From assembly GCA_903837125.1 (NCBI GenBank), contig CAILTG010000021.1, positions 11,627 through 75,626 of the forward strand: a stretch of DNA of 64,000 nucleotides, written 5' to 3'. The stretch is from Candidatus Magasanikiibacteriota bacterium. Lineage in GTDB: Bacteria > Patescibacteriota > Patescibacteriia > Magasanikbacterales > UBA922. This document shows positions 1 through 64,000 of the stretch, one piece after another (positions within the stretch are counted from its first letter, which is position 1; each line of letters opens with the position of its first letter). Under the pieces are notes generated by a model that was given only the letters and a program-made list of their open reading frames with translations, had not been told where the DNA came from and did not search any database. Position numbers and translations under genes: made by a program.

Positions 1-320
1 AGCATGGCTACCTTTATACCATTACTATCTGCAGCAAAAGGCACTACACCTTTTGCGCGAGCCACTAATTCTGGCACTTTTTTCATTAAATCTTGGTCAA
101 TCTTTTCTCTACCTAAATTAACATAAACCTTGCCATAATACTCTGCTAAAGCTTGACCTAAAATATCCTTAGTGATGTATCCGCCCTCAATTAAGTATTC
201 AACAAGGCCCATCCCTGTGTCCTGCATGCCTTGTTCCACCTCTTTAATATCTTTTGCCGCCAAATAGGTCTCTCCAACCAAAATTTTCTTTATTTTGTCA
301 TCTGCTAACCTTTCTACCAT
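1..320 (-). CDS. Type IV pilus / type II secretion assembly ATPase (PilB/GspE family). Only the N-terminal T2SSE_N-like domain is present; the 3' end runs off the window.
   Basis: The reverse-strand translation MVERLADDKIKKILVGETYLAAKDIKEVEQGMQDTGMGLVEYLIEGGYITKDILGQALAEY... resembles the N-terminal domain of PilB/GspE ATPases. It begins at ATG (cat 318-320) and is not in the ORF track because it is truncated by the window edge. Confidence 0.5.
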   Translation of the reverse strand, partial: MVERLADDKIKKILVGETYLAAKDIKEVEQGMQDTGMGLVEYLIEGGYITKDILGQALAEYYGKVYVNLGREKIDQDLMKKVPELVARAKGVVPFAADSNGIKVAM

Positions 321-400
321 ATATTTATAATATACAAAAATTAAGTTTTGGCTAAACTGGCTTGTTTTATTATATCACAAACAACAAAACCTGGAAACTT

Positions 401-428
401 TAACAAAAAACCGCTCCTGTGTTATAAT
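401..428 (+). promoter_or_regulatory. Candidate sigma70 promoter for the histidine kinase / response regulator operon (-35 TTAACA, 17 nt spacer, extended -10 TGTTATAAT).
   Basis: actTTAACAaaaaaccgctcctgTGtTATAATaac lies about 90 nt upstream of the ATG at 516, in the divergent intergenic region. Confidence 0.35.
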
Positions 429-515
429 AACACCAATTAATACTGAACGAAACAAATTAAACAGCTTTATTTCAAATACAATATCTGTCTAAATCAATGC
501 TAAAACAATACAACT

Positions 516-1607
516 ATGCAAAATTGGATATTTAAAGAAATAACTGAAGAAGTGCGACATTTCATGGATTCCATAGGTGATGGTATATTAGTAGTAAATA
601 AAAATGGCATTATTTTAAGCTGTAATAAATCAATTTGTAATATCCTTGGTTACAAAAGAAAAGAAGACTTAATAGGACGTCCTACCCTACCCTTACTGAG
701 TCCAATTGATGCCAAGGGTACGCCTATTACCAAAAAAAATGCGGCCCTGTTTGAGTCAATTAATAAAGGACTAAAAATAATGAATGCTATTCGCCAATTT
801 ATTAAAAAAGATGGCAGTCGTTTATGGTCGTCTATTACCACCACTCCTGTTAAAGACAAAAACAATATGGTGGAGGGGGCAATTTTAATTATTAGAGATA
901 TTAATGAAGAAAAACAACAAGAAGAATACCAAGCCGATTTTGCACACATTGCCAGTCACAATTTGCGGTCACCTTTAGGAAATGTAATGTGGGCCACCGA
1001 ATACCTATTAAGCAATAAACCAGGAGTCCTAAATGAACAACAAAGCACTTACTTAAATGACTGTTATAAAACACTAAAAGAAATGAATCGTTTGGTTAAT
1101 GACTTACTTAGTATTTCCAATATACCCTATAAAAAAATTAAACCTGTCTACAAAAAAGTTCTTTTAGAAAATACTTTCGCTAAAGTGTTCAATGATTTGC
1201 AGTACTACGCCAGATCCCACAATATTAAAATAAAATTGATAACCAAAAAACAAAAACATTTTATAAAAGCGGATGAAAATCATGCTAGAACTATTTTACA
1301 AAATATCATTGAAAACGCTGTTCGCTATTCTTTTTCCCACACCGATATCAAAGTAGAATTTAAAAAAGAAAAAAAATACATTATTTTTTCTTGCACCAAC
1401 CAAGGTATCGGCATACCAGAAAACAAGAAAAAATTTATTTTTGCAAAATTTTTCAGAGCTGGCAATGCTGTCAATAAAGAAGGCCAGGGTACGGGGCTGG
1501 GACTTTATATTGTAAAAGAACTAATAAATTTAAACCAAGGACAGATTTGGTTCACTAGTGAAGAAAATAAAAATACTACTTTTTATATTAAATTCTTAGC
1601 TTATTAA
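516..1607 (+). CDS. Sensor histidine kinase with an N-terminal PAS domain
   Basis: PAS-like N terminus. HisKA H-box FAHIASHNLRSPLGNV. HATPase_c motifs NAVRYS ... GIGIPE ... GTGLGLYIVKEL. Confidence 0.85.
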   Translation: MQNWIFKEITEEVRHFMDSIGDGILVVNKNGIILSCNKSICNILGYKRKEDLIGRPTLPLLSPIDAKGTPITKKNAALFESINKGLKIMNAIRQFIKKDGSRLWSSITTTPVKDKNNMVEGAILIIRDINEEKQQEEYQADFAHIASHNLRSPLGNVMWATEYLLSNKPGVLNEQQSTYLNDCYKTLKEMNRLVNDLLSISNIPYKKIKPVYKKVLLENTFAKVFNDLQYYARSHNIKIKLITKKQKHFIKADENHARTILQNIIENAVRYSFSHTDIKVEFKKEKKYIIFSCTNQGIGIPENKKKFIFAKFFRAGNAVNKEGQGTGLGLYIVKELINLNQGQIWFTSEENKNTTFYIKFLAY

Positions 1608-1611
1608 ATTT

Positions 1612-1986
1612 ATGAAAACAAATAAAAAAATCCTGATTGTTGAAGACGACCTGTTTACCATTAAACTCTACACTCGACTCTTAAACGACGCTGGTTTTGA
1701 TACCATTAGCACCCCCACAGCTCGAGAAGTGATTGGTTTAGCTAAGAGAGAAAAACCAAATTTAATAATTGTTGATTTAATGTTGGTCGACGGCAATGGC
1801 TTTGAGGTAATTAAGGAAGTTAGATCAACCACTGGCCTCAAGAAAATTCCCATCATAACCCTCTCCAATTTGGGACAAGAAACAGACATCAACGAGGCCA
1901 TTCGCAAAGGCAGTAATAAATACTTTGTTAAAAGCAACACGCGTTTTGAAGAAGTAATAGAAGCAGTAAAAGAATTAATTCAATAA
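1612..1986 (+). CDS. Single-domain response regulator (CheY-like receiver)
   Basis: KKILIVEDDLFTIKLY...IIVDLMLVDGNGFEVIKEVR... receiver signature. Starts 5 nt after the kinase stop, so likely an operon. Confidence 0.85.
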   Translation: MKTNKKILIVEDDLFTIKLYTRLLNDAGFDTISTPTAREVIGLAKREKPNLIIVDLMLVDGNGFEVIKEVRSTTGLKKIPIITLSNLGQETDINEAIRKGSNKYFVKSNTRFEEVIEAVKELIQ

Positions 1987-3924
1987 TACTTCCTCGCCCG
2001 TCTTAGTTATCTTCTGTCCAGTAACCATATCATCAGCCGTGATTTTTACCTTGGAAGCAAGACTAGTTTGTGTAGAATTTTTATTATTTAAAGTCACGGA
2101 AAATTGCAAAGTCTCATTATTTTTATTGATTGGAAGATCATCAATGTTCCAAGTTATTATTTTTTTCTGACTGTCAAAATTAGCTTTTCCCAGTGGCACT
2201 TTTAAATCACCTTGATTCCAATCAAAATCTCCATATAAATCAGCCTGCAATTCTAGATTCTTTAATTCATGAAAAGAATTAGTTAGGAGCCAAAAAATTC
2301 TATGTGTTTCACGACCAGTGGCATCAAGAGAAACTTCATCTTTGGTTTGTAAATTTAAATCAGAATTAATCAATAAATTAATTGGATTACTTGTTATAGT
2401 TTTAACTTCTCCATTATTAGTATATTTTACCTGCGCCGTGATAACAATATTATTGGCAATAAACTGCGTTAAGTTTAAATCTAAAGAACTGCGAATTGGT
2501 AAATGCCAATCAAAATTTACTTCGTCTCCTGGTTTTAAATTGCCTAAATTAGCAACCTTTTCTGAATTCCAAACTATTGAGCCTCTTCTTATTTCTTCAC
2601 TCTGTTTTTGGCCGGTAATTGTGCCATCATTAGGATCATCCAATTTGGTCCAATCCATAATACTACGGTTATTATAAGCTGGAGCATCAACAATTAATTG
2701 TAGTTCAGCATTTGTTAAATCAACCGTTCCCGAATTCTTTAACATAATACTTCCATTCAAAATGTCCCCAGGCTGTACCTGAGCATCACCAACCGAACCA
2801 TTAACTGCCAAATTTATATTCAAATCATTGGCTACTAAATTCAACGGCAATACCTGTTCTTCCAAAACATATTCATTATCGTCTTTCCCATCTTTAGTAA
2901 TTACCACTTTAAAATTCAAACTACTGCTAGCAGTGCTGCTAACTGCCTTATATACTCCTCTTATCAAAAACACTTGATCATCAACTAGTGAAGAAATTGT
3001 CCAACGGTCCTGATTATTAAGATCAGTCTTCGGCGTACTGGAAGTTTTATTAAACAAATCTCCTGGCTGAAGTATTAGAGCAATATTTTTCAATTCCTGA
3101 CTAGTTTTATTGTGTAAAGTAACCTGATAAATTACCGGCAATCCCAAAGTCGCTCCTGTTGGTGATTGAATAATCATTTGCAGTGGAGAATTAATCATGT
3201 TTAAATCAAAACTAGCCACTTTTTGAAATTCAGAACTAAAATTAGCTGGTACATAATTTAAAAAAAACCTAAACGACTGTTGTTCATTGAGATTACCATA
3301 AATTTTTCCCCGAATATCTATATAACCACTCGACTGATTATTAATAGAACCCAAAATCCATTCATCATGTGTATCATTGGTGGCAGCAATGCTACTACTC
3401 ACAAATACAAAACCAGCCGGATAACGCACTTGTAAACTAACCTTACTTAAAGGAATATTTTGATTATTACGATACATCACACGGTACTCTACATCTTGGC
3501 CAATGGTTATTTTATTATCCCCAGTTATAGATAAAGTTACTTCGTCTTCTGCAAATCCTGTTTTTGGTTGCCAAAAGAAAAAACCAGCCCAAGCCACGGC
3601 ACCCAAAAAAAGACAGGAAAACAAAAGTGTTAAAAAAGCTCTGAGCAATCCCGATCCTTGTCTTTTTTTAAACTCTTTCATATCGGGCATTGTACCATCT
3701 TCATTTTCATAAATTTCCAACAGTTCTTTTTTGATTTTTTTTTCTTCTTCTTTTTCTTCTTTATCCTGAGTTTCAACCGAATCCACCACACTCTTTACTT
3801 CTTCACTCTTTTTCCCCAAAGACACGTTTCCTTTCCTCAAACTTTTTCTAACAAACTTATGCTCAAAAATATCCATGCCTTCAGCGGCTTGGTCTTGAAC
3901 AATTATATTTTTTTTCAAAGACAT
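1975..3924 (-). CDS. Hypothetical membrane-anchored surface protein: Lys/Glu-rich cytoplasmic N terminus, one TM helix, large beta-rich extracytoplasmic region.
   Basis: 649-aa ORF with TM segment LLRAFLTLLFSCLFLGAVAWAGFFFW and no recognisable catalytic motifs. Contains a T10-11 homopolymer (around 3724-3734) within the KEEKEEEKK low-complexity stretch. Confidence 0.55.
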   Translation of the reverse strand: MSLKKNIIVQDQAAEGMDIFEHKFVRKSLRKGNVSLGKKSEEVKSVVDSVETQDKEEKEEEKKIKKELLEIYENEDGTMPDMKEFKKRQGSGLLRAFLTLLFSCLFLGAVAWAGFFFWQPKTGFAEDEVTLSITGDNKITIGQDVEYRVMYRNNQNIPLSKVSLQVRYPAGFVFVSSSIAATNDTHDEWILGSINNQSSGYIDIRGKIYGNLNEQQSFRFFLNYVPANFSSEFQKVASFDLNMINSPLQMIIQSPTGATLGLPVIYQVTLHNKTSQELKNIALILQPGDLFNKTSSTPKTDLNNQDRWTISSLVDDQVFLIRGVYKAVSSTASSSLNFKVVITKDGKDDNEYVLEEQVLPLNLVANDLNINLAVNGSVGDAQVQPGDILNGSIMLKNSGTVDLTNAELQLIVDAPAYNNRSIMDWTKLDDPNDGTITGQKQSEEIRRGSIVWNSEKVANLGNLKPGDEVNFDWHLPIRSSLDLNLTQFIANNIVITAQVKYTNNGEVKTITSNPINLLINSDLNLQTKDEVSLDATGRETHRIFWLLTNSFHELKNLELQADLYGDFDWNQGDLKVPLGKANFDSQKKIITWNIDDLPINKNNETLQFSVTLNNKNSTQTSLASKVKITADDMVTGQKITKTGEEVLLN

Positions 3925-3960
3925 AAAATTTTTATGAATTTTCTATAAAAAACAAATTCA

Positions 3961-6567
3961 TTAATTATCTTTTTGCATCACCAATCCCAATGTTTTATCA
4001 GTCTTTAACTGCCATTTAACCGAAGCTCCATTCTTTCCCAAATCCAGATCTTCATTTATACGCCAAACTGGATGCCAGCCATCAGGATAGATAATCAAAG
4101 AAGAAAAATTATCCTCTACTCCGGATTGTTTTTGCACCAACAAACTATAAGACGAAGACTGCTTACTATTTATTCCCAAAAAAATTGCCAACTGATTAAC
4201 CGACACTGTATTGTCTTTTTGCTTAATTACTTTAAAAGGTAATCTATAAGTAAAATAAACTTCTGATGTTTGCCCCGGCGGAGTGATAACCCAATTACCA
4301 AAAGCCGTTTTAGCAAATTCTTGAGTTATTCTAGTTCCAGTTTTAGCGTGAATTGCCACCTCTTTTTCTAAATTCAACAAATCAACGTCATCTTGGTAAT
4401 CTTTTTTTGGCACATAAAAAGCGTCCTCTGGAGGAAAATTAAATCCTCCAGCATCCAATAATTCTGCACCAAGTGGTACATAAATTCGTAAATAATCTAC
4501 ATTATTTACACCATAAAATAATTCCCCGGGAGTACCAGTATGATTGCGCTGGATAATTACTGTGTCAATTACCGAACCATCTTCCTGCACTACTGTTTGA
4601 TGTTCAACATTTTCTTTAATTTTAGCATCTGTTTTTTGACCATCTAAATTAGTATTTACCGCCAAAAAATAATCCTGATTATCACTATTTTTATCTAACT
4701 CACCAGTCCAACCATAAGTCCTAAATTTATTCTGCACTTCTTGATCATTAAAATAAACCTGAATTTCTTTCTGTTGCAAAGCCTCTTGTAATTCACCTAC
4801 CAAACGCACCACTTCCATTTTATCTAAATGCTTAAAATTATCCAAAAATTGCGTGGCCAAACCACCAATTACTTCCTTAGGTTTATTGGCAACTTTATCA
4901 TAATTAATTTCCACTTGATATTGAAGTTTGGCTAAAGCATTATCTGCATTTAAAGTTAAACCACTCTTTTCATCTGCCATTGGCCCCATTACTCTTAGTA
5001 GCCTCTCCAAAACAGAGGCATTAATAGCTATCACCCCGTCCACTGTGGTATTGCGGCTGTGCTGATAAAACCATTCCAATTTTTGAGCAGAAACCGCAAA
5101 ATCGGGAAACCAATTTGCATCTTGAAACTCCCAACGGCCATTAGTAAGTTGTAGTGGTAACGGAGGTTTAACATACTGATCTAACTGACCCTGTAAATCG
5201 TAACTGCCACCAGCCGGAATATTTAAATTAATTATTTTCCCCTTTATTACATCTAGAACTGCAAAACTTCCAATAAAACCACCAGTAGGACGCACTTCTG
5301 AATTATTTTGAAAAACCAAAAGATAACGTTTTAATTGATCACTACCAAAAACTGTTTGCACGGCTCCTGACAAATCTGCCATATTTTTCATGTCATTAAT
5401 AAAAGCCGCAAATAATAATCTAAAATCATTAAACGACTGCTGATATTCTACCGGAACTGTTTGAACATTTACAGCACTTAAATCTTCCAAAGCTGCTTCA
5501 TACTGCGGAATAGCACTGTGTAAATATCTGGTTAATAAATTCAAACGATCGGTTAAAACCATTTGAGTTGATTTTTGCGTTGTATCTATTCCTTGCACCA
5601 AATAAGAATTACCCAAAGCCAAATGTTGGCCAGCTATTAAAAGATGCTGTCTACTGGTAACCTGCGTACCAATTATTGGCAAAAGACCGGCCACATATTG
5701 AAGCACTGTATGTTCTTTATCCATTATTGAAGTGGCTTGATTAAAAGAATTTAAAGCTGAATTCAAATCCATTTCTGCCTGTGGAATATTTGATTGCATC
5801 GCCGCCACGGTGGAAGATTGTAAAGCCAAAAAACCACTAGTACTGGCTTCCACAATTCTGCTACTTTCATCTTTTAAACTATGATAATAAGCAATTGTGG
5901 GAAAAGGTAAACCTAATAAAATTAATAAAATCAAACTGGCGTAAACAACTTTTCTGAAATATAATTTGTTTTTAAAATCTTTTAATCTTTTAATTTCTGC
6001 TAATTTAAATAATTTTAATTTTTCCTTAAATGATTTTTTAAAATAACTAAAACGATAACTAAAATTTAATCCTGGTAACATTAATTTTGGCAAAACAAAT
6101 TTTTGTTTAGCTGATTTAGTTAATTTTTGTCTACCAAATTTTTTCTTTTGTGCTAATAAAATATTCTGCAAATCAAACTCATCATCGGCCAAGCTTAAAT
6201 CTTTAGTCTTAGTTTTTAATCCGTCATTGTGTTCCTTTACTAATTTTGCAAAATCCACCACTTTTGGTTTAAGTTTTATCTCCACCGGCGCTTCTTGATA
6301 TATTTGCACCCCTTGCCAAACATCAGCTTTTTTCTTATGGGTTAAATCTACTACATGAGGTGAATGACTATGTTTTTCTGAAAAATTGATAAGTACCGCT
6401 TTCGGAAAAACATTTTTTTTACTATTAGATAAGTTCTTTTTTGATGTTAAATTAGCAGTTTTTAAAACTTTTTGTTTAACAACACCAAAACTACACCTGG
6501 CACCATTATGCCCAGTCTTGCCACACTTTGAACAACGCCTCAATTGTATCCCTCTTTTTACAGGCAT
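3961..6567 (-). CDS. Hypothetical membrane-anchored protein with an N-terminal CxxC...H...C zinc-ribbon/knuckle motif and a large extracytoplasmic domain.
   Basis: 868-aa ORF. N terminus MPVKRGIQLRRCSKCGKTGHNGARC. Single TM helix around LILLILLGLPFPTIAYY. No known catalytic motif recognised. Confidence 0.55.
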   Translation of the reverse strand: MPVKRGIQLRRCSKCGKTGHNGARCSFGVVKQKVLKTANLTSKKNLSNSKKNVFPKAVLINFSEKHSHSPHVVDLTHKKKADVWQGVQIYQEAPVEIKLKPKVVDFAKLVKEHNDGLKTKTKDLSLADDEFDLQNILLAQKKKFGRQKLTKSAKQKFVLPKLMLPGLNFSYRFSYFKKSFKEKLKLFKLAEIKRLKDFKNKLYFRKVVYASLILLILLGLPFPTIAYYHSLKDESSRIVEASTSGFLALQSSTVAAMQSNIPQAEMDLNSALNSFNQATSIMDKEHTVLQYVAGLLPIIGTQVTSRQHLLIAGQHLALGNSYLVQGIDTTQKSTQMVLTDRLNLLTRYLHSAIPQYEAALEDLSAVNVQTVPVEYQQSFNDFRLLFAAFINDMKNMADLSGAVQTVFGSDQLKRYLLVFQNNSEVRPTGGFIGSFAVLDVIKGKIINLNIPAGGSYDLQGQLDQYVKPPLPLQLTNGRWEFQDANWFPDFAVSAQKLEWFYQHSRNTTVDGVIAINASVLERLLRVMGPMADEKSGLTLNADNALAKLQYQVEINYDKVANKPKEVIGGLATQFLDNFKHLDKMEVVRLVGELQEALQQKEIQVYFNDQEVQNKFRTYGWTGELDKNSDNQDYFLAVNTNLDGQKTDAKIKENVEHQTVVQEDGSVIDTVIIQRNHTGTPGELFYGVNNVDYLRIYVPLGAELLDAGGFNFPPEDAFYVPKKDYQDDVDLLNLEKEVAIHAKTGTRITQEFAKTAFGNWVITPPGQTSEVYFTYRLPFKVIKQKDNTVSVNQLAIFLGINSKQSSSYSLLVQKQSGVEDNFSSLIIYPDGWHPVWRINEDLDLGKNGASVKWQLKTDKTLGLVMQKDN

Positions 6568-6680
6568 GTAATTTTACAAAACTCTTGAGTGAATTGATAA
6601 ACTAATTTTATCTCTAAACTTAGAGAAAATATCAACTTATCAGCTAGTAGGTACATTATAGCACATTTTAAGAGTCAAAA

Positions 6681-6712
6681 AAAGAAAAACCATCCTGGGT
6701 GTGGATGGTTTG
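6681..6712 (-). terminator. Rho-independent terminator downstream of the asparaginase-family gene
   Basis: Stem aaccatcc / ggatggtt with loop tgggtgtg. On the minus strand it is followed by TTTTCTTTTTTT. Confidence 0.55.
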
Positions 6713-6739
6713 TTAGGTTATAGGTTATAAATCTTAGCT

Positions 6740-7936
6740 TTATCTTAATGTTCTTTCATGATTTGGCTCAACTTCTTTAGCTTGTTTTTCTAATATTTTT
6801 GACTCTCTAATTATTTCCCCTTTACTTTCACCACGTAAATTATGTTTAAGTAACTCTTTTATTTCCAAAGGATCACGTGTTCTGCTTAACACGTAATATA
6901 ATTTCATCAAGGCTTGTCTAAACCTCATCATTGATTCCGGTTTACACCATTCCGAACTAGGTGCATCTTTACGACGATTATAAAATACTACGGCATTATC
7001 TGAACGATTATCCTCTATTAATTTAAACAACTCACTTTCTCTTTCCACGTCTCTGTCAAAAATTAAAATTACATCTGCGTATCTCACAATATCTGCGGAT
7101 AACGGAGTTGCTATTCCGATCGGTAAAATTTTCAACCCTTCTTCCAATTTATGAAAATTTAAACTAGGCTCACCACTTGACAATAAACTTTTTTCATCTA
7201 AGATAATTTCACACTCTAATTTAAAATCAGTACTTAAACCATATTCTTCCACACTACTTTCATCTTCTCCGTGCCTAATTCTGCCAATTACTTCCTGTTG
7301 CTCTGGCTCATAAAAAGCATCTCGTTGCTGTGCATTATATTTGTGTGAATTATTTCCACGAATAATTCTTCCATAAAAACACAACACCACTTCTGGGATC
7401 AATGGAACTTCAAATCCTGAACGCCCAGCAAGATGTACTGCATCTACTAAATTTCTTGGTCCGTCAGACCCTTTTTTATCATTAACTTTTTCAATTCTAT
7501 AATTTTTTATTTCACCAGCGTTTTTTTCTCTTTCTCTATCAATAGCCGGATCCATTGAACCAGTAAACACCACTGGTTTATTTAAACCATCTAACATATA
7601 AGAAAGAGAACCTGCTGCATCCTCCATAGTATCTGTTCCATAAACTACTACAAAACCATCATATTTTTCGTAATTTTCTTTAATCCTTTGCCCCACCATA
7701 TTAAATGTCTCTAGACGAGCTTGAGAAGAATCAATAAAAACTTCCTTACCAGTGTTTTCATCTTTAGATTTTAATTCCTGCCATTCAATATCATAAGGCA
7801 ATTGGTCTACTTCTGGAATATTTTTTCTTAAATTCTCTAAAGAATCAGGTGTTAAACCACCACCATCTTTTCTCTTCATACCAATAGTTCCACCAGTATA
7901 AATAATCAAAATTTTTCTTGCTGAGGGCTCTTTCAT
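6740..7936 (-). CDS. L-asparaginase family protein (type I asparaginase / GatD-like)
   Basis: N-terminal ILIIYTGGTIGM (asparaginase threonine motif) and VVVYGTDTMEDAA (second signature). 398 aa, with a C-terminal extension. Confidence 0.7.
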   Translation of the reverse strand: MKEPSARKILIIYTGGTIGMKRKDGGGLTPDSLENLRKNIPEVDQLPYDIEWQELKSKDENTGKEVFIDSSQARLETFNMVGQRIKENYEKYDGFVVVYGTDTMEDAAGSLSYMLDGLNKPVVFTGSMDPAIDREREKNAGEIKNYRIEKVNDKKGSDGPRNLVDAVHLAGRSGFEVPLIPEVVLCFYGRIIRGNNSHKYNAQQRDAFYEPEQQEVIGRIRHGEDESSVEEYGLSTDFKLECEIILDEKSLLSSGEPSLNFHKLEEGLKILPIGIATPLSADIVRYADVILIFDRDVERESELFKLIEDNRSDNAVVFYNRRKDAPSSEWCKPESMMRFRQALMKLYYVLSRTRDPLEIKELLKHNLRGESKGEIIRESKILEKQAKEVEPNHERTLR

Positions 7937-9072
7937 ACTTTCTGAGTTAAATATATTTTTAGTGTTTTTTTAATAAAATCTTCTCCTGAATACCTTTTCA
8001 ATTCTTCTTTCGCCTTTTCTCGCAACTCCAGTCTAATATTTTCATCAGTCAAACCAGTATGTATAACTTCCGCCATTTGTTGATAATTTTCCGGATCAAA
8101 ATATAATGCCCCTTCACCTAATACTTCTGGTAAACAACTGGCATCAGATGATACCACTGGCACACCATACGTCATTGCTTCAAGCGGCGGCAAACCAAAA
8201 CCTTCATAAAGTGACGGAAAAACGTAAAGTGAAGCGTTTTGATATAGATTGGCGAGTTCTTCATCTGAAACAAAGTCAGTAAAAACTAAATTGTGATCTT
8301 TCAATCTTTCAATCTTTAAATCTTTAAATAATTTCTCATAAAAGAAATTATTCTTTCCCACCAACACTAACTGATAATCCTCACCATACTTCTCACCAAA
8401 TATTTTCCACGCCCTTAACAATCCTTCCAAATTCTTATGAGGATATGCATTACCTACATAAAGAACATACGGCTTGTTAATTTGAAATTTGAAATTTGAA
8501 ATTTGAAATTTATTTGTATCTTGATTATTGATTATTTTTGTAAACGGTGCTTGATAAATAACCACCATTTTCTCCAACGGCACTCCCAAAGTTTGATGCA
8601 CATCCTGTTTAGTAAATTCACTCGTTACAATAATCTGTTTGGCCTTTTTTACCGCATGACGTAACACTAAACGATGAACCAAATCTTTAAACCAATAAAC
8701 AAATCGTCCGTGCGTACTCGCCTCTTGGCGAGGATAATGATACATTATTAAATCATGAATGGTAACCACGAATGGTTTATTATAAAACAATGGTACATTC
8801 CAATGTGGAAAATGCATTAAATCTACTTGCTCTTTTTCAATTATCTTCTTAAATTTAAACTGCTCTTGCCAACTATACCATGATATATTTGCTTCAATAA
8901 TCTTAAAGCTGTTCGGTAATTCTGCACTCTCCAATTCTTTTGCATTTCTTACAAAAATAAAGTATTCACTCTCTTTGTCTATTTCAGCCAAACCCAAAAC
9001 CAACTCCTGAACATACCTGCCCAAGCCTGCCTGTTTTGGTCCATACATCCGCGCATCTATACCAATTTTCAT
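7933..9072 (-). CDS. Glycosyltransferase family 4 (GT-B, 'group 1')
   Basis: C-terminal EGFGLPPLEAMTYGVPVVSSDASCLPEVLGEG motif. Overlaps the upstream gene by 4 nt. Contains an in-frame (AATTTGA)x4.7 repeat encoding KFQISNFKFQI. Confidence 0.85.
   Translation of the reverse strand: MKIGIDARMYGPKQAGLGRYVQELVLGLAEIDKESEYFIFVRNAKELESAELPNSFKIIEANISWYSWQEQFKFKKIIEKEQVDLMHFPHWNVPLFYNKPFVVTIHDLIMYHYPRQEASTHGRFVYWFKDLVHRLVLRHAVKKAKQIIVTSEFTKQDVHQTLGVPLEKMVVIYQAPFTKIINNQDTNKFQISNFKFQINKPYVLYVGNAYPHKNLEGLLRAWKIFGEKYGEDYQLVLVGKNNFFYEKLFKDLKIERLKDHNLVFTDFVSDEELANLYQNASLYVFPSLYEGFGLPPLEAMTYGVPVVSSDASCLPEVLGEGALYFDPENYQQMAEVIHTGLTDENIRLELREKAKEELKRYSGEDFIKKTLKIYLTQKV
8469..8503. repeat. Heptanucleotide tandem repeat (AATTTGA)x4 plus a degenerate unit, in frame inside the GT4 CDS
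   Basis: aatttga aatttga aatttga aatttga aatttat, read directly. Near-identical arrays occur at 27652-27688 (inside argS) and 60077-60104 (intergenic). Confidence 0.9.
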
Positions 9073-9095
9073 ACCTCATTACTTTATCAGTTTTG

Positions 9096-9120
9096 GATAA
9101 AAAAAACAATCCCGATTGAG
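9096..9120 (-). terminator. Rho-independent terminator after the secreted-protein gene
   Basis: acaatcccgattgagtcgggattgt hairpin, followed on the minus strand by TTTTTTTATCC. A related hairpin (aatcccgactttatcgggatt) occurs at 40541-40561. Confidence 0.6.
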
Positions 9121-9141
9121 TCGGGATTGTTTAAAAAACTT

Positions 9142-10020
9142 TTATTTAAATATACCTTGAACTGTTAAAAATGCTTCATTTTTCTCTAATGGTAAAGTGG
9201 AGGTCGGTAAATTCAAATTATCCACGCTAAGAAATTTTTGAAATTTATTTGCCTGCAAACCTTCCGCTGTTACTATCCTCTTTTGCCCATTTTGAACAAA
9301 CCAGACGTTGCCATTTTTGTCTTTAACAGCCGAACCTTCTGGAGAAGAATCTATGGTAAATGGTAACCCTATTTTATTAAATATTTCATAATATAACTGC
9401 AAATTCTGATCGTTAATTATTTTTTTGAACCAATCATCTCCATACCATTTAGCAAGCCACTCATTACTAACTTGGTTCAATGAACAATTCAAACCGGTAT
9501 AATATATTTTTGAAGGAACAATTGGAAAAATAACAACATTTCCCGCCCTGTAACAAACTGGACTGCCAATCCCAAGTATGGTAATTGCTTCCGGAGGTAA
9601 GGTTACAACATTGATATAACTTGAAAAATAATCATGATAAATAGTACCACTTTTAAACTCATGTAATTTACCATTTCCTACAACCCAAACTCTAGATTCA
9701 CCAGATATTTTAACCAAATCACCATCAATCAAATTTGGAATAACTATCTGTTTGCACCCGTCCTGCCATTCTACCTGGTATTGAATAGATGAAGTACAAG
9801 TTAATTTATAAGTACGCATCCCATGTCCAGCATCCCGACATTCACTTTTTAAAACATAAGTACTGCCAAAATTTGTCACTTTAATATCTTTGCCAACTTG
9901 CTGGCAGGCTGTAACATTTACTAAATTAATTCCTGTTGCCGGAGTTATTGCCTTCGTAATACTTGGTAAAAACAAAATTGCTAAAGCAACTACGGCTAAT
10001 GAGATGACAATTTTTCGCAT
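9142..10020 (-). CDS. Secreted hypothetical protein with a signal peptide and an N-terminal Cys-motif domain
   Basis: MRKIVISLAVVALAILFLPSITKA signal peptide. Motif CQQ...C.DAGHG...Y.L.C is shared with the ORF at 43052..44101. Confidence 0.55.
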   Translation of the reverse strand: MRKIVISLAVVALAILFLPSITKAITPATGINLVNVTACQQVGKDIKVTNFGSTYVLKSECRDAGHGMRTYKLTCTSSIQYQVEWQDGCKQIVIPNLIDGDLVKISGESRVWVVGNGKLHEFKSGTIYHDYFSSYINVVTLPPEAITILGIGSPVCYRAGNVVIFPIVPSKIYYTGLNCSLNQVSNEWLAKWYGDDWFKKIINDQNLQLYYEIFNKIGLPFTIDSSPEGSAVKDKNGNVWFVQNGQKRIVTAEGLQANKFQKFLSVDNLNLPTSTLPLEKNEAFLTVQGIFK

Positions 10021-10056
10021 AAATATAATTTAGAAATAATTAAGTTAAGAATAGCA

Positions 10057-10086
10057 AATTATAGCACAAAAATCACCACTTGTCAA
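10057..10086 (-). promoter_or_regulatory. Near-consensus sigma70 promoter (minus strand) for the secreted-protein gene: TTGACA, 17 nt spacer, TATAAT.
   Basis: Minus-strand sequence cTTGACAagtggtgatttttgtgcTATAATttgc. The -35 overlaps a palindrome GTCAAGGCTTGAC. Confidence 0.5.
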
Positions 10087-10163
10087 GGCTTGACGGTGTA
10101 TAACTTAATTAAAAATAGCTTTGTTTAGCCATTATAACTTCTCATTTCTTACCACCATCAGGT

Positions 10164-11432
10164 CTATACGCCTGAGTTAATAATTTTTATAAATTCCACT
10201 GCCAATTTCTCACACCCAAACTCCTCTATTCTCTTCTTTCCTCTCTCAACTAACACACCTCGCAACTTCTCATCTGACAATATTTTTTTAATTGCTTCGG
10301 CCAGTTCATCAACATTGTGTGGATTAATTAAATATCCAGCCTCACCAACCACTTCTGGTAATGATGAACGACTGGAAGTAATAACTGGTACACCACTGAC
10401 CATCGCCTCTAAAACTGGCAAACCAAAACCTTCATACAAACTTATAAAAACAAACAAACTACTCAACTTATACAAAGTTGGTTTATCTCTTTCGTCAACA
10501 TAACCAATATATCTAACACCTGATGTTTCTTTTATCAACTGCATTAATTTTTTATTCTTCCAACCTTTACCACCAGCAATTACAAGTTCATATTTCTGAG
10601 TTCTGAGTTCTGAGTTACAAAAAGCTTCTATTATTGTTTGAACATTTTTTCTAGGTTCAAGGGTTCCTAAATACAAAATGTACTTTTCTGGTAGACCATA
10701 CCTTTGTTTTACTTGATTTCTACTATCTGAGTTCTGAGTCATGATAAAAGGCAGCCCAGGCCTCAACACTTGCAATTTGCTTTCTGCTATCTGATATCTG
10801 TCTATCACATCGCGTTTAGTATTCTCCGATGGCGTAATTATTACATTCGCTCGCTGACATTGACGTTGCGGATTTAAAAACTTGTGCCACAATCTTTGTT
10901 TCCAAGTAAAACAATCCGGCAAAAATTCAAAAGACAAGTCATGAATGGTTTGAATGTGTCTAACATTTTTTGATAAATTTATAAAACTTAAATTTGGCGA
11001 AAACCAGGTATCAATTCCTCTGTCATTGCGAGGAAACCGATTCGCATCGGCTGACGAAGCAATCTCAGGCAACCTGTAATCTTTAGATAACGACGACGTG
11101 AGATTGCTTCGTCGTCGCGCGAGCTCCTCCTCGCAATGACATAATTTATCTAGTTTAATTATTCTAAGCCAAACTAACAAATTGAGTAATTTATTCGGCC
11201 ATCTAGTATACACATAATGCACATTTTCTTGCTTCCACTGCGGAATATTTTTTGAAACATCAGCCCAAGAATTATAAAACAAAAAATATTGGTTCGCATC
11301 AAGGCAATTATTCAGCTGTTTAAATCTGTCTAAATCAATGCCAAAAATAGTATTAAGCATTCCAAAAGTATACTCCCCAACGCCAGTACGATTTTTATCC
11401 ATTAAACAACGGATATCAACCCCAATATTCAT
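10164..11432 (-). CDS. Glycosyltransferase family 4 carrying in-frame repeat and palindromic-element insertions
   Basis: EGFGLPVLEAMVSGVPVITSSRSSLPEVVGEAGY motif. Contains (TCTGAGT)x3 at 10595-10615 and x2 at 10726-10739. Also contains the 121-bp GC-rich palindromic element at 11021-11141, translated in frame. Confidence 0.8.
   Translation of the reverse strand: MNIGVDIRCLMDKNRTGVGEYTFGMLNTIFGIDLDRFKQLNNCLDANQYFLFYNSWADVSKNIPQWKQENVHYVYTRWPNKLLNLLVWLRIIKLDKLCHCEEELARRRSNLTSSLSKDYRLPEIASSADANRFPRNDRGIDTWFSPNLSFINLSKNVRHIQTIHDLSFEFLPDCFTWKQRLWHKFLNPQRQCQRANVIITPSENTKRDVIDRYQIAESKLQVLRPGLPFIMTQNSDSRNQVKQRYGLPEKYILYLGTLEPRKNVQTIIEAFCNSELRTQKYELVIAGGKGWKNKKLMQLIKETSGVRYIGYVDERDKPTLYKLSSLFVFISLYEGFGLPVLEAMVSGVPVITSSRSSLPEVVGEAGYLINPHNVDELAEAIKKILSDEKLRGVLVERGKKRIEEFGCEKLAVEFIKIINSGV
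10595..10615. repeat. Heptanucleotide tandem repeat (TCTGAGT)x3 in frame in the GT4 CDS; a second copy (x2) lies at 10726-10739.
   Basis: tctgagttctgagttctgagt, read directly. Encodes NSELRTQ on the minus strand. Confidence 0.9.
11021..11141. repeat. GC-rich nested palindromic element (RPE-like) inserted in frame in the GT4 gene
   Basis: Outer 14-bp inverted repeat tgtcattgcgagga (11021-11034) / tcctcgcaatgaca (11128-11141). Inner 15-bp inverted repeat gacgaagcaatctca (11053-11067) / tgagattgcttcgtc (11098-11112). Locally GC-rich in an AT-rich gene. Translated as ...CHCEEELARRRSNLTSSLSKDYRLPEIASSADANRFPRNDRG... Confidence 0.8.
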
Positions 11433-11440
11433 ACATTATT

Positions 11441-12568
11441 TTATTTTATTTCTAACTCGCACTGATTCAATCCCTTTCTAAACTCCTCATAATGATCTTC
11501 CACAAATTTTTTGATTTTGTCTTTAAAATTGATTACGCTAAATTTTAGTGCATGTTCGCGAATTTTGACACTGTCCCAATTTTCATAATTAAAATTAAGT
11601 AAAGTATCTAATAGTGATTCCCAACTCTGATCTTTAAAATAAACCCCTGTCTCACCATGAATTACTGTTTCCGTTACTCCACCAACCGGATAAGCAATCA
11701 CCGGCCGGCCGGCCGCCATGGCCTCCACCGGAGTAATACCAAAATCCTCAACCTGAGGATGAATAAACGCTCTGGCATGACTCATCAACTCTGCCTTTTC
11801 CTGGTCCGTAACTCGTCCCAAAAATTCAATATTAGGTCTGGCACCTCTTTTTAAATCCTCCCACCAACCCGGTCCGGTGCCAAAAATTTTTAGCGGCCAA
11901 CCCAAACGATTAAAAACTTTTATTATCAAATCAAATCTCTTGTAAGCTGCAATTCTTCCACCAGCCAAAAAATAATCCCCCACTTCTGGTGAAATTTTAT
12001 ATTGTTCCACATCCACCGGCGGATAAATTACCTGCGCATCTCGCCGATAATATTTATGGATACGACTTTTTACCGTGTATGAATTGGCTAAAAAATGATC
12101 TACTCGATCCACGCTCATTTGATCCCACATACGCAAACGATGAATCAAAGACGGTATAAAAGATTTTATTAAACGATTATACTTTAATTCTTCTAAATAT
12201 TCATGGGTATCTGTCCAAAGATATCTGGTAGGCGTATGGCAATAAGAAATATGCAAAGTATTTGGTCTAGTTAACACTCCCTTAGCAAACGCTGAAGTTG
12301 AGGACAAAACCACGTCAAAATCATGAAGATTATATCTTTCAGTTGCCAGAGGTATCCAAGGCAAATACCACTGATAGTGATTTTTGTTAAATGGCAACTT
12401 AGAAATAAAAGATTGTCTGACATCCGCATCTGCAAAATCTTTTATTTTCTTAGTATCATAAAATAAAACAAAAATAGGCGCTTCCGGCCAAATTTCATGA
12501 AAAGCTTTTAACACTCTTTCCGCCCCCCCGTCTTGCGAAAGATAATCATGGACTAAAGCAATACGCAT
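11441..12568 (-). CDS. Glycosyltransferase family 4
   Basis: N terminus MRIALVHDYLSQDGGAERV and C-terminal GITPVEAMAAGRPVIAYPVGGVTETV motif. Confidence 0.8.
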   Translation of the reverse strand: MRIALVHDYLSQDGGAERVLKAFHEIWPEAPIFVLFYDTKKIKDFADADVRQSFISKLPFNKNHYQWYLPWIPLATERYNLHDFDVVLSSTSAFAKGVLTRPNTLHISYCHTPTRYLWTDTHEYLEELKYNRLIKSFIPSLIHRLRMWDQMSVDRVDHFLANSYTVKSRIHKYYRRDAQVIYPPVDVEQYKISPEVGDYFLAGGRIAAYKRFDLIIKVFNRLGWPLKIFGTGPGWWEDLKRGARPNIEFLGRVTDQEKAELMSHARAFIHPQVEDFGITPVEAMAAGRPVIAYPVGGVTETVIHGETGVYFKDQSWESLLDTLLNFNYENWDSVKIREHALKFSVINFKDKIKKFVEDHYEEFRKGLNQCELEIK

Positions 12569-12583
12569 AAATATAATCCGAAT

Positions 12584-14002
12584 TTATAAAGCACCTCGTT
12601 TTTTTAAAACTACAAATGGTGTTTTTATGAAAATAATTAAATCCTGAAACAAACTCCATTTTTCTATATAAAACACATCCAGTTTAACTTCATCTTCAAA
12701 AGATAAATCGCTACGACCAGAAATTTGGCTCATTCCAGTAATACCTGGCTTTAGAGTTAACACCTTTTTATGATGTTTTTCATATTTATCTACTTCACGA
12801 GGCTGATGTGGTCTGGGGCCAACAATACTCATATCCCCTGCCAGAACATTAAAAAACTGTGGCAATTCATCTAAACTCCAACGACGAATAAACCGTCCAA
12901 AAGACGTAACCCGTGGATCATTGGCAATTTTATAAACAGGACCTTCTTTAATACTATTAGTTTTAATAAGTTTCTTTTCTTTTTCCTCGTTTTTTATACC
13001 CTCGTTACCAAATTGCACTCCCGTAGAATCCTTTTGATACATGGAACGAAATTTATAAGTTAGAAACTTTAGACCGCGAATACCCACACGCTCATTTTTG
13101 TAAATTACCGGTCTGCCAGTTTCAATCAAAATAATTATGGTCACAACTAGCATTATTGGCGAAGTAATAATAATTACCAACAAACTCATGACAATATCAA
13201 ACAATCTCTTAGAGACTCGGCCCCAACCTTCCAACGGAGTCTTTCCCAATTCCATAATCGGCACCCCGGCCAAAGCCGAAACCGACATATTAATACTGTA
13301 AGTAGAAAATAAATCAGCTGAATATTTAAAAACTTTATGATGTTCATCACAATAATCAATCGCTGCCAAAGTCTCTTCCTCATTGGCCCGCGGATTCACA
13401 AAAATAAATTCATCAATATTAATTTTATCCAATTCCTTAGCCACTCCAGAATTAAAACTTAAAAACTCAGCCACAACTTGGTAACCTAATTCTTTTCTCT
13501 TTCGCAAAACTGCCACCACATTTTTAGCAATCTCTTCTTTGCCAATTACCACTACCCGACGTAATCCTATACCGAAACGATAAAGCAACCCTTTAATTCC
13601 CCGCATTAAAATTCTCTCCAATCCCACATAAACAATAGCAAAAACAAAACCCACAGCCACCAAAAAACGTGAATCAAATTGCTGTAAAAAAAACATTACA
13701 TATAAAGCAATCGCTCCCAAACCCGTGGAACAAGCCAAAACCACTCTTGTTAATTCTCTGGATAACTTACGGTTAGGATTAATGGAATACAAGCCAGAAA
13801 TGGCAAAAATCAGAAGCCAAGCCAAAGCGACTAAGCTGGCAATATTTAAAAAACTAAGCAATGTTAATTTAAAAATGACTGGCCTGGTTAACACCACAAA
13901 ACTGGCAAAACGCAAATAATAAGCTGAAATACCTGCCAAAAGCAACATCAAAAAATCAAGTGGCACTTGTAAAACCATGAATATTATTTCTGAACGTTTC
14001 AT
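12584..14002 (-). CDS. Undecaprenyl-phosphate sugar phosphotransferase (bacterial sugar transferase, WbaP/WcaJ/EpsL family), the priming enzyme
   Basis: Multi-TM N terminus. C-terminal domain RLFDIVMSLLVII...PVIYKNERVG..G..F..YKFRSM...DELPQFFNVLAGDMSIVGPRP. Confidence 0.85.
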   Translation of the reverse strand: MKRSEIIFMVLQVPLDFLMLLLAGISAYYLRFASFVVLTRPVIFKLTLLSFLNIASLVALAWLLIFAISGLYSINPNRKLSRELTRVVLACSTGLGAIALYVMFFLQQFDSRFLVAVGFVFAIVYVGLERILMRGIKGLLYRFGIGLRRVVVIGKEEIAKNVVAVLRKRKELGYQVVAEFLSFNSGVAKELDKINIDEFIFVNPRANEEETLAAIDYCDEHHKVFKYSADLFSTYSINMSVSALAGVPIMELGKTPLEGWGRVSKRLFDIVMSLLVIIITSPIMLVVTIIILIETGRPVIYKNERVGIRGLKFLTYKFRSMYQKDSTGVQFGNEGIKNEEKEKKLIKTNSIKEGPVYKIANDPRVTSFGRFIRRWSLDELPQFFNVLAGDMSIVGPRPHQPREVDKYEKHHKKVLTLKPGITGMSQISGRSDLSFEDEVKLDVFYIEKWSLFQDLIIFIKTPFVVLKKRGAL

Positions 14003-14130
14003 AAAAAATACTTAAAAAGCATAAAGGCTTAAAATGCTTGCAAAGCTAATACTTACAGTTTAGCGAAAAAAACAACTTTAGTCAACTTTATTAATTCCTC
14101 TAAATTTAGCTAAATTATACACTTATACCC

Positions 14131-14159
14131 TTGACAAAGAGGCTAAAGTGTGTTACAAT
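14131..14159 (+). promoter_or_regulatory. Near-consensus sigma70 promoter for rnpB: TTGACA, 17 nt spacer, extended -10 TGtTACAAT.
   Basis: cccTTGACAaagaggctaaagtgTGtTACAATag. The predicted start is about 7 nt downstream and coincides with P1 of the RNase P RNA. Confidence 0.55.
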
Positions 14160-14167
14160 AGTTCTTG

Positions 14168-14600
14168 TCTTATCTATTGTAGATGATCGCCTGCCGATGA
14201 GGCAGGAGGAAAGTCCGAACTCTATCCATTAATTTGGAAATGGTAGTGGGTAACACCCACCAGCACTTTAGAGATAAAGTGTTCGGGATAGCGCCACAGA
14301 GACAATACTACCCCGCAAAATGCGGGGGAAAGGTGAAAAGTGTATGGGGGTTTTGGTTCTAGATCAAAGCTACTATACTCCTCTAATAGTAATATTGGAG
14401 TGCGGCAAGCCCTACCTGGAGAAAGAGCAGCGCCCCGCAGTTTGCGGGGCGAAAAGTTAGCTCGTTAGAATCTATTGGCAACAATAGATCTAGATAAATG
14501 ATCGTCGCCCACAAATCACAACACCAATCGACACTAATTAGTGAAGATTAGTGAAAATAATAGTGGACACAAAATTCGGCTTATAACAATAGGTGAGACA
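14168..14600 (+). ncRNA. rnpB: RNase P RNA (bacterial type A), with a ~55-nt insertion containing ATTAGTG repeats near the 3' end
   Basis: P3 hairpin CCTGCC-GATGA-GGCAGG. CR-I GAGGAAAGTCCGAAC. P8/9 GGTAGTGGGTAACACCCACC. J11/12 CGCCACAGAGACAAT. P12 CCCCGCAAAATGCGGGGG. GGTGAAAAG. P18 ATCTATTG-GCAA-CAATAGAT followed by CTAGATAAATGA. CR-V ACAAAATTCGGCTTATAAC, whose TTCGGCTT pairs with AAGTCCGAA to form P4. P1/P2 5' tcttatctattgt pairs with 3' acaataggtgaga. Followed by an A/T hairpin terminator. Confidence 0.85.
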
Positions 14601-14602
14601 AT

Positions 14603-14629
14603 AAAAAAATTCCTAAAAGGAATTTTTTT
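14603..14629. terminator. Bidirectional A/T-rich hairpin terminator between rnpB (+) and proC (-)
   Basis: aaaaaaattcc taaaa ggaattttttt. Confidence 0.5.
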
Positions 14630-14647
14630 ATATTTAAAAATTAATTT

Positions 14648-15370
14648 TTACTTTGCCAATTCATCGGCTCTTTTTTCAGCTGATTCTAAAACTTTTTTAA
14701 ACATATTCTCTAAATCAAATTTTTTCATCACTACCAGACCAGCTTCAGTGGTACCACCTTTTGAAGCAACTTGCTTAACTAATTCCTCTGAATTTTTTTC
14801 TTGTTGTAAAATTGAGTTAGCGCCATCAAGTGTTGTAAAAAACATTAATCTGGCTTCTTCTTCAGTGAATCCTAGTTCAACCACCGCTTTTAGCCATTCA
14901 GTAACTAAATAATAAAAAAATCCCGGACCACTACCAGACACGGCTGTGGCTTTATTTATCATTTCTTCATTTTTAACTTGCAAAGTTTGACCAAGTTGTT
15001 TAAACAAATTGTCTATCTCATTTTTGTCTTTCACTCCTTCACTAATCCAAACTGTCATAGACTTTTTAACTCTGGCACCAAGATTAGGCATGGCTCGTAC
15101 CACTTTTTTTATACCCAAAACTGATTTAATTTTATTAATAGTAACACCAGCCATAATTGAAATAACTATTTGTTCGTTCAACTGGCCTTTTAATTCTTCT
15201 GCCACTTCTGCAAATGATTGTGGTTTTACGGCCAACAAAATTATCTCTGCCCCATGACAAACACTTTTATCATCACCTTTATCACAAACAATAACTTCGC
15301 AACTTGAAGCCAAAGCTTTAGCAAAAATACTACCCATTACTCCCCCACCAATGATTACTAATTTTTTCAT
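14648..15370 (-). CDS. proC: Pyrroline-5-carboxylate reductase
   Basis: MKKLVIIGGGVMGSIFAKAL Rossmann N terminus, a P5CR-like body, and operon context directly downstream of proB and proA. Confidence 0.75.
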   Translation of the reverse strand: MKKLVIIGGGVMGSIFAKALASSCEVIVCDKGDDKSVCHGAEIILLAVKPQSFAEVAEELKGQLNEQIVISIMAGVTINKIKSVLGIKKVVRAMPNLGARVKKSMTVWISEGVKDKNEIDNLFKQLGQTLQVKNEEMINKATAVSGSGPGFFYYLVTEWLKAVVELGFTEEEARLMFFTTLDGANSILQQEKNSEELVKQVASKGGTTEAGLVVMKKFDLENMFKKVLESAEKRADELAK

Positions 15371-16428
15371 ACAAATACCATTATATTATCAGCATGCATT
15401 ACTTGCAAGCCTTTTTTAGATTTAGCGACTGACAATAATTTAGAATCAATATCCACTTTACCAATCGCCATACTCACTTTATCTTTATCCACCACTTCCA
15501 CCAGTTCATTAGCAGCAAATTCACCATAAACTTTTTTAATACCCACTGCCAAAAGACTTTTTCCAGAAGCCAAGGCCTTAACAGCCCCATCGTCCACTTC
15601 AATGCTGGCAGCTGAAGTTTTGGAAGCCATGAGCCAACGCTCACGATTTTTAATATCACTAACCGATTTCCTCGACAAAAAAGTAGTACCAACCTTCTTA
15701 CCCATTAAGGCAGCAACAATAAACTCTTTTTTCAAACCACTAATAATTTGCACCTCAATGCCAATTGCTGTACAAAGGCGTGCTGCTTTAAGTTTAGAAA
15801 CCATTCCTCCCCGGCCTTTATCAGAAACAGCTCCTGAACAATATTTCATAAGTTCAGCATTCACATCTTTCACCTCAGAAATCAATTCCGCATTTTTATT
15901 ATCTTCAGGATTTGCAGTAAACAATCCCTCAACATGACTTAAAATTAATAATTTATTGGCTTTAAAAGACATCGCTAAAGATGCCCCCAAACTGTCATTA
16001 TCCCCAAAACTCCAATCCGTACCATACACCAAAGCATCATTTTCATTAACAATGGGGATAATTTTATTTTGAAAAGCGCTCTCAATTGATTTTTGTAGTG
16101 CCAAAAAATGCTGGCGTTCTACCAAATGTGGACGAGATAGTAGCAATTCTGAAACAGTTAAACCCAATTTATTAGCCACTTGGTTATACCCAGACATAAG
16201 TTTTAATTGTCCAATTCCGGCAGCTAATTTTTTATCTAATTCTTTGTCTATAAAAAATTTTCTACCCAAAGCTACTGCTCCAGAAGTTACCAAAACAATT
16301 TTTTGCCCTTGTTTTATTTGTTCACCAACAACCTCCAAAATATTTTCAATAATTGAAATACGTAATTCATTATTATCATCAACCAAAACATTACTCCCGA
16401 TTTTTATTATTGTTATATTATTATCCAT
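15367..16428 (-). CDS. proB: Glutamate 5-kinase (with C-terminal PUA domain)
   Basis: IIKIGSNVLVDDNNELR...VLVTSGAVALGR kinase motifs. 353 aa. Overlaps proC by 4 nt. Confidence 0.85.
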   Translation of the reverse strand: MDNNITIIKIGSNVLVDDNNELRISIIENILEVVGEQIKQGQKIVLVTSGAVALGRKFFIDKELDKKLAAGIGQLKLMSGYNQVANKLGLTVSELLLSRPHLVERQHFLALQKSIESAFQNKIIPIVNENDALVYGTDWSFGDNDSLGASLAMSFKANKLLILSHVEGLFTANPEDNKNAELISEVKDVNAELMKYCSGAVSDKGRGGMVSKLKAARLCTAIGIEVQIISGLKKEFIVAALMGKKVGTTFLSRKSVSDIKNRERWLMASKTSAASIEVDDGAVKALASGKSLLAVGIKKVYGEFAANELVEVVDKDKVSMAIGKVDIDSKLLSVAKSKKGLQVMHADNIMVFV

Positions 16429-16447
16429 ACAATAAACGCTAACAAAT

Positions 16448-17689
16448 TTAATTTCTTACTTGTCCACTACCCAAAACTACATATTTGGTCACGGTTAAAT
16501 CTTCTAAACCCATTGGTCCGCGCATGTGGATTGAGGAAGTACTAATACCCAATTCAGCACCTAAACCAAAGATTCCACCATCATTCAAACGAGTAGACGC
16601 ATTAACCATCACTACCGCGCTATTAACCTGTTTAAGAAACTCTGCTGACTTAATTTTATCTTCCGTAACAATAGAATCAGTATGATGAGAACCATGCTCT
16701 TCTATCCAAATTACCGCCTTTTCAAATGAATCTACCACTCCTACAGTAATTATTAAATCCAAATATTCTGTATTCCAATCTTCAGGCTTGGCCAACACAC
16801 ACTTAGAATTATAAGAACAAATTTTTTCATCTCCTCTCACTTGAACACCCAGTTCAACCAAAGTTGCCAATAAAGTTGGCGCCAATTTATCAACAATATC
16901 ACAATGAATTAAAATCTTTTCTAAAGAATTACAAGCAGCCGGATTGGAAACCTTGGAATTAACAGCCAATTCAACTGCCATGACCAAATTTGCCTCTTTA
17001 TCAATATACAGGTGAGTAAGTCCTCGTTCGTGGGCAATTACCGGCACTCTAGCCTGATCTTTAATAAAATTAATTAATTGTTCACGCCCGCGGGGTACCA
17101 CCAAATCAAGATATTTGTCCATTTTTACCACTTCCCCCAAAGTTTCATAACTTCTGTCTTCCAATTGCTGCACAGTATGCTCTGACAAACCAACTTCTTG
17201 TAAAGCCTTCTGAATAAATTTTAATAAAATTTCATTTGAAAAATTCGCTTCTTTGCCGCCCCTAGCCACCAAACAATTACCACTTTTTACACAAAGTCCG
17301 GCAGCATCCACCAAAACATTTGGTCGAGATTCATAAACAAAAAGAATCACCCCAATCGGCACACGTTTTTTGAGAACTACCATGCCATTAGGTCTACCCC
17401 ACTCTTCAACAATTTTTCCCACAGGATCTGGCAGCTTTATCATTTCTCTCAATCCCTCGGCCATGCCTTTAATTGAACTCTCTGATAAAATCAACCTCTT
17501 AAGCAGGACTAGGTTTAATTCTTTTCCCAAATTAAGATCTTTTTTATTCTCAACCAAAATCGCTTCAATATTTTGCAATAACAATTCAGCTAATTTAGCT
17601 AAAAATAGATTTTTTTGTTCTGTGTCAGCTAAACGCATTTCTGCTGAAGCTGCTTTTGCCAAATGCAACTGCTCTTTTGCTTCCAACAT
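16448..17689 (-). CDS. proA: Gamma-glutamyl phosphate reductase (glutamate-5-semialdehyde dehydrogenase)
   Basis: 413-aa aldehyde-dehydrogenase-family protein with a ProA-like sequence (…VVPRGREQLINFI…, catalytic Cys region). Position upstream of proB. Confidence 0.85.
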   Translation of the reverse strand: MLEAKEQLHLAKAASAEMRLADTEQKNLFLAKLAELLLQNIEAILVENKKDLNLGKELNLVLLKRLILSESSIKGMAEGLREMIKLPDPVGKIVEEWGRPNGMVVLKKRVPIGVILFVYESRPNVLVDAAGLCVKSGNCLVARGGKEANFSNEILLKFIQKALQEVGLSEHTVQQLEDRSYETLGEVVKMDKYLDLVVPRGREQLINFIKDQARVPVIAHERGLTHLYIDKEANLVMAVELAVNSKVSNPAACNSLEKILIHCDIVDKLAPTLLATLVELGVQVRGDEKICSYNSKCVLAKPEDWNTEYLDLIITVGVVDSFEKAVIWIEEHGSHHTDSIVTEDKIKSAEFLKQVNSAVVMVNASTRLNDGGIFGLGAELGISTSSIHMRGPMGLEDLTVTKYVVLGSGQVRN

Positions 17690-17726
17690 AAAATAAAAAC
17701 AAAATATTTGTTTATGTCAAATATTT

Positions 17727-17809
17727 GTGGGCGAGAAGGGACTCGAACCCTTATGCCTTTCGGCGTTACCACCTCAAGGTAGTGCGTCTACCAATTTCGC
17801 CACTCGCCC
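17727..17809 (-). tRNA. tRNA-Leu (anticodon GAG) with a long variable arm
   Basis: Reverse complement GGGCGAGTGGCGAAATTGGTAGACGCACTACCTTGAGGTGGTAACGCCGAAAGGCATAAGGGTTCGAGTCCCTTCTCGCCCA. Acceptor and T arms pair. Anticodon loop TTGAGGT with G37. Leu-type D arm. Confidence 0.85.
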
Positions 17810-17832
17810 ATAACAAAATACAATACACGTGT

Positions 17833-18594
17833 TTAGAACTTTCGTTCTTTCCCTACCACCATCTCAATCTTTTTCTTAGCTAAGTGAATTTTTATTTTAG
17901 TTTCTTTTGACTCTTTACCATCGGCCTCTACTACAAATGGAGTACGACTAAAAACAATCATTTCTTCAAAGGGAAAAATACTCGGATCTTCATATTTCTG
18001 TCGACCAAAAATACCTCTCTTTACCACTGGCCTTAAAAAAGCCTCTAATTTTCCATCTTGTGGATGTACCACTACATCTTCTTTATCTCCCTTCCAAATA
18101 TAAGGCTGCAGATTACAAATTACCAATTCCATTTTTTTACTTTGCGATGACACTTTAAATTTTTCATCATATTCTACGGCAATGTCACTTGGTGGTATAT
18201 GCAATTGAGAGACAAAATAACGATTATTAAACCAGCCCACGTCCAATTTAACTTTACGTCGGCGTGACAAAACATTACAAGCCTCTTCACCAATAGGTAT
18301 ACCCAGTACTTCCGCAATAGTATTATCTCCACCCACAGGCAAAAAACCAAAAGTTATCCCACAGGTAGCAGCACTAGAAAGTACCTGTCCAAAAGTAGCA
18401 TCATTACCCACAATCACAATAGTAGAAGCGCCTTTTTTTATTTCATCTTCTATTACTGCTTTAGAGTTGGTAAAATTTTGCAACCGAACTATCTTACCAG
18501 CAATGCTAAAATCCGTCAACCTAGTCTCAATAGCCCTGAGTGTTGAATCAAATTTCTTATTCTTTAAAAAATTGTCGTAAAGATAAACGTACAT
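17833..18594 (-). CDS. Lipid kinase / diacylglycerol kinase catalytic-domain protein (YegS/BmrU/DAGK_cat family)
   Basis: VIVGNDATFGQV...FGFLPVGGDNTIAEVLGIP matches DAGK_cat motifs. The ORF track begins at a TTG (18600); the ATG is at 18594. Confidence 0.55.
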   Translation of the reverse strand: MYVYLYDNFLKNKKFDSTLRAIETRLTDFSIAGKIVRLQNFTNSKAVIEDEIKKGASTIVIVGNDATFGQVLSSAATCGITFGFLPVGGDNTIAEVLGIPIGEEACNVLSRRRKVKLDVGWFNNRYFVSQLHIPPSDIAVEYDEKFKVSSQSKKMELVICNLQPYIWKGDKEDVVVHPQDGKLEAFLRPVVKRGIFGRQKYEDPSIFPFEEMIVFSRTPFVVEADGKESKETKIKIHLAKKKIEMVVGKERKF

Positions 18595-18602
18595 AAACAA
18601 AC

Positions 18603-18682
18603 AAAAAAGATCAGAAGATCAGAAGATCGAAAGATCATTAAAATGCTTGATCTTATGATCTTCTGATCTTTTGATCTTTACA
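18603..18682. repeat. Palindromic array of 8-mer repeats (AAGATCAG x4, then mirror-image TGATCTTN x4) carrying 8 GATC sites; probable large terminator hairpin after the bactofilin gene.
   Basis: aagatcagaagatcagaagatcgaaagatcattaaaatgcttgatcttatgatcttctgatcttttgatcttt. The loop contains the TTAAAATGCTT motif. On the minus strand the stem is followed by a T-rich tract. Confidence 0.8.
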
Positions 18683-18685
18683 ATA

Positions 18686-19153
18686 CTATTGGAGCACTGC
18701 AACATTCTCTTCTTCTCCTTTAACTTTTAACCTACCAAATCCACCTAATTTTTCTTTCTTTTCTGGTTCAATACCTTTCATCAACACCTTGCCATAAATT
18801 AATGCTCCTGGTTCTACTGCCAAAACCTTACAATCAATATCTCCAGCTACTCGAGCGGTAGAAGTTAGTTCCAACTTATCACTAATCTTAACATCACCGC
18901 GCACTTCTCCAGAAATAACCGCTTCTCCGGCTCTAACGTTAGCAAAAATTTTAGCCCCTTTTTCCACAGTCAATCTTTTACTGGTTTTCACGCTTCCTGA
19001 AACTGTCCCCTTCACCACTATATTACCCTCTGATGAAAAATCCCCCTCCACACTTACTGAAGGGCCAACCACTGTCTCCACCTCGTCTTGCGCCTGGTGT
19101 AACTTGTCTTCGTTGTTATTTAAAGAAATGCTGGGCGATGGTTTTTGAAACAT
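18686..19153 (-). CDS. Bactofilin (polymer-forming cytoskeletal protein, DUF583)
   Basis: Repetitive beta-helical G.V.G.V pattern: VSVEGDFSSEGNIVVKGTVSGSVKTSKRLTVEKGAKIFANVRAGEAVISGEVRGDVKISDKLELTSTARVAGDIDCKVLAV. Confidence 0.75.
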   Translation of the reverse strand: MFQKPSPSISLNNNEDKLHQAQDEVETVVGPSVSVEGDFSSEGNIVVKGTVSGSVKTSKRLTVEKGAKIFANVRAGEAVISGEVRGDVKISDKLELTSTARVAGDIDCKVLAVEPGALIYGKVLMKGIEPEKKEKLGGFGRLKVKGEEENVAVLQ

Positions 19154-19216
19154 AAAATTTAATTAATTTAATACTCAATTATTTTACAACTTTTTTAAAA
19201 AAAAAGCAAATTTAAA

Positions 19217-20896
19217 TTATTTAACAACGGCTACCTCTTTATTTTCTACTTTTTCCATAGACAACAAAACCTCTGCTGACGGTTTAAGAGGAATCCAAAA
19301 CCCAAATTCACTCCCCTTTCCTAAACCAGGACTTTTGGCCCAAACCTTACCGCCATGAGTCTCAATAAATTTTTTACAAACAAACAATCCCAATCCAGTA
19401 CCCGTAACATTTATATCTTTAACATTTTCCCCGCGATAAAATTTAGTAAAAAAACTTACTTCATCTTTTTTATCAAAACCCAAACCTTTATCATTTACCT
19501 TTACTTCAACACCTTCCTCACCTTGTTCAACAGTAATCTTAATTTCACCTTTTTCTGTATATTTAATGGCATTATCCACAAAATTAAATATCACATGTCG
19601 TACTTTTTCGTCATCCATGTTAATTGATAATTTTTTAAATTCTGGCTTCCATTTTAAACTCAAACCTTTATCCTTGGCCCTAGCACTTAATTCTGTAACC
19701 ACACCTTTAATTAATTCCACCATATCATAATCATGAAAAACAAACTTGGTCCGGCCTTGTTCAATTCGACTAACATCCAAAAATTCATCAACCAATTTAA
19801 TCAATCTTTCGTTACTCATATCCATATTATCCAAAGTACCCAACAACTCTTTGCTGGCCTTGCCATAAGCGCCATCTTTAATTAATTCAATATAACCTTT
19901 CAAAATAGATAACGGCGTACGTAATTGATGTGAAGCAATTGATAAAAATTCGGTTTTTTGTTTATCCAAGTCTTGAAGACGAATATTGACGCTTTGAAGT
20001 TCTTTGTAAAGAATTTCTAATTGTTCACGTTGTTTAACCTCCATTATTACACTTTTAATTAACCAAATACCTACACTTAAAACTAAAAGAAAAAGACTGC
20101 TTCTAAATATTACAGTAACTAAATCATTAGACATGACAACTTCAAGTAAAATGGCAACAGATAAAATAAAAGCCAATAATTCAGTAGAAATTATTTTAAT
20201 GTTTAAGAAATTATGTTTAATAATGGAGTATCCAGTAAAAAACACAAAAGGAATAACAAATATTGCACCAAAAGGCACAAAGGACGAATTGTTTAAAAAA
20301 GCTGGAAAAATAAAATTAAATATGATAATCAAAACAAAGGTCATTAGTGTACCCCACAAAATTAAACGCAATGAGCCTTTTTCGGTATTTTTTGAATACC
20401 AAATTTTCTTTAACAAAGAAAAAAGAGCAAACATTACCAAACCAACACTAAAAATTCCGAAAATTCCTATCAAAGGTCCGTTTTCTATATTAACGATACG
20501 CCCTTCAGCACTCACTTTGGAGACATGGCTGAAGACCATTGGAGTAAGAGTTAACAAAGAGACTAAAGCAGTACATGGCAAAAGGCCAAATTTATACCAT
20601 TTTTTATACAAAAATGTAGTCTCTGGAAAAACATAAAATAATTGAAAAATAAAAAAAGCCTGCCAAACAGCTGAAAACATTACTAGTCGCACTATCCAAA
20701 ATGCCCAAAACAAAGAGATACTCTGACCATTTAAATAGTTGACTATCCCCCAGAATGAAGTTACTAATGAAAAAAATAAAAATGTATAACTAGTTGAACT
20801 TTTACGATTACTAAAATAAATAACACAAGCCAATATTATTATTGATGAAATTACCAAACCGACAATAAATAAATTAAGATTTATAAGTGTATTCAT
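19217..20896 (-). CDS. Membrane sensor histidine kinase (multi-TM N-terminal sensor domain)
   Basis: About 7 predicted TM helices. H-box SIASHQLRTPLSIL. HATPase NAIKYT ... GTGLGLFVCKKFIETHGGKVW. Confidence 0.85.
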   Translation of the reverse strand: MNTLINLNLFIVGLVISSIIILACVIYFSNRKSSTSYTFLFFSLVTSFWGIVNYLNGQSISLFWAFWIVRLVMFSAVWQAFFIFQLFYVFPETTFLYKKWYKFGLLPCTALVSLLTLTPMVFSHVSKVSAEGRIVNIENGPLIGIFGIFSVGLVMFALFSLLKKIWYSKNTEKGSLRLILWGTLMTFVLIIIFNFIFPAFLNNSSFVPFGAIFVIPFVFFTGYSIIKHNFLNIKIISTELLAFILSVAILLEVVMSNDLVTVIFRSSLFLLVLSVGIWLIKSVIMEVKQREQLEILYKELQSVNIRLQDLDKQKTEFLSIASHQLRTPLSILKGYIELIKDGAYGKASKELLGTLDNMDMSNERLIKLVDEFLDVSRIEQGRTKFVFHDYDMVELIKGVVTELSARAKDKGLSLKWKPEFKKLSINMDDEKVRHVIFNFVDNAIKYTEKGEIKITVEQGEEGVEVKVNDKGLGFDKKDEVSFFTKFYRGENVKDINVTGTGLGLFVCKKFIETHGGKVWAKSPGLGKGSEFGFWIPLKPSAEVLLSMEKVENKEVAVVK

Positions 20897-20925
20897 GTTA
20901 TTATTATAACACGTTTTATAAAAAA

Positions 20926-21978
20926 TTACTCAAAAATTATTTTTGGTTCCATTTTTGAAGACCTGTCACTTGGTTCTCCACCATAACCAACACGAAAAAG
21001 TAGAGGTATTATTTTATCCTTAGCATTATAAAACTTACAAATAGTGCTATAAGCCATTTTAACTTCTTCAACCTGTTTGACCGTAAAACCTTCTGTTTCT
21101 CCACCCATAATTCTTTGCATAAAAAATAACGCCCCAGTTACTGGATGAAGACTTAAACCCATTTTTGTCGCCTTTAACCAAATTCTCTCAAATAAACGTC
21201 CAGCTTTTACAAAACTCTGAATTGAATTATCATCAATCAAAATTGCTCCAATTACCGCAGATTTAACATAAACCTTTGCATTCTCGTTGGCCACAATTTT
21301 ATGAAAACCCAAATAACTAAAAAATTTCATCACCGGCCAGTGACTAAAAGCCTTAAAAATCGCCGTAACCACAGGGTTCATTTCTAAAGTTTTTACATAC
21401 AAGCCGGTCTTTTTCTCCAATTCTTCCCGTTTGCTCCAAACAGTATGATGAAAAAATATGTTATGCAATTTCTTTACAGTCAAAACTATTTTTTCATTTA
21501 TCCCAGACACTCTAACAATAACACGTTTTTCCTTTTCATCTTCAATTAATTTTAACTCTCCAAAACCAATCTCTTTAACTGCCGACAATAATTCCTCTTT
21601 TTGTTTCCCAGTCAACATTTTATCCTCATAAGGTTTTCGATTAGTACATCTAAGACTAACAAAATCATTAAGTTCATCAATTTCTATGTCTTTTTTAATC
21701 AAATCCAACACAGCCACCAAATTTCTATCGTGCTCGTCAGGAAATAAACTTACATTGGTTTCATAACCATAGCTTGTAGCCACAATTTTAATATTCTCGA
21801 TAATACAACCATGTGCAATATAAGAACCTTTCTGTTCATAATTATAAAAAGGAATATCTCTTTCCGCTAAATTATAAACATAAATTTTATTTTCTCTAAC
21901 CTTAAATTGCCACGGCTGTGAATTATCTCCGGAAGGAGCATTAACAGAAGCTTTAATAATTTCTCCAAAAATATTCAT
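20926..21978 (-). CDS. Two-domain nitroreductase-superfamily protein (SagB/ThcOx-type dehydrogenase-like)
   Basis: N-terminal SAPSGDNSQPW motif typical of nitroreductase / SagB-type FMN oxidoreductases. ~350 aa, consistent with a tandem nitroreductase fold. Confidence 0.55.
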   Translation of the reverse strand: MNIFGEIIKASVNAPSGDNSQPWQFKVRENKIYVYNLAERDIPFYNYEQKGSYIAHGCIIENIKIVATSYGYETNVSLFPDEHDRNLVAVLDLIKKDIEIDELNDFVSLRCTNRKPYEDKMLTGKQKEELLSAVKEIGFGELKLIEDEKEKRVIVRVSGINEKIVLTVKKLHNIFFHHTVWSKREELEKKTGLYVKTLEMNPVVTAIFKAFSHWPVMKFFSYLGFHKIVANENAKVYVKSAVIGAILIDDNSIQSFVKAGRLFERIWLKATKMGLSLHPVTGALFFMQRIMGGETEGFTVKQVEEVKMAYSTICKFYNAKDKIIPLLFRVGYGGEPSDRSSKMEPKIIFE

Positions 21979-21988
21979 ATATTTAAGA

Positions 21989-23143
21989 TTATTTTTTACT
22001 CATGATTTTTATAAATTTTATCGTTTCTTTTAAACGATAAACCTTTTGGCTAAATCTTTTATAATCACTTTCAAATATTTTATCCAAATTAATCTGATAA
22101 CGTCCGGATTTTATTTTTTTTCCATCAACCAAAATTTTTCTGATTAAATAAGCTAGAGCCGTACCACATAAATTTGCCGCCGTACCCAATTGCGGCCAAG
22201 AATACAAAGACTTCCCTACTTCCACTACCGATTGTTGCATTCGTGAGGTAGCCAAAGTTGCCCCCGCAATCTTGGCTGCCACTCTCGGCAGATCTTTAGG
22301 ATCTAAATTTTTGAATTGATCAAGAGAAATATCCCCAGCCAAACCATTAAAAATCTTCTGTTTTTTGTTTGAATCATATCTTTCAATATCCACAAAAATA
22401 TTATCACCATTATCAGTAGCCATTAAGACCGGAATTCTTGCTTCTTGAGCTAAAAATCTAGACTTAAATTTAAAATAAGGATTATCCATTTCTTCAATCA
22501 AAATATCTAATTTCGAATTCAAAATAACTTCATCAATATTTTCCTCAGTCAATCCCTGTAGATAAATTTTAATATTAGCGTAAGGATTAATTTCAAAAAT
22601 TTTTCTGGCTACCGCAACTGTTTTGGGTAAACCTAAATCATTTACACCTATTCTAATACGATTTAAATTAGAACCAGAAATCGAATCAGGATCCACTAAT
22701 ACAAAATTTTTAGCTCCACCAGTCATGGCAATGGTTAAAGCCGCATGACTGCCAACACTCAGACCCAAGACACCAACAGTAGCAGAATAATACTTTTCCT
22801 GTTCTTCTTGGGTAATCAAAAAATGATTGCGACCGGTACGCATTTCAAAATGTAAATTTTCCGGCAAAACATGAACCAAAGTATTTATCCATGGGAAAAA
22901 AAACCAATTTCCCCACTCATCAAACTCCTTACCCTCACGCATTTTATTTACAAACAATTTCTGTTCTTCTTGAAAATTCTTATTAAATCTATATTTTGGA
23001 TTACGCAATAAAAAAATTTCTTCCAGTTGTTCTCTACAAGTATCCACTATCACCAATTCCTTTCTGACGGAAATAAAAGAAGACAGCTGGCTAAAACTCA
23101 ACCAGTTAGGCTGCCACGATTGGCGATCAACTTTTTCTTGCAT
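21989..23143 (-). CDS. ThiF/HesA/MoeB-family E1-like adenylyltransferase with an ~110-aa N-terminal extension
   Basis: Rossmann segment ATVGVLGLSVGSHAALTIAMTGGAKNFVLVDPDSISGSNLNRI, characteristic of E1-like ThiF-family enzymes. Confidence 0.55.
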   Translation of the reverse strand: MQEKVDRQSWQPNWLSFSQLSSFISVRKELVIVDTCREQLEEIFLLRNPKYRFNKNFQEEQKLFVNKMREGKEFDEWGNWFFFPWINTLVHVLPENLHFEMRTGRNHFLITQEEQEKYYSATVGVLGLSVGSHAALTIAMTGGAKNFVLVDPDSISGSNLNRIRIGVNDLGLPKTVAVARKIFEINPYANIKIYLQGLTEENIDEVILNSKLDILIEEMDNPYFKFKSRFLAQEARIPVLMATDNGDNIFVDIERYDSNKKQKIFNGLAGDISLDQFKNLDPKDLPRVAAKIAGATLATSRMQQSVVEVGKSLYSWPQLGTAANLCGTALAYLIRKILVDGKKIKSGRYQINLDKIFESDYKRFSQKVYRLKETIKFIKIMSKK

Positions 23144-23147
23144 ATAT

Positions 23148-24659
23148 CTATTTTTTTACCCATTTCTGTTTTATACCCGACCTAAAATGAGTTAAATCCT
23201 CATAGGGCCAAAATACTATTTTAGGAAATACTTTATGTCCTTTATCCTCATAAGTGCGCCGATATTCAGAATTTTCTTTTAACAACCTATCAAAAACAAT
23301 TTCACCAACCAATTTATGTAAATCACTAGTCTCACTAACCCCAGATTTTAATTCAACATTAATTTCTAAACATTGGTTTAATTTATCATCATCTATTACC
23401 AACATAGTAAACTTACCAGTAATTTTGTCTTCTAAAACATCCTCTTGCAAAGCTCTTCTGACAGTTTCCGGGTAAATATTGAAAGCATAAAAACTAACCG
23501 AAAAATCTGATCTTTCAAACACATAAACAAAAGGTAAATTCCAAACAGTAGAATTTAATTTGGCTTTGCCAATTTCTTGTTCTAATTTTATACCAGAGGC
23601 TAAAAATTTATCCTTAATTTGAGAAAAAGTATACATTCCACCATGATCGTGTAAATCATAGCGAACCAAAGGCAACCCACTATAAGCTGAACATAACAAA
23701 TTCCCTTCTTCATTTTCAAAATAGAACATTTCTGGAAGAAACTGCGTAAGTGTGGGTGTCTTAGTTATATCGCCAAAAATATCCTTATACAATGGCTCCT
23801 TAGCCAACGCCATTCTGCGAATAAGTATTGAAGCTGGCGTTTCATGAGACATAGTTCCTAAATCTACGGTGCCATAATGATTCAGAGTAGTAGTGTAGGG
23901 ATTTTTTAATCCAGTCTTTTTAATTACATAATCGCGAAAATTTTCACTAAAAGCTTCAGCTGAAAATATAAAACCCAAATTATATTTTTTCCAATCCAAA
24001 CCCTGTCTGATTCCATCATCTAATGTATCCTTTAAAAAAGGAGCATAGGAACCAATAATAATCTGATCAAATTTATCTCCAAATTTTTTTACCGCTTTTA
24101 TAATTTCATTTTTATCAATGCTCGTAGTGATAATACTCAAAGGATATTTACCTTCCTCTGCTATGAGCCTAATAGCACTAAAAGTAAAAACCCCCCCAAT
24201 CCACGGACCCATTGGAAAAGCGTCTATATAAAGAGTAGACTTTTTATGAATTTGAAAATTTGTTCTTAAATACATCTCCGCAGTTCTAGCATACTGAAGA
24301 TCTTGTTCCTCTTCTCTAGGAAAATAAAAAGGCTCACCGGTAGAACCTGAAGTTGATGAAATAGTCCAACGCTTATCTTTTAAATTACCATCCCAACACA
24401 ATTTTTCTAAATCATAAATTTTTAAATAATTATGTTTATCAATTTTTGGAAGAAATTTAAAATCTTCTATAGTTTTTATTTTAGCAACAGAAATTTTATT
24501 CTTTTTTAAAAAATCTTTATAAGCAGGCACTCTCTCGGCCATGGAATAAAAAAGACCTAAAGCCATTTTTTGACCTCTTTTTATCCAAAAATCTTCATCT
24601 TCTTTCTTTAATTTTTTCAACAACAATACTGGATCAGTAAAAATTTTAGACAAATACAT
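23148..24659 (-). CDS. Adenylate-forming enzyme of the PaaK / coenzyme F390 synthetase / CapK family
   Basis: Motif TISSTSGSTGEPFYFP (a P-loop-like AMP-binding motif variant of the PaaK family). ~500 aa. Confidence 0.65.
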   Translation of the reverse strand: MYLSKIFTDPVLLLKKLKKEDEDFWIKRGQKMALGLFYSMAERVPAYKDFLKKNKISVAKIKTIEDFKFLPKIDKHNYLKIYDLEKLCWDGNLKDKRWTISSTSGSTGEPFYFPREEEQDLQYARTAEMYLRTNFQIHKKSTLYIDAFPMGPWIGGVFTFSAIRLIAEEGKYPLSIITTSIDKNEIIKAVKKFGDKFDQIIIGSYAPFLKDTLDDGIRQGLDWKKYNLGFIFSAEAFSENFRDYVIKKTGLKNPYTTTLNHYGTVDLGTMSHETPASILIRRMALAKEPLYKDIFGDITKTPTLTQFLPEMFYFENEEGNLLCSAYSGLPLVRYDLHDHGGMYTFSQIKDKFLASGIKLEQEIGKAKLNSTVWNLPFVYVFERSDFSVSFYAFNIYPETVRRALQEDVLEDKITGKFTMLVIDDDKLNQCLEINVELKSGVSETSDLHKLVGEIVFDRLLKENSEYRRTYEDKGHKVFPKIVFWPYEDLTHFRSGIKQKWVKK

Positions 24660-24665
24660 AATTCA

Positions 24666-25736
24666 TTATAAATACGAAGAGATAATATTTTCTGCTATTT
24701 CATCGGCTAAAATGTTGGGGGCTTTATTTTTTTCCTTTGATTCAGTAAAAATCATATCCAAACTGGCAGCAATATTATCAATTTTTTTAATAATTCTACT
24801 TTTGTCATGCTCCTCATTCTCATATTGGTCCACCACGCTCATAATACCCGCCCCATTAATAATAAAATCCGGTGCGTAAAGTATGCCTCTTTTATGTAAT
24901 AATTCACCCGTTTTTGGCTCATCAAGTTGATTATTAGCTGAACCGGCAATAATTTTACACTTTAATTGTGGCACCTTGCCACTGGTAATAGCATGGCTTA
25001 AAGCGCAAGGACAATACACGTCAACATCTTGTAAATATATTTTTAAAGGACTAATAATTTGTACTTTAGGAAACCTTAATTTTGCTAACCATGCTCTATG
25101 AGCATTAATATCTGTAACATAGATTTTGTCAGCTTTTTCCTTCATTAAAAATTTAAGCAACGGCCACCCAGTCTTACCCAAACCCTGAATCGCAAAACTG
25201 TGGCCAGCAATGTCTGTACTACCATAAATATGTTTTAAAGCCACTTTTATGCCTGCCAAAACCCCTATAGCCGTAAAATAACCTGAGTCTACTCCTGTAC
25301 CAATCATAAAAGAACTTTCAGAGTGCATAATATCCAAGTCCTTATTAGTTACACCTACGTCAGTGCCAGTCACAAACGCACCCATCAATTCATTTACCTT
25401 TTGAGCATAAACCTTAAATAACTGCTTGCGATTTGCCTGAGCCGTAGAATTATCAATTAAAGCAGCCTTTGCACCAGTATATGGCAGACCGGCTAAAGCT
25501 GACTTATAAGACATTAAACGTGAAAGACGCAAAGCATCACGCAAAGCCTCATGTTCATTTTGGTAATTCCAAATTCTGGTGGCACCCAAAGCAGGAAATT
25601 GCTTACGATTACGATGTATAGCTATATAGCCTTTTAAACCCACACTTTCATCTTCAACTTTAACCACTTTGTAGTGATTGTCATATTCTGGAAACATTTC
25701 TAAATCCTCCTTGGATAAGATTTTAGTTTCACTCAT
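24666..25736 (-). CDS. Amino-acid dehydrogenase of the Glu/Leu/Phe/Val dehydrogenase family (Leu/Val/Phe-DH-like)
   Basis: …LPYTGAKAAL… catalytic-lysine region and …AIQGLGKTGWPLL… NAD-binding GxGxxG. 356 aa. Confidence 0.7.
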   Translation of the reverse strand: MSETKILSKEDLEMFPEYDNHYKVVKVEDESVGLKGYIAIHRNRKQFPALGATRIWNYQNEHEALRDALRLSRLMSYKSALAGLPYTGAKAALIDNSTAQANRKQLFKVYAQKVNELMGAFVTGTDVGVTNKDLDIMHSESSFMIGTGVDSGYFTAIGVLAGIKVALKHIYGSTDIAGHSFAIQGLGKTGWPLLKFLMKEKADKIYVTDINAHRAWLAKLRFPKVQIISPLKIYLQDVDVYCPCALSHAITSGKVPQLKCKIIAGSANNQLDEPKTGELLHKRGILYAPDFIINGAGIMSVVDQYENEEHDKSRIIKKIDNIAASLDMIFTESKEKNKAPNILADEIAENIISSYL

Positions 25737-26830
25737 ACATTTTTGATATCAAGTGTTCCCACTACATCATTGATATTATTATACCCATCCTTATTTAAAA
25801 GCTTAATTAATTCTTTATTTATTTTTTTTATAACCAAGGGCCCGCCATAAATCCACCCAGTAATCAGTTGTACGGCTGTGGCTCCAGCCTTTATCTTAGC
25901 ATAAGCATCGTCAGCCGTAAATATTCCACCAACTCCGATTATTTTTAATTTTCCTGCTGAACGCTGGTAAACATAACTGATTATCTCGTTACTCTTATCT
26001 TTTAAGAGAGCGCCAGATATACCACCAGAATGAGTTAGTTCCTCTGGATTGGATTTAAATTTAACTCCACTCCGATCTTTAATAAGATTAGAGATTACTA
26101 AACCAGTAATTTTATTGGCCAAACAAGTTTCAATAACTTCGTCTAATTCCTGATGACTGAAATGCGGACCAATTTTAAAATATATATCTTTTTTTATATT
26201 TTCCAAATCCATCTTCTGTCTCACGGCTTCAGCTAATTCTTTAATAAAAGAAACTTGAGCAAACTGCTCACAACTAGCTACATTCGGACAACTCACATTT
26301 AAAGTCACATAATCTGCAAATTGTTGCAGTGCTAAAAAGGTTTTAAGATAATCTTCAGTCATTTTTGCTAATTCTAAGCTTGTGGTAGGAGCAATACTAA
26401 TTCCCAAAGGTACAGCATGTTTTAAGCCAGCTAATTCTTGAATAGTTTTTTCTGCTCCAGCATTGCTTAAACCATAATTTACGATTAAACCATTATCTTT
26501 TGGTATGCGCCATAAACGCGGCTTAGGATTGCCTGATTGTTCCTCATAAGTAATAGAACCTAATTCAGCAAAGCCAAAACCAATCATGGAATAAGCCAAA
26601 GGCGCGTCTATATATTTATCAAAACCAGCGGCCAAGCCAATAGGATTTTCTAATTTCCAACTTCCTAAATGCACTTTTAATTTTTCACTGCCTAATTTAA
26701 AAAACTTTGACAATAACCAATTAAAAATTTTAATTCTGCTTACCAAACCCAAACCTTTAGCCACTATTACATGAATTTTTTCTGGATCAATCTTAAAAAA
26801 TAAAGGGCGTATTATATATTTATAAAACAT
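25733..26830 (-). CDS. pyrD: Dihydroorotate dehydrogenase, class 2 (quinone-dependent, membrane-associated)
   Basis: NPIGLAAGFDKYIDAPLAYSMIGFGFAELGSITYEEQSGNPKPRLWRIP....IVNYGLSNAG aligns closely with E. coli PyrD, including the class-2 N-terminal extension. Confidence 0.85.
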   Translation of the reverse strand: MFYKYIIRPLFFKIDPEKIHVIVAKGLGLVSRIKIFNWLLSKFFKLGSEKLKVHLGSWKLENPIGLAAGFDKYIDAPLAYSMIGFGFAELGSITYEEQSGNPKPRLWRIPKDNGLIVNYGLSNAGAEKTIQELAGLKHAVPLGISIAPTTSLELAKMTEDYLKTFLALQQFADYVTLNVSCPNVASCEQFAQVSFIKELAEAVRQKMDLENIKKDIYFKIGPHFSHQELDEVIETCLANKITGLVISNLIKDRSGVKFKSNPEELTHSGGISGALLKDKSNEIISYVYQRSAGKLKIIGVGGIFTADDAYAKIKAGATAVQLITGWIYGGPLVIKKINKELIKLLNKDGYNNINDVVGTLDIKNV

Positions 26831-26833
26831 ACT

Positions 26834-27328
26834 TTAAAAATCAGCCACATGGTATTCATGCATTAGATAAATATCGGAAATTAACATAATAATTGAAAGC
26901 AATAAAGAACCAAGACAATAACTACAAAGAAAACCAATCAAAGCTATCTGTACATAAAGTAACCATAAAGAAAACAAAACTGCCACAGTGGCTAAGACTA
27001 GAAGCAGAACCAAAACTTCTGCTAAATTTTTTTTATACAAAAGATAAGAAAATATTAAAGACAAACATAAATAATAAACCAACCCCAAAACCGCCACTGG
27101 TACATGCCAAATTGCGGCATACTGGCTACTGCCAACTTTTCCGCAATTTATGATTCCGCCATGCAAGGGACAAACATCACTGGGATGATAGTATTCATAG
27201 GTGAGAAAACTGGCATCAAACATTCCTAAAATTCCAATTAACAAACCAAGCACTAAAAACCACTTTGGCAAAGTTTTTTTCCAATGTTTTTCTTTAATAT
27301 AATTTACCAATTTGGTATATATGGCCAT
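26834..27328 (-). CDS. Vitamin K epoxide reductase (VKOR)-family membrane protein
   Basis: Loop CPLHGGIINCGKVGSSQYA (Cys pair plus S.Y) and a TM CxxC (LCSYCLG). 4-5 TM helices. The ATG is at 27328; the ORF track uses an upstream TTG. Confidence 0.5.
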   Translation of the reverse strand: MAIYTKLVNYIKEKHWKKTLPKWFLVLGLLIGILGMFDASFLTYEYYHPSDVCPLHGGIINCGKVGSSQYAAIWHVPVAVLGLVYYLCLSLIFSYLLYKKNLAEVLVLLLVLATVAVLFSLWLLYVQIALIGFLCSYCLGSLLLSIIMLISDIYLMHEYHVADF

Positions 27329-27337
27329 AATCAATAA

Positions 27338-27372
27338 TCGTTAATTTATTATTAGTGCGTATTAGTGCGTAA
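27338..27372. repeat. Short direct repeats ATTAGTGCGT x2 plus ATTAGTGG, intergenic
   Basis: attattagtgcgtattagtgcgtaaattagtgg. The same ATTAGTG unit recurs inside the rnpB insertion (14538-14570). Confidence 0.8.
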
Positions 27373-27381
27373 ATTAGTGGT

Positions 27382-29070
27382 CTACATTTCTTCAACTGTT
27401 TCTATACCCAACAAATCTAACCCTTTTTCCATAGTTTCTTTAACCTTTTTTATTAATTGAAAACGAAAATTAAGAACAGTTTCCTCCGCCCCCAAAACTG
27501 GACAGGTTTGATAAAAATTATTAAAAGCTTGCGCTAAATCAAACAAATATCTAGCAATCTGTGAAGGGTCCTCGGAGTCTGTGGCTATTTTAATTGTCTC
27601 TTCAAACTTTAATAATTCTAACAAAAGTTTCTTTTCTACCGGCTCAACTGAATTTGAAATTTGAAATTTGAAATTTGAAATTTTTGATTTTTTCAATATG
27701 CTGTTGATGCGAGCTACAATATAAAGCAAATAAGGCCCACTACTACCCGTTAAAGAAATAGCTTCATTTACATCAAACACAATGTCATTTTCAGTGCCAG
27801 TTTTTAAAATAAAATATTTAACCGCGGCCACAGCTATTTTAGCAATTACTTTATCCTTATCTTTTATTTTACGAGCCAACATTACTTCGGCAATCTTTTT
27901 TTCAGCTTCGTCAAGCAGCCACTCAGCCAAAACTACATTTCCCGTACGCGAACTCATTTTACCTTCTTTTAAACTCACCCAACCATAAACCAAATGTTCC
28001 TCCCTACCTTTGCTTTCAGGCAGAGTGAATTCCAAGGCTTTAAAAATAACTTTAAAATATTCAGTCTGTTCTTTGGCCACGACATGTAAAATTCTAGCTG
28101 GATTATATTCTTTAAATTGCATTCGAGCCAAGGCCTGGTCTTTGGCTTCATAAGTTGGCAAGCCTTTGCTGTTGATAAACACTCGGTCGTGCAGACCATA
28201 TTTACTTCCTTCAAAAATGACCGCTCCTTCGCTTTTCTTAAAAATTCCACTCTTTATACCTTCTATAACAATTTTTTTACCTAATTCAAAAGTTTCTGAT
28301 TCAAAATACAAACGATCAAACTTTTTAATGCCTACTCTTTTATAAATATAATCAAAATAATCCAAACTCCATTTTCTGGTTTTTTTATACAACCCAACCA
28401 AAGATTTATCTTTACTATAAATCTTGGCATTCAAAGCTTCAATTTCTTTTTTTACCTGCTCGCTACTCTCAAAAGCTTTACCCCCATTAGCATACACCAC
28501 CCCCAAAAATTTTGCTCGTTCACTGGTGGTTTTTAATTTTGAAATTTCTGTCTGATAATTTGGAACCTGTAAAATTCCCCACAAACACTTGGCAATATGC
28601 ATACCCACATCTCCCTGATAATTTGCACGCACTACCCTATGACCTTGATTTTCAAACAATCTCACCATGCTCTCGCCAGTAGTCATGGTGCGTAAATGTC
28701 CAATATGCACCGGCTTGTGAGTATTAGGATGAGCAAACTCCACCATGATCTTTTCCTTTTTTTTGATTATTTTTTGTTTTTTTTCTGATAAAACAATTTT
28801 TGCTAATTCTTGTGCGTTCAAATAAAAATTTGCATACGGCCCGATTGCTTCAATTTTTTCTATCAATCCACCAGTTTCCAAGTTTTTTAATTTCTCAACA
28901 ATTTCTCTGGCACAATCCAGCGGACTTTTCTTCCATTCTTTTGCTAAACCAAAACAGGCAAATGCCAAATCACCCATTTCTGGATTTGGTGGAATCGTAA
29001 AATTTACCAGACCAGTAACTCCTGCTTTTTTTAATAATCTTTCTATTTCAATTTTTATTTGTTCCAACAT
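27382..29070 (-). CDS. argS: Arginyl-tRNA synthetase
   Basis: Class I HIGH motif AHPNTHKPVHIGHLR and a C-terminal DALR anticodon-binding domain. Contains the in-frame (AATTTGA)x4+ repeat at 27652-27688, encoding KISNFKFQISN in the linker before the DALR domain. Confidence 0.9.
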   Translation of the reverse strand: MLEQIKIEIERLLKKAGVTGLVNFTIPPNPEMGDLAFACFGLAKEWKKSPLDCAREIVEKLKNLETGGLIEKIEAIGPYANFYLNAQELAKIVLSEKKQKIIKKKEKIMVEFAHPNTHKPVHIGHLRTMTTGESMVRLFENQGHRVVRANYQGDVGMHIAKCLWGILQVPNYQTEISKLKTTSERAKFLGVVYANGGKAFESSEQVKKEIEALNAKIYSKDKSLVGLYKKTRKWSLDYFDYIYKRVGIKKFDRLYFESETFELGKKIVIEGIKSGIFKKSEGAVIFEGSKYGLHDRVFINSKGLPTYEAKDQALARMQFKEYNPARILHVVAKEQTEYFKVIFKALEFTLPESKGREEHLVYGWVSLKEGKMSSRTGNVVLAEWLLDEAEKKIAEVMLARKIKDKDKVIAKIAVAAVKYFILKTGTENDIVFDVNEAISLTGSSGPYLLYIVARINSILKKSKISNFKFQISNSVEPVEKKLLLELLKFEETIKIATDSEDPSQIARYLFDLAQAFNNFYQTCPVLGAEETVLNFRFQLIKKVKETMEKGLDLLGIETVEEM

Positions 29071-29073
29071 AAA

Positions 29074-29760
29074 TTATAAATTTGTATTATTTAACTTGTG
29101 TTCCCAATAAGCTCCTATAAAAACAACTATTGCTAATAACAACGCAAAATGACACAAAACCGAAGGGAACATAATATTAAAATAAGGAAAAATTACCATT
29201 AAGATAAAAGTCGGCAATGACATTAGCAGTACAGCCACCGGTAACATAAGAAAAACTTTTCTTTTTTTATTATTTTTTTCAGAAAAATAATATTTAAGGG
29301 CGATAAAACAAGCAAAAATTGTAACCAACGCATAATAAGTTACATAGGCTAACCATAAGACAAAATTATAATCTTGACTGAAAATATATCTCGCCGTTAC
29401 AAAAATTGCATTACACTGTCCTACTTGTACAAAATTTGTAGTAAAAATAGCAATCAAAGAATACACCACCGGAAAAAAATACAATAAAAGTCTATGTCTT
29501 TTTATTTTAAAATAAGTTAGTGTCATATCCAAACCCATAGCTGGCAAAAAACTATAAGTTATAAACCCTGCCCTTACCCAAAGTTCGGCATTACCGGTTT
29601 TACATAACATGAATTCAGTAAACTGATAAAAGCCCAACAAAAATAATAATAAAGCAAAAAAATATTTTAAACTAGCCTTGGGAAATTTCCAAGGCATGAT
29701 GATTGATAGCCCGAGTTCAATTACGGCCGTTGTTAGAGAAACAGTTGAATTAAAACACAT
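29074..29760 (-). CDS. Hypothetical polytopic membrane protein (6-7 TM helices)
   Basis: Hydrophobic 228-aa ORF tightly packed between argS and tyrS. No motif recognised. Confidence 0.45.
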   Translation of the reverse strand: MCFNSTVSLTTAVIELGLSIIMPWKFPKASLKYFFALLLFLLGFYQFTEFMLCKTGNAELWVRAGFITYSFLPAMGLDMTLTYFKIKRHRLLLYFFPVVYSLIAIFTTNFVQVGQCNAIFVTARYIFSQDYNFVLWLAYVTYYALVTIFACFIALKYYFSEKNNKKRKVFLMLPVAVLLMSLPTFILMVIFPYFNIMFPSVLCHFALLLAIVVFIGAYWEHKLNNTNL

Positions 29761-29763
29761 AAA

Positions 29764-30945
29764 TTATTTAACTTTAACGAAAAATCTACTTCCTTTCTGT
29801 ACTACATCGTTAGCTTTAAGCGCAAAATCAAAAGCAGATATTTTTTTATCATTTACTTTTACCCCACCTTGCTCAATCTGACGGCGGGCGTCACCTTTGC
29901 TAGAGCAAATTTTGGCTTCTACCAAAAGAGTAACAATGTCGTACACGCTAGGCTTAACCTCTGGCATATCAGTTGGCTTTTCTTTTTTGCTAAAAGTATT
30001 AATAAAATTTTCTTGAGCTTTTTGTGCTTCTTTTTCCGAATGATACATTCTGACTATTTCAAAAGCCAAACACATTTTAAGATCGCGTGGATTTTTTCCC
30101 ACCTTCATTTCCTCCTCGTATTGTTTAATTTGTACCATTGACACTCGTGTAGCTAAATTAAAATATCTAATTATTAATTCATCAGGAATAGACATCACTT
30201 TGCCAAACATATCATTTGCTTCCGCAGTTAAATTAATTGTATTCCCCCAACTAGAACTCATTTTCCGACCGTCTATACCTTCCAATAACTGACTCATAAT
30301 AATATCCTGCGGTGCTTGCTTAAAGTGTTCCTGTAATTTTCTGCCAGCCAATAAATTAAACCGCTGGTCAGTGCCACCAATTTCCACATCAGCTTTAATC
30401 GCCACTGAATCATAACCTTGCATTAAAGGATAAAGCATTTCCCGAAGTGAAACTCTAGTACCAGCATCCAAGCGTCTTTTCACATTATCACGAGCAATAA
30501 ATTCAGCTACAGAAAATTGTTCTGCCTGTTCGCCAATATTCCAATAATTCAATTTTCCTAACCACTCACTGTTATAATGAACTTCGCACTCGTCTATATT
30601 AATTATTTTTCCAGCTTGCTTAACATAATCCTTCATGTTTTCTTTTACTTTCTTTTGATCTAACATTGGCCGTTCTGAATCTTTATCTGAGGTATCACCA
30701 ATCACGCCTGTAAAATCTCCCACAATAAAGACAATTTTATGACCCAATTCTTGAAAATCATGTAACTTTAAAAGTTGCACCGCCCGACCAATATGTAAAT
30801 TAGGACTAGTGGGGTCAATTCCTAGTTTTATCCGCAACTGTTTTCCAGATGCCAACTTTTTCTGCAAACTTTCTTTAGCAATAACTTCTTCTACTCCCCG
30901 AGCTAAAAGTTCGACGATTTTATTTTTATCAGTATTAATTTTCAT
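29764..30945 (-). CDS. tyrS: Tyrosyl-tRNA synthetase (with C-terminal S4 domain)
   Basis: HIGH-type motif GIDPTSPNLHIGRAV, KMSKS-type KMSSS, and a C-terminal S4-like KANDVVQKGSRFFVKV. Confidence 0.9.
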   Translation of the reverse strand: MKINTDKNKIVELLARGVEEVIAKESLQKKLASGKQLRIKLGIDPTSPNLHIGRAVQLLKLHDFQELGHKIVFIVGDFTGVIGDTSDKDSERPMLDQKKVKENMKDYVKQAGKIINIDECEVHYNSEWLGKLNYWNIGEQAEQFSVAEFIARDNVKRRLDAGTRVSLREMLYPLMQGYDSVAIKADVEIGGTDQRFNLLAGRKLQEHFKQAPQDIIMSQLLEGIDGRKMSSSWGNTINLTAEANDMFGKVMSIPDELIIRYFNLATRVSMVQIKQYEEEMKVGKNPRDLKMCLAFEIVRMYHSEKEAQKAQENFINTFSKKEKPTDMPEVKPSVYDIVTLLVEAKICSSKGDARRQIEQGGVKVNDKKISAFDFALKANDVVQKGSRFFVKVK

Positions 30946-32260
30946 ATTTTAATTTTTTAGTAATTTTTAATCTTATTTCAACAACTGTTGAATAATTTGG
31001 ATTAACTTTTTTTGCCCATTCAGCTATTTCTTGCTTTCTAGCCTCAACCTCTTGCATTTTAAGTTTAGCTTTAGCTAATTCTTCTTCATTTTTACCTAAA
31101 CTTGCCCAATCATTTTTTGATAACTCGTCGGAAGCATGAAGTAGCCCGTCACTTTTTTCTCTTTTATCAATACTATAATAACGCAATTCTCCTTTGCTTC
31201 TGTGAATTAATTCCGGAGCTCTATACAAACCGCTGCCACTGCTGCCAGAATAAGAAGCCCTAGAAAAAATACTTTTTCCTCCATTTTCTTTAATTAATTC
31301 AGGTGACATCCCAATTCCATCATCAATTATTCTAATTATTAATTCATCACCTTCAATAAAACTAATTAAATGAACATTAGCAGCCTGAACCAACTCCGAA
31401 TTCTCTCCATCATTTCCAATATTTACTCTATTGGGCCGAACAGCATTTCTAACCATTTCTGCAATTAAACTACCAACCACTCCGGGGACGGTAATAACCT
31501 CTTTATCATCAGGGAAACCTTTTTCAGGTTCAAAACCTTTACTATTAAATCTTCCTCTTAGGTGTCCTTTAGACTTCTCTATTCCACACAAAAACTCAAC
31601 CACTTTTTTTAACATCTTTAAATTCAAAGACCTGGCGTGCATTTCAAAAAAATTTGGCTCAAAATCTGATTTTTCCAAACTTCTTCTAGCCAAAGAACAT
31701 TCAACCACAGCAACACAAGGTGGAATGCCTTCTCTTATGTCCAACATTTGAGCCCTCAAATCTCCTAATGGAATAATTCCTTTACCCTTCAGACTACCTT
31801 TACCTTTATATTTTGTTAATTTTTTTTCTAAATCATTGAGTAGTACTTGCAACCGAAGAAAAATAAACACTAAATTATTAAGATCATGCTTTAGATTTTC
31901 ATTAAAATCAAGAACATTTTTTAGCTGCTCATAAGTTTCCATTTTCAACAATTCAAAATCTTTAATAATTTGAATTAATTTACTAACTGAAAACTCATCC
32001 AAATAAAAAATATCCAGTTCTGAATCAGCAGATCTATATCCTTCATCCAACAGACGATAAAATTCTAGTAGTCTCGGGATCTCCCTAGAAATCTGCGTAA
32101 ATAATTCTCTATTTTCAACTTCCCCTAAACCACCATTATTTACTGTTTCCTTATTACAAATATTAGAAAAACCATCTTTACTATTACGGTTCTTAAATCC
32201 CCCTTCATTTTCACCCACGTTATTATCAACATTAAATCCTCCCTTTTTTCCGTCCATCAT
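30935..32260 (-). CDS. Hypothetical protein with a GHKL/HATPase_c-like ATP-binding domain; Gly/Asn-rich low-complexity N terminus; no HisKA domain recognised.
   Basis: N-box-like EMVRNAVR, IRIIDDGIGM, GSGLYRAPELI. Overlaps tyrS by 11 nt. Confidence 0.4.
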   Translation of the reverse strand: MMDGKKGGFNVDNNVGENEGGFKNRNSKDGFSNICNKETVNNGGLGEVENRELFTQISREIPRLLEFYRLLDEGYRSADSELDIFYLDEFSVSKLIQIIKDFELLKMETYEQLKNVLDFNENLKHDLNNLVFIFLRLQVLLNDLEKKLTKYKGKGSLKGKGIIPLGDLRAQMLDIREGIPPCVAVVECSLARRSLEKSDFEPNFFEMHARSLNLKMLKKVVEFLCGIEKSKGHLRGRFNSKGFEPEKGFPDDKEVITVPGVVGSLIAEMVRNAVRPNRVNIGNDGENSELVQAANVHLISFIEGDELIIRIIDDGIGMSPELIKENGGKSIFSRASYSGSSGSGLYRAPELIHRSKGELRYYSIDKREKSDGLLHASDELSKNDWASLGKNEEELAKAKLKMQEVEARKQEIAEWAKKVNPNYSTVVEIRLKITKKLKYEN

Positions 32261-32268
32261 AAAAAATA

Positions 32269-34980
32269 CTAATAAAAAATATTAAGCTGTTGCTTCAGTT
32301 TTTCCAATTTTTCTTTGGCCTCAACTAATTTTTTCTTTTCTGCCTCCACTACCTGTACAGGCGCATTATTTACAAATTCTTTATTGCTTAATTTTTTCTC
32401 TAAACCAATAGCATACGGTTCAACACTAGTTATTTCTTTTTGTAATCTAACCTTTTCTGCTTCCGCATCTACAGCACCTGCCAAATCCACAAAAACTTCC
32501 ACACCGCTAACCACAAAACCCACACTTGTTTCAGGCTTCTTAATTTTAGTCTTAATCTCAATCTTTTCTAATCTCGCCAATCCTTTTATTATTTCGACAT
32601 TATCTTTTAACAATTCAACATTTTCTCCAGCACTAATAGTTGCATTTAGTTTTTTCACTGGTTCAATTTTATTTTCAGCCCGAAGTGAACGAAGGCCAGT
32701 GATAATATTTTTTATTAGTTCAAATTCTTCATTTATTTTAATCTCAATCTTAGTCTTAATCTCAATCATAGGCCATTTTTCAACCATCAACATTCTTTCG
32801 TTTCCATAAATTTCACTCCAAATCTGTTCTGTTACAAATGGCATAAAAGGATGCCACAACTTCAACAAAGCATTTAAAATATAATTCAAAATTTCGGATT
32901 TACCACCCTCTATTTTGGCAACTTCTAAATACCAATCTGCCAAATCACTCCAAGTAAAATCACGAAGTGCCTCACCAGCTTGTGAAAAATTAAACTTTTC
33001 AATATTATCAGTAACTTGTTTTGTAACATTCAGCAACCGATTCAAAATCCATTTATCTGCAAGAGTTTCCAATTCTGGAATTTTAACATCAATTTTTGAT
33101 TCCGGAATATTCAGCAACATAAAACGAGAAATATTCCACAATTTATTTACAAAATTTCTGGCACTATCAATTTTTTCATCATAAAACTTAGAATCATTCC
33201 CTGGGCTAATCCCAAGTAAAACGCTAATGCGCAAAGCATCTGCTCCATATTCTTCAATTACCTCAAGTGGATCAATATTATTCCCAGCTGATTTAGAAAA
33301 CTTTTTTCCTTCTTCATTTCGGAGCATTCCATGGATATACACATCTTTAAATGGTATTTGATCTAAAGCGTAAGTTGACATTAAAATCATTCTGGCCATC
33401 CAAAAAAAGACAATTTCATAACCCATTTGCATCCAACTTGTTGGGTGAAACTGTTCTAGATCATTTTTGAACTCGGGTTTACCCGCCACAATCTCGCCAG
33501 AGCCGGGCTTGCCCGGCGTAGCCCTAGCGAAGCCGGGCCAGCCTAAAGTAGAAAACGTCCAAGTACCAGAAGAAAACCAAGTATCCAGAGTATCAGCATC
33601 TTGCAACCATCCCTCACCTGTTGGTTCTTCAATACCACAATAAATTTCTTCACCTTTATACCAAACCGGAATCCGATGACCCCACCAAATTTGGCGACTG
33701 ATACACCAATCGCGCAAATTTTCAATCCAACCAAAATATATTTTTTCAAAACGTTCAGGCGTAATATTAACTTTTTGATCTGAAATACCATTATGTCCCA
33801 AAGTCACAGCTTCTTTCATTAATTCTTTAAGACTTTTTTCCTTTCCTGAAACTTTTTTATTTACGTCAATAAACCACTGCGTCATTGGCAAGGCTTCTAC
33901 AATATCACCAAACCTATCTGAAGTACCAACATTCTGAAGAATGTCTTCTTCTTTTTCTAATAAATCATTTTCTCTTAACCATCTGGACACCTCTTCCCTA
34001 GCTTTTTCAGCTAAAAGACCTTGATAAAGATTCGATGCTTTATCAGTCATTTTGCCGTTCTTGTCAATTACTTCAATTAAATTTATTGGATCGTTTTTCG
34101 CTTTTTGATTTAAATACATTTCAAAGTCAACCATACTGTGTGCTGGAGTTACACCAACAGCACCTGTACCAAATTCCGTAACTACTTTTTCATCGGCAAT
34201 AATTTTAATTTCTAAATTAGGGCCGCCTGCAAATTTTTCAATATTAAAAACTTTTCCAATGTACTTTTTGTACCTTTTATCATGCGGATTTACTGCTACA
34301 GCGGTATCTCCTAATTTTGTTTCCGGTCGCGTGGTAGCAATAGTAATTGGAAAATCTTTAGAATATTTAAAATAGTATAACTTTGATGGACGTTCAACAT
34401 GAACTAACTCATCATCAGAACAAGTAGATTGGCCTTTTACTGACCAATTTACAACTCGATGCCCGTGATATATCAATCCATCATCATACATTTTTTTAAA
34501 AACAGTTTTTACTGCTAAATTCCTTTGCTCATCAAAGGTATAAGCCAAACGACTCCAATCACAACTAGTGCCTAACTTCTTTATTTGTCTTAAAATTGTG
34601 GCTTTTGAATTTTCTGCATATTCTCTAATTAACTCTAAAAGTTTTTCACGCCCATAAAATTCACGAGGTTTTTCAATTCCCTTTTTTACCAGTTCTTTTT
34701 CAACTTTAGCTTGCGTAGCAACTGCCGCGTGATCTGTACCTGGTAATAACAATACTTTTTTGCCATTCATTCTCTGATAACGCGCCATGGTATCCATTAA
34801 ACTATTTTCCATTGCATGACCTAAATGCAAAACACCAGTCACATTTGGTGGCGGCATCATAATAGAATATGGTTCACCAGTAAGATTATCTGGATTAAAA
34901 AAACCACTTGTCTCCCAACGCTCATAAATTGCATCTTCGTATTTTTGTGGTTCGTAAGCTTTTGGCAATTCTTTACTCAT
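32269..34980 (-). CDS. valS: Valyl-tRNA synthetase
   Basis: PPPNVTGVLHLGHAMENSLMD (HIGH), KFSKSAGN (KMSKS), editing domain, C-terminal coiled coil. The likely start is MSKELPKAYEP at 34980; the ORF track extends to 35016. Carries the in-frame GC-rich insert at 33478-33545 and heptamer-repeat segments encoding IEIKTKIEIK. Confidence 0.92.
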   Translation of the reverse strand: MSKELPKAYEPQKYEDAIYERWETSGFFNPDNLTGEPYSIMMPPPNVTGVLHLGHAMENSLMDTMARYQRMNGKKVLLLPGTDHAAVATQAKVEKELVKKGIEKPREFYGREKLLELIREYAENSKATILRQIKKLGTSCDWSRLAYTFDEQRNLAVKTVFKKMYDDGLIYHGHRVVNWSVKGQSTCSDDELVHVERPSKLYYFKYSKDFPITIATTRPETKLGDTAVAVNPHDKRYKKYIGKVFNIEKFAGGPNLEIKIIADEKVVTEFGTGAVGVTPAHSMVDFEMYLNQKAKNDPINLIEVIDKNGKMTDKASNLYQGLLAEKAREEVSRWLRENDLLEKEEDILQNVGTSDRFGDIVEALPMTQWFIDVNKKVSGKEKSLKELMKEAVTLGHNGISDQKVNITPERFEKIYFGWIENLRDWCISRQIWWGHRIPVWYKGEEIYCGIEEPTGEGWLQDADTLDTWFSSGTWTFSTLGWPGFARATPGKPGSGEIVAGKPEFKNDLEQFHPTSWMQMGYEIVFFWMARMILMSTYALDQIPFKDVYIHGMLRNEEGKKFSKSAGNNIDPLEVIEEYGADALRISVLLGISPGNDSKFYDEKIDSARNFVNKLWNISRFMLLNIPESKIDVKIPELETLADKWILNRLLNVTKQVTDNIEKFNFSQAGEALRDFTWSDLADWYLEVAKIEGGKSEILNYILNALLKLWHPFMPFVTEQIWSEIYGNERMLMVEKWPMIEIKTKIEIKINEEFELIKNIITGLRSLRAENKIEPVKKLNATISAGENVELLKDNVEIIKGLARLEKIEIKTKIKKPETSVGFVVSGVEVFVDLAGAVDAEAEKVRLQKEITSVEPYAIGLEKKLSNKEFVNNAPVQVVEAEKKKLVEAKEKLEKLKQQLNIFY
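32740..32767. repeat. Heptamer-periodic repeat (AATCTCA / ATCTTAG / TCTTAAT ...) in frame in valS. Related arrays occur at 32547-32575, 40611-40640 and 41561-41586.
   Basis: aatctcaatcttagtcttaatctcaatc encodes IEIKTKIEIK on the minus strand. The same gtcttagtcttaat motif lies just 3' of yidC and at the nusA 3' end. Confidence 0.8.
33478..33545. repeat. GC-rich palindrome-containing in-frame insertion in valS
   Basis: acccgccacaatctcgccagagccgggcttgcccggcgtagccctagcgaagccgggccagcc, with inverted repeat gccgggc tt gcccggc. Encodes GFARATPGKPGSGEIVAGKPEF, inserted between the conserved TLGWP and FHPTS blocks of ValS. Confidence 0.7.
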
Positions 34981-35219
34981 AAAATATATAACATGAAACA
35001 GGTAACAAATTGTCATGTGCTACAGGTTATCTGCTATAGGTTACCTGGTATAGATTACCTCAATAATCCAAATTAATCAAGTAATTATCTAAACATAGCA
35101 GAAAAGTCTTTATAAAATGTCACTCTTATCAAAACTTCTTTTAATGGCTTAAACAAGCCAAAATTAATGACCGGTCAAAATCTTCTAAATTAAGCCAAAA
35201 AATGCCCACAGCCCAGAGT

Positions 35220-35248
35220 TGACAAATATCGCCTCACTTGGTACAATG
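35220..35248 (+). promoter_or_regulatory. Near-consensus sigma70 promoter for the DHH-family gene (TTGACA, 17 nt spacer, TGgTACAAT)
   Basis: gagTTGACAaatatcgcctcacttgGTACAATgc, followed by a GC-rich hairpin GGGAGttttgCCTCCC in the 5' leader. Confidence 0.5.
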
Positions 35249-35333
35249 CTCTATTAAATTAAGGGAGTTTTGCCTCCCGCTTTTGTGGCTTTAAAAACCA
35301 TTGTAGCGGGGTTCAAAACACAAAATTTTGGTT

Positions 35334-36476
35334 ATGGCTTTTAACGAAATCCAACAAATCAAACAAATCTTACAAGACAAAAAACATGTCTTGATTGTGT
35401 TTCGCCAAAATAGCAATAACGACACCATTGCTTCGGCTGTGGCTTTGTCATTATTTTTGGAAAAAATGAAAAAACAAGTAGACATTGTTTCCGCTGGTTT
35501 TGTTTTGCCTAAATCTTTAAAATTTTTAAGTAAGGCTGAAGAAATAAAACCCAATTTTTCTTTTTTACAAAAATTCATTCTCACCGTAGATATTAAACAA
35601 ACCGGACTTCAAGAATTAAGCTACGATTTAAAAGATGAAAAACTAAGAATCTTCATTACTCCACAAAATGGTTTTTTAACCCGCGACAATATCCACACCG
35701 CTCAATCGGACTTTAAGTATGAAATCATTTTTGTAATTGATACTCCTGATTTAGAAGCGCTTGGTCCTATTTATGACAATAATACCGAGCTTTTTTATAA
35801 AAGACCAATTATTGATTTAGATCATAATCTGGCCAATGAACAATTTGGTCAAATAAATATTATTGAATCAACCGCCACTTCTACCGCAGAAGTTATTTTT
35901 AATTTTATTCATGAACTGGGAAATGAATATTTAGATGAACAAATTGCTACTGCTCTTTTAACCGGCATTATTGCCAATACCCGAAGTTTTAAAACTGCTG
36001 ACATTAAACCTCAAACTCTAAACATCGCCAGTAAACTTATTAGTCTGGGAGCCAATCGCGACTATATTGTACAAAATCTTTATCGCACTAAGTCTATTTC
36101 CACTTTAAAATTGTGGGGCCAAGCACTCTCGCATTTGCAACATGATAGTTCTTTGGGATTAGTCTGGACTACTATTACGCGCGAAGATTTTACCCGCTCT
36201 GGCTCGCAAGAAAATGAATTAAAAGACATTATTGATGAATTAATTGGCAATTCCCCAGAAGCTAAAATGATTTTACTACTTCATGAACCACTTAATACTG
36301 AAAATAAAGAAATTTTAGGCACTTTAACCTGTGAAAAACAATTTGATGCCTTAATTTTAATTAAACAATTTAATCCCACAGGAAATAAAAAACAAGTTAA
36401 TTTCAAAATTGAAGGAAAAAGTTTAACAGAAGCAGAAACAGAAGTGATAGAGTGTATTAAAAAAAATGTGGTCTAA
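35334..36476 (+). CDS. DHH/DHHA1-family phosphoesterase-like protein (NrnA-like) with a degenerate DHH motif
   Basis: N-terminal HVLIVFRQNSNNDTIASAVAL resembles NrnA HVNPDGDTIGS but has Asn substitutions. C-terminal DHHA1-like region. The ATG is at 35334; the ORF track uses a TTG at 35328. Confidence 0.5.
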   Translation: MAFNEIQQIKQILQDKKHVLIVFRQNSNNDTIASAVALSLFLEKMKKQVDIVSAGFVLPKSLKFLSKAEEIKPNFSFLQKFILTVDIKQTGLQELSYDLKDEKLRIFITPQNGFLTRDNIHTAQSDFKYEIIFVIDTPDLEALGPIYDNNTELFYKRPIIDLDHNLANEQFGQINIIESTATSTAEVIFNFIHELGNEYLDEQIATALLTGIIANTRSFKTADIKPQTLNIASKLISLGANRDYIVQNLYRTKSISTLKLWGQALSHLQHDSSLGLVWTTITREDFTRSGSQENELKDIIDELIGNSPEAKMILLLHEPLNTENKEILGTLTCEKQFDALILIKQFNPTGNKKQVNFKIEGKSLTEAETEVIECIKKNVV

Positions 36477-36498
36477 CCACATTTTTTAATATTTTAAA

Positions 36499-38073
36499 TT
36501 AAATCAATGCTCTCCCCGTCATCTCCGGCGGTTGTTCCAATTCCATTAATTTTAACATGGTAGACGCCACATCAGCCAACATGCCTACTGGTGGTATTAA
36601 ACTTAAATCACCCTCTGGTGGATCGCCAGCTGGACCGGCCTGACCTTTATATTTATTACCAATAATCAAAAATGGCACTGGATTATTACTATGTTCTTTT
36701 AATTTTTCTCCGGTCTGTAAATTAATTTTTTCTTCAGCATTACCATGGTCAGCCGTAATCAAAAGTAATCCATCTTTGGCCAATATATGATCACTTAATT
36801 TACCCAAACATTTGTCAATAACTTCCACGGCCTTAATAGTAGCGGCCAAATTACCGGTGTGACCTACCATATCCGCATTGGCGAAATTTATCATAATAGC
36901 GTCATAAATATCTGCTTCAATAGCTTTAATCACTTCTTTAGTAATTTCGTTTGCCGACATCTCTGGCACTTGATCATAAGAAGAAACATTAGCTGAAGGA
37001 ACAATTTTTCTTTCCTCTCCAGGGAAAGGATCTTCTATAGTGCCATTTAAAAAATAAGTAATGTGAGCATATTTGGTAGTTTCTGCCACATGAAATTGTT
37101 TAAGTCCAGCACGGCTAATTACTTCGGCCAAAGAATTGTGAACTACTTGTGGTAAATATGCGGGAACAGCCGGCAATTCTTTTTCATATTCGGACATGGT
37201 AACAAAAAACAAATTTCGCAAATAATTTCTTTCAAATTTAGCAAAACCTGGCAACACAAAAGCTTGAGTCAGTTCTCGAGCACGATCAGGACGTGAATTA
37301 AAAAAAATCGCCGCATCCCCATCTTTTACCACAGCTACTGGTTTGCCTTTTTTACCAATTACCACTGGCACAAATTCTTCATCATAAACTTTTTTGGCAT
37401 AAGAATCTTCAATGGCCTTTAAAGGATCACTGTAATAATCTATTGCCTCGCCCTCGGCCATAGCCCGATAAGCTTTCTCTGTTCTATCCCAACGATTATC
37501 ACGATCCATGGCGTAAAAACGTCCGGAAACCGTGGCAATTTCTCCGCACTTATACTCTTTAATTTTTTCCTGTAAACTTTTAACAAAACCCAAACCACTG
37601 TTATACATTACATCTCGCCCATCGATAATAACATGAAGATAAACATCCTTAATTTTCTGCTCTTTAGCAAATCTCAAAAGCGCTTCACAATGTTTTTCAC
37701 CAGCATGCACATTACCCGGACCGATAATCCCTATTAAATGCAAGGCTGATTTATTTTTCTTTACCTGTTCTGCTGCTTTCAAAAAAGCTTTATTTTGAAA
37801 AAAAGATTGGTCAGCAATTGCCTTATCAATTCTAGGAATTGTTTGATAATAAACACGACCCGCGCCAATGTTAAGATGACCTACTTCGGAATTACCTACC
37901 TTACCAAACATGAGTCCCACTTCTTGACCAGCGGCGTAAAGAGTCATGGCTGGATACTCACGCAAAAATTTATTGTAGTTTGGCAAAACAGCGCGAGTAA
38001 TAGCATTACCATCGCTTTTAGGAGCCACACCCCAACCGTCAAGAATAACTAATACTACAGGCCTGTTTTTCAT
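36499..38073 (-). CDS. gpmI: 2,3-bisphosphoglycerate-independent phosphoglycerate mutase (iPGM)
   Basis: VVLVILDGWGVAP ... GNSEVGHLNIGAGRVYYQ ... C-terminal ADHGNAE motifs. Confidence 0.88.
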   Translation of the reverse strand: MKNRPVVLVILDGWGVAPKSDGNAITRAVLPNYNKFLREYPAMTLYAAGQEVGLMFGKVGNSEVGHLNIGAGRVYYQTIPRIDKAIADQSFFQNKAFLKAAEQVKKNKSALHLIGIIGPGNVHAGEKHCEALLRFAKEQKIKDVYLHVIIDGRDVMYNSGLGFVKSLQEKIKEYKCGEIATVSGRFYAMDRDNRWDRTEKAYRAMAEGEAIDYYSDPLKAIEDSYAKKVYDEEFVPVVIGKKGKPVAVVKDGDAAIFFNSRPDRARELTQAFVLPGFAKFERNYLRNLFFVTMSEYEKELPAVPAYLPQVVHNSLAEVISRAGLKQFHVAETTKYAHITYFLNGTIEDPFPGEERKIVPSANVSSYDQVPEMSANEITKEVIKAIEADIYDAIMINFANADMVGHTGNLAATIKAVEVIDKCLGKLSDHILAKDGLLLITADHGNAEEKINLQTGEKLKEHSNNPVPFLIIGNKYKGQAGPAGDPPEGDLSLIPPVGMLADVASTMLKLMELEQPPEMTGRALI

Positions 38074-38081
38074 AATTTATT

Positions 38082-39635
38082 TTAATATAAAGGTTTTCCC
38101 GTCATTTCTTTTGCCTTTTCTATTCCCATCATTTTGAGTAATGTTGGTGCTACATCAGCCAAAATTCCTTTATTTTTCATTTTCATTCCTGCAAATTTGT
38201 CACCAATTAAAATACAAGGCACTGGATTTAAAGTATGTTCAGTCATTATTTCTTTAGTCTCTGCATTAATCATTACTTCAGCATTACCATGATCAGCCAC
38301 AATCATTACTTGACCTTTTAATTTCAACATACAATCAACTATTTTTTTTACGCCGGTGTCTACCACTTGAACTGCTTTCTTAGCTGCTTCTAAGTTTCCT
38401 GTATGTCCCACCATATCAGCATTAGGAAAATTAGTGCAGATAAAATTGTATTTTCCAGTTTGCAGATAATCAACAATTTTTTCTACCATTTTTGAGCTAC
38501 TCATTTCCGGCTTATCCGCATAAGAATGTTCTTTGGGCGATTTTATTACTTCACGCTCCTCGCCATTTAAAGGATCCGCATAACCACCATTAATAAAATA
38601 AGTTACATGAGCATATTTTTCTGTTTCGGAAATATATAACTGTTTATAAAGACCATCAATTACCGCTGGCAAACAATTTTTAATATCTGGAGAAGGAAAA
38701 GCAGTAAACACTCTTGGCAAATCCGGACCAAAATCAGTCATCGCCACGAAACGCGTATTTTTTGGCACTCTCTTTCTGATGAAAGCTCCTGGATTTTTTT
38801 GCTCAAAATCTTTTTGCACAAAAGCTTTGGTAATCTGACGAGCGCGGTCACTTCTGGCATTTACAAAATAAATAGCATCATTATTATTAATAGTGGCCAC
38901 TGGCTTATTATTTTCTATTATGACTGATGGACAAATATATTCATCTGTATCTCCCCGATTATACGATTGTGCCAAAGCTTCTTCCGCACTCTGTGAAGCA
39001 CAACCCTTACCCAAAACCATGGCCTCATAAGCTTTTTGCGTACGCTCCCAAATTTTATTTCTATCCATGCCATAAAATCGCCCCATAATGGTGGCAACTT
39101 TTTCATGCTCCAACATATGACCGCGTAATTCCCGTAAAAAACCAGTTGCTCCATGCGGAGAAGAATCACGCCCGTCGGTAAATAAATGTAAAAAAACTTT
39201 TTTTTGATTTTCACGCCGAAAAAATTCCAACATGGCATAAAGATGCTCCGGATAAGCGTGAGCGCTATTTTTGTCTGTTAACAGACTCATAATATGCACA
39301 GCTGTATCATATTTTTTTGTGTGATACAAAGCTTCTTTAAAAGCATGATTCTTAAAAAAAGTACCATCATGAATATGCTCAGAAATCATCACAACATCCT
39401 GTTTAACAATTCTGCCAGCGCCAATATTAAGGTGTCCGGCCTCAGAATTACCCTGCTGACCAGGGAAAAGCCCTACATTCTCGCCCGAGGTATTAAGAGT
39501 AGTATTGGCGTATTTTTTTAAATACCCAAAAATATTAGGTGCGGTTTCTGGAGTAATAGCATTGCCCAATTTTTGTTTGGACAAACCAAAACCGTCCAAA
39601 ATAATTAAAGCTGTAGGAATAATTTTATTTTCCAT
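38082..39635 (-). CDS. Second iPGM-family paralog, tandem to gpmI
   Basis: ALIILDGFGLS ... GNSEAGHLNIGAGRIVKQ ... VADHGNAE. The ATG start MENKIIP is at 39635; the ORF track uses an upstream TTG at 39677. Confidence 0.8.
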   Translation of the reverse strand: MENKIIPTALIILDGFGLSKQKLGNAITPETAPNIFGYLKKYANTTLNTSGENVGLFPGQQGNSEAGHLNIGAGRIVKQDVVMISEHIHDGTFFKNHAFKEALYHTKKYDTAVHIMSLLTDKNSAHAYPEHLYAMLEFFRRENQKKVFLHLFTDGRDSSPHGATGFLRELRGHMLEHEKVATIMGRFYGMDRNKIWERTQKAYEAMVLGKGCASQSAEEALAQSYNRGDTDEYICPSVIIENNKPVATINNNDAIYFVNARSDRARQITKAFVQKDFEQKNPGAFIRKRVPKNTRFVAMTDFGPDLPRVFTAFPSPDIKNCLPAVIDGLYKQLYISETEKYAHVTYFINGGYADPLNGEEREVIKSPKEHSYADKPEMSSSKMVEKIVDYLQTGKYNFICTNFPNADMVGHTGNLEAAKKAVQVVDTGVKKIVDCMLKLKGQVMIVADHGNAEVMINAETKEIMTEHTLNPVPCILIGDKFAGMKMKNKGILADVAPTLLKMMGIEKAKEMTGKPLY

Positions 39636-39744
39636 AATATTTTCTTTTTGTATATTAGTGACAGTATTATAGCGCAAAATGATTACAAGTTCAATTACCA
39701 GATAACAAATAACAAACTGTGTAATAGATCAAAAAATTATCCTC

Positions 39745-39789
39745 TTGACAAAATGGCTAAAATGGACTAAAATGTACTGTTATCAGTAC
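39745..39789 (+). promoter_or_regulatory. Consensus sigma70 promoter (TTGACA, 17 nt spacer, TAAAAT) plus a 16-bp perfect palindromic operator GTACTGTTATCAGTAC at the predicted transcription start of the GC-island gene.
   Basis: cTTGACAaaatggctaaaatggacTAAAATgtactgttatcagtac. Three direct repeats CTAAAATG(G) overlap the spacer. An AGGAG RBS lies 7 nt upstream of the ATG at 39826. Confidence 0.6.
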
Positions 39790-40525
39790 ACTGTGTGCTG
39801 GTAAATCCACCTGATAGGAGAGACCATGGTTGTCTTTAACGCGTTGGTTCTGATCATCGTGTTTCTCTTTACCGTCATGGGCGGCTACTGGCTCGTGGTC
39901 AAGGGGATCATGGGCTACCCCACAGCTGCCATCGCCATCGGGGTCGCGCTGATCCTGTTCTGGGGCATTCGGCGTCTCGTGCGCCGGTTCCCCTGGTGGG
40001 CCGTGAACATTCAGTTCCTGCGGCACACGGCGGATACCAAACGGTACCGAATCGAGGCAGTCACGACCACCAAAAGACGTGGCTACTATGTCATGATGGT
40101 CGTCCTGAAACGAGAAAGCGATTCCCGGCGGATCAAGGTACGCTGGAACTCGTTGCCCTCGGCCGAAACGGTGGGAGGCCCCAAAAGGGCCGAACTCCGG
40201 GAGGGTGGATCGTTCACCCTCAAATTCGACGAGACGAAGATGATCAAAGGGCTGTTCGGTAGGCCCATCGGTTACCGAGTGGTCATGAGCGACTACTACG
40301 AACCGCCGGCGGCCGTCTGATCCCACCTCCAATGAAAAGCCTCCCCCGTCTCCTCTTCATGGCGGACAAAGGCTAGAGAGGATCCTCATCCTCTCCGTGT
40401 CTCAGCGAGCTCTGAGCCATGTATTCTTACCCTCGTTCTTTTCCATCGTTCTTTTCCTGAGGTCTCAAATGACTCAGGGACCGCCACTCGCAATGAGCTG
40501 ACGGAGTTCCCCTTTGACTTTTAAC
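39790..40525. mobile_element. GC-rich (~60% GC by eye) ~0.75 kb foreign island inserted between the gpmI paralog and yidC; horizontally acquired cassette of unknown mobility.
   Basis: Abrupt change in base composition at both edges. Own promoter, operator, RBS and terminator. No integrase or inverted terminal repeats recognised. Confidence 0.55.
39826..40320 (+). CDS. Small membrane protein (2 N-terminal TM helices plus a basic beta-rich domain, possibly bacterial PH-like/bPH_2) encoded on the GC-rich island
   Basis: MVVFNALVLIIVFLFTVMGGYWLVVKGIMGYPTAAIAIGVALILFWGIRRLVRRFPWW... with a good RBS, promoter and terminator. The antisense 191-aa ORF is judged a GC-rich shadow. Confidence 0.55.
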   Translation: MVVFNALVLIIVFLFTVMGGYWLVVKGIMGYPTAAIAIGVALILFWGIRRLVRRFPWWAVNIQFLRHTADTKRYRIEAVTTTKRRGYYVMMVVLKRESDSRRIKVRWNSLPSAETVGGPKRAELREGGSFTLKFDETKMIKGLFGRPIGYRVVMSDYYEPPAAV

Positions 40526-40540
40526 ATTTAGAAATCAGAG

Positions 40541-40572
40541 GCAAAAAAATAATCCCGACTTTATCGGGATTA
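40541..40572. terminator. Bidirectional rho-independent terminator (island gene on +, yidC on -)
   Basis: aaaaaaat aatcccga cttt atcgggatt atttttatttt: an A-run before and a T-run after the stem. Confidence 0.65.
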
Positions 40573-40640
40573 TTTTTATTTTCTGTTAATTTCTGTCTAA
40601 TATGTTTTTTCGTCTTAATCTTAGTCTTAGTCTTTCAATC

Positions 40641-41414
40641 TTATTTCACAATCTCCCCTTCAATTATTTTACTATCACTTGAACTTCCACTTGTTGGAGG
40701 CTGACCTAACCCATGTTTCTTAAACACCACCAATTGTTGTAAAGCAGTTAGGAGCGTGGACAAAAACCAATATAAAGTTAAACCAGCAGGCAATTGAAAA
40801 CCGATTATTACCGTCATGAATGGCATAAAATACAGCATCTGTTTATTCATACTGGCCATCATGCTTTCATCTTTAGCCCCCGGACCGGCGTTCTTTGGCG
40901 GCTGTCTGCGAGTCATCATTCTAGTTTGCCAAAACTGCGCGCCACCAGCCAAAACTGCCAAAATAATACTGGTCTTGCCTAATTCAATAAACCCTAAACT
41001 AATAGTTTTAATAGTACCAGGATTTTTTACAAACGAATAAAGCAATTCAAAACTTTTGGAAGCCAAACCTTGACGCAAAACATAATATAAAGCAATTAAA
41101 ATTGGTAATTGAATTAAGAGTGGCAAACAAGAAGCAAAAGGATTAACTTTATTTTCTTTATAAATTTTCATGGTTTCCTGAGCAATCGCCTGTTTGTCAT
41201 CTTTAAACTTTACTTTTAAAGCTTCTAATTTTGGTTGTAGATCAGTTAAAGCTTTCTGTGATTTAATGGAAGAAGCAGTTAACGGATACAAAATTAATTT
41301 AATCAAAACCGTGATAATCAAAATCACAATTCCCACATCGGGAATTAAATTATACAAAGCCACAAAAGCATTAAAGATTGGTTGGTAAAGAATGATTTGA
41401 AAAAGATGAGACAT
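40641..41414 (-). CDS. yidC: Membrane protein insertase YidC/Oxa1 (short form)
   Basis: …LYPLT..S..SQ.....QPK...LK.K.KDD.Q....E.M.IYKENKVNP...CLPLLIQLPILIALY… YidC core. 257 aa. Confidence 0.85.
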   Translation of the reverse strand: MSHLFQIILYQPIFNAFVALYNLIPDVGIVILIITVLIKLILYPLTASSIKSQKALTDLQPKLEALKVKFKDDKQAIAQETMKIYKENKVNPFASCLPLLIQLPILIALYYVLRQGLASKSFELLYSFVKNPGTIKTISLGFIELGKTSIILAVLAGGAQFWQTRMMTRRQPPKNAGPGAKDESMMASMNKQMLYFMPFMTVIIGFQLPAGLTLYWFLSTLLTALQQLVVFKKHGLGQPPTSGSSSDSKIIEGEIVK

Positions 41415-41586
41415 AATATTAAAGGCTTAAAAGGCCTGAAAAGCTTAAAATGCTTAATGGCCAAAACTAAATAAGTTAGTAAAGTATAACAAGTAATAAC
41501 TAATTAATCAAGATACAAAACCGCCCCATAATTTGGAACGGTTTTTTGATCTTCTAATATTTCAATCTCAGTCTTAGTCTTAATTT

Positions 41587-42840
41587 TTACTCTTCTTTCT
41601 TCTCCTCAACCTTCTCTTCAACAATTTCCTCTGTTTTTTCCTCACTCAACTTCTCTTCAACAACTTTTTCCTCATCTTCCGAACTTACAATTTTATCGGT
41701 ATTACCATCTTCCACCACATTAATTTTCCAACCAGTCAAAGTGGCAGCCAAACGCACATTGGCACCACCGCGGCCAATGGCCAAAGAAAATTGGTCAGAA
41801 GCCACTTTAGCTTCGGCCTCTTGAGTTTTTTTATTTAATTCAATTGATTTAACTTTGGCAGGAGACAAAGCGGCTTTGATATAATCCTCGGTCTTTTCAT
41901 TAAATTGAATAATATCAATTTTTTCTCCGCCCAATTCTTCAATAATGGTATTGATACGACTGCCGCGCTGACCAATACAAGAACCAATTGGATCAATGGC
42001 TTCATCAGCAGTGAAAACTGCCACTTTGGAACGATTGCCAGGATCCCGGGCAATACCTTTAATTTCTACTGATCCAGAAGCGATCTCGGGAATTTCCTGA
42101 GCAAAAACAGCCTTTACCAAGTCCTCACTAGAACGAGATAAAATAATTTCCAAACCCTTCATGCCCATTTCCACTTTTTTAATTAAAAAATGTAAACGCA
42201 AACCTGGACGATATTGTTCGCGAAAAATCTGTTCAGTTTGTGGAAGTATTCCCGTAACTTTTCCCAAATCAATAATCACTGCGCCAATTTTATCACGACG
42301 TTGCACAATACCATGAATCATTCTGCCCTCTTGACCTTTTAATTCGTCATAGGCAGAATTTCTTTCGGCTTCGCGCAAACGCTGAATAATTACCTGTTTG
42401 GCGGTTTGAGCAGCCATGCGGCCAAAATCTCCACCAATTTCTAAAGGAATTTCCAAAATTTCGCCCACTTTTACTTTCTTTTTAATTTCTCTGGCTGGAG
42501 TCAACATTAATTGAGTTTTGGGATTAAAACGCGCCAAATCAGCTGTTTCTTCTTCAGTTAATTCCCGACCCTCAGCCTGAGCCTTTTCTCGGCGAACAGA
42601 CAATTCTTCTTGATCCTTTTCCAACTTTTCTGGATCAATATCTTCTACTATTTCTTTAATATCCCAAGCTTTCATATCAGCAGTCTCAGGATCAAATTTT
42701 ACTTTAATATTTTGTTGTTTATTGCCAAAATCCTTACGAAAAGCAGCACCCAAGGCTGCTTCAATAGATTCCAACACTGCCTCATAAGATAAACCTTTCT
42801 CATCACAGATGAGCTGAATTGCTTTGGTAATTTCAGACAT
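41587..42840 (-). CDS. nusA: Transcription termination/antitermination factor NusA
   Basis: NusA N-terminal domain MSEITKAIQLICDEKGLSYEAVLESIEAALGAAF, S1 and tandem KH regions, and an acidic K/E-rich C-terminal tail. Confidence 0.9.
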   Translation of the reverse strand: MSEITKAIQLICDEKGLSYEAVLESIEAALGAAFRKDFGNKQQNIKVKFDPETADMKAWDIKEIVEDIDPEKLEKDQEELSVRREKAQAEGRELTEEETADLARFNPKTQLMLTPAREIKKKVKVGEILEIPLEIGGDFGRMAAQTAKQVIIQRLREAERNSAYDELKGQEGRMIHGIVQRRDKIGAVIIDLGKVTGILPQTEQIFREQYRPGLRLHFLIKKVEMGMKGLEIILSRSSEDLVKAVFAQEIPEIASGSVEIKGIARDPGNRSKVAVFTADEAIDPIGSCIGQRGSRINTIIEELGGEKIDIIQFNEKTEDYIKAALSPAKVKSIELNKKTQEAEAKVASDQFSLAIGRGGANVRLAATLTGWKINVVEDGNTDKIVSSEDEEKVVEEKLSEEKTEEIVEEKVEEKKEE

Positions 42841-43051
42841 ATAGCATCGATTAAAAAATAAAAAAGCAGCATTTGTATAATGCTACTCTGTGTCAAGAGT
42901 ATAACATAAAAATAAATACCTGTCAAACATCAAAAAATTTAGTTAAAAATTATTACAAACTTATAAAATAAATAATTAAAAAACAACCAATTCATAAATT
43001 GGTTGTTTTTGTTAAATGTAAAACCGTTTAGTTAAAACAGGTGGAGAAAAT

Positions 43052-44101
43052 TTATTTGATTATTGCAGTTCCACCTATCACTGGGAATGTAGTATAACCT
43101 ACATCAACTTTACCACCGGTTTTTAAATTTGAAGCATTAACGCTTTCTTTATCTTTAATCATAGTTGTGAAAGTACCAAAAGAACCACTACCACTAAAAT
43201 TTAATTTAGCATAAGCAGAAAGTATTTTGCCCGTAAGTAAATAATTGATTTGTTTAAAATCAACTCTGATAGTAGTTGTGGTTATTGGCACTACAACTCC
43301 TGAAGCAATCTTTACTGCATTGTCATCTGTTAAATACCAGTCAGTCATAGCCACATTTCCATAATTAACAGTTATTGACAAATCATTCAGCTGTACTTCA
43401 TTACCTGCAGGCACCGAGGCAAAGGAATAAGCACTCACTCTATTTACGCCATTTGACAATTTAAAACCATCTGGGTAATTATTGTTTATCATTAAACTAA
43501 CTGCCGAGGGAGTTTCCTTCAAGCACGCGCCATTTTGACAGCCATTCTGACAAGTAATAAATTCAGTTTTGCCAATGTTATTTTCACAATATTGTTCTAT
43601 CAAAACTGAGTTATTTCCTGTCTGACAAGAATCTGTCGCTGTATATCCATAATTAGGACCCTTACTAAATACAACTGTACCCTGCACATTATTATTTCTT
43701 CCACCATCAGAATCAGTACATTTGGCTTCTTCACAAGGCTTCCAGCTTATAACATAAGATATTGGCGTTTGAAGGCTAGAAGAAGTTACCTGAAAAGTCC
43801 GAGCCGCTGGTTTACAAACATATGTATAGTTTAACAAACCATGGCCAGCGTCATTACAGCCATTAATTAATCTAAATGACACACCTCTATTTATTCCCGT
43901 AACCGAAACATTCACACCATCAGCCATTTGTTGACACGTCTGCACAGCTACATCATTGGAACCGGTACTTGAATTAGGGATCATATTATTCAATGGTACT
44001 GTCGCCAAAGCCACTGCCCCAGCCCCCATCATTGCCATGGTGGCAATAAATAATTTTGTTCCGCTCACTGCTTTGGTGGCGGTAGAAGTTAGTGTATCCA
44101 T
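43052..44101 (-). CDS. Secreted / cell-surface Cys-rich hypothetical protein, paralogous in its N-terminal domain to the ORF at 9142..10020
   Basis: N-terminal hydrophobic signal. VQTCQQMADGVNVSVTGINRGVSFRLINGCNDAGHGLLNYTYVC parallels VTACQQVGKDIKVTNFGSTYVLKSECRDAGHGMRTYKLTC. Confidence 0.55.
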   Translation of the reverse strand: MDTLTSTATKAVSGTKLFIATMAMMGAGAVALATVPLNNMIPNSSTGSNDVAVQTCQQMADGVNVSVTGINRGVSFRLINGCNDAGHGLLNYTYVCKPAARTFQVTSSSLQTPISYVISWKPCEEAKCTDSDGGRNNNVQGTVVFSKGPNYGYTATDSCQTGNNSVLIEQYCENNIGKTEFITCQNGCQNGACLKETPSAVSLMINNNYPDGFKLSNGVNRVSAYSFASVPAGNEVQLNDLSITVNYGNVAMTDWYLTDDNAVKIASGVVVPITTTTIRVDFKQINYLLTGKILSAYAKLNFSGSGSFGTFTTMIKDKESVNASNLKTGGKVDVGYTTFPVIGGTAIIK

Positions 44102-44183
44102 ATTGATTAATTTTAAATTTAAAATTTTTAATTATGTTTATAATTGTCCATCGACCAAAAGGACAAAAAAATTATTTATTAAA

Positions 44184-45200
44184 TTAATTTATTTCTTCTT
44201 TTTTCATATTCACCCACTCAGCCACTACTTCTTTAACATGATCAACATCAACCACCGGTATTTCTCCCTGACAATTTACACAAGCTTTTTTAGCAGCACT
44301 ATGCAAAAGTGCAGCGGCTTGTTCATGTTTGGAACCACGTTCAACATTTACCATAGCCGAAGCCTCATCCATAATATCAATCGCCTTGTCTGGTAATCTT
44401 CTACCTTTAATATACTCTTGTGATAATCTAACCGCAGCTAAAATTGCTTCATCAGTAATTTTTACTTTATGATAATCTTCATAATTTTTCTTAATGCCCT
44501 GCAAAATTTTAACTGATTCTTCTACACTAGGCTCATCTACTAAAACTATTTGAAAACGTCGATCCCAGCTTTCGTCTGGTTGAATATATTGTTCATATTC
44601 TTTTTGTGTAGTGGCACCAATAAGTTGAAGATCTCCGCGTGCTAAGGCTGGTTTTAAAATATCTGACAAATTTACTGCTCCTTCAGTTCCTTTGGTTTGA
44701 GTAATAGTGTGAATTTCATCAATAAATAAAATAATTGTGCGTTTTGAATTTCGGATCTCGGTAATTAATCCTTTTATTCTTTGCTCAAACTCGCCACGAT
44801 ATTTTGTTCCGGCCAAAATTTCTGATACTTGTAAAAGTAAAACTCTTTTATTCAATAAAACTTCCGGCACCTCACCGGTGGCAATGCGACTGGCCAAACC
44901 TTCTACTACTGCCGTCTTCCCCACTCCCGGCTGACCAACCAAAATAACATTATTTTTAGTTCTTCTAGTTAAAATTTGCGTAGCGCGATTGATTTCTTCA
45001 TCACGACCCACCACCGGATCAATGGTTCCTTTTTTAGCTTGAGCAGTAAGATCAACTGCATACATATCTAGATTATGAGTATCTATTGAAGAACCAATAT
45101 TTTTTCTTTTATAAAAATAAAAAACAGCCACCAAAATGACTGCTAAAATAATCCACTTAACGATGGGCAAACCAAGAATCGCGCTGATACCTAAATCCAT
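44184..45200 (-). CDS. AAA+ ATPase corresponding to the ClpA/ClpB/ClpC D1 module only, with an N-terminal TM anchor and no D2 module
   Basis: VGRDEEINRATQILTRRTKNNVILVGQPGVGKTAVVEGLASRIATGEVPE...GEFEQRIKGLITEI...ILFIDEIHT...LKPALARGDLQLIGATT..EY...D.SWDRRFQIV.VDEPSVEESV.IL.G aligns closely with Clp D1. The ATG is at 45200 (the ORF track uses a TTG at 45224). The protein ends after the D1 small domain. Confidence 0.7.
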   Translation of the reverse strand: MDLGISAILGLPIVKWIILAVILVAVFYFYKRKNIGSSIDTHNLDMYAVDLTAQAKKGTIDPVVGRDEEINRATQILTRRTKNNVILVGQPGVGKTAVVEGLASRIATGEVPEVLLNKRVLLLQVSEILAGTKYRGEFEQRIKGLITEIRNSKRTIILFIDEIHTITQTKGTEGAVNLSDILKPALARGDLQLIGATTQKEYEQYIQPDESWDRRFQIVLVDEPSVEESVKILQGIKKNYEDYHKVKITDEAILAAVRLSQEYIKGRRLPDKAIDIMDEASAMVNVERGSKHEQAAALLHSAAKKACVNCQGEIPVVDVDHVKEVVAEWVNMKKEEIN

Positions 45201-45276
45201 AAAAAACAAGTTTATTTTACCCAACAGGCAGTATTATAGCATAAATTGACCAGTTTGTCAAGTAAAAATTTATAAC

Positions 45277-46293
45277 TTAATATTTAAATATCGGCACCAA
45301 ATGTCCCTCATACTCGCCAATTTTGATACCTTCACTATCTTTACCAACAGCCAACTTCAACATATTTCTAAAATCACTATCCGCGTCACTTAACCTAACA
45401 AACTCTCCATTTTTAATAAATAACGGATCAACATAACGAAATTTAGGCCTTAAAATAATTTCTTTTTCTTTACTGCTAAATTTAAGAATTTTTTTACCAA
45501 GTAAAATTTGAATTTGCTCTTTAAAATTTTCGTCCTGACAAGCATAAATTTTATCCATGATAAATTTATCTGTTTCATTAAAATCATCCCATGTAATTAT
45601 ACCCTTAACAATTGCTTGATTTAATAATTGAGAGAATACCTGATAAGCAATCACATGAAGCGGCAGCCCCCAACAAGCTGTTTGACACTTTAAATAACCT
45701 TTAGCAAATAGTCCCACAGCTTTCTGATTATTAAAAATAATTCCTTGGTCAGTAACTTCTAAACTAGAAACGATTAATGATAGATTTTCTTTACTCTCCC
45801 AATTTTTCATCAACTTCAAAGAATAATCCAACCTATCGGCACAAACATTAGGAATTTTATTTTCTAATAGCTTAAAGGAATCAAAAGACAAAACTTTATT
45901 TATATCATAATTATATTTATTTAAAATTTCAGGAATTTTTGATTCAAACACCATTTGTTTATGTATGGTATCCTGATAGTCTTCAATTGATCCACGATCT
46001 TTCATCCAATCAACTACATGAGAAAAAGCCAAATGTGAAACATCATGAATTAACCCGGCAATTTGTTCTTCTAAGCTGGCGCCTAATTTTCGTAAAATTA
46101 ACATTACTCCTATTGAATGTTCAAACCTATTAAAACCTTTAAACTGGTCAAATTCAACAGGTAACCCATGTTGAGCAATACCTTGTAAACGTTGCAACGG
46201 CTGGCTGGCAATCAATTCTAACAAGACCGGTTCAGTTATTTCAAACTGTCCATAAATTTCGTCAGTTATGATTTTACTATTACTCATAATCAT
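45277..46293 (-). CDS. HD-domain metal-dependent phosphohydrolase
   Basis: H...HSIGV...(28 aa)...GLIHDVSHLAFSH HD motif. Confidence 0.65.
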   Translation of the reverse strand: MIMSNSKIITDEIYGQFEITEPVLLELIASQPLQRLQGIAQHGLPVEFDQFKGFNRFEHSIGVMLILRKLGASLEEQIAGLIHDVSHLAFSHVVDWMKDRGSIEDYQDTIHKQMVFESKIPEILNKYNYDINKVLSFDSFKLLENKIPNVCADRLDYSLKLMKNWESKENLSLIVSSLEVTDQGIIFNNQKAVGLFAKGYLKCQTACWGLPLHVIAYQVFSQLLNQAIVKGIITWDDFNETDKFIMDKIYACQDENFKEQIQILLGKKILKFSSKEKEIILRPKFRYVDPLFIKNGEFVRLSDADSDFRNMLKLAVGKDSEGIKIGEYEGHLVPIFKY

Positions 46294-46387
46294 TACCTAT
46301 CTTAAACTAAAAACAATACACTTGGCAAGCTTTTAAAAAACCACTCCGGCAAAGTCGGAATGGTTTTTAATTTAAGACATTTTATAC

Positions 46388-49300
46388 TTAGCCAACTAAT
46401 AAATTTATATGCTGTAGTTCTAAAGGCAAACCGCCAGCATTTATGACACTACCGCTAGCATTTCCTTCTGCGGAAATATTATTTATTGTTGCAAACATTT
46501 CTGGTACTTGTGCTTCAGATAAAATATCTGCCCGCAGTTCAACAATTACTCTTTGATCTTTATTTAAGACATAATTTAGATTATCTATTACTACATTACT
46601 ACCTGAAAGAGTTATTTGTGAACCAATAGGTTGTCCATCAATAAATAAATTTAAGCCAGAAATATTTTCAAATCCACTAATATTTAAACTTAAATTATTT
46701 ATTTTTACATCCTCAACTTTTGGTTCTAACTCAAATCTTCCTAAAACAATACCAATAGAACCCGTGGCCACACTTGAAATCTCTAAAGGTTGGCCAAGAT
46801 AGACATCTAAAGTCCCCAAATTAGTTGGCACTGTTAAACTAAGATGCTGCAATTCCAATGGCAAACCGCCAGCATTTATGACACTACCACTAGAATTACC
46901 TTCTGCAGAAATATTATTTACAGTCACAAACATTCCTGGTACCTGTGCTTCTGGTAAGATATCTGCCCGCAGTTCAACAATTACTCTTTGATCTTTATTT
47001 AAGACATAATTTAGATTATCTATTACTAGGCTACTCCCTGATAGAAATACTTGTGAACCAATAGGTTGTCCATCAATAAATAAATTTAAGCCAGAAATAT
47101 TTTCAAATCCAGTAATATTTAAACTTAAATTATTTATTTTAATATCTTCAACTTTTGCCTCAAGTTCAAATCTTCCTAATACAACAGCGTTAGAACCAGC
47201 AGCCGTACTTGAAACCGTTAAAGGTTGACCAAGGTAAATATCTAAAGTGCCACTACTGCTCACTGGCGCTAAGGCATTATATTCCGCTGTAATCTCGGCA
47301 TCAGTTAAAACTCGCTTATAAAATTTAATTTCATCCATAGAACCAGAGAAGAAGTAATTATTATTATAACTTCCCACCAGAAGTGGAGAATTATCATTCT
47401 TTACCGCACCGGTTTGTGGCTGTTCACCAACTTTTACACCATTGGCATAAACGCGAATCATACTACCATCATAAGTAAGGACAATGTGATTCCATTGGGA
47501 CGTTTTAATTACGTTAGGTGTGTCAAAAACCACGCGAACATCAGACGCGTTGGTGATGCCGGTACGTAAACTGCCGTCATTGGAAATAGTTAATTCATAG
47601 TTAAGCTCTTTGGTAGCAACTACAGCATATTGATTGGAGAAAGATTCCGGCTTGATCCAAGCTTCCAAGGTTAAGGCTTGACCTGGCTCAAGATATTCAG
47701 AATCATTGGCAGTAATTAAATCATTTGTGCCGTCAAATTGCAGAGCAGTACCAGAAATGCCAAGAACATTCGCAATAGGACATTGATCTCCCGAACATCC
47801 TAGAGGAAATAAAGAAGCTGTATCAAAAAACTTGGTTGAATTAGCCGGCTCATTTAATTTATACTCAAAACTATTAATATCAATTGGAACTGGCTTAGAA
47901 TTATTATATTCTGTAGCAATTTCTTCATCTGTCAAAACACGTTTATAAAATTTAATTTCATCTATTGTGCCAAAGAATGGATAATTGCTATTGTAATTAC
48001 CAACTAATAGAGGCGTATTATCATTTTTTATAGCACCAGTCTGCACTTCCTCACCAACTTTTACGCCATTGACATAAGCCCGGACCATACTGCCATCATA
48101 AGTAAGCACAATGTGATTCCATTGGGACAACGTAACTACATTAGGAGTATCAAAAACTACCCGAGTATCAGCCGCATTGACAATACCTGTACGCAAACTA
48201 CCATCATTAGAAATAGTCAATTCATAATTAAGTCCCTTGCTAGCAACCACAGCATAATGATTAGAACTTGCATAAGGTTTGACCCAAGTTTCCAAAGTTA
48301 GGGCTTGACCCGGTTCAAGATATTCAGAATCATTGGCAGAAATCAGATCATTTGTGCCGTCAAATTGTAATGCAGTACCAGAAATACCAGGAACATTCGC
48401 AGTAGGGCATTGATCTCCCAAACAAGCTAAAGGAAAAATTGAGGCCTGATCAAAAAATTGATTTGATCCAACCGGTTCATTTAATTTATAGATCAATTCA
48501 TTATCAACAACTGGAACCGGTTTCAAATTATTATATTCCGCCATAATCTCAGCACCAGTTAAGGTTTGCTTATAAAATTTAATTTCATCAATTGTGCCAA
48601 AGAATGGATACCTATCATCACCTAAACTACCAACTAACAATGGGGTACTATCATTCTTTATGGCACCGGTCTGTGGCTGTTCACCTACTTTTACACCATT
48701 GACATAAGCGCGAATCATACTACCATCATAAGTAAGTGCTAGATGATTCCATTGGTACATTTTTACTACATTATATGCATCAACAGCCGCACGTATGTTG
48801 GAGGCATTGGTGATACCCGCACGCAAACTACCATCATTAGTAATAGATATTTCATAATTAAACCCTTTAGTAATGACCACGGAATAATAATTGGAACTGG
48901 GCTGAGGTTTAATCCAGGTTTCCAAAGTAATTTGGTCTGTTGCTGAAATAATTTCGTTGTTATTAATATAGGTAAAATTATTTACTCCATTGAATTGTAA
49001 AGCTTTCCCAGAAATACCTATTACACCTGCCTCTGGACAATAACTAGCGCCACAACCCATCACTAAACCAGAAACATTATCAACAAAACTAGTGCTACCA
49101 GATTGCTCTTCGAAACTATAAGCTAAATTAATAACACTTGGAGGAACAACTTTTGAAACATTTACCGGTCCCAACCAATCTCCACTACTAGTTAAATTTC
49201 CATCATTATCAACTACTACGACAAGATAATAATATATTCCAGAAGTAACATTGTCCGTATAAGAAACCATAGCCATATTTGTGGAAGTGTTGATTGGTGA

Positions 49301-50524
49301 AAGTCCGGAAATAAGAGTGGTGGTATTAGTACTACGATAAATTTCAAATCTATTAAAATCATTCTGATTGTCTACATAAGTATTCCAATTCAAAACTACA
49401 GTTTCCGGAGCGCTAGAACTGGTTGAAAGACCAGTTACTGGATTTGGAGGAATTAACTTTGGATCTATTTGCCCGGTAGTAGAAGTAAAATCTATGGATT
49501 TATTGAACAAAGGAGTAACACCAGTATTTAAGACTGAAGTATTATCAACATTTGAATTTGTTTTTATAACTAAATTATTATTTGCTGAATAAGCAAAAAT
49601 CCCCTGCTCTGTTTCATAAGAAATATTCTCTAAAGCAGAAAATTTTTCTTTGGTAAATTTATTTTTTAACAATTGACCGGAATAATTATACAAAGATACA
49701 CTGCCATCAGTAAGTTGAACCACTACTTCCAGTCCAGCATTATTTTTATCAATATCAGCCACAATTAAATTAGCACCACTGTCGCGTAAAATAATAGGAA
49801 ATCCGGTGGCAATAGTTCCAGAAGCAGAATAAGCATATAATTTATCATTACTTAAATACCACAATTCGCCATTACCATCATCAACTACTCTACTTAAAAC
49901 TGGACCAGAAACATTAATAGTCTTAACAAGATTCCAACCAGATGATCTTTGATAAACTTGTATTTCAGATTCTCCATCAACCGCATAATAAAACTTATTT
50001 TTAGCGTTGTCTGTTGAAATGTGATTTATTAAACTAGTACCAACTACAATTGGTGTAGCGGTCCAAATTCCAGAGTTTAGAGTTAACTCTTGTACATCCC
50101 CAGCAGCGCTACTATAAAGAACAGTATATTTTTGTAAATTATAATTATACAAGGAAACAATATCAAAACCCAAACCATAAGCATATAACATGACATTTGA
50201 AATTTCTGTTCCTGTACTACTATACAAATGTAAATAATATTCTCCGCTAGTTTTTCTTTCTACCACGCAAATTTCATTCCCAACTACTCCATCAAAATTA
50301 CCTACAATAGGATTGCCTTCAAAAACACCCTCTGCCCAAACAGGAAAACCAGATAACAATTTTCCTGAAGCAGAATAAACAGCCAAACCACCATCATTCG
50401 TAATCAAAATTCTTTCCGCGCCAGGACTAGCGGGATTTATTTCTCCTACACTAGCAAAAACCAAACCCGGCAGAACCAAAAACCCTAACACAGCGATTAG
50501 CGTCAACTTTAATTTTGTGAACAT
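46388..50524 (-). CDS. Giant secreted surface protein: signal peptide, beta-propeller-like N-terminal region, three tandem LamG (concanavalin/laminin-G, PF13385-like) domains, two C-terminal ~147-aa tandem repeats.
   Basis: Signal MFTKLKLTLIAVLGFLVLPGLVFA. Three copies of ...ALQFDGTNDLI.ANDSEYLEPGQALTLE.W.KP....N.YAVVA.K..NYELTISNDGSLR.GI.NA...RVVFDTPNV...QWNHIVLTYDGSM.R.YVNGVKVGE...GTIDEIKFYKRVLTD.EI. C-terminal repeat GTLD.YLGQPL..SS.A.GS...VLGRFELE.KVED.KINNLSLNI.GFENISGLNLFIDGQPIGSQ... x2. Confidence 0.75.
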   Translation of the reverse strand: MFTKLKLTLIAVLGFLVLPGLVFASVGEINPASPGAERILITNDGGLAVYSASGKLLSGFPVWAEGVFEGNPIVGNFDGVVGNEICVVERKTSGEYYLHLYSSTGTEISNVMLYAYGLGFDIVSLYNYNLQKYTVLYSSAAGDVQELTLNSGIWTATPIVVGTSLINHISTDNAKNKFYYAVDGESEIQVYQRSSGWNLVKTINVSGPVLSRVVDDGNGELWYLSNDKLYAYSASGTIATGFPIILRDSGANLIVADIDKNNAGLEVVVQLTDGSVSLYNYSGQLLKNKFTKEKFSALENISYETEQGIFAYSANNNLVIKTNSNVDNTSVLNTGVTPLFNKSIDFTSTTGQIDPKLIPPNPVTGLSTSSSAPETVVLNWNTYVDNQNDFNRFEIYRSTNTTTLISGLSPINTSTNMAMVSYTDNVTSGIYYYLVVVVDNDGNLTSSGDWLGPVNVSKVVPPSVINLAYSFEEQSGSTSFVDNVSGLVMGCGASYCPEAGVIGISGKALQFNGVNNFTYINNNEIISATDQITLETWIKPQPSSNYYSVVITKGFNYEISITNDGSLRAGITNASNIRAAVDAYNVVKMYQWNHLALTYDGSMIRAYVNGVKVGEQPQTGAIKNDSTPLLVGSLGDDRYPFFGTIDEIKFYKQTLTGAEIMAEYNNLKPVPVVDNELIYKLNEPVGSNQFFDQASIFPLACLGDQCPTANVPGISGTALQFDGTNDLISANDSEYLEPGQALTLETWVKPYASSNHYAVVASKGLNYELTISNDGSLRTGIVNAADTRVVFDTPNVVTLSQWNHIVLTYDGSMVRAYVNGVKVGEEVQTGAIKNDNTPLLVGNYNSNYPFFGTIDEIKFYKRVLTDEEIATEYNNSKPVPIDINSFEYKLNEPANSTKFFDTASLFPLGCSGDQCPIANVLGISGTALQFDGTNDLITANDSEYLEPGQALTLEAWIKPESFSNQYAVVATKELNYELTISNDGSLRTGITNASDVRVVFDTPNVIKTSQWNHIVLTYDGSMIRVYANGVKVGEQPQTGAVKNDNSPLLVGSYNNNYFFSGSMDEIKFYKRVLTDAEITAEYNALAPVSSSGTLDIYLGQPLTVSSTAAGSNAVVLGRFELEAKVEDIKINNLSLNITGFENISGLNLFIDGQPIGSQVFLSGSSLVIDNLNYVLNKDQRVIVELRADILPEAQVPGMFVTVNNISAEGNSSGSVINAGGLPLELQHLSLTVPTNLGTLDVYLGQPLEISSVATGSIGIVLGRFELEPKVEDVKINNLSLNISGFENISGLNLFIDGQPIGSQITLSGSNVVIDNLNYVLNKDQRVIVELRADILSEAQVPEMFATINNISAEGNASGSVINAGGLPLELQHINLLVG
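46391..47272. repeat. Two tandem ~441-bp DNA repeats encoding the C-terminal repeat domain of the LamG protein
   Basis: Near-identical segments beginning ...aaaggcaaaccgccagcatttatgacactacc... at about 46420 and ...aatggcaaaccgccagcatttatgacactacc... at about 46862. Confidence 0.75.
47275..49150. repeat. Three tandem ~625-bp DNA repeats encoding the LamG domains
   Basis: Repeated blocks ...ggtgtgtcaaaaaccacgcgaacatcagacgcgttggtgatgcc... / ...ggagtatcaaaaactacccgagtatcagccgcattgacaatacc... / ...ttatatgcatcaacagccgcacgtatgttggaggcattggtgatacc... Confidence 0.65.
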
Positions 50525-50679
50525 ATGATTAATATTAATTTTTAATAATTTATAATTCCCTCTATCCCCAACCCTAATTTTTTAAGATTGGGTGAGAAAT
50601 AATTAATCAATTATATTCGGACTTAAAAATGTTTCTATACCACCATTCTCCAATCCTTTAATTAATCCTTTCAAACTTT

Positions 50680-50964
50680 CTAAATATATATATATTTATC
50701 AATACTCTCATCAATTGGTTCAATATTAATACGATATTTATAATAATATTTTATTGTTTGATCATTACTATCTGGAATTTTTCCACCATATTTTTCGGAA
50801 TTATAAAGTTCATTTTCTTTGATATTGATACTTAAAAGGGCAGATTCAACAACACCAAATTTACCAGCAACGCCCACAATCAAGCTTGCTACATTTATTT
50901 TCAATGTTTCTCTGTCACCAGAATAGTTGACAAATAATTCGCAGTTTAAATTATTAGCACTCAT
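50680..50964 (-). CDS. Small hypothetical protein downstream of the RHS toxin and immunity gene (possible second immunity or accessory protein)
   Basis: 94-aa ORF 11 nt after the upstream ORF. No motif recognised. Confidence 0.35.
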   Translation of the reverse strand: MSANNLNCELFVNYSGDRETLKINVASLIVGVAGKFGVVESALLSINIKENELYNSEKYGGKIPDSNDQTIKYYYKYRINIEPIDESIDKYIYI

Positions 50965-50975
50965 AATTAAATTAT

Positions 50976-51563
50976 TTAGTCATCCACTTCCATAGAAATA
51001 CCACGTTCAACAAAAAAATCTTGAACACTTTTTAATACAAGTTCTTTTTCTCTTTCACGTCCCACGAGTTGGACATTACCAACGTCATCTGCAAACAATA
51101 AGTAATTAACTGAATCCATGTTTCTTTCACCAAGTTTAGACATGAGACCTCTCAAAGTAAATTCTTTTGTACCAGCCATTTTTTTAAAATACTCTAACAG
51201 TACTAAATTTTCCTTATTATCCACAATCATATACATACTTTCATGCGGTATTTCATCCACGTAATGTTGCAATGTCTTTTCATCATAAACATCAACTACA
51301 TACAACAATCTGTGCATGTTCAAAATTCTGTGAATAAAAGCAAAAAATATATTACCAGAATAAAGAGGAAATTCTTTATACTTATCTAACACTGGATAAT
51401 AGTAATTACTTGCAATAATCTTCTTCTCTTTTAATTCATCACAAAATAATTTTATAAAAGAAAACCGATTAAAAGAATCTGAAAAATATTCCTGAACAAC
51501 GAACTGCAAATCAAACAAACCTGCTTGATTATTGGTAACTTTATACTTAATTAATTTTTCCAT
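50976..51563 (-). CDS. Putative immunity protein for the RHS C-terminal toxin (hypothetical 195-aa cytoplasmic protein)
   Basis: Starts 6 nt after the RHS toxin stop. Size and position are typical of a cognate immunity gene. No known family recognised. Confidence 0.45.
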   Translation of the reverse strand: MEKLIKYKVTNNQAGLFDLQFVVQEYFSDSFNRFSFIKLFCDELKEKKIIASNYYYPVLDKYKEFPLYSGNIFFAFIHRILNMHRLLYVVDVYDEKTLQHYVDEIPHESMYMIVDNKENLVLLEYFKKMAGTKEFTLRGLMSKLGERNMDSVNYLLFADDVGNVQLVGREREKELVLKSVQDFFVERGISMEVDD

Positions 51564-51568
51564 ATAAT

Positions 51569-54500
51569 TTATTTATCATCAAAATTAACTAAATTACTAT
51601 TATATGTATTATACGACGTAATTCCTTTAACAATACTAACAATTGGCACGAGTGGAATATGAACAGCCGACTCAAACCCACTAAGACCTAGATGCCAATA
51701 AGGTGAACCAGCTGCACTAGTTGGATGAAAACCTATATGAGCTCTGAGTCCACCACTTACTTTTTCAAGAATACTTAAGTCAGGTTTAGACCCGGCATTT
51801 ACCTTTAAAAGAGTATTTTCTGTTTCAACCAATTTTATTTGTTTAGCAGGTAGCAATTTGGACACAACACTGGTAGCTTTAAAACCAGCGAAAACGTCAA
51901 CAACATCATAACCAACATTTAAACTAGTATTTAACACAGAACCTTTTTCAGTTGTAGCATTAATAGCTTCATGAGCAGGATTGAAGGTGTAGTCCACGGC
52001 TTCTTCTTTCTCGTCAAAAATACTATTCCACATATTAACAACACCACCAGACAGTTGTGTGGTGCCTGCAACAATATTATTAGCACCCAACACACCCATA
52101 CCCACGCCACCGGCCACGGCCAGAGGTGCACCTAGCCCGCCGGTCGCGACGGTACCACCTGTAGCTAAAGTAACACCACCAGCTACTTCCACAGCTCCAA
52201 ACACAGTATTCAACCCACCCAATACAGTTTGTTTTGTTCCTTCCCACAACAAATCCCAATTTATCTCTCCACTCGGATCCGTATACTTCAATGGATTATT
52301 CTTTACATAAATATATTCATTGTAACCCAACACTCCATCGCCACGATGAATAATTGGATCTTTTGACAAGAATCTGCCAAGCAAAGGATTGTAATAGCGG
52401 GCGTTGTAATAATATAATTCTGATTCAGCATCAAATTCCTGACCAGTGTATAAATAATTACTGGTATTACTATCTTCTCCTAGTTCGCTGGCAATACTGC
52501 CAAATGGGTCATAGCTATACTGGTGCACAATTGCCCCAGTGTTGTTTGTAACCAGCACAGTGGAACCAAGAATATCTTGATTAAGATATTGCAAATTATT
52601 ATTTTGATCTATTTCTGCAATTGAGCCTAGGCCATTTACCATTGTTTTTAGAATTGTTCCGGTGGCACTTACTTCATTCAAAACAGTTAAGCCATTATTA
52701 AGATAATAAGTATTATCGCCATTTACAGCTTTCTTCACACGGTTGCCAAAATCATCATAAACAAATGCCGAAACATTATTTGTTTGATTTGGAATTTGAT
52801 AAGTAATTGAATTTAATTTATTTTCCGAATTCCAATTATAATTTACAGTTTTGGTATTTTTACCAAGCAAACTATAATTTTCTTGGATAATATTGCCATT
52901 ATTATCAGTGGCATAAGCAACATTCAATTTATTATTAAGAGACAATCCAAAAATTTCGTTGGTGTTGGCATTATAATTATAAGTAGTGGTGCCAAAGGCA
53001 GTATGGTAATTTGTTCTGTTACCCCAAGCATCATAATTATAAGCTAAATTTTGACCGGTTGCTAAATGATTATAATCAGCATTAGTAACTTGGCTTATTG
53101 AATCATAAGCATAATTAACAGTGGAAGAAGTTAATTGTCCATCAGTCAATTTAAGTTCCACCATTTGCGTTCTGTTTGATTCCTTATCATAAGTATAATC
53201 CTGTCTAAATAAAATATTAACGCCTAATTTTGTTTCTACACTCTTTGGCCTTTGCGATTCATCATAAGTATAAGTGGTAACTGTGCCATTGCCATAAGTA
53301 ACAGTTAATGGTTTGCCAAATGAAGTGTAAGTATAAACTGCCAAATTATTGGAAGCATAAACTACATTATCAAGTAGCGCGCGATTATTATAATTATAAT
53401 TTATTTTCTTATTCGCGGCATCGGTAATAGATTTTAATCCCGAGTCAACAAAATATTCTCTACCAACATTAAAAGTACCAGCCAAACCAATAATTGTTTT
53501 GGCTTCATTAGTGTTTCTATTCAAAACATCATAAGTATAAGCGGTAGTGCCGGACAAGTCACTTAAACTAAGCAAATTATTCCATTGATCATAACCATAA
53601 TTTATTTCACCTTCTGGTAAAGTTTTTTTGGTTAACCTTTCCAATTTGTCATAAGTATAGGAAACAGAATTACTATTGGCATTTAACTCACTGATTTTGT
53701 TGCTATTTTCATCATAACCAAAAGTAAAGACTTTATTGCCGGGTTCAATTCGCTTGTTTACTCTGTTTAACTGATCATATTCATAACTGGTAATTTTGCC
53801 AGCAATATTTTCTGTTAGACGGTTACTGTTGGCATCGTAAGTATAATTAATCACTGTATTTTGTGAATTAGTTTCGCTCGTCAAACGGTTTAATTTATCA
53901 TAAGCATAATTAGTCGTAAATCCACGTTTGTCTTTCAAGCTGATTTTATTATTCAACAAATCATAACCATAATCTTCATAATTGTTTAAAGAATCTATTA
54001 CTTTAATTAAGCGATTCAAAGAATCATACTGAAATTGAGTAATCTTGCTCTGTGAATCGGTGACGGTTAATTTATTTCCAGCCTTATCATAAGTATAGTG
54101 AGTATTATTATTTGCCGGATCAAATTCATCTGTCAAACGATTAAAAGCGTCATAAGTATAAGTCCAAATTCTGCTCATTTGATCTGTCTTACTTAAAACG
54201 TTACCAACTCCATCATACGTTTGTGAACTAAAATTACCTAAAGCATCAGTAATTTTTGTTTGTCTGTTCAAATTATCATACAAATAATTTATTACATGAG
54301 TATTACTAGTGCCATTGGAATTTTGACGATCAATAGTTTTAACTAAATTACCATTGGCATCATAAAAATACAGAGTATATTTATCATTGGCATCAATCTT
54401 TTTAATTACGCGGTTAGCGCCATCATAAACATAAGAAACTGAAGTTCCCAAGCTATTGCGATTGCTGACACTCAAAAATCCTCGAGGGTTTAATTCCCCG

Positions 54501-57500
54501 GTTTTGTTGCCATTGGCGTCATAAAAATATTTGGTGTGGCCATTCAAAGCGTCATCAGCCTGAAGCAAATGATCCATTAAATCATAAGAATAAATTGTAA
54601 CGTTGTTCTTGCCATCAACATCCTTAATTTTCCGATTAAAACCATCATACTCAAATTTATTGGCAAGATAATTTGAAGCGTCATAATATTTTCTGACTTC
54701 AATATTATTACCGCGCACATCATAAAAATAATCAGCCCGCGCTCCACCGGTGTTTGTTTCTTTTTTTACTTGTCCATTGTTGTAATATTCGTAAGTGATA
54801 GTTTTAACTGGGTCAGTCTTACTAATTATACGATTGGCAGAATCATAAACATATACAATTTCTCGATTTAGAGCATCCTGATCTTTTAATTTGTTCCCCA
54901 CCCAATCATACTGAGATAAAATTGCACTACCAGATTTGGTGACTGACAACAGACTAGCATTAATATCTTTATCATAAACATAAACAGTTGTTCTACCCAA
55001 TTCATCAGTAGCGCTCAGTTTGTGATCTTCTACATCATAAATAAATGTCTGATAAGTATTATCTGGATTAATAGCTTTTCTTAAATTTCCTTTAGTATCA
55101 TATTCAAAATTATACGCGTTACCTTTGGGGTCAGTATACCTAACGCGGTTACCATAAACATCATAAAGATAATTCTTTGTTACGGTTTGTGTCGTGGCAT
55201 CAGCTTGATTTACTATTAAGGATTCACTGGCAAGATAATTACCTGCTGCGTCATAAGTGTAATTAACAACTTGACCAGTCTTACTAGTGTATTTTTTCAA
55301 TGTGCCGTTGGTATTATATTCACGACGTTCAATATTACTTGTTGGATCAGTAAGAGTAACAAGATTTCCATAACTGTCATAAGCATAATTAGTTACTTTT
55401 GTTTCAACTGGTACAGTTGGAGTACTCGCCAAACTTACTGTTTCTGTCTTTCTAGTCATTCGGTTGAATGTGTCTTCATACACAAAAGTATTTACTGTGT
55501 GATAAGTAGTGTCTGGTAAAGTTTCCTTACTTAAGCGACGCTTGGTATCATATTCATAACTAATAATATTATTATTACCGTCAGTGTAAGAAATTGGCAT
55601 GCCCAAAGCACTATATGCCCACTTTTCAATGTTAGTTCCACGTTCTTGATAAATTTTTAATTCACCAGAGTTAAAACAAACCCGATCAGAATAAAAATTA
55701 TTTAAATCACGATAATTTTTAACCAAAGTACAGTGAGTTGAACCTACAATACCAGCATCTGCGACTTGGTAATCCAAAGTATAAACTTTTCTTTTCGCAC
55801 CAACAGCATCTACATTTGGATTGTATTCCCACTGTTCAGTAACCCGCCCATTACTATCAAAAGTGTTATACAAAATTGTACCACGAGGATCAGTATAGGT
55901 AAGCATTTTGCCATCGGCAGTATAAGTAAAATTTTTATCAATTGTCTCGGACACGCCATTATAAATCCGATTGCTCTGTACATGAACTAAATTACTATTT
56001 GCATCATATTCATAAGTAATTACAACTGGATTGGCAGAATTAACATTATCTTGTATACGAACAATCTTATCCCATTTAGCATCATCACTAGCTGAACCAT
56101 AACTAAATGCAATAGAACGACCAGAAGCATCTGTGATAGTTGTTAAAAGTGGCATTGAACGAACACTAGTGTAAGTTAAAGCTGTCACATTACCATTAGT
56201 ATCAACAATATTTTCCAAAACTCCCATATTTGCAGAAATAGCATTAACCGTGCCAGAAAATATATATTTAATTCCATCTAATTTCTGATAAACTAATCGA
56301 CTATTTTCCCAATATAAATTATCAAATTCTCCAACTGGCGGAGTATAGGTTGCTCCACCATCAGTAGTGGTATACGTTGCTACTGAAGCCCCACCTAAAT
56401 ATATTTCAATGTTTTTAGAAATAGGATCTTGATAATAATACATATTATAAGAATGCGCCCAACCATTACCCATTCTATTATTGCGATCAAATAATCTAGA
56501 ATTATAAGTTCTAGTAAAATTAATTGCTTCCCCTCTACCTGGCAATGAAAAATCAGTTTGCGTAAATTCAAAAGCACCAGTACGAATATTAACCGGATCA
56601 GCTGCAAAATTATAAGCTAATAAATCTGTTTTTTTACTCGTGTACGAGGCGTACTGTGCATCCTTGATTGGTTTGGCATCAACTGCTGTAATTTTCGTGC
56701 CAGCATAATATTCTTCAGAATCATAATAACTATCACTATCAAAATCTGGAGCTGGTGTAGAACCACCACCGCCACCACAAGTAGAATATCTTCTAATTTT
56801 AATATTATTTGAAGTATTAGAAATATTATTTGACTCATTAGATTCTGAAATATTATTACTTGGATCAAGAGTGATTGACACCTGATAATTTGCCTCATAA
56901 GGCATACTGCAATTGTCTTCAATATTTGCTGTCATTGTTTTGGTACCACTATACCCCGCAATTAAATTCCAACTAGACGGAGATTCATTCAACAAACCAT
57001 ATGTATTACCATTGCTAACATCTACTATCCCAGCACTATGAACCACACCATTGGAGGCAGTTGTTCCCAAATTTTCTATCGTATAACTATAAGCAATCTG
57101 ATTACCACCATACAGGGTGCCAGCGCTAGTAATGGTGCCATTGCTAGGTTTGAGATCTGGCAAAGGATTGAGATCATAAACAACACGAGAAAACACTCCA
57201 GTATAGTCATCATTTTCAGCTAATAAAGTTGTAGCGTTGGAATCATACAACTCAAGATAAGTATCAACACTTCCGCTAACTTGAACAGTCTGAATAGTTA
57301 CTACCGAACCAGAACGAGCAAAACTAATGCCATAGGCACCAACATCTGAAGTGTTTAAACCTCTGGCCTTAAAATAATAAACTTTAGAATTATAAGTAAA
57401 TTTAAACCAATCTTGATCGCTAGTTGTTAATTGCAAACTATTGTTAGTATAAGTTGTTGCAGTGCCAATATTATAAGCCTGTGAATAAGTATTATTTGGT

Positions 57501-59470
57501 TCAAGCGGATCAACTACAACGGCCGAAACTGTAATAGCTACAGAACCAGTATTATTATTTTCATATTGTTCTGTAATAGACCCTGGATAATCAGCAATAA
57601 AGCAAATATAGCGTGTTCCAGCGGTAGCATTGGTCGGTATAGTCAAAGAACCAGTATCTTGTGCTCCGGTTGCACCGGCAGCCAATGTTTCAACAGAATC
57701 AGTATCCAATCGTGTGTCACTAGTATCACAAGTGCTATCGGTAGAATAATAATAACCCATAGCTGAAGAACCGGCACTACCTGTACCGGAATTTTTGACT
57801 GTTACATAGCCAGAAATAGTTTCCCCAGGTGTGACTGTAGTTTTACTTAAACTTTTTGAATTGATTATAAGGTCTGGTAATTGAACCGCTGCTGTATAAG
57901 TAATTTGAATATATGGGCTAGAATCAGTGGTATATTCTTTGGACATGAAGACAAAAAGTCTGTCTGACCAAGAAGTCGGAGGAGTAGTACCCGAAGACCA
58001 AGCATCGGCATTCTCAACAATTAAAGCATAATAACCAGTCGGATTGTTATACCAATTTTTTACAGTATTCGTTATATACCAAGCGTACCAAGTTGATGCT
58101 GGTGTCATTGTAACAGTGGCTGCAGAATCATTGGCGGAAATATTACCTCTAATATTAGTATAACTATAAGTATTGGATAAACCAGACGGAATACTGGCAG
58201 GGTTCATAGGCGACAACAACTGTTTAGCTTTTATAGAAGCACTAGCAGCAGTTCCAGAACCATTCAAGTTGTAATACATATGAAGCATAGCTTCATCTAC
58301 TGTGCCCAAAGAAGTCAATTGAGGTAAATCAAAATACAACAATGCATGCCTTGTGTACCTACTAGTTCCACTATTATATCTGCCAAAAAAAATTCTTTGG
58401 TTATTAGCTGAATTAGAATCACAATTGCCTGCTGAATTACAGATATAGCCATCACTCTGACTTACTCCATTTAGTACTCTAAAATAAAAATTCTTAAGTG
58501 TACAAGTCATGTTGTTAGCAACCACCTCACTACAACCTTTATAAACAGGATCAATAGTTACCGGATAAACACGCTCTTTATTCAAAAGATATTTTCCTTC
58601 CATCTGAATACCAACTTTAAAAATTCGAGTTTTTCTATCAAATTTTACCAATTGTTTTGGTATGTACAAATTTGGATTTTCTATAAATTCTGAAGCACGA
58701 CCACTAGCATCAAAAGCAATTGGCACACTAATATCAATACGATTGCCTTTATTATCTTTGATATATAACCCTTTTTGAGTGATATCTCTGTCGCCAACAA
58801 TAGCAGTACCATCGGCAATATAGGCAGTATCATCTACGCCAAGCTGTATTTCTTCCCAAAAAATTAAATTTTCTTTCGCAGTAATATTTGTCGGCTTTTC
58901 TTTAATAATAATATTCTTCTGTCTAGTCTGTTCACGGTCAAAAAATTGTATATCTATCCCCTTGTAAACATCCTTCAAAAGAGAAACATTTTGATCATTT
59001 TCTATTTTTTGTTCAAGTTTTACTTGAGCAGGCTTTTCACTTATCCGATTACCATAATCCAATGAACCAGCAGAAATTGCTATACTATTATTTCTTTCAA
59101 AAAAATCTAAAGTATTATAACTATAACCAGACTTAACAGCATTACTTATTCTTGAATTCACCCTTTCATTAAACAAATTCCACCCCTTTGGTCTTAACTT
59201 TAAACTACCATCTGCAGTTTTTTCCACTTGCCTAGGATTTGCATAAATTCTCATTACCTTTTTCCCATTAGCCAATTCCACCTCATCTTTAAATTGATCA
59301 ACCACTTTAAACGCCGAATCCGGCACTGTTGTCTCATCAACAGTCCTAGATGGTGTTTCTCCAATTGCCTTTATTGGCACTGTTTCGGCTTTAACCAAGA
59401 AAGGCAAAACCAAGGCGATTAATGCCAATAAGATAACCCGCATTAATTTTACTTTTAGCATACTTCTCAT
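51569..59470 (-). CDS. RHS/YD-repeat polymorphic toxin (teneurin-like). Order: signal peptide, CARDB-like and pre-peptidase-C-terminal (PPC)-like domains, long YD-repeat shell, RHS repeat-associated core, then a variable ~285-aa C-terminal toxin domain with a glycine-zipper segment.
   Basis: Signal MRSMLKVKLMRVILLALIALVLPFLVKA. Dozens of YD repeats (YTYD.LGN, YEYD..GN, Y.YD..NRL). RHS core ...YNARYYNPLLGRFLSKDPI...NNPLKYTDPSGE. C-terminal domain GAVEVAGGVTLATGGTVATGGLGAPLAVAGGVGMGVLGANNIVAG (repeated GxxxG). Confidence 0.88.
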   Translation of the reverse strand: MRSMLKVKLMRVILLALIALVLPFLVKAETVPIKAIGETPSRTVDETTVPDSAFKVVDQFKDEVELANGKKVMRIYANPRQVEKTADGSLKLRPKGWNLFNERVNSRISNAVKSGYSYNTLDFFERNNSIAISAGSLDYGNRISEKPAQVKLEQKIENDQNVSLLKDVYKGIDIQFFDREQTRQKNIIIKEKPTNITAKENLIFWEEIQLGVDDTAYIADGTAIVGDRDITQKGLYIKDNKGNRIDISVPIAFDASGRASEFIENPNLYIPKQLVKFDRKTRIFKVGIQMEGKYLLNKERVYPVTIDPVYKGCSEVVANNMTCTLKNFYFRVLNGVSQSDGYICNSAGNCDSNSANNQRIFFGRYNSGTSRYTRHALLYFDLPQLTSLGTVDEAMLHMYYNLNGSGTAASASIKAKQLLSPMNPASIPSGLSNTYSYTNIRGNISANDSAATVTMTPASTWYAWYITNTVKNWYNNPTGYYALIVENADAWSSGTTPPTSWSDRLFVFMSKEYTTDSSPYIQITYTAAVQLPDLIINSKSLSKTTVTPGETISGYVTVKNSGTGSAGSSAMGYYYSTDSTCDTSDTRLDTDSVETLAAGATGAQDTGSLTIPTNATAGTRYICFIADYPGSITEQYENNNTGSVAITVSAVVVDPLEPNNTYSQAYNIGTATTYTNNSLQLTTSDQDWFKFTYNSKVYYFKARGLNTSDVGAYGISFARSGSVVTIQTVQVSGSVDTYLELYDSNATTLLAENDDYTGVFSRVVYDLNPLPDLKPSNGTITSAGTLYGGNQIAYSYTIENLGTTASNGVVHSAGIVDVSNGNTYGLLNESPSSWNLIAGYSGTKTMTANIEDNCSMPYEANYQVSITLDPSNNISESNESNNISNTSNNIKIRRYSTCGGGGGSTPAPDFDSDSYYDSEEYYAGTKITAVDAKPIKDAQYASYTSKKTDLLAYNFAADPVNIRTGAFEFTQTDFSLPGRGEAINFTRTYNSRLFDRNNRMGNGWAHSYNMYYYQDPISKNIEIYLGGASVATYTTTDGGATYTPPVGEFDNLYWENSRLVYQKLDGIKYIFSGTVNAISANMGVLENIVDTNGNVTALTYTSVRSMPLLTTITDASGRSIAFSYGSASDDAKWDKIVRIQDNVNSANPVVITYEYDANSNLVHVQSNRIYNGVSETIDKNFTYTADGKMLTYTDPRGTILYNTFDSNGRVTEQWEYNPNVDAVGAKRKVYTLDYQVADAGIVGSTHCTLVKNYRDLNNFYSDRVCFNSGELKIYQERGTNIEKWAYSALGMPISYTDGNNNIISYEYDTKRRLSKETLPDTTYHTVNTFVYEDTFNRMTRKTETVSLASTPTVPVETKVTNYAYDSYGNLVTLTDPTSNIERREYNTNGTLKKYTSKTGQVVNYTYDAAGNYLASESLIVNQADATTQTVTKNYLYDVYGNRVRYTDPKGNAYNFEYDTKGNLRKAINPDNTYQTFIYDVEDHKLSATDELGRTTVYVYDKDINASLLSVTKSGSAILSQYDWVGNKLKDQDALNREIVYVYDSANRIISKTDPVKTITYEYYNNGQVKKETNTGGARADYFYDVRGNNIEVRKYYDASNYLANKFEYDGFNRKIKDVDGKNNVTIYSYDLMDHLLQADDALNGHTKYFYDANGNKTGELNPRGFLSVSNRNSLGTSVSYVYDGANRVIKKIDANDKYTLYFYDANGNLVKTIDRQNSNGTSNTHVINYLYDNLNRQTKITDALGNFSSQTYDGVGNVLSKTDQMSRIWTYTYDAFNRLTDEFDPANNNTHYTYDKAGNKLTVTDSQSKITQFQYDSLNRLIKVIDSLNNYEDYGYDLLNNKISLKDKRGFTTNYAYDKLNRLTSETNSQNTVINYTYDANSNRLTENIAGKITSYEYDQLNRVNKRIEPGNKVFTFGYDENSNKISELNANSNSVSYTYDKLERLTKKTLPEGEINYGYDQWNNLLSLSDLSGTTAYTYDVLNRNTNEAKTIIGLAGTFNVGREYFVDSGLKSITDAANKKINYNYNNRALLDNVVYASNNLAVYTYTSFGKPLTVTYGNGTVTTYTYDESQRPKSVETKLGVNILFRQDYTYDKESNRTQMVELKLTDGQLTSSTVNYAYDSISQVTNADYNHLATGQNLAYNYDAWGNRTNYHTAFGTTTYNYNANTNEIFGLSLNNKLNVAYATDNNGNIIQENYSLLGKNTKTVNYNWNSENKLNSITYQIPNQTNNVSAFVYDDFGNRVKKAVNGDNTYYLNNGLTVLNEVSATGTILKTMVNGLGSIAEIDQNNNLQYLNQDILGSTVLVTNNTGAIVHQYSYDPFGSIASELGEDSNTSNYLYTGQEFDAESELYYYNARYYNPLLGRFLSKDPIIHRGDGVLGYNEYIYVKNNPLKYTDPSGEINWDLLWEGTKQTVLGGLNTVFGAVEVAGGVTLATGGTVATGGLGAPLAVAGGVGMGVLGANNIVAGTTQLSGGVVNMWNSIFDEKEEAVDYTFNPAHEAINATTEKGSVLNTSLNVGYDVVDVFAGFKATSVVSKLLPAKQIKLVETENTLLKVNAGSKPDLSILEKVSGGLRAHIGFHPTSAAGSPYWHLGLSGFESAVHIPLVPIVSIVKGITSYNTYNSNLVNFDDK

Positions 59471-59478
59471 ATATAAAA

Positions 59479-59500
59479 AAACCGCACAATAGTGCGGTAA
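59479..59500 (-). terminator. Strong hairpin (terminator/attenuator-like) abutting the RHS start codon
   Basis: accgcac aata gtgcggt, followed on the minus strand by TTTTTTTATATAT and then the RHS ATG. Confidence 0.4.
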
Positions 59501-59595
59501 ATTAGTAATAAATAATAATTGAAAAAATTGGCTTATTAAACGATTTAATGAATTGTATTTCTGAAAAAATACCCATACAAGTTTAACCTAATAAA

Positions 59596-59640
59596 CTTAA
59601 CTTGAATTAAGTTAACCACTAGTAGTGTTTTTTGTCAAAG
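59596..59640 (-). promoter_or_regulatory. Candidate RHS promoter: minus-strand TTGACA, 17 nt spacer, TTAACT, overlapped by the perfect palindrome TTAACTTGAATTAAGTTAA (operator-like).
   Basis: Minus strand cTTTGACAaaaaacactactagtggTTAACTtaattcaagttaag. Confidence 0.3.
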
Positions 59641-59681
59641 ACCGGCTGTTAATAACCTGTGACTTCATTATTTTCTATTTC

Positions 59682-60068
59682 TTAATCCACCGGGATCACA
59701 TATTTCCTCAGCACAAACTTATCCGGCATTCTTTCCACATATATACTAATTTGTTCAAACATAATCGGCGTGATTCCAATATCTATATTATTCTCAAAAC
59801 AATAACTTTGGCAAGCTTTAAAAAACTTCTTCATTTTTTCTTCATCCACAGCTCGTTCGGCACTGCCCTCGCCATAACTTCTGGTTTTTACTTCTATAAA
59901 CGATAATTTTTTTAATTTATCATAATTATCATAATGGCTGGCAATAATATCCACCTCACCTTGAGGTATAGAATAATTACGCTTAACAATTTCATAACCA
60001 GCTTTAATTAAAAAAAGTGAGGCCTGCTCCTCACCCCACTGTCCCAATTTTTGCTTAGCGGTCTGCAT
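59682..60068 (-). CDS. yraN: YraN-family (UPF0102) endonuclease-like protein
   Basis: LGQWGEEQASLFLIKAGYEIVKRNYS...GEVDIIASH.......FIEVKTR matches the YraN family. Confidence 0.65.
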   Translation of the reverse strand: MQTAKQKLGQWGEEQASLFLIKAGYEIVKRNYSIPQGEVDIIASHYDNYDKLKKLSFIEVKTRSYGEGSAERAVDEEKMKKFFKACQSYCFENNIDIGITPIMFEQISIYVERMPDKFVLRKYVIPVD

Positions 60069-60076
60069 AAATTACA

Positions 60077-60104
60077 AATTTGAAATTTTCAATTTGAAAT
60101 TTAA
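60077..60104. repeat. Intergenic copy of the AATTTGA heptamer repeat in a partly inverted arrangement
   Basis: aaatttgaaattttcaatttgaaattta, immediately upstream of the yraN start. Confidence 0.8.
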
Positions 60105-60137
60105 AAACAATTTATAATTTTAAATTAAAAATTATTA

Positions 60138-60689
60138 CTAATCGTGTTTATAAAACACCATTCCCCTAAGATAATTGCCAACTGCAAAATCTTCTTGTAA
60201 AACCAAACCATGAGTAGTAATCCACAATTTAGTTTGTTCAAAATTTACTAAATTTTCTGCTGCTGGAGCAAATGGTAAATTACTACCAGCCCAATCCACT
60301 ATGAGCAATCTAGATTTACTTTTTAACAATCTTAAAACTTCCTGTAAAAAAGAACCATTATCTTTTACCTGATTTAAAACGTTTATGACAAAAGCAACAT
60401 CCAAAGTATGAGCAGGAATGGCGGTATAACCAACCCGTTCTAAATCCGCCCAAACTGTTTGCACATTTATTAAGTTGGAATCTTGTGCCCGCTTTTTAAT
60501 CATTTGAAGCACATCTTTCAAAACATCCACCGCATAAATAACTCCTCGTTCACCAACAATTGCCGAAGCAGTGAAAACAACATGGCCAGTGCGGCCGCAA
60601 CCCAAATCAGCAGTATGCATTCCTTCACGCAATTGCACTTTTTCAAATAACAGAGAGGGATCAATTAATTTATTGCCAGAGTGATACAT
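60138..60689 (-). CDS. Class I SAM-dependent methyltransferase
   Basis: Motif I ADLGCGRTGHVVFTASAIVGERGVIYAVDV. Confidence 0.65.
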   Translation of the reverse strand: MYHSGNKLIDPSLLFEKVQLREGMHTADLGCGRTGHVVFTASAIVGERGVIYAVDVLKDVLQMIKKRAQDSNLINVQTVWADLERVGYTAIPAHTLDVAFVINVLNQVKDNGSFLQEVLRLLKSKSRLLIVDWAGSNLPFAPAAENLVNFEQTKLWITTHGLVLQEDFAVGNYLRGMVFYKHD

Positions 60690-60722
60690 AACATTGAGAC
60701 AATATATATTGTATGCTGTTAA

Positions 60723-60971
60723 TTATTTATTAAGACCAAACAATCTACCAAAAGTATTTAAAATTACTGTACCCAACATGCCTGTCATACCCATCATTGA
60801 GAGCACAATAAAAATAATCCCAATTAATTTGTACATCAACCGCGAACCACCCGAAGTACCTAAATGTTGTTCAGCCCAATCAATAGCACCAAAATTCTGC
60901 AAAAACCACTCAGTTTTAATTACCAAGACTACCCCCAACAAAATTACTAAAACACCAAAAAAATACATCAT
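60723..60971 (-). CDS. Small two-TM membrane protein (hypothetical). A plus-strand ORF 60694..61005 overlaps, but the minus-strand ORF looks more protein-like.
   Basis: MMYFFGVLVILLGVVLVIKTEW...LIGIIFIVLSMMGMTGMLGTVIL: two clear TM helices. Confidence 0.4.
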   Translation of the reverse strand: MMYFFGVLVILLGVVLVIKTEWFLQNFGAIDWAEQHLGTSGGSRLMYKLIGIIFIVLSMMGMTGMLGTVILNTFGRLFGLNK

Positions 60972-61119
60972 AAAATTGCTAATTTTTTACACAAATAAAC
61001 ACTAATAGCTACATTATACACAATTTAACCTAACCACTCAACCACCTGACTACCATATCACACAAAAGACACCCTAGAAGGGCGTCTTTAATAATTTCTA
61101 ATCTAAACTCTCCAATAAT

Positions 61120-61518
61120 TTATTTCTCTTTATGAAAAATTGCATCTTTAATTAGGGGTACTGCTAAATCGAGCGTATCATAAAACTCTGGCGGCTGTTT
61201 TGCCAACCTTGGATTAATAATCGGCTGGCCAGTAGAAGCATCTTTTCCAATTGATAAATCATAAAGAGCCAAACTTACAAACATATCAAAACCCTTCTCA
61301 GTTAAATTACCACTCTGATATTGTGCTAAGAAGTGAGCTAAATCATAAAATGCATCAGCTTCACCAGGTAAATAATTTTCCAAACTTTCCAACTTTTCCC
61401 TTGCGCTAGGAACTTTTCCCTCTACTTTTCCATCCTTTGGGGCATCCGCCCCAGAAGAAGCCACACCATTATCTACACCTGCAACAACAGGTGGACGACC
61501 ATCTGAAAAATCTCCCAT
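61120..61518 (-). CDS. Hypothetical protein
   Basis: 132-aa ORF with a Gly/Ala/Pro-rich N terminus. No motif recognised. Confidence 0.4.
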   Translation of the reverse strand: MGDFSDGRPPVVAGVDNGVASSGADAPKDGKVEGKVPSAREKLESLENYLPGEADAFYDLAHFLAQYQSGNLTEKGFDMFVSLALYDLSIGKDASTGQPIINPRLAKQPPEFYDTLDLAVPLIKDAIFHKEK

Positions 61519-61667
61519 ATCTATATAATTAAGTAAATAAATTACTCATTACCGACAATATTATAGCACATTTTTACTATTTTGTCAATATCGTTTTTTG
61601 ACTAATTTAAGCCAAAGATGCACTTTCGTACGTCTCAACTTTATAAACTTTATGAACTCTAAAAACT

Positions 61668-62999
61668 CTAATACACTTCCAAATACCGTTCCCTCTCCCA
61701 TTCGCTAACATGAATTCTAAAATCGTCCCATTCTTTCATCTTGATATCATAATAACGCTTAAATATTTCTTCACCCAAAACAGCTTTAATTAAATCATCT
61801 TTGGCCAAGGCACGAAGAGCGCCATATAAATCACGTGGCACCGTATCAATACCGCGATTAATAATTTCTTCTGGCGTCATTTCGTAAGTGGATTCTTCAA
61901 CTGGTGCTGGAGCCTTAAGACCTTTTTTAATACCATCTAACCCAGCAGCCAACATTACGGCATAAGCCAAATAAGGATTGCAAGTTGGATCTGGGCAGCG
62001 TAATTCACAACGAGTAGAACTAGGTTTTTCTGGATTAACTCTAGGAATTCTAATTAAAGCCGAACGATTGGTTTGTCCCCAAGAAATATACACTGGCGCT
62101 TCATAACCCACCACCAAACGCTTATATGAATTTACTGTAGGATTGGTGATAGCATTCATGGCTTTAATATGTGCCAATTGTCCAGCAATAAATTGCAAAG
62201 CAATATCTGATAAATTATATTTATTCTCGGCTGAGAAAAAAGCGTTTTTGCCGTTTTGAAACAAGCTCTGATTAGTATGCATGCCAGAACCGTTAATTCC
62301 AAAAAATGGCTTAGCCATAAAAGTAGTATGCAAACCCATTTTTTGGGCCACCATTTTTAAAGCATATTTAAAAGTCATGGTATTATCAGCGGTTTTAATC
62401 GGTTCATCATATTTAAAATTAATTTCATGCTGGCCATCAGCCACTTCATGATGGAGTGCTTCCACATCCATGCCAAAACCCTGAAGAGCCAAGCTCATGG
62501 CGTTGCGCACTGCTGAGGCGCCATCAATGGTCTGATCAAAATATCCTGCTTTATCATGTGGTAATTTAGCCAAGGTGCCATCCTCATTTCTTTTTAACAA
62601 AAAGAACTCTAATTCCGGCGCCACAAAATAATCAAGACCTAATTTTTTAGCTTCCATCACTTGGCGTTTCAAAATATAACGTGGATCACCCACAAATGGC
62701 TCTCCATCTGGCATAAAAACATCACAAACAATTCTGGCCTCGGCATAACCATTATTTTTAGTCCAAGGAATAACTTTAAATGTTTGTAAATCCGGACGGA
62801 GCAACATGTCTGATTCAGAAATTCTCGCAAAACCTTCAATTGATGAACCATCAAACCACTTACCATGTTCTATTACTTCCCCCAATTGATGCACTGGAAT
62901 AGTTACGGCTTTTAAAATTCCCAAAAGATCAGAAAACTGCAGGTGTACAAACTTCACCCGATGTTTGATTATTTCCTCCTTGATTTGTTCAATTTGCAT
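61668..62999 (-). CDS. glnA: Glutamine synthetase type I
   Basis: MQIEQIKEEIIKHRVKFVHLQFSDLLGILKAVTIP beta-grasp N terminus. GS catalytic region ...NGSGMHTNQSLF... and a C-terminal adenylylation-loop region. The start is taken at MQIEQ (62999), because the longer ORF would overlap tRNA-Asn. Confidence 0.9.
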   Translation of the reverse strand: MQIEQIKEEIIKHRVKFVHLQFSDLLGILKAVTIPVHQLGEVIEHGKWFDGSSIEGFARISESDMLLRPDLQTFKVIPWTKNNGYAEARIVCDVFMPDGEPFVGDPRYILKRQVMEAKKLGLDYFVAPELEFFLLKRNEDGTLAKLPHDKAGYFDQTIDGASAVRNAMSLALQGFGMDVEALHHEVADGQHEINFKYDEPIKTADNTMTFKYALKMVAQKMGLHTTFMAKPFFGINGSGMHTNQSLFQNGKNAFFSAENKYNLSDIALQFIAGQLAHIKAMNAITNPTVNSYKRLVVGYEAPVYISWGQTNRSALIRIPRVNPEKPSSTRCELRCPDPTCNPYLAYAVMLAAGLDGIKKGLKAPAPVEESTYEMTPEEIINRGIDTVPRDLYGALRALAKDDLIKAVLGEEIFKRYYDIKMKEWDDFRIHVSEWERERYLEVY

Positions 63000-63023
63000 A
63001 TGATTTAAATTAAAATTAATCTG

Positions 63024-63095
63024 CTGCCAGGGAAGGAATCGAACCCTCACTAACCTCGTTAACAGCGAGGCGTTTTACCATTAAACTACCTGGCA
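63024..63095 (-). tRNA. tRNA-Asn (anticodon GTT)
   Basis: Reverse complement TGCCAGGTAGTTTAATGGTAAAACGCCTCGCTGTTAACGAGGTTAGTGAGGGTTCGATTCCTTCCCTGGCAG. Acceptor TGCCAGG/CCTGGCA. Anticodon loop CTGTTAA. T loop TTCGATT. U1-A72 as in E. coli tRNA-Asn. Confidence 0.85.
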
Positions 63096-63107
63096 ATAAA
63101 AAAAGAT

Positions 63108-63130
63108 AAACCCGCCAGTGAGGCGGGTTT
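63108..63130. terminator. Hairpin terminator (bidirectional) between tRNA-Asn and the GDSL hydrolase gene
   Basis: aaacccgcc agtgag gcgggttt, flanked by an A-run (63096-63107) and T-rich sequence. Confidence 0.45.
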
Positions 63131-63367
63131 AGTTGTTTATGTAGATAAGCAAACTAGGCCCGTCTCTTGGGTTTATTATTATTATTGTTATTATTGTTCT
63201 GAATATATAATTTCATAACATATTTACTTTAGCACAGTAAAATAATACTGGCAAATTGGTTATCCCCAGGGTATGATTCCAACCTAGTTAACCTAGCCAA
63301 CTTTAACAACTCAGCTTCATTGACCAATTTTCATAATTTTTATATACTTGAGACATTAAAATATTCT

Positions 63368-64000
63368 ATGAAAAAAATACTTCTAATAATTTTGGTAATC
63401 ATTATTGCCGTGGCAATTTACCTAAATCGCGCTTATGCACATATTTATAATATGATTGGCGAAAAAAATCTTCTGGCTCCCACAGAAAAAAACTACACAG
63501 TTGGTGATAAGAATGCCAAAAATAAAATAAAAATTGTCTTTTTAGGCGATAGTTTAACTGCAGGGGTTGGTGCAAGTTCATTTCAAAACACCTACCCCTA
63601 TTTAGTTGCTGAAAAAATTTCGCAAATTGAAAAAGTACCAGTAGAAGTAATAAATCTAGGTACACCAGGAGCAAAAACAATTGACGTTTTAAACAACCAA
63701 ATAAAAATTGCCAACGAATTTCAACCAAATAAAATTTATGTTTTCATTGGCATTAACGACATGCATAATCGAATTTCAATAAACAAAATGAAAAACAACC
63801 TAGAAAAAATTATTACCAGCTTAAATTTAGACAAAAAAAATATATATTTAATCAACATACCTTATCTAGGGTCGTTTCTACCACCTTACAAAATATATTT
63901 TGACTGGCAAACAAAAAAATATAATCAAATGTTTAGTGATCTTAAAAATACTGGAGTAAATTTTGTTGATCTTTTTTCCAGAACTAAAAACAATTTTTAC
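63368..64000 (+). CDS. SGNH/GDSL hydrolase-family protein (lipase/acylhydrolase-like), N-terminal TM/signal anchor; 3' end truncated by the window edge.
   Basis: MKKILLIILVIIIAVAIYL ... IKIVFLGDSLTAGVG (GDSL block I) ... open to the window end. Not in the ORF track because it has no stop. The antisense ORF 63402..63728 is rejected. Confidence 0.7.
   Translation, partial: MKKILLIILVIIIAVAIYLNRAYAHIYNMIGEKNLLAPTEKNYTVGDKNAKNKIKIVFLGDSLTAGVGASSFQNTYPYLVAEKISQIEKVPVEVINLGTPGAKTIDVLNNQIKIANEFQPNKIYVFIGINDMHNRISINKMKNNLEKIITSLNLDKKNIYLINIPYLGSFLPPYKIYFDWQTKKYNQMFSDLKNTGVNFVDLFSRTKNNFY

Follow-up and report, generated by a model that had tools for sequence, protein, structure and literature searches.

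An octamer-repeat hairpin between the bactofilin and lipid-kinase genes of a Magasanikbacterium

The DNA analyzed here (the window) is a stretch of 64,000 nucleotides from a Magasanikbacteria (CPR) genome, and within it the spacer between two genes is taken up by a 74-base hairpin composed of eight copies of an 8-base unit. The locus raises the question of what so long and regular a structure does at this position, and of how it has been kept. A sequence-only reading had described eight 8-mer units with eight GATC sites in a long-stem hairpin at positions 18603-18682, and the sequence matches that description, with arms of 32 nt. Each arm consists of four AAGATCNN units, the right-hand four being inverted relative to the left. 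On the plus strand the left arm is AAAGATCAGAAGATCAGAAGATCGAAAGATCA (18606-18637), the loop TTAAAATGCT (18638-18647) and the right arm TGATCTTATGATCTTCTGATCTTTTGATCTTT (18648-18679). In the sense of the flanking genes (minus strand), the 5′ arm (18648..18679) is made of the units AAAGATCA, AAAGATCA, GAAGATCA and TAAGATCA, the 10-nt loop (18638..18647) is AGCAUUUUAA, and the 3′ arm (18606..18637) is made of the units UGAUCUUU, CGAUCUUC, UGAUCUUC and UGAUCUUU. As a self-complementary array of 8-nt units, the hairpin is a palindromic octamer microsatellite.

An inverted-repeat search of the 64-kb window returned the two arms as 32 nt each, 91% complementary and 10 nt apart, and no longer inverted repeat was found in the window; 29 of the 32 positions pair, and the unpaired ones are variable NN positions within the units. 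Tandem Repeats Finder (TRF) reported the arms as tandem arrays with a period of 8 and copy numbers of 3.9 and 4.1. The GATC sites start at 18609, 18617, 18625 and 18633 in the gene-sense 3′ arm and at 18649, 18657, 18665 and 18673 in the 5′ arm, with a spacing of exactly 8 nt within each arm; this cluster of eight in 72 nt was compared with the window density of 149 per 64,000 (Poisson P = 1.3e-11). The pattern AAGATCNNAAGATC, with one mismatch allowed, gave 7 matches against 0.32 expected, a count reached by none of 100 shuffles. The loop together with a flanking A forms the 11-mer AAGCATTTTAA, which recurs exactly at 14029-14039 and 41445-41455. The left arm is AT-rich (G+C 10/32 on the plus strand) and the stem foot AU-rich. 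[quoted passage not shown] The minus-strand RNA (116 nt) was folded at −44.4 kcal/mol (z = −8.3 vs shuffles), the plus-strand RNA at −43.9 kcal/mol (z = −9.5) and the single-stranded DNA at −25.5 kcal/mol (z = −9.3).

Both flanking genes lie on the minus strand, and the gene calls bear out the flanks named by the sequence-only reading. Upstream is a bactofilin of 155 aa (18686..19153, stop TAG at 18688-18686); downstream is a DAGK_cat/YegS-like lipid kinase of 253 aa (17833..18594, ATG at 18594-18592), whose start at 18594 is confirmed by a database protein of 253 aa with 100% identity. A histidine kinase gene is also among the neighbors. The hairpin fills the 91-nt spacer, in the order bactofilin TAG, 6 nt, stem, 11 nt and DAGK ATG. 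Motifs of the TGnTAnnAT type upstream of bactofilin align in four relatives and are preceded by a conserved T-run/A-run; the candidate extended −10 element TGTAAAAT (19181..19188, minus strand) is the likely start of a transcript comprising bactofilin, hairpin and DAGK. The 11 nt between stem and DAGK ATG leave no room for a promoter, and the array neither contains a promoter-like element nor is followed by one. Since the genes are co-oriented and the sole promoter-like motif to be conserved is the one ahead of bactofilin, the hairpin is probably contained within one mRNA. Shine-Dalgarno motifs are absent from this genome and T-rich stretches precede most start codons; NusA is encoded, and canonical hairpin-plus-T-run terminators are in use.

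Several other readings of the spacer were considered and set aside. A promoter in the loop was rejected, since its TTTAAT is missing the A that −10 hexamers conserve at their second position, and since loops differ among the orthologs. The spacer does not appear to be coding: two frames contain stop codons, the open third one enters DAGK in a different frame, and neither the loops nor the NN positions are conserved. A reading of GATCTTTTTTGTT as a replication origin or DUE-like element was discarded, there being no dnaA nearby and minus-strand genes on both sides.

The hairpin is real and has been kept through evolution. Orthologous hairpins occupy the same spacer in four other Magasanikbacteria lineages (L001, L128, L130/L131 and L272), whose DAGK proteins are 77-85% identical to that of the window (the L272 protein is partial). 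The orthologous hairpin is identical in the independent samples L130 (JGI) and L131 (Logan), so an assembly artefact can be dismissed; a chimera with an Illumina adapter (AGATCGGAAGA, seen in some copies) was likewise rejected, since complete genomes and independent samples have the elements too. All orthologous copies fold into a long hairpin, and in 5/5, the window included, the stem is followed on the sense strand by a T-rich tail, seen as a T5-T7 run after the last GATC in the window, L001, L128 and L130 and as T4-G-T4 in L272. The hairpin is absent from the orthologous spacer of three related lineages, where the spacers are only 24-35 nt long; at similar divergence, five lineages are thus occupied and three are empty, from which it follows that the hairpin is not required.

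Where it is present, its sequence is strongly conserved. The arms of the window are identical at 58 of 64 positions (91%) to those of L001, and likewise to those of L272, compared with 33 of 75 (44%) at 4-fold degenerate sites of the adjacent gene. Six of the eight unit positions, the AAGATC core, are invariant in the five orthologs, while the two NN spacer positions are free; the GATC positions are intact in 34 of 39 cases, and the gene-sense 5′ arm is the more conserved of the two. The ortholog loops are unrelated in both sequence and length. In a survey of 118,019 genomes, the arms of inverted repeats were found to be conserved and their spacers variable, especially near terminators (PMC13155455). 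No covariation was detected at the bactofilin-DAGK locus, the core being invariant among the five orthologs. With an invariant core, recognition of the sequence itself would fit the data too, and given how strongly that core is conserved, a sequence-specific binding factor is conceivable.

Similar 8-mer arrays, which the sequence-only reading had proposed to look for, do occur elsewhere, and the same hairpin type was found at other CPR loci. At five of them (L270, L316, L258, L307 and L032) it lies between a stop codon and the promoter or start of the next gene; the copies in L258 and L307 have no T-run. It also occurs in frame in the linker of Elp3, with AAGATC/GATCTT units in L324 and GATC-free AAGATT/AATCTT units in L336; the change of GATC to GATT/AATC in all units of both arms indicates that complementarity, not GATC, is what is maintained. 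In L316 the hairpin extends over the C-terminal end of an ORF, and in L221 it lies in a divergent spacer. The Elp3-linker copies and that in the divergent spacer can have no terminator role. Element size ranges over 65-80 bp, with varying unit number and loop, and hairpin arms of 8-nt period built from other units were found in related material (GGAAGACG, CACCAAGG, TTAAATTG and TTATCAAA), the GATC-free GGAAGACG being that of L247. AAGATC arrays occur at three loci in the 64 kb, one of them inverted; no further hairpin copy was found in the window, nor in ~50 kb of contigs of the hairpin-less relatives. In the same genome, identical 33-nt heptamer arrays were seen in the genes for ArgRS and a GT4 protein, and AAGATT arrays were seen within two coding sequences.

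In a wider scan, a hairpin-specific pattern matched 117 metagenome loci, most of which belong to a conserved family of 62-75% GC contigs with the consensus AACAG[GA]AAGATCAGAAGATCAGAAGG-loop-CCTTCTGATCTTCTGATCTT[CT]CTGTT, located at gene 3′ ends. Similar elements were found in named genomes of Vicinamibacterales and of Polyangiaceae or Myxococcales. Convergent gene pairs are over-represented around the high-GC family: 19 loci are convergent, 22 co-oriented and 4 divergent (P = 6e-4 for an expected 20%). Its flanks hold one extra copy per 421 kb. An all-against-all BLAST of 469 flanking ORFs within 2.5 kb of the high-GC loci detected no recurrent neighbor protein family. In viral contigs, AAGATC octamer arrays were found at 14 loci, below all three control cores (24, 21 and 26), so that a general excess of such arrays was rejected on the strength of the viral scans. 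Literature searches by repeat string and by keyword found no description of the element; a paper on triplex repeats (PMC4666352) had no bearing on the octamer hairpin.

The best explanation, which we put forward tentatively and at somewhat less than even confidence, is that the element would act as an intercistronic RNA stem-loop, a leaky terminator or a 3′ stabilizer, formed by an octamer palindrome that evolves in concert. Replication slippage would gain and lose units, and hairpin-templated correction would keep both arms complementary (concerted evolution); the element could then be long-lived while loop and NN positions turn over, GATC being just part of the current unit. The shared bactofilin-DAGK mRNA is predicted to fold a ~30-bp stem (−38 to −44 kcal/mol) 6 nt past the bactofilin stop, which would be followed by U6GU3GU3 and then by the DAGK AUG. 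The stem may cause partial (leaky) intrinsic termination; alone or combined with this, it may shield the bactofilin 3′ end from exonucleases, or a double-strand-specific RNase may cut the long duplex. By any of these routes the outcome would be more structural protein than downstream enzyme, with read-through still expressing DAGK.

The terminator-like hairpin with a minus-strand U-tract claimed by the sequence-only reading holds up in its anatomy and less so in its dimensions. The stem begins 6 nt past a sense-strand stop codon, a U-tract directly follows it, the T-rich tail recurs in 5/5 orthologs and NusA is encoded; against this, the stem is not short and GC-rich (~5-14 bp, with a 3-8 nt loop) but a 32-bp AU-rich one, and a consensus terminator scan did not call it. 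The T-rich tail is itself weak evidence, because T-rich stretches precede most start codons here. In the window copy the antisense fold is more stable than the sense fold (−43.9 vs −37.7 kcal/mol), and of 35 co-oriented loci, 22 had their more stable fold on the sense strand and 13 on the antisense strand (Wilcoxon P = 0.04), with G.U counts equal between the strands (78 vs 75). A known RNA family was rejected: Rfam gave only sub-threshold matches to generic long hairpins at the window locus (best 35.9 bits vs a gathering score of 100), and a gathering-score scan of 15 related loci returned nothing.

It is possible, though rather unlikely, that the palindrome is a selfish or neutral repeat with no host function, generated by slippage and inter-arm templating or as an insertion by-product, and sustained by molecular drive. 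Such a repeat would settle wherever it is tolerated, in spacers and in protein linkers, and its effects on an operon would be incidental. This would account for the mixed presence and absence among orthologous spacers of similar divergence, for the occurrence at unrelated loci (the hypervariable Elp3 linker in frame, the C-terminal end of the L316 ORF and the L221 divergent spacer), for the concerted change of GATC to GATT/AATC in the units of both arms and for G.U pairs without strand preference. The lack of a linked protein family within 2.5 kb of the high-GC loci and the other short arrays inside coding sequences of the same genome (ArgRS, GT4 and the AAGATT arrays) fit as well. The main difficulty is the 91% identity of the arm consensus between lineages against 44% at 4-fold sites: since a consensus under simple concerted evolution should drift at the neutral rate, this difference needs selection or a sequence-biased process. 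In addition, copies are few (one in 64 kb, none in ~50 kb of hairpin-less relatives and one extra in 421 kb of high-GC flanks), unlike an active REP or MITE, and the flanks carry no visible target-site duplication. That AAGAT(C/T)-octamer palindromes form a distinct, undescribed class of self-maintaining palindromic microsatellites, long-lived in spacers and linkers of Magasanikbacteria and other Patescibacteria and with a strikingly similar high-GC counterpart, is a wider proposal that we regard as doubtful. A core shared across phyla, and conserved where neutral sites are nearly saturated, would point to a conserved sequence-specific hairpin factor, the alternative being mere slippage; candidates for this hairpin-recognizing factor would be nucleases, DNA- or RNA-binding proteins and repair/recombination enzymes.

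Strong conservation of the core also suits, at first sight, an iteron array on the DNA, in which eight AAGATC boxes in an 8-bp register, four direct and four inverted, would bind a sequence-specific DNA-binding protein, serving DAGK as operator or roadblock or else forming a nucleoprotein or segregation site. Ribbon-helix-helix (RHH) operators use an 8-bp register, as in the met-box arrays of MetJ and in ParG/parH of TP228, and tandem boxes on this register with a conserved core are what is found here. The six invariant unit positions, next to two free spacer positions and a free loop, the conservation of the arms far beyond neutral sites and the lack of an RNA strand bias are all in line with such a role. 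Promoter overlap and a nearby cognate gene were not found, however: no DNA-binding gene is adjacent, the sole response regulator of the window consists of a receiver domain only, and neither the array nor the sequence behind it has a promoter-like element. Hairpins of this type also sit within coding sequences, an orthologous Elp3 copy has a different core (GATT), the high-GC family is found mainly at the 3′ ends of convergent genes, an unexpected place for an operator, and no protein family recurs near the high-GC loci. An operator of this kind is therefore judged unlikely.

Delivery as a mobile miniature element of the REP/REPIN, MITE or RPE type, by a transposase or RAYT-like enzyme, is quite improbable. 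The palindrome is dispersed over many unrelated loci, is polymorphic for presence at orthologous sites (5 occupied, 3 empty) and has in-frame coding copies (Elp3 linker), as do Rickettsia palindromic elements (RPEs); (GATCTTTT)n arrays of Pseudomonas, moreover, sit inside palindromes repeated at many loci, which we take to be REP-type elements. On the other side, the window holds a single copy, and many near-identical copies were found neither there nor in ~50 kb of related contigs nor in the high-GC flanks. Among the window ORFs there is no gene for a transposase or RAYT (Y1 transposase), and the copies have no recurrent protein family nearby. Defined terminal inverted repeats flanked by a target-site duplication were not seen, the flanks (TATTGT and TTTGTTTG) carrying no direct repeat; the outer ends of the hairpin resemble decayed units, beyond which no ends are conserved, and both the loop and the number of units change between copies in the manner of a microsatellite, with no fixed element consensus. 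A high-copy REP or MITE was rejected on these grounds.

The eight GATC sites look incidental. The suggestion that they are methylation, restriction or operator targets is not supported, as GATC is neither over- nor under-represented window-wide (149 observed vs 143.2 expected, ratio 1.04), no DNA methyltransferase is among the ~45 ORFs of the 64-kb window, and versions of the hairpin with GATT/AATC (Elp3) or with other octamer units exist. For all that 8 GATC lie in 72 nt and 34 of 39 positions are intact across the five orthologs, a Dam-type methylation site, SeqA-like sequestration site or restriction target or decoy is highly improbable, with no restriction gene among the window ORFs, an 8-bp spacing that puts successive sites on different helix faces, hairpins that do without GATC (L336 and L247) and viral AAGATC arrays no commoner than control cores.

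Read as an intercistronic RNA stem-loop, the hairpin is a plausible cis-acting device for uncoupling the output of the cytoskeletal gene from that of the lipid-kinase gene that follows on the transcript. Because the organism is unculturable and without Shine-Dalgarno-based signals, structures of this kind are among its few readable regulatory features. More broadly, the locus suggests that long hairpins can arise and be maintained as tandem octamers, with co-evolving arms, and can survive inside coding linkers, which makes it a concrete case for the origin and persistence of palindromes in reduced genomes. For annotation, the lesson is that closely packed GATC sites do not by themselves imply methylation biology. 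If the cross-phylum family is more than a search artefact, it would point to an unrecognized hairpin-recognizing factor.

Among known systems, intrinsic terminators and intercistronic stem-loops share with this element the position directly past a stop codon, the sense U-tract and the placement between genes for a structural protein and an enzyme, and the arms are conserved and the loop variable as in terminator inverted repeats (PMC13155455). Typical terminator stems, however, are 5-14 bp long and GC-rich with loops of 3-8 nt, whereas here the stem is 32 bp, AU-rich and periodically mismatched with a 10-nt loop, ends 11 nt before the next ATG, and at this locus has its sequence conserved, not just its pairing. 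The arrays of MetJ met-boxes and of ParG/parH (4-bp boxes with 4-bp spacers) likewise have an 8-bp period, a conserved core, free spacers and direct plus inverted boxes; the hairpin differs from them in having no cognate protein gene or promoter context, in its coding-sequence copies and in a core that differs between orthologs. Uptake-signal sequences are spread over the whole genome at roughly one per kb, unlike the rare AAGATC arrays (three loci in 64 kb, one inverted). Like the hairpin, they can place a specific short word as an inverted pair downstream of a gene, and such pairs double as terminators (Neisseria DUS, Haemophilus USS; PMC1852404).

The heptamer direct repeats TAACTGA of Beggiatoaceae, Cyanobacteria and Bacteroidetes (in the Beggiatoa genome, sets of 2-6 copies) lie just upstream of start codons, in genomes or regions poor in Shine-Dalgarno sites, are sporadic across phyla and are found in some cases inside ORFs (PMC4679880). 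The hairpin resembles them in that the array of its 3′ arm ends 11 nt before the DAGK ATG in a genome without Shine-Dalgarno motifs, and differs in being an inverted 4+4 set of 8-nt units, TAACTGA repeats being 7 nt and almost all direct, with one inverted set among 170 (PMC4679880).

Like the REP/BIME/REPIN elements of Proteobacteria, the hairpin is an extragenic palindrome at 3′ ends or between cistrons, and its high-GC family is enriched convergently. REPs stabilize upstream mRNA. Unlike them, the hairpin is of low copy number, has no RAYT found with it, consists of tandem octamers of variable number and has no GTAG-type head. Rickettsia palindromic elements, which Ogata and colleagues are said to have described in 2000, are palindromic repeats that reportedly lie in frame within protein-coding genes. 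The present palindrome is similar in occurring, in a reduced genome, both in spacers and in frame in a conserved enzyme (the Elp3 linker of L324 and L336); RPEs measure 100-150 bp and have a family consensus, whereas this element measures 65-80 bp and is built of 8-nt units whose arms evolve in concert.

The hairpin lies at 18603-18682 in the window, whose G+C content is 34.5% and whose genes are nearly all on the minus strand. In minus-strand order it is preceded by genes for a HisKA_7TM histidine kinase (19217-20896, minus) and bactofilin (18686-19153, minus), and followed by the DAGK_cat lipid-kinase-like gene (DAGK; 17833-18594, minus) and a tRNA (17728-17809). The kinase start codon was set at 18594 by a 100% identical database protein of 253 aa, and homologs of the kinase carry the name Candidatus Magasanikbacteria. 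The bactofilin TAG lies 6 nt ahead of the stem and the kinase ATG 11 nt beyond it, with UUUGUUUGUUU between stem and ATG. No Shine-Dalgarno-like motif was found ahead of any start codon in the whole window (40 gene starts), and the leaders are A/T-rich.

On the + strand, the left arm (18606-18637, AAAGATCAGAAGATCAGAAGATCGAAAGATCA) is followed by a loop (TTAAAATGCT) and the right arm (18648-18679, TGATCTTATGATCTTCTGATCTTTTGATCTTT). An inverted-repeat search of the 64 kb gave arms of 32 nt each, 91% complementary and separated by 10 nt, as the longest inverted repeat of the window, and TRF reported two arrays of period 8, each with about four copies. The sequence-only reading had described a symmetric array of eight units with eight GATC sites, forming a hairpin between the bactofilin and lipid-kinase genes, and the sequence is exactly that. 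The sites, spaced exactly 8 nt inside each arm, are 8 of the window's 149, and their clustering exceeds expectation (Poisson P = 1.3e-11). Both strands folded as RNA into a single long hairpin (-44.4 kcal/mol, z = -8.3, and -43.9 kcal/mol, z = -9.5), as did the + strand as single-stranded DNA. The element is a real, unusually long palindrome of tandem octamers.

The histidine kinase-bactofilin-DAGK gene order is kept in relatives. A homologous AAGATCNN hairpin occupies the bactofilin-DAGK spacer in the window and in the lineages L001 (85% DAGK identity), L128 (77%), L130/L131 (independent samples, 78%) and L272 (partial DAGK); the spacer is 24-35 nt long and carries no hairpin in loci L002-L008 (79%), L132/L133 (77%) and L129 (73%). 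A neighbour-joining tree fits one gain and one loss. All same-site copies fold into the long hairpin and have a T-rich tail after the 3' arm. Their alignment shows almost no change in the four 5'-arm GATC cores, variation at the two NN positions of each unit, and loops (7-13 nt) that bear no relation to one another in sequence or length. The window arms are identical at 58/64 positions to those of L001, and likewise to those of L272, against 33/75 identical 4-fold degenerate sites in the adjacent gene; the arms are therefore either constrained or actively maintained. Same-site hairpins persist as orthologs while loop and NN positions turn over. In the histidine kinase-bactofilin spacer, conservation across relatives is limited to a T-run/A-run and an extended -10 motif of the TGnTAnnAT type, the latter suggesting a candidate transcription start for bactofilin-hairpin-DAGK.

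The same hairpin type is found in frame in the hypervariable Elp3 linker of two Magasanikbacteria, with AAGATC/GATCTT units in L324 (-32.5 kcal/mol) and AAGATT/AATCTT units in L336 (-13.4 kcal/mol). Between the two, C-to-T in one arm is paired with G-to-A in the other in every unit; both arms changed in concert, compensatorily. The persistent features are complementarity and the octamer period, not the GATC tetranucleotide, and the Elp3 locus is the decisive evidence. Hairpins of 8-nt period are also built on other units, in L247 (GGAAGACG, with the same AACAGG...CCTGT ends), L219 (CACCAAGG), L307 (TTAAATTG) and L320 (TTATCAAA). Neighbouring octamer-repeat hairpins at L320:1378-1439 and 1458-1514 differ in their stems (TTATCAAA-type and AAGATC-type) but resemble each other in their TTAGGG-containing loops. 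The Elp3 linker, after an SFxAxN motif, ranges from 0 to 40 residues in Magasanikbacteria (alignment columns ~180-225), with low-complexity inserts in several homologs, two of them hairpin-encoded (L324:2966-3030, L336:10540-10612); it may be a hot spot tolerant of palindromic insertions.

Sense and antisense RNA folding was compared at 35 hairpins lying between co-oriented genes. At 22 of them the sense strand gave the more stable fold, at the other 13 the antisense strand did (Wilcoxon P = 0.04); G.U pairs were equally frequent on both (78 vs 75), and the window hairpin folds better on the antisense strand. This comparison neither shows nor excludes selection on RNA structure. Since the Elp3 coding copies and one copy in a divergent spacer (L221) cannot be terminators, termination is not what defines the class as a whole. 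For the window hairpin, the proposed terminator-like structure with a U-tract on the minus strand is plausible but unproven: its position just after the stop codon and its U-rich tail agree with it, but its stem and loop are not those of a canonical terminator. Ordinary short GC-rich terminators and a NusA gene are present in the genome.

Our tentative explanation, possible rather than probable, is that the element is both a palindromic microsatellite and an intercistronic RNA stem-loop in the bactofilin-DAGK mRNA. The microsatellite would grow and shrink by slippage, its self-complementarity being upheld by hairpin-templated correction. Transcribed inside the bactofilin-DAGK mRNA, the ~30-bp stem with its U-rich tail could act as a leaky terminator, 3'-end protector or processing site, leaving bactofilin in excess over the kinase.

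The class is present in both spacers and protein linkers, and its copy number is low. A selfish or neutral repeat that serves the host in no way, though unlikely, is a serious contender. An iteron array bound by a sequence-specific DNA binder is improbable: the AAGATC core, invariant and on an 8-bp register, speaks for it, but promoter and binder gene are missing and copies occur within coding sequence and as the GATT variant. The earlier operator proposal is not supported.

A mobile REP/MITE/RPE-like element is more doubtful still; no transposase or RAYT gene was found among ~45 window ORFs.

Similar 8-mer arrays, which the sequence-only reading had suggested seeking, were found at no fewer than 119 genome loci (three tandem AAGATCNN units). 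Among the matches listed, many are in Pseudomonas, as (GATCTTTT)n within a recurring palindrome that resembles the REP/REPIN type. Further matches are hairpins from Polyangiaceae, Myxococcales, Vicinamibacterales and Bacteroidota, and in one Patescibacteria genome (L032) a hairpin separates an MraY-like gene from the gene that follows. In fluorescent Pseudomonas (L011-L127, e.g. L012:2262-2419), variable-length (AAAAGATC)n / (GATCTTTT)n arrays lie inside inverted pairs built on GTAGGAGCTGCCGAAGGCTGCGATC, in one arm at some loci and in both at others. In viral contigs the three-unit pattern matched 14 loci against 24, 21 and 26 for three control cores, so AAGATC arrays show no general excess.

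A hairpin-specific pattern matched 117 metagenome loci, a count that does not establish an excess over other cores, because the pattern was aimed at this core. About 10 are on low-GC, CPR-like contigs (several distinct loci) and about 8 belong to the Pseudomonas type; most of the 117 are members of one conserved family on contigs of 62-75% GC (within L219-L335, e.g. L334:2943-2990, L273:8012-8064), with the consensus AACAG[GA]AAGATCAGAAGATCAGAAGG - variable loop - CCTTCTGATCTTCTGATCTT[CT]CTGTT. Positions left free by the pattern are clearly conserved in it (NN = AG, ACAG/CTGT flanks, GAAGG inner end). Its hairpins often begin at a stop codon and, by a simple ORF caller, lie between convergent (19), co-oriented (22) or divergent (4) genes, convergent pairs being enriched (P = 6e-4 vs 20% expectation). 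No protein family recurs beside them, no Rfam match was obtained, and extra copies in the flanks are rare (1 per 421 kb). Among the matches listed, the named genomes with similar elements belong to Vicinamibacterales and to Polyangiaceae or Myxococcales.

A GATC methylation or restriction element is barely credible, the hairpin having no link to methylation genes or GATC bias (observed-to-expected ratio 1.04 in the window; no DNA methyltransferase or restriction gene among the ~45 ORFs).

Other short arrays occur in the window. A 33-nt heptamer array, (AAATTTC) x 4.7 when read on the sense strand, occurs identically and in frame at 8479-8511 and 27651-27683, in unrelated genes for a GT4 glycosyltransferase (peptide NKFQISNFKFQIN) and arginyl-tRNA synthetase (KISNFKFQISN), with a degenerate relative at 60067-60142, upstream of a UPF0102 gene (8 matches vs 0.52 expected); identical length and phase suggest copy-and-paste, not independent slippage. 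One-armed AAGATT octamer arrays lie in coding sequence of a DUF4012 protein (5976-5989) and the same GT4 gene (8295-8324, peptide KDLKIERLKD), and AAGATYNNAAGATY has 10 matches, the hairpin included, vs 0.13 expected. The 11-mer AAGCATTTTAA, the hairpin loop plus one base (18638-18648), has two further exact copies (14029-14039 and 41445-41455). Both are oriented with the sense strand, form part of arrays with a 9-nt period (AAGCNTTTT) and precede the ATGs of the Bac_transf and YidC genes by 30-45 nt. The motif may be associated with promoters or leaders, and is not shared by the loops of orthologous hairpins. TRF found many 7-14-nt tandem arrays in spacers just upstream of genes (e.g. 14005-14039, 27350-27371, 35018-60, 39702-16, 41421-57), those of ~4 copies clustering at 31-37 nt total length.

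Another terminator-like structure abutting a start codon, a canonical small hairpin with U7 (59471-59510, CCGCACTATTGTGCGGTTTTTTT), stops 4 nt short of the ATG of a giant surface-type protein gene (51569-59470; 2633 aa; RHS repeats, CARDB, DUF6531); a second such protein (46388-50524; 1378 aa) combines Laminin_G_3 domains with a 435-nt tandem repeat (46409-47248). In related CPR contigs (L270, L316) some genes look leaderless, their ATG following immediately on TTGACA-N17-TATTCT or TGTTATAAT.

Among known systems, the intrinsic terminator or intercistronic REP-type stem-loop is closest in presumed mode of action, although the hairpin departs from the canonical terminator in stem and loop and from REPs in copy number and RAYT association. 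The in-frame copies are reminiscent of Rickettsia palindromic elements. No Rfam family was found for this locus and 15 related loci, nor any literature description of such octamer-repeat hairpins. The element is like the TAACTGA heptamer repeats of Beggiatoaceae, Cyanobacteria and Bacteroidetes (PMC4679880) in its tandem units near a start codon in a Shine-Dalgarno-poor genome, and follows the general pattern of inverted repeats near terminators (PMC13155455) in its conserved arms and variable spacer. We rate it a variation on the extragenic palindrome or stem-loop; what goes beyond routine is the concerted evolution of both arms and an apparent cross-phylum family with the same core.

Follow-up and report, generated by a model that had tools for sequence, protein, structure and literature searches.

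The best-described relatives of the locus reported here are the acyl-oxazolone/N-acyl-dehydroamino-acid pathways OxzAB, TyzACB and TrzAS, in which a ThiF/FDO pair closes an N-acyl amino acid into a 5(4H)-oxazolone after adenylation of its alpha-carboxylate and carries out a flavin-dependent C-alpha/C-beta desaturation (PMC10404671, PMC12856293, bioRxiv 10.1101/2020.06.11.147165). In the N-acyl tryptazolone pathway of M. tuberculosis and M. smegmatis, cyclase and FDO are fused in TrzS (Rv1355c), whose partner is the acyl-CoA-dependent TrzA; the ThiF adenylation motif of TrzS includes the conserved Asp217, and the desaturase residues tested in this protein are Arg540 and Gln651 (PMC12856293). 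The same ATP-dependent cyclisation and flavin desaturation are found in the TyzA/TyzB/TyzC (Rv2336-Rv2338c, acyl-tyrazolone; PMC10404671) and Pseudoalteromonas rubra OxzA/OxzB (bioRxiv 10.1101/2020.06.11.147165) systems, which use an N-acyltransferase of the FeeM/AHL-synthase fold together with fatty acyl-CoA and lack a dehydrogenase, aminotransferase or lyase of their own. Finally, a PRK14852-type protein encoded on plasmid pDV of Nitratidesulfovibrio vulgaris Hildenborough (WP_011176612.1, 989 aa) carries three activities, FeeM, ThiF and nitroreductase, in one chain.

In the window, i.e. the whole 64-kb stretch of DNA analyzed, the ThiF and FDO genes are split, unlike in TrzS, and lie side by side as TyzB and TyzC do, within a five-gene module (Table 1). 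The adjoining minus-strand nitroreductase-fold, ThiF and PaaK-like genes had been pointed out in the initial annotation, and we confirm this arrangement. Compared with TrzS, the pair is accompanied by a PaaK-fold ligase and an amino acid dehydrogenase and not by an acyl-CoA-dependent acyltransferase, a 7TM histidine kinase is attached, and the hosts are CPR bacteria instead of Actinomycetota; in contrast to the Tyz and Oxz systems, no FeeM-fold gene stands beside the CPR cassette.

Table 1. Genes of the module spanning positions 19217-25736 of the window
Feature	Position	Strand	Domain matches and homology
ELFV-family amino acid dehydrogenase, Leu/Phe/Trp-DH clade	24666..25736	-	Pfam ELFV_dehydrog_N + ELFV_dehydrog
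PaaK-fold adenylate-forming ligase, divergent	23148..24659	-	
ThiF-like ATP-dependent cyclase	21989..23143	-	homologous to N-terminal half of Rv1355c/TrzS
FDO, putative C-alpha/C-beta desaturase	20926..21978	-	
HisKA_7TM sensor histidine kinase	19217..20896	-	Pfam HATPase_c, HisKA, HisKA_7TM

The intergenic gaps within the module measure 29, 10, 4 and 6 nt, and across loci the median gap at 278 cassette junctions is 2 nt; the kinase, at 29 nt from the FDO gene, was counted as co-transcribed with the cassette. Promoter and terminator scans were uninformative in this AT-rich DNA, with all candidate sites intragenic and at counts close to the shuffle expectation.

The ThiF cyclase and the FDO

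Among HMMs, the window ThiF protein is best matched by NCBIfam NF005901 ('Rv1355c family protein'), with 295.5 bits; the match covers model positions 33-345 of 722. With a mycobacterial Rv1355c-family protein (L086), the window protein shares 34% identity (E 4e-47) across the ThiF half, in an alignment that takes in the N-terminal W.Y.PW extension, and it keeps the adenylation motifs GL-SVG, D.D...NLNR, K and EE.D. Extension and motifs alike are shared with TrzS, whereas the ThiF domain of the N. vulgaris protein has no W.Y.PW extension.

The adjoining FDO is of the Acg type, a single two-lobed chain, as is the FDO of TrzS, and Acg (2YMV) is the nearest solved structure for both. Here the initial annotation had to be revised: it classed this protein as SagB-type, and a SagB/McbC-type TOMM dehydrogenase identity was ruled out by HMM and by fold. 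The FDO matches NF005901 strongly (168.2 bits), its top match being PRK14851 instead. Identity to the FDO half of the mycobacterial protein is just 19%; the two have an LH...W motif in common (H172, W181), and V180 lies opposite a candidate equivalent of TrzS Arg540, a mapping made uncertain, as is that of Gln651, by the 19%-identity alignment and by the use of L086 as stand-in.

Each of the split halves scores below the curated NCBI equivalog cutoff of NF005901 (476 bits), and their sum amounts to 463.7 bits. Fused CPR orthologs align with the model from end to end; the closest of them (L019) reaches 534.2 bits, and three others stay below the cutoff (452, 381 and 377 bits). By family matches, motifs and fold, the window ThiF and FDO are shown to be a split Rv1355c/TrzS-type pair. 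No FDO gene was present within 10 kb in about 11-12 of 56 loci, so that desaturation is not universal. Characterised FDOs use O2 and many CPR bacteria have an anaerobic way of life, a point counted against the oxazolone explanation.

The PaaK-like ligase and the deaminating enzymes

The PaaK-like protein displays the PaaK-type two-domain fold and the ANL core motifs (P-loop, C-terminal catalytic Lys). The window protein has no Pfam match at E<=0.01, AMP-binding included, scores 20.6 bits against TIGR02155 (cutoff 646), finds its best NCBIfam match, a weak one, in FlxY (29 bits, cutoff 520) and yields one PDB sequence match in all (E 0.024). Judged from these comparisons, it is a member of a separate, unnamed subfamily, and its family comprises 765 representatives at 50% identity. 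Its two top structural matches are of the CoA-ligase type, the putative acyl-CoA ligase BT_0428 (4R1L) and 2-hydroxyisobutyryl-CoA ligase (6HDW), and NatL2 and ClxA, which are CoA-independent ligases of the PaaK family (PMC7204872, PMC9400959), are among the top four. Close structural relatives therefore include CoA ligases and CoA-independent ligases alike, and CoA-independent ligation by this fold has a precedent. NatL2 (nataxazole) and ClxA (closoxazole) nevertheless differ from the CPR protein, which is less than 17% identical to them and about 70 aa longer; they act on aminohydroxybenzoates, and ring closure in their pathways is due to a benzoxazole-forming amidohydrolase, not to a ThiF protein.

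A jackhmmer search of the window and of 85 CPR loci with the FeeM domain of N. vulgaris found no FeeM-type synthase, and Pfam scans found no such gene among the flanking genes; these searches covered the 64-kb window and +/-10 kb per CPR locus, and the rest of the genomes could carry an acyltransferase. Several cassette proteins are fused in other CPR bacteria, as PaaK~ThiF, ThiF~PaaK, ELFV~PaaK~ThiF (ELFV and PaaK-like enzyme being joined in P0299 and P0342), ThiF~FDO and FDO~hydrolase, and no CPR fusion protein contains a transferase domain. The ELFV~PaaK~ThiF, ThiF~FDO and FDO~hydrolase fusions link all enzymes to one pathway. The first two parallel the layout of the N. vulgaris triple fusion, except that ThiF is preceded by FeeM in the N. 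vulgaris chain and by a PaaK-like domain in CPR. We infer that the PaaK-like gene is present in place of FeeM, not in addition to it. The domain order of the fusions does not prove the order of the reactions.

The window ELFV enzyme has leucine dehydrogenase 3VPX (246 bits) and tryptophan dehydrogenase 5B37 (207 bits) as its best solved relatives and scores 264 bits, under the cutoff, against the NCBIfam ScyB-like model. In 33/33 loci the ELFV gene is the next one upstream of the PaaK-like gene; a link to the upstream Leu/Phe-type dehydrogenase had been offered as an alternative in the initial annotation. Across the loci, an enzyme of the amino-acid-deaminating kind always comes before the PaaK-like enzyme. 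ELFV enzymes and aminotransferases occur in 25 loci each and together in none; the aminotransferases in the ELFV slot are of two types, class I AspAT-like and HisC-like, and in one locus (L090) the slot is taken by a tyrosine ammonia-lyase resembling FlxA (best score, 610 bits, below the family cutoff). This mutual exclusivity and the unrelated enzymes filling the slot indicate that the first step is kept by function, not by homology.

Conservation of the module and linkage to a 7TM kinase

Starting from FDO homologs, we found the PaaK-like gene and the kinase in 4/4 loci and ThiF in all three that had upstream sequence, which argues that the co-conservation across CPR seen in the gene-neighbourhood check is not merely an artefact of ascertainment. 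The module occurs across Microgenomates-, Parcubacteria- and Saccharibacteria-type lineages, between which the PaaK-like protein is about 56% identical, an unusually strong conservation for genomes that shed most accessory genes. Neither ThiF nor phenylacetate-CoA ligase is listed in the Tn-seq gene table of Southlakia epibionticum, a cultivated Saccharibacterium, and this organism is apparently without the module. Full-text literature searches returned nothing relevant joining oxazolones with CPR, or PaaK, ThiF, nitroreductase or kinase with Patescibacteria.

A HisKA_7TM kinase is present in 53 of 56 loci; the window kinase scores 25 bits against HisKA_7TM, just under the Pfam cutoff, and its homologs pass. 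In 62/72 cases the kinase gene lies 3' of a cassette gene of the same orientation, at a median distance of 10.5 nt and with 11 overlaps, and where the FDO gene is displaced the kinase moves with it (L013, L049, L068). This linkage makes the kinase a candidate receptor or regulator tied to the pathway. No ligand of HisKA_7TM is known, and the link could reflect regulation instead of product sensing. CheY-like regulators that consist of a receiver only, with no DNA-binding domain, accompany 49/80 loci; in the window none stands beside the cassette, the nearest response regulator lying at 1612-1986. A stand-alone 7TM protein of the window (29074-29760) was rejected as a sixth component, being absent from other loci and barely similar to the sensor domain of the kinase.

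Proposed pathway and competing explanations

We consider the module to be a CPR-specific variant of the acyl-oxazolone/N-acyl-dehydroamino-acid pathway, with a probability of roughly 55%, in which oxazolones are probably made from amino-acid-derived acids. The ELFV enzyme would convert a hydrophobic or aromatic amino acid into the 2-oxo acid that serves as acyl donor, a step for which other lineages would use the AspAT-like or HisC-like aminotransferase or the tyrosine-ammonia-lyase-like enzyme. The PaaK-like enzyme would adenylate the deaminated acid and, independently of CoA, use it to acylate a second amino acid on its amino group; such ligation in the manner of ClxA and NatL2 would supplant the acyl-CoA-dependent FeeM/OxzA/TyzA/TrzA acyltransferase. 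ThiF would then cyclise the N-acyl amino acid to the oxazolone, the FDO would desaturate the product of ThiF, and in some lineages an HsaD/enol-lactonase-like alpha/beta-hydrolase may act on the ring. The 7TM kinase, in many lineages along with the stand-alone CheY-like regulator, would sense the product or a precursor, or control the pathway. This CPR version is previously undescribed, the new elements being the combination of a PaaK-like and a deaminating enzyme without FeeM, and the linkage to a kinase.

Alternatively, the PaaK-like protein may be a conventional CoA ligase for aryl or 2-oxo acids that feeds a classical N-acyltransferase encoded elsewhere in the genome, with ThiF and FDO acting as in TrzS to give the same product with no new ligase chemistry. 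We regard this as unlikely. In its favour, CoA ligases are what the PaaK family is chiefly known for, and the top two structural matches are of this type. In the flexirubin pathway, moreover, the tyrosine ammonia-lyase FlxA is paired with a PaaK-like ligase, FlxY, that activates the deaminated aryl acid, as proposed for CPR. FlxY carries the annotation of a putative acyl-CoA ligase and, in this reading, feeds a polyketide synthase, and flexirubin biosynthesis involves neither ThiF nor FDO nor kinase. Against a CoA ligase stand the lack of a FeeM-like gene in the window and the 85 loci and the direct fusion of the PaaK-like enzyme to ThiF and ELFV in several diverged proteins devoid of a transferase domain, where it replaces FeeM. 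A metabolic or salvage cycle, in which N-acylation, desaturation and hydrolysis move nitrogen or free a 2-oxo acid that ELFV or an aminotransferase re-aminates, the kinase regulating expression only, appears improbable. The reversibility of ELFV enzymes and aminotransferases, the hydrolase present in 17/80 loci and the very wide retention of the module in genomes of minimal metabolism would suit it. However, a tyrosine-ammonia-lyase-like enzyme, of a type taken to be effectively irreversible, can hold the first slot, ThiF cyclisation has no role in such a cycle, and the adjoining regulators consist of a receiver without a DNA-binding domain.

The remaining readings concern the ThiF protein as an E1-like enzyme. 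That it targets the C-terminus of a protein, possibly the kinase or regulator, for adenylation in a sulfur-carrier, ubiquitin-like or CBASS Cap2-type system (ThiS/MoaD) is very improbable: weak matches to ThiF, MoeB and TcdA models (<=73 bits) and to PADLOC E1-E2 models (<=42 bits) point that way, but lie far below the 295 bits of the Rv1355c family, the loci contain no recurrent ThiS/MoaD-like, E2, JAB or rhodanese gene, and PADLOC matches are nil for the other cassette proteins. Anti-phage defence was rejected, the PADLOC matches being weak, generic and confined to ThiF. As to a YcaO-less azol(in)e/RiPP machinery with an E1-like docking protein, a SagB-type dehydrogenase and a PaaK-like activator, ThiF/E1-like proteins and nitroreductase-fold oxidases do co-occur in TOMM clusters, and the N-terminal ThiF extension could in principle bind a peptide. 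This reading is close to refuted by the Acg-type identity of the FDO and by junctions too tight for a precursor peptide or other small ORF; the earlier statements that a precursor peptide and YcaO are missing hold, the latter among the genes from 9142 to 30945. As a whole, the interpretation given in the initial annotation is supported in part.

If the proposed CoA-independent oxazolone mechanism holds, the oxazolone pathway, known only from 2021 onwards, would have CPR representatives besides those reported to date from Pseudomonadota, Actinomycetota and Planctomycetota, N-acyl amino acids would be made without CoA or fatty acids, the PaaK family would gain an amide-forming member, and a 7TM kinase class without known signal would obtain a testable ligand-receptor candidate. 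CPR/Patescibacteria account for a large share of bacterial diversity and have minimal genomes; little lipid or acyl-CoA metabolism is expected in them, so a CoA-free route could suit, and to our knowledge hardly any small-molecule biosynthetic pathway is attributed to them.

The product is possibly a signal. It is a rather doubtful extension that a two-amino-acid, CoA-independent oxazolone or dehydro-N-acyl amino acid serves CPR-wide chemical signalling, with the HisKA_7TM kinase as receptor and the receiver-only CheY-like protein as output, e.g. to attachment, pili or growth on the host cell. Were it true, it would be the first autoinducer-like system in ultra-small symbiotic CPR bacteria and provide the first ligand for any HisKA_7TM sensor in them. 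In CqsA/CqsS and LuxM/LuxN quorum sensing the gene for a synthase of a small hydrophobic molecule likewise lies beside that for a polytopic sensor kinase, an analogy with no homology of synthases or sensor domains. Genes of this kind now go under the labels 'phenylacetate-CoA ligase', 'ThiF family adenylyltransferase', 'nitroreductase' or 'hypothetical', and the present analysis corrects their annotation.

Gene content and conservation of the cassette

The initial annotation had pointed out three consecutive minus-strand ORFs, and their coordinates were reproduced exactly. The gaps between these ORFs, which encode a flavin-dependent oxidase (FDO, an Acg-type two-lobed nitroreductase-fold protein), a ThiF protein and a PaaK-like protein, are 10 and 4 nt, and all three belong to a longer same-strand gene run that includes an ELFV-family dehydrogenase and a HisKA_7TM histidine kinase.

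Features of the cassette and of its surroundings in the window
Feature	Position	Strand	Length	Remarks
Second, shorter histidine kinase; receiver-only response regulator	516-1986	+	363 aa; 124 aa	5 nt between the two genes
ProB (with PUA domain), ProA, ProC	14648-17689	-		full proline biosynthesis set, just downstream of the cassette
DAGK-like lipid kinase	17833-18600			between cassette and proline genes
Bactofilin	18686-19153			between cassette and proline genes
Histidine kinase (HisKA_7TM)	19217-20896	-		29 nt downstream of FDO gene
FDO	20926-21978	-	350 aa	Pfam nitroreductase N-terminal motif
ThiF	21989-23143	-	384 aa	Pfam ThiF domain
PaaK-like	23148-24659	-	503 aa	no Pfam match
ELFV-family dehydrogenase	24666-25736	-		6 nt upstream of PaaK-like gene
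Quinone-dependent (class 2) dihydroorotate dehydrogenase; VKOR-family protein	25733-27334	-		directly upstream of the cassette
Stand-alone HisKA_7TM protein	29074-29760	-	228 aa	32.6 bits, above Pfam cutoff; between ArgRS and TyrRS
Two very large ORFs	46388-59470	-	1378 aa; 2633 aa	

More than 2,000 homologs of the PaaK-like protein were found, and among the top 120 (58-67% identity) all named ones are from CPR/Patescibacteria; a profile search retrieved 765 representatives at 50% identity (E<=1e-30). A pattern-based scan of one genome per species yielded 128 relatives, the best 80 of which were annotated using phmmer and HMMs built on the fly, and all of these 80 come from CPR-type MAGs. Thirteen of them lie in TPA bins named 'uncultured Gammaproteobacteria bacterium', and one more in a bin named 'Polyangiaceae'; all have CPR-like gene content, one of these records (OZ246401.1) is a complete but only 0.94-Mb chromosome, and the organism names seem to be placeholders or mistakes. 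Among complete CPR genomes with the cassette is also CP064992.1.

Within the 56 loci with sufficient flanking sequence, co-conservation of the three genes in CPR genomes was borne out: ThiF adjoins the PaaK-like gene in all 56, and FDO is adjacent in 41, seven of these being ThiF~FDO fusions. In three further loci FDO lies 4-8 kb away, having moved together with the kinase, and roughly one locus in five lacks FDO. The kinase is present in 53/56, while the ELFV dehydrogenase and a class I/II aminotransferase occur in 25 loci each and never together. To remove the ascertainment bias of loci found through the PaaK-like protein, we also started from FDO homologs, and the PaaK-like gene and the kinase were found alongside in 4/4 loci, with ThiF in all three that have upstream sequence. 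Cassette junctions are tight (median gap 2 nt, n=278), and median identity to the window protein is highest for the PaaK-like protein (56%), followed by ELFV (44%), kinase (40%), ThiF (36%) and FDO (23%).

Two further loci, L090 and L092, carry at the same cassette position a PaaK-like protein of a second subfamily, 479 aa long and divergent (29-31% identity to its counterpart in the window). The pattern-based scan would not have picked up this subfamily, which means that the module extends beyond the 128 loci detected. A 3.8-kb contig binned as 'Candidatus Jordarchaeaceae archaeon' (JAWCNK010000189.1) encodes an ELFV dehydrogenase, a PaaK-like protein (61% identity to the window protein), a small methyltransferase and a HisKA_7TM kinase, with no ThiF or FDO between ligase and kinase; it is most likely mis-binned CPR.

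ThiF and FDO as split halves of an Rv1355c-type enzyme

The window ThiF matches the NCBIfam 'Rv1355c family protein' model at positions 33-345 of 722 (295.5 bits) and the window FDO matches it at positions 377-711 (168 bits), the split pair falling slightly under the curated cutoff, and on the basis of these matches the two genes represent a known fusion enzyme split in two. FDO further scores 231 bits against the C-terminal half of PRK14851 and 131 bits against the Acg family. Against a mycobacterial Rv1355c-family reference protein, ThiF aligns over its whole domain (34% identity, E 4e-47), including the N-terminal extension that the initial annotation had rightly recognized, and FDO aligns across the entire C-terminal half (E 1e-18). 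CPR relatives with a natural ThiF~FDO fusion match the curated model over its full length, and the closest of them, in L019, scores 534 bits (cutoff 476). Both proteins are thus assigned by homology to the Rv1355c-type acyl-oxazolone synthetase architecture.

This architecture is known from OxzB of Pseudoalteromonas rubra, TyzB+TyzC and TrzS (bioRxiv 10.1101/2020.06.11.147165, PMC10404671, PMC12856293). In the characterised enzymes, adenylation and cyclisation of an N-acyl amino acid fall to the ThiF part, and desaturation of the C-alpha/C-beta bond to the FDO part, which in all cases characterised so far requires O2. Many CPR are anaerobes. As in the window, TyzB and TyzC of M. tuberculosis are encoded by separate genes, whereas TrzS (Rv1355c) is a ThiF and FDO fusion.

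A deaminase and PaaK-like front end and the proposed pathway

What the genes immediately upstream of the PaaK-like gene share is function rather than homology. An ELFV dehydrogenase of the Leu/Trp/Phe-DH clade is found there in 33/33 loci, which differ in gene order (at least six arrangements), an AspAT or aminotransferase-A-like enzyme in Saccharimonadia, a HisC-like aminotransferase in Paceibacterota, and in L090 an aromatic ammonia-lyase that best matches the flexirubin tyrosine ammonia-lyase FlxA (610 bits; HutH 449). All of these take the amino group off an amino acid to give a carboxylic acid (2-oxo or coumarate-type), suggesting that the PaaK-like enzyme acts on this acid, which would then serve the pathway as acyl donor in place of the fatty acyl-CoA of classical systems. 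A precedent for a lyase and ligase front end exists in flexirubin biosynthesis, where the tyrosine ammonia-lyase is paired with the PaaK-like ligase FlxY, and FlxY is also the best, though weak, NCBIfam match of the window protein.

Fusion proteins from other genomes chain the same enzymes: PaaK~ThiF (P0230, P0231 and P0232, 46-51% mutual identity), ThiF~PaaK (P0360), ELFV~PaaK (P0299), ELFV~PaaK~ThiF (P0342, 1242 aa) and, among the CPR loci, ThiF~FDO and FDO~alpha/beta-hydrolase. These independent and diverged fusions are strong evidence that ELFV, PaaK-like enzyme, ThiF, FDO and hydrolase share one pathway. The dehydrogenase, which the initial annotation had offered as an alternative metabolic link, is indeed tied to the cassette by ELFV~PaaK fusions, and would act in the same pathway rather than in a competing one.

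In the model that we favour, with a probability of roughly 55%, ELFV (or an aminotransferase or lyase elsewhere) would deaminate an amino acid to a carboxylic acid, from which the PaaK-like enzyme would form an amide without CoA; ThiF would act after it and FDO last. This order of reactions, the choice of substrates, amide formation without CoA and a possible role in signalling are what we infer.

The window PaaK-like protein has the PaaK fold, and in an alternative that we consider rather unlikely it would yield just a CoA thioester, to be used by an unlinked transferase; FeeM, the acyl-CoA N-acyl amino acid synthase of classical systems, was not found with the cassette in the window or in 85 CPR loci. 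The pairing of a SagB-type protein with an E1-like protein had initially been read as the partner set of RiPP machinery. The NCBIfam scan of the window cassette proteins matched Rv1355c and Acg families and no SagB-type or TOMM-docking model, no YcaO or precursor genes were found with the cassette, and the SagB/RiPP reading is rejected at sequence and fold level; we regard RiPP formation as very improbable, and protein conjugation as well.

Full-text literature searches returned no account of this gene combination, nor of oxazolone chemistry in CPR. A 2025 review of ThiF proteins names OxzB as the sole ThiF-like enzyme known with a small-molecule substrate. The core chemistry has precedents; what is new is the front end of deaminase and PaaK-like enzyme, the coupling to a kinase and the distribution across CPR.

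Accessory genes, kinase and other neighbours

An HsaD/BphD/enol-lactonase-like alpha/beta-hydrolase, absent from the window, lies between FDO and kinase in 17/80 loci (11 separate, six FDO-fused) and could open or transfer an azlactone ring. In Planctomycetes, where clusters of a synthase, ThiF and a nitroreductase have been linked to N-acyl-dehydrotyrosines, oxazolone derivatives were not seen.

The HisKA_7TM kinase is preceded by a same-strand cassette gene in 62/72 cases (median gap 10.5 nt, 11 pairs overlapping) and remains with FDO where FDO is displaced. Such tight coupling would fit sensing of the pathway product and, equally, regulation. In 49/80 loci there is a receiver-only CheY-like regulator, located directly behind the kinase or immediately beyond the dehydrogenase or aminotransferase. 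In the window no regulator adjoins the cassette, and the only receiver-only one detected, next to the second histidine kinase, might serve the cassette kinase as partner. The stand-alone HisKA_7TM protein is without kinase domains and has no counterpart in 85 related loci; its similarity to the cassette kinase's sensor domain is marginal (E 0.003 over 57 aa).

The dihydroorotate dehydrogenase (NF003652, 338 bits, cutoff 267) and VKOR-family protein both depend on a link to quinones, unexpectedly so if CPR genomes are, as commonly reported, without quinone biosynthesis and a respiratory chain; VKOR or PyrD is also found near the cassette in seven other loci (L011, L016, L018, L019, L024, L049 and L082), and a tie to the electron acceptor of FDO is pure speculation. 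Amino acid biosynthesis genes are generally held to be uncommon in CPR genomes, and a full proline set lies just beyond the bactofilin and lipid kinase genes. Surface and adhesion proteins are common in episymbiotic CPR, and the two very large ORFs may be candidates for such proteins.

Follow-up and report, generated by a model that had tools for sequence, protein, structure and literature searches.

Introduction

Much of microbial diversity belongs to the CPR bacteria and the DPANN archaea. Respiratory chains and quinone synthesis are believed to be missing from these groups, yet many members encode enzymes that are annotated as quinone-dependent; for CPR bacteria, the general lack of quinone biosynthesis has a basis in the literature (PMC8407418, PMC7507113). 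One such annotation is that of dihydroorotate dehydrogenase (DHODH, PyrD). The class 2 enzymes, such as E. coli PyrD (1F76) and human DHODH (1D3G), combine a TIM barrel with an N-terminal helical tunnel domain. The class 1A enzymes, such as PyrDA of Lactococcus lactis (1DOR), are cytosolic and fumarate-dependent, lack an N-terminal membrane domain and carry a Cys as catalytic base in the loop motif 'N-x-S-C-P-N-V'. Three fungal class II enzymes (SjUra9, DbUra9, ArUra9), from hosts living without oxygen, have a class 2 scaffold with a Cys at the base position. They support respiration-independent pyrimidine synthesis, one having been adapted via fumarase mutations, and some findings hint at fumarate or free flavins as their substitute for the respiratory quinone pool (Bouwknegt et al. 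2021, PMC8520639).

Bacterial VKOR and DsbB systems (Synechococcus VKOR-Trx, 3KP9; M. tuberculosis VKOR with DsbA; E. coli DsbB-DsbA; B. subtilis BdbC-BdbD) are thiol oxidases with a four-helix core, a loop Cys pair, a conserved Ser and a CxxC motif. They work with a thioredoxin-fold partner, and the quinol that they produce is normally re-oxidised by a respiratory chain, which CPR hosts are reported to lack.

Here, we analysed a 64-kb stretch of DNA (the window) in which a VKOR gene is followed directly by pyrD. The PyrD shares with class 1A the Cys base and its loop motif, and with the fungal enzymes the class 2 scaffold that carries it. The fungal enzymes differ in being eukaryotic and of independent origin, no VKOR or DsbB partner or fusion has been reported for them, and ArUra9 has lost the N-terminal domain that the CPR-type PyrD retains. 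Unlike canonical class 2 DHODHs, the CPR-type PyrD occurs in lineages reported to lack electron-transport chains and is paired or fused with VKOR or DsbB. A literature search on VKOR or DsbB combined with PyrD and CPR/Patescibacteria returned nothing relevant, and the pairing suggests a redox module of two enzymes that had not been described before. What is new is a variant of known enzymes, VKOR/DsbB joined with a Cys-type PyrD, which is open to experimental testing.

Organization of the VKOR-PyrD locus

An earlier note on this DNA had named and placed both genes, and these assignments were confirmed for VKOR as well as PyrD by open reading frames, Pfam and structure models (Table 1). The CPR origin that the note assumed was borne out too: the lineage belongs to the Patescibacteria/CPR, with the nearest PyrD homologs and syntenic loci named Ca. 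Magasanikbacteria. A promoter and terminator scan of positions 20500-29500 gave counts near the shuffled expectation and no terminator between ArgRS, VKOR and PyrD.

Table 1. Features of the locus, in coordinates of the window.
Feature	Position	Strand	Basis
Four tightly packed genes downstream of PyrD	20926..25736	-	family models
PyrD, dihydroorotate dehydrogenase with class 2 fold, 365 aa	25733..26830	-	family models, alignment, site conservation, structure model
Spacer, VKOR stop (TAA) to PyrD ATG, 3 nt	26831..26833	-	sequence
VKOR-family membrane thiol:quinone oxidoreductase (predicted)	26834..27328	-	Pfam, alignment, AlphaFold, Foldseek
Arginyl-tRNA synthetase (ArgRS), synteny anchor, outside the module	27382..29070	-	Pfam

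Family-model searches found no quinone-biosynthesis genes in the window. A UbiE-like methyltransferase (60138-60689) was considered as a remnant of quinone synthesis and rejected: it is a generic SAM methyltransferase, which scores 30-44 bits with the UbiE/MenG models against cut-offs of 158-420.

The window VKOR

The VKOR open reading frame counts 164 aa from its ATG, or 166 aa if read from a TTG at 27334. The protein matches Pfam PF07884 with 80.2 bits, well over the gathering threshold of 27.5. The earlier note had described a loop Cys pair and a CxxC in a transmembrane helix, and the alignment to Synechococcus VKOR (4nv6/3kp9) agrees: Cys53/Cys62, Ser68 and Cys135-Ser-Tyr-Cys138 correspond to its catalytic residues. 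All four catalytic Cys and the conserved Ser are thus present, and they are invariant in A2 and A3. The AlphaFold model (pLDDT 76) is a 4-TM bundle whose best 14 Foldseek matches in the PDB are all VKORs (TMq 0.62-0.69). Within this bundle, Cys135-x-x-Cys138 sits where TM4 ends on the outer side, and Cys53/Cys62 are in an outer loop, followed by Ser68. Both termini, of which the N-terminal one is rich in Lys, are predicted to face the cytoplasm.

Unlike in the described bacterial systems, the neighbour is PyrD and not a thioredoxin-fold partner, both here and in the loci L095 and L048. No thioredoxin-fold partner turned up in the window when every ORF of 100 aa or more was scanned with Pfam, nor by tblastn with a DsbA-like query or a CxxC scan. 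Elsewhere, DsbA does adjoin a distant VKOR, in an ordinary DsbA-VKOR operon (L033/34; homolog P0132). The window VKOR lineage is rare, with 3 close homologs found by word-indexed search.

A putative non-canonical class 2 PyrD

Is this PyrD 'clearly class 2', as the earlier note had stated? Not quite: the fold, the N-terminal domain and the model cut-offs are those of class 2, but the catalytic residue is that of class 1 and two more substitutions fall at conserved class 2 sites. PyrD scores 226 bits with Pfam DHO_dh, 338 with NCBIfam NF003652 'quinone-dependent DHODH' (cut-off 267) and 281 with TIGR01036 (cut-off 200), and it stays far under the class 1 cut-offs (for class 1A, NF002702, 92 against 301 bits; TIGR01037, 112 against 270). 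The PyrDs of L015, L048 and L095 likewise exceed the class 2 cut-offs. Compared with proteins of known structure, it reaches 178 bits to class 2 and only 68-70 bits to class 1A. The AlphaFold model (pLDDT 91) has N-terminal helices at residues 2-11, 16-32 and 34-44, modelled at pLDDT 74-94, which form the helical domain of about 40 residues, quinone tunnel and membrane anchor, that is expected of class 2. Foldseek returned class 2 DHODHs only (TM 0.86-0.89), and the full length aligns with human and M. tuberculosis DHODH.

Two tunnel residues, His20 and Arg108, which correspond to human His56 and Arg136, do not vary across the clade, and Phe98 (human numbering) is also kept, as are the FMN/orotate residues Lys72, Asn178, Asn183, Lys219 and Asn248 (human Lys100, Asn212, Asn217, Lys255 and Asn284). 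PyrD keeps the quinone-tunnel domain and may use a membrane quinone as electron acceptor, and both window proteins look catalytically intact.

The catalytic base is Cys181 in 'NVSCPN'; class 2 enzymes carry a Ser at this site (human Ser215, E. coli Ser175). The Cys agrees with class 1A; the overall sequence and the presence of the N-terminal domain do not. Val117-Asn118 stand at human Asn145-Arg146, the Asn having moved one position, to 118, and Ile323 stands at human Tyr356; the CPR-type PyrD has Val-Asn/Tyr and Ile at these sites. The Cys base was found in 115/115 aligned clade sequences and in 120/120 homologs of the L015 type, and about 240 CPR/DPANN homologs carry the Cys/Val/Ile signature. 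We therefore classify the window PyrD as a putative non-canonical class 2 enzyme, a class 2 scaffold with a class 1-type catalytic Cys, and the PyrD of CPR/DPANN lineages forms a distinct subfamily of this kind. Not all class 2 sequences have the Ser base, as a survey by Sousa et al. reportedly records.

Adjacency by descent and independent recurrence

Is the VKOR-PyrD adjacency a conserved arrangement? The co-occurrence that the earlier note proposed to check holds by descent in the three closest lineages only. VKOR precedes PyrD in the window as well as in its relatives L004 and L005/6. The 3-nt spacing is kept in L004 and L005 at 30-35% protein divergence. In at least 12 related lineages there is no VKOR within 8-10 kb of PyrD. 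The earlier note had named a non-conserved adjacency as grounds against its reading, and in part this is what the relatives show. A scan of a genome collection with the window PyrD sequence alone, using narrow search patterns, gave 19 loci. In most Magasanikbacteria-like relatives, ArgRS and PyrD stand together with no VKOR, or the VKOR slot holds an aspartase/fumarase-like gene. ArgRS-PyrD synteny was seen in L001, L002, L012, L028, L029, L031 and L044; the slot is empty in L001, L002, L012 and L029, and an aspartate ammonia-lyase/fumarase-like gene stands immediately upstream of PyrD in L028 and L031, the latter with extra genes too. The ancestral order in this clade was ArgRS-PyrD, with VKOR inserted between the two.

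The pairing also recurs independently. PyrD precedes VKOR in L095, where an ArsR-type regulator and a TauE/SafE exporter of sulfur compounds are linked to the pair. DsbB precedes PyrD in L048 (57% GC). In the Peregrinibacteria locus L015, DsbA-DsbB is divergent from PyrD; the same arrangement was predicted for the Gracilibacteria locus L115 and then found there, and a DsbA-like partner is adjacent in both. With the BdbC-type model NF002849, the DsbB proteins of the relatives reach 147 bits (cut-off 124). These four arrangements of VKOR or DsbB with PyrD lie on separate branches of the PyrD tree, and four independent, immediate adjacencies would arise by chance with a probability of about 5e-7. 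The pairing was found in 7/35 lineages with a CPR-type PyrD and in 0/67 loci listed with a canonical class 2 PyrD (Fisher p = 3.6e-4). A metagenome scan with a PyrD alignment, whose matches listed were mostly distant class 2 enzymes, served as negative control.

Most CPR-type PyrD genes have unrelated neighbours, among them pyruvate kinase, a phosphoglycerate-mutase-like protein, RF, MscL, TspO, an SPFH protein, a DM13 protein and others. Adjacency in only 7 of the 35 lineages was counted against a coupling. No pyr genes and no PyrK-like subunits were found beside PyrD in CPR-type loci. The anaerobic ribonucleotide reductase NrdD adjoins PyrD in L011, L013 and L109 and lies about 2.9 kb away in L048, which points to anoxic life.

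Natural VKOR-PyrD-like fusion proteins

Among the best 150 VKOR relatives, at least 7 clusters (50% identity) are VKOR-PyrD-like fusions: these relatives carry a C-terminal PyrD-like flavoprotein, unlike the periplasmic thioredoxin domain of Synechococcus-type fusions. The concatenated window VKOR and PyrD are colinear with the fusions P0307, P0322 and P0410, with 5 extra residues at the junction only, and this junction falls at the same point as the 3-nt spacer of the window. The topology is compatible. The VKOR C-terminus, cytoplasmic by prediction, runs directly into the PyrD membrane-surface helices in the fusions and puts the PyrD tunnel beside VKOR TM4. The window pair appears to be a split version, encoded in an operon, of what is elsewhere one continuous VKOR-PyrD-like polypeptide. 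In the fused PyrD-like domains, the conserved Lys is lost (GFDK to GFDY); these domains may not be dihydroorotate dehydrogenases, so they are imperfect proxies for the window PyrD.

Taken together, VKOR/DsbB and PyrD have been paired repeatedly in CPR/DPANN-type lineages, also as fusions. The functional linkage that the earlier note suggested gains weight from the four phylogenetically separate arrangements and from the existence of fusions. Because the pairing recurs independently, fusions included, and occurs at none of the canonical class 2 loci, we consider it likely that VKOR and PyrD are functionally coupled. The lack of a DsbA-like gene in the window, unlike in the distant VKOR operon of L033/34, was counted as further support. 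The coupling would almost certainly run via a membrane quinone.

Proposed electron path and alternatives

How would electrons leave such a pair? The earlier note had envisaged a relay from PyrD via quinone to VKOR. This clashes with the known direction of the enzymes: since both reduce quinone, a simple relay conflicts with their enzymology and would need VKOR in reverse or another electron exit. In cells without a respiratory chain, two housekeeping quinone reductases would act on a small quinone supply that is probably scavenged and possibly protein-bound. PyrD would oxidise dihydroorotate at the inner membrane face, and VKOR would oxidise the thiols of exported proteins at the outer face. 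As both reduce quinone, the electrons need an exit. Our preferred but tentative reading is a redox module of two proteins, VKOR and PyrD, which works on a shared membrane quinone and from which electrons exit to fumarate at PyrD. For the path itself we speculate, with more reserve, that electrons from the PyrD FMN pass to fumarate at the class 1A-like Cys site and yield succinate. In anaerobic E. coli, fumarate reductase serves DsbB; PyrD would take over this role.

Four observations were counted in favour of the fumarate exit: the Cys base conserved in the roughly 240 homologs, the aspartase/fumarase-like gene directly upstream of PyrD in L028 and L031, which is a possible fumarate link as in class 1A, the fungal class II enzymes with a Cys base that serve pyrimidine synthesis independently of respiration, one of them with fumarase mutations (PMC8520639), and the NrdD neighbours. 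The aspartase-like neighbour could alternatively supply aspartate for pyrimidine synthesis. Menaquinol lies at about -74 mV and the DHODH flavin at about -250 mV in characterised enzymes, so electron transfer from quinol to the flavin would be strongly uphill unless the flavin potential of this subfamily is shifted. The dihydroorotate/orotate couple is at about -250 mV and DsbA-type disulfides are at about -120 mV. PyrD running backwards, with orotate accepting the electrons of VKOR, was rejected, as thermodynamics speak against it at the potential of orotate/dihydroorotate.

Alternatively, VKOR and PyrD could be independent users of one scavenged quinone pool, each reducing quinone in its textbook reaction and co-located only since both are useless without quinone, the quinol being re-oxidised through autoxidation by traces of O2, by an oxidase elsewhere in the genome or by the respiratory chain of a host via membrane contact. 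We regard this as unlikely, with several observations in its favour: both proteins look intact and keep their quinone-site features, PyrD remains at its ancestral ArgRS-linked site with a variable slot beside it, and CPR genomes with ubiquinol oxidase operons but without quinone biosynthesis genes have been described (PMC8407418). However, the sharing of a cofactor poorly explains the repeated pairing with two non-homologous thiol oxidases, and covalent fusion even less. It also leaves unexplained the Cys/Val/Ile signature that marks exactly the paired PyrD type, and the anaerobic NrdD neighbours argue against a dependence on O2.

The relay could also be real and VKOR run in reverse, with electrons passing from dihydroorotate via FMN and quinone to the CxxC and loop Cys of VKOR/DsbB and on to an extracytoplasmic disulfide of a protein or small molecule, so that the electrons of pyrimidine synthesis are dumped outside. 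This would be downhill overall at the potentials given above, and electron balance forces this direction if PyrD and VKOR alone touch quinone; the tunnel set beside TM4 in the fusions and the ArsR-type regulator and TauE/SafE exporter of L095 would also fit. We nevertheless consider it rather improbable. To our knowledge, no VKOR or DsbB runs physiologically in the reducing direction, the step from quinol to disulfide is uphill for menaquinone, about 10^6 acceptor disulfides per generation would be required by a rough estimate with no such acceptor evident, and the Cys base and the aspartase/fumarase-like neighbours remain without explanation.

A neutral accident, by which VKOR fell into a recombination-prone ArgRS/PyrD slot without any functional tie, would suit a slot that is variable (empty, aspartase-like or with extra genes), a region downstream of PyrD that varies too and a rare VKOR lineage, but it is strongly disfavoured by the four independent adjacency types with their low chance probability, the successful L115 prediction, the seven fusion clusters and the 3-nt spacing kept despite protein divergence.

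Returning to the quinone-sharing module with its fumarate exit, a broader picture can be drawn, which we offer as speculation and hold to be doubtful. VKOR or DsbB with a Cys-type PyrD could be a self-contained minimal electron-transport chain of CPR bacteria and DPANN archaea, in which one scavenged quinone is held between an outer-face thiol oxidase and an inner-face flavoprotein. Extracellular disulfide chemistry would then be tied directly to a cytoplasmic couple, dihydroorotate/orotate or fumarate/succinate, without any respiratory complex. In the fusions the PyrD-derived domain, having lost the orotate-binding Lys, would be dedicated to VKOR, as a partner that oxidises quinol or reduces quinone. 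A Cys-type PyrD subfamily wired repeatedly, by operon or gene fusion, to a disulfide-forming VKOR or DsbB suggests a module by which ultra-small fermentative cells make pyrimidines and oxidise exported cysteines. Across thousands of sequences, details of the automatic label 'quinone-dependent dihydroorotate dehydrogenase' may be incorrect, and the VKOR-PyrD-like fusion proteins are ready-made constructs for biochemistry.

Genes downstream of PyrD

The four genes downstream of PyrD encode an ELFV-type amino-acid dehydrogenase, a PaaK/F390-like ligase, a ThiF-like E1 and a nitroreductase-like FMN protein. Given a 4-nt overlap between the first of them and the PyrD stop, co-transcription is probable. 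The cluster follows PyrD in L028, L035, L044 and partly in L029 and is absent from L001, L002, L012 and L031; it is accessory, sits in a variable slot and is not assigned to the VKOR-PyrD module.

Identity and setting of the two genes

Two minus-strand ORFs within 25733-27334, separated by a gap of 3 nt, encode a VKOR-family membrane thiol oxidase and the dihydroorotate dehydrogenase PyrD. PyrD passes both class 2 models (NF003652, 338 with a cut-off of 267; TIGR01036, 281 with a cut-off of 200), class 1 models score far under their cut-offs, and the full-length matches of its AlphaFold model (pLDDT 91) are class 2 enzymes only (TM 0.86-0.89). In VKOR, the catalytic residues of the Synechococcus enzyme align to the Cys53/Cys62 loop pair, Ser68 and Cys135-x-x-Cys138; these four cysteines and the serine are invariant among its relatives, and the top 14 matches of its AlphaFold model (pLDDT 76) are all VKORs. 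By every sequence and fold criterion, VKOR is a member of its family. Since ORFs, family scores, catalytic residues and structural matches agree, the earlier note described both genes correctly. The usual thioredoxin-fold neighbour of VKOR was not found in the 64-kb window.

The window has a GC content of about 34% and a gene content typical of CPR bacteria. The sources named for the closest PyrD homologs, which are 50-67% identical, and for the syntenic loci are Ca. Magasanikbacteria or Patescibacteria. The backbone order of this clade (ValRS-TyrRS-ArgRS-PyrD ... HisK-bactofilin-DAGK) is kept, with VKOR as an insertion between ArgRS and PyrD. CPR bacteria are described in the literature as generally devoid of electron-transport chains and quinone synthesis (PMC7507113; PMC8407418), and no men/ubi, oxidase, fumarate reductase, other pyr or DsbA-like genes were found within the 64-kb window. 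A SAM methyltransferase was rejected as evidence of quinone synthesis because its similarity to UbiE/MenG is weak and far under the cut-offs; its synteny (DAGK ... MTase-UPF0102-NDK) is kept in relatives.

Features of the window and of related loci (L numbers) carrying PyrD or VKOR relatives
Feature	Location	Strand	Remarks
RNase P RNA	14171-14599	+	173 bits
proC-proB-proA proline biosynthesis operon	14648-17689	-	
Full-length HisKA_7TM kinase	19217-20896		
Accessory cluster	20926-25736	-	four tightly packed genes between PyrD and HisK, downstream of PyrD
ELFV-type amino-acid dehydrogenase	within 20926-25736	-	best match tryptophan dehydrogenase ScyB, under cut-off
PaaK/F390-synthetase-like ligase	within 20926-25736	-	
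ThiF-like E1	within 20926-25736	-	N-terminal half of Rv1355c family
Nitroreductase-like/Acg-family FMN protein	within 20926-25736	-	C-terminal half of Rv1355c family
PyrD	25733-26830	-	365 aa, downstream ORF; Pfam DHO_dh 226 bits
VKOR	26834-27328, from ATG	-	164 aa, upstream ORF; Pfam VKOR 80 bits vs 27.5
Perfect tandem direct repeat	27351-27370	-	ACGCACTAAT x2, inside the 53-nt ArgRS-VKOR intergenic region
Seven-TM protein	29074-29760	-	228 aa, inserted between TyrRS and ArgRS
Cofactor-independent phosphoglycerate mutases	36499-39677	-	two tandem paralogs, 524 and 531 aa
Two giant surface-type proteins	46388-59470	-	1378 aa, three Laminin_G_3 domains; 2633 aa, RHS-repeat/CARDB/DUF6531, then a 195-aa ORF
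SAM methyltransferase	60138-60689	-	183 aa
Glutamine synthetase	61668-63050	-	
Aspartase/fumarase-like gene	L028 1858-3165		490 bits, just under cut-off
Aspartase/fumarase-like gene	L031 8695-9999		400 bits, just under cut-off
NrdD	L011 11111-13231		NF006126 1071 bits
NrdD	L013 11118-13232		
NrdD	L109 9193-11517		
NrdD	L048 9533-11809	-	
PyrD-VKOR neighbourhood	L095 326-5197		ArsR-type regulator, PyrD, VKOR, TauE/SafE sulfite-exporter-family protein, FmdE-domain protein, ArsP permease
NOX/ferric-reductase-type membrane flavocytochrome	L115 9638-11468	-	Ferric_reduct + FAD_binding_8 + NAD_binding_1
DM13 'electron transfer' protein	L036 2518-3063		single TM, directly 3' of CPR-type PyrD

PyrD as an atypical class 2 enzyme

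Compared site by site with canonical class 2 enzymes, PyrD differs at three places in concert (human numbering): Cys stands for Ser215, Val-Asn/Tyr for Asn145-Arg146 and Ile for Tyr356. The Cys is residue 181 of the window protein ('NVSCPN') and aligns with the catalytic serine of human DHODH. The tunnel residues His56, Arg136 and Phe98 are kept, as are Lys100, Asn212, Asn217, Lys255 and Asn284. The cysteine is found in 115/115 aligned PyrDs of the Magasanikbacteria-like clade and in 120/120 homologs of a PyrD from Peregrinibacteria. Most of the latter also carry the Val and Ile, and Gracilibacteria, Minisyncoccia and Woesearchaeota are among the sources named for them. Across 107 loci the signatures split cleanly into a canonical NR/Ser/Tyr type (41 loci), an NR/Cys/Tyr type (25, flavobacterial Snuella among them) and a CPR/DPANN type with Val or Ile, then Cys, then Ile, Val, Phe or Met (about 40).

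The label 'clearly class 2' in the earlier note thus holds for fold and model scores, but the enzyme is not a textbook one, since a cysteine replaces the defining serine base. It also differs from class 1A enzymes, which have no N-terminal domain. Fungal class II enzymes likewise have Cys at the base position and sustain pyrimidine synthesis without respiration; the Cys is required in one, free flavins are used by one, and fumarase mutations adapted one (PMC8520639).

Adjacency, recurrence and fusion

The order ArgRS-VKOR-PyrD was found in the window (and the identical L007/8), and in L004 and L005/6, whose PyrDs are 67% and 63% identical, and by descent the adjacency is confined to these three lineages. 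In the remaining Magasanikbacteria-like lineages, at least 12, no VKOR was found within 8-10 kb of PyrD; the ArgRS-PyrD slot is vacant in L001, L002, L012 and L029, and in L028 and L031 it is filled, directly upstream of PyrD, by an aspartate ammonia-lyase/class II fumarase-like gene. The earlier note had staked its idea on a conserved adjacency, and by that measure this narrow descent counts against it.

A VKOR HMM, phmmer and a filter for CxxC-containing multi-TM proteins of small size were run over all 115 collected loci, and candidates were confirmed by Pfam and NCBIfam. VKOR and DsbB are non-homologous analogues, and both are established to pass electrons from thiols to quinone. Three more arrangements emerged, every one beside a CPR-type PyrD: PyrD followed by VKOR (47 bits) in L095, DsbB (44 bits) followed by PyrD in L048, and a DsbA-like gene with DsbB (Pfam 52.5 bits; NF002849 147 vs 124), divergent from PyrD, on a complete Ca. 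Peregrinibacteria chromosome (L015). This last layout was forecast for a Gracilibacteria relative (L115, PyrD 72% identical) and then found there. On a neighbour-joining PyrD tree the four arrangements fall on separate branches. The pairing is seen for only a minority of CPR-type PyrD genes; it occurs in 7/35 of their lineages and in 0/67 canonical loci (Fisher p = 3.6e-4), the DsbB of control loci having been sought by motif filter and phmmer, not Pfam. A distant actinobacterial-like VKOR, unlike that of the window, shows an ordinary DsbA-VKOR operon.

An exhaustive HMMER search returned 2177 relatives of the window VKOR, and in 7 of the best 150 cluster representatives a PyrD-like domain follows straight behind VKOR TM4; P0307, P0322 and P0410 are full-length proteins (488-516 aa), and P0406, P0352, P0293 and P0377 are truncated. 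The full-length fusions are colinear with the concatenated window pair (31-35% identity), with only five more residues at the junction, and residues 145-504 of P0322 match E. coli PyrD (1F76) from residue 6 (E = 2e-34). No VKOR cysteine is missing from the fusions, which also keep the PyrD signature of the CPR type and are dispersed among unfused VKORs on a neighbour-joining tree. In all seven fused domains the conserved FMN/orotate Lys is a Tyr (GFDY for GFDK) and GNFSG replaces GG[LIV]SG; every unfused CPR-type PyrD, the window's included, keeps this Lys. The fused domain is a derived subfamily, which may no longer act on dihydroorotate and may have changed its substrate.

Possible electron paths

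VKOR and PyrD are intact, evolutionarily coupled and topologically compatible, VKOR having cytoplasmic N- and C-termini and outward cysteines, and PyrD lying on the inner membrane surface. We consider it probable that they are also functionally coupled. Each of the two enzymes, however, is established to reduce quinone, so that electrons could pass one way from PyrD to VKOR only if VKOR ran in reverse; of the minimal quinone relay proposed in the earlier note, the coupling is retained and the one-way flow is called into question. The relevant potentials are about -250 mV for orotate/dihydroorotate, -120 mV for a DsbA-type disulfide, -74 mV for menaquinone and +30 mV for fumarate/succinate.

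We tentatively favour a fumarate exit, in which electrons from dihydroorotate and from VKOR would both leave through the class 1A-like Cys site of PyrD, which would stand in for fumarate reductase, on which DsbB relies when E. coli grows anaerobically. Fumarate is the acceptor of Cys-base class 1A enzymes and is produced by both aspartate ammonia-lyase and class II fumarase. Four observations would find an explanation in such a path: the Cys base, an aspartase/fumarase-like gene where the window has VKOR, the fungal precedent and the anaerobic ribonucleoside-triphosphate reductase (NrdD) which, in several lineages, has its gene beside that of CPR-type PyrD or not far from it. Such a neighbour indicates an anoxic lifestyle and a tie to nucleotide metabolism. 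Its weak point is the quinol to flavin step, which is uphill.

It is rather doubtful that the enzymes work independently, with quinol re-oxidised by O2, the host or an unseen oxidase, as this leaves both the fusions and the PyrD signature unaccounted for. We regard as unlikely that dihydroorotate pushes VKOR backwards to reduce external disulfides, which raises a sink-capacity problem and has no known precedent. Pure chance is a most improbable source of the adjacency, four independent immediate adjacencies having a chance of about 5e-7 in an assumed 1000-gene genome.

Each part falls, with qualifications, in a known family, and our literature searches found no paper that connects PyrD to either VKOR or DsbB, nor any that treats PyrD in Patescibacteria; we therefore class the system as a new variant. 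Judged from sequence, the novelty would be a distinct PyrD subfamily coupled genomically, and sometimes covalently, to disulfide-forming quinone enzymes, in lineages that the literature describes as free of respiratory chains.

Further features of the neighbourhoods

The four-gene set behind PyrD recurs in L028, L035 and L044, and partially in L029; it may form an amino-acid-derived modification pathway. The seven-TM protein between TyrRS and ArgRS has no kinase domain; its match is confined to the membrane region at the N-terminus of histidine kinases (HisKA_7TM). The phosphoglycerate mutase duplication is also present in L029/L030, and the 2633-aa RHS protein resembles a polymorphic toxin, next to which an immunity gene may lie. 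Some amino-acid biosynthesis is retained by this CPR genome. The L095 neighbourhood is sulfur/thiol-flavoured; in L079, TauE is likewise found beside a PyrD, there of the canonical type. In the Gracilibacteria MAG (L115), 3 kb separate the DsbA-DsbB-PyrD block from the flavocytochrome and a cupredoxin, and the cupredoxin was found in L015 as well.
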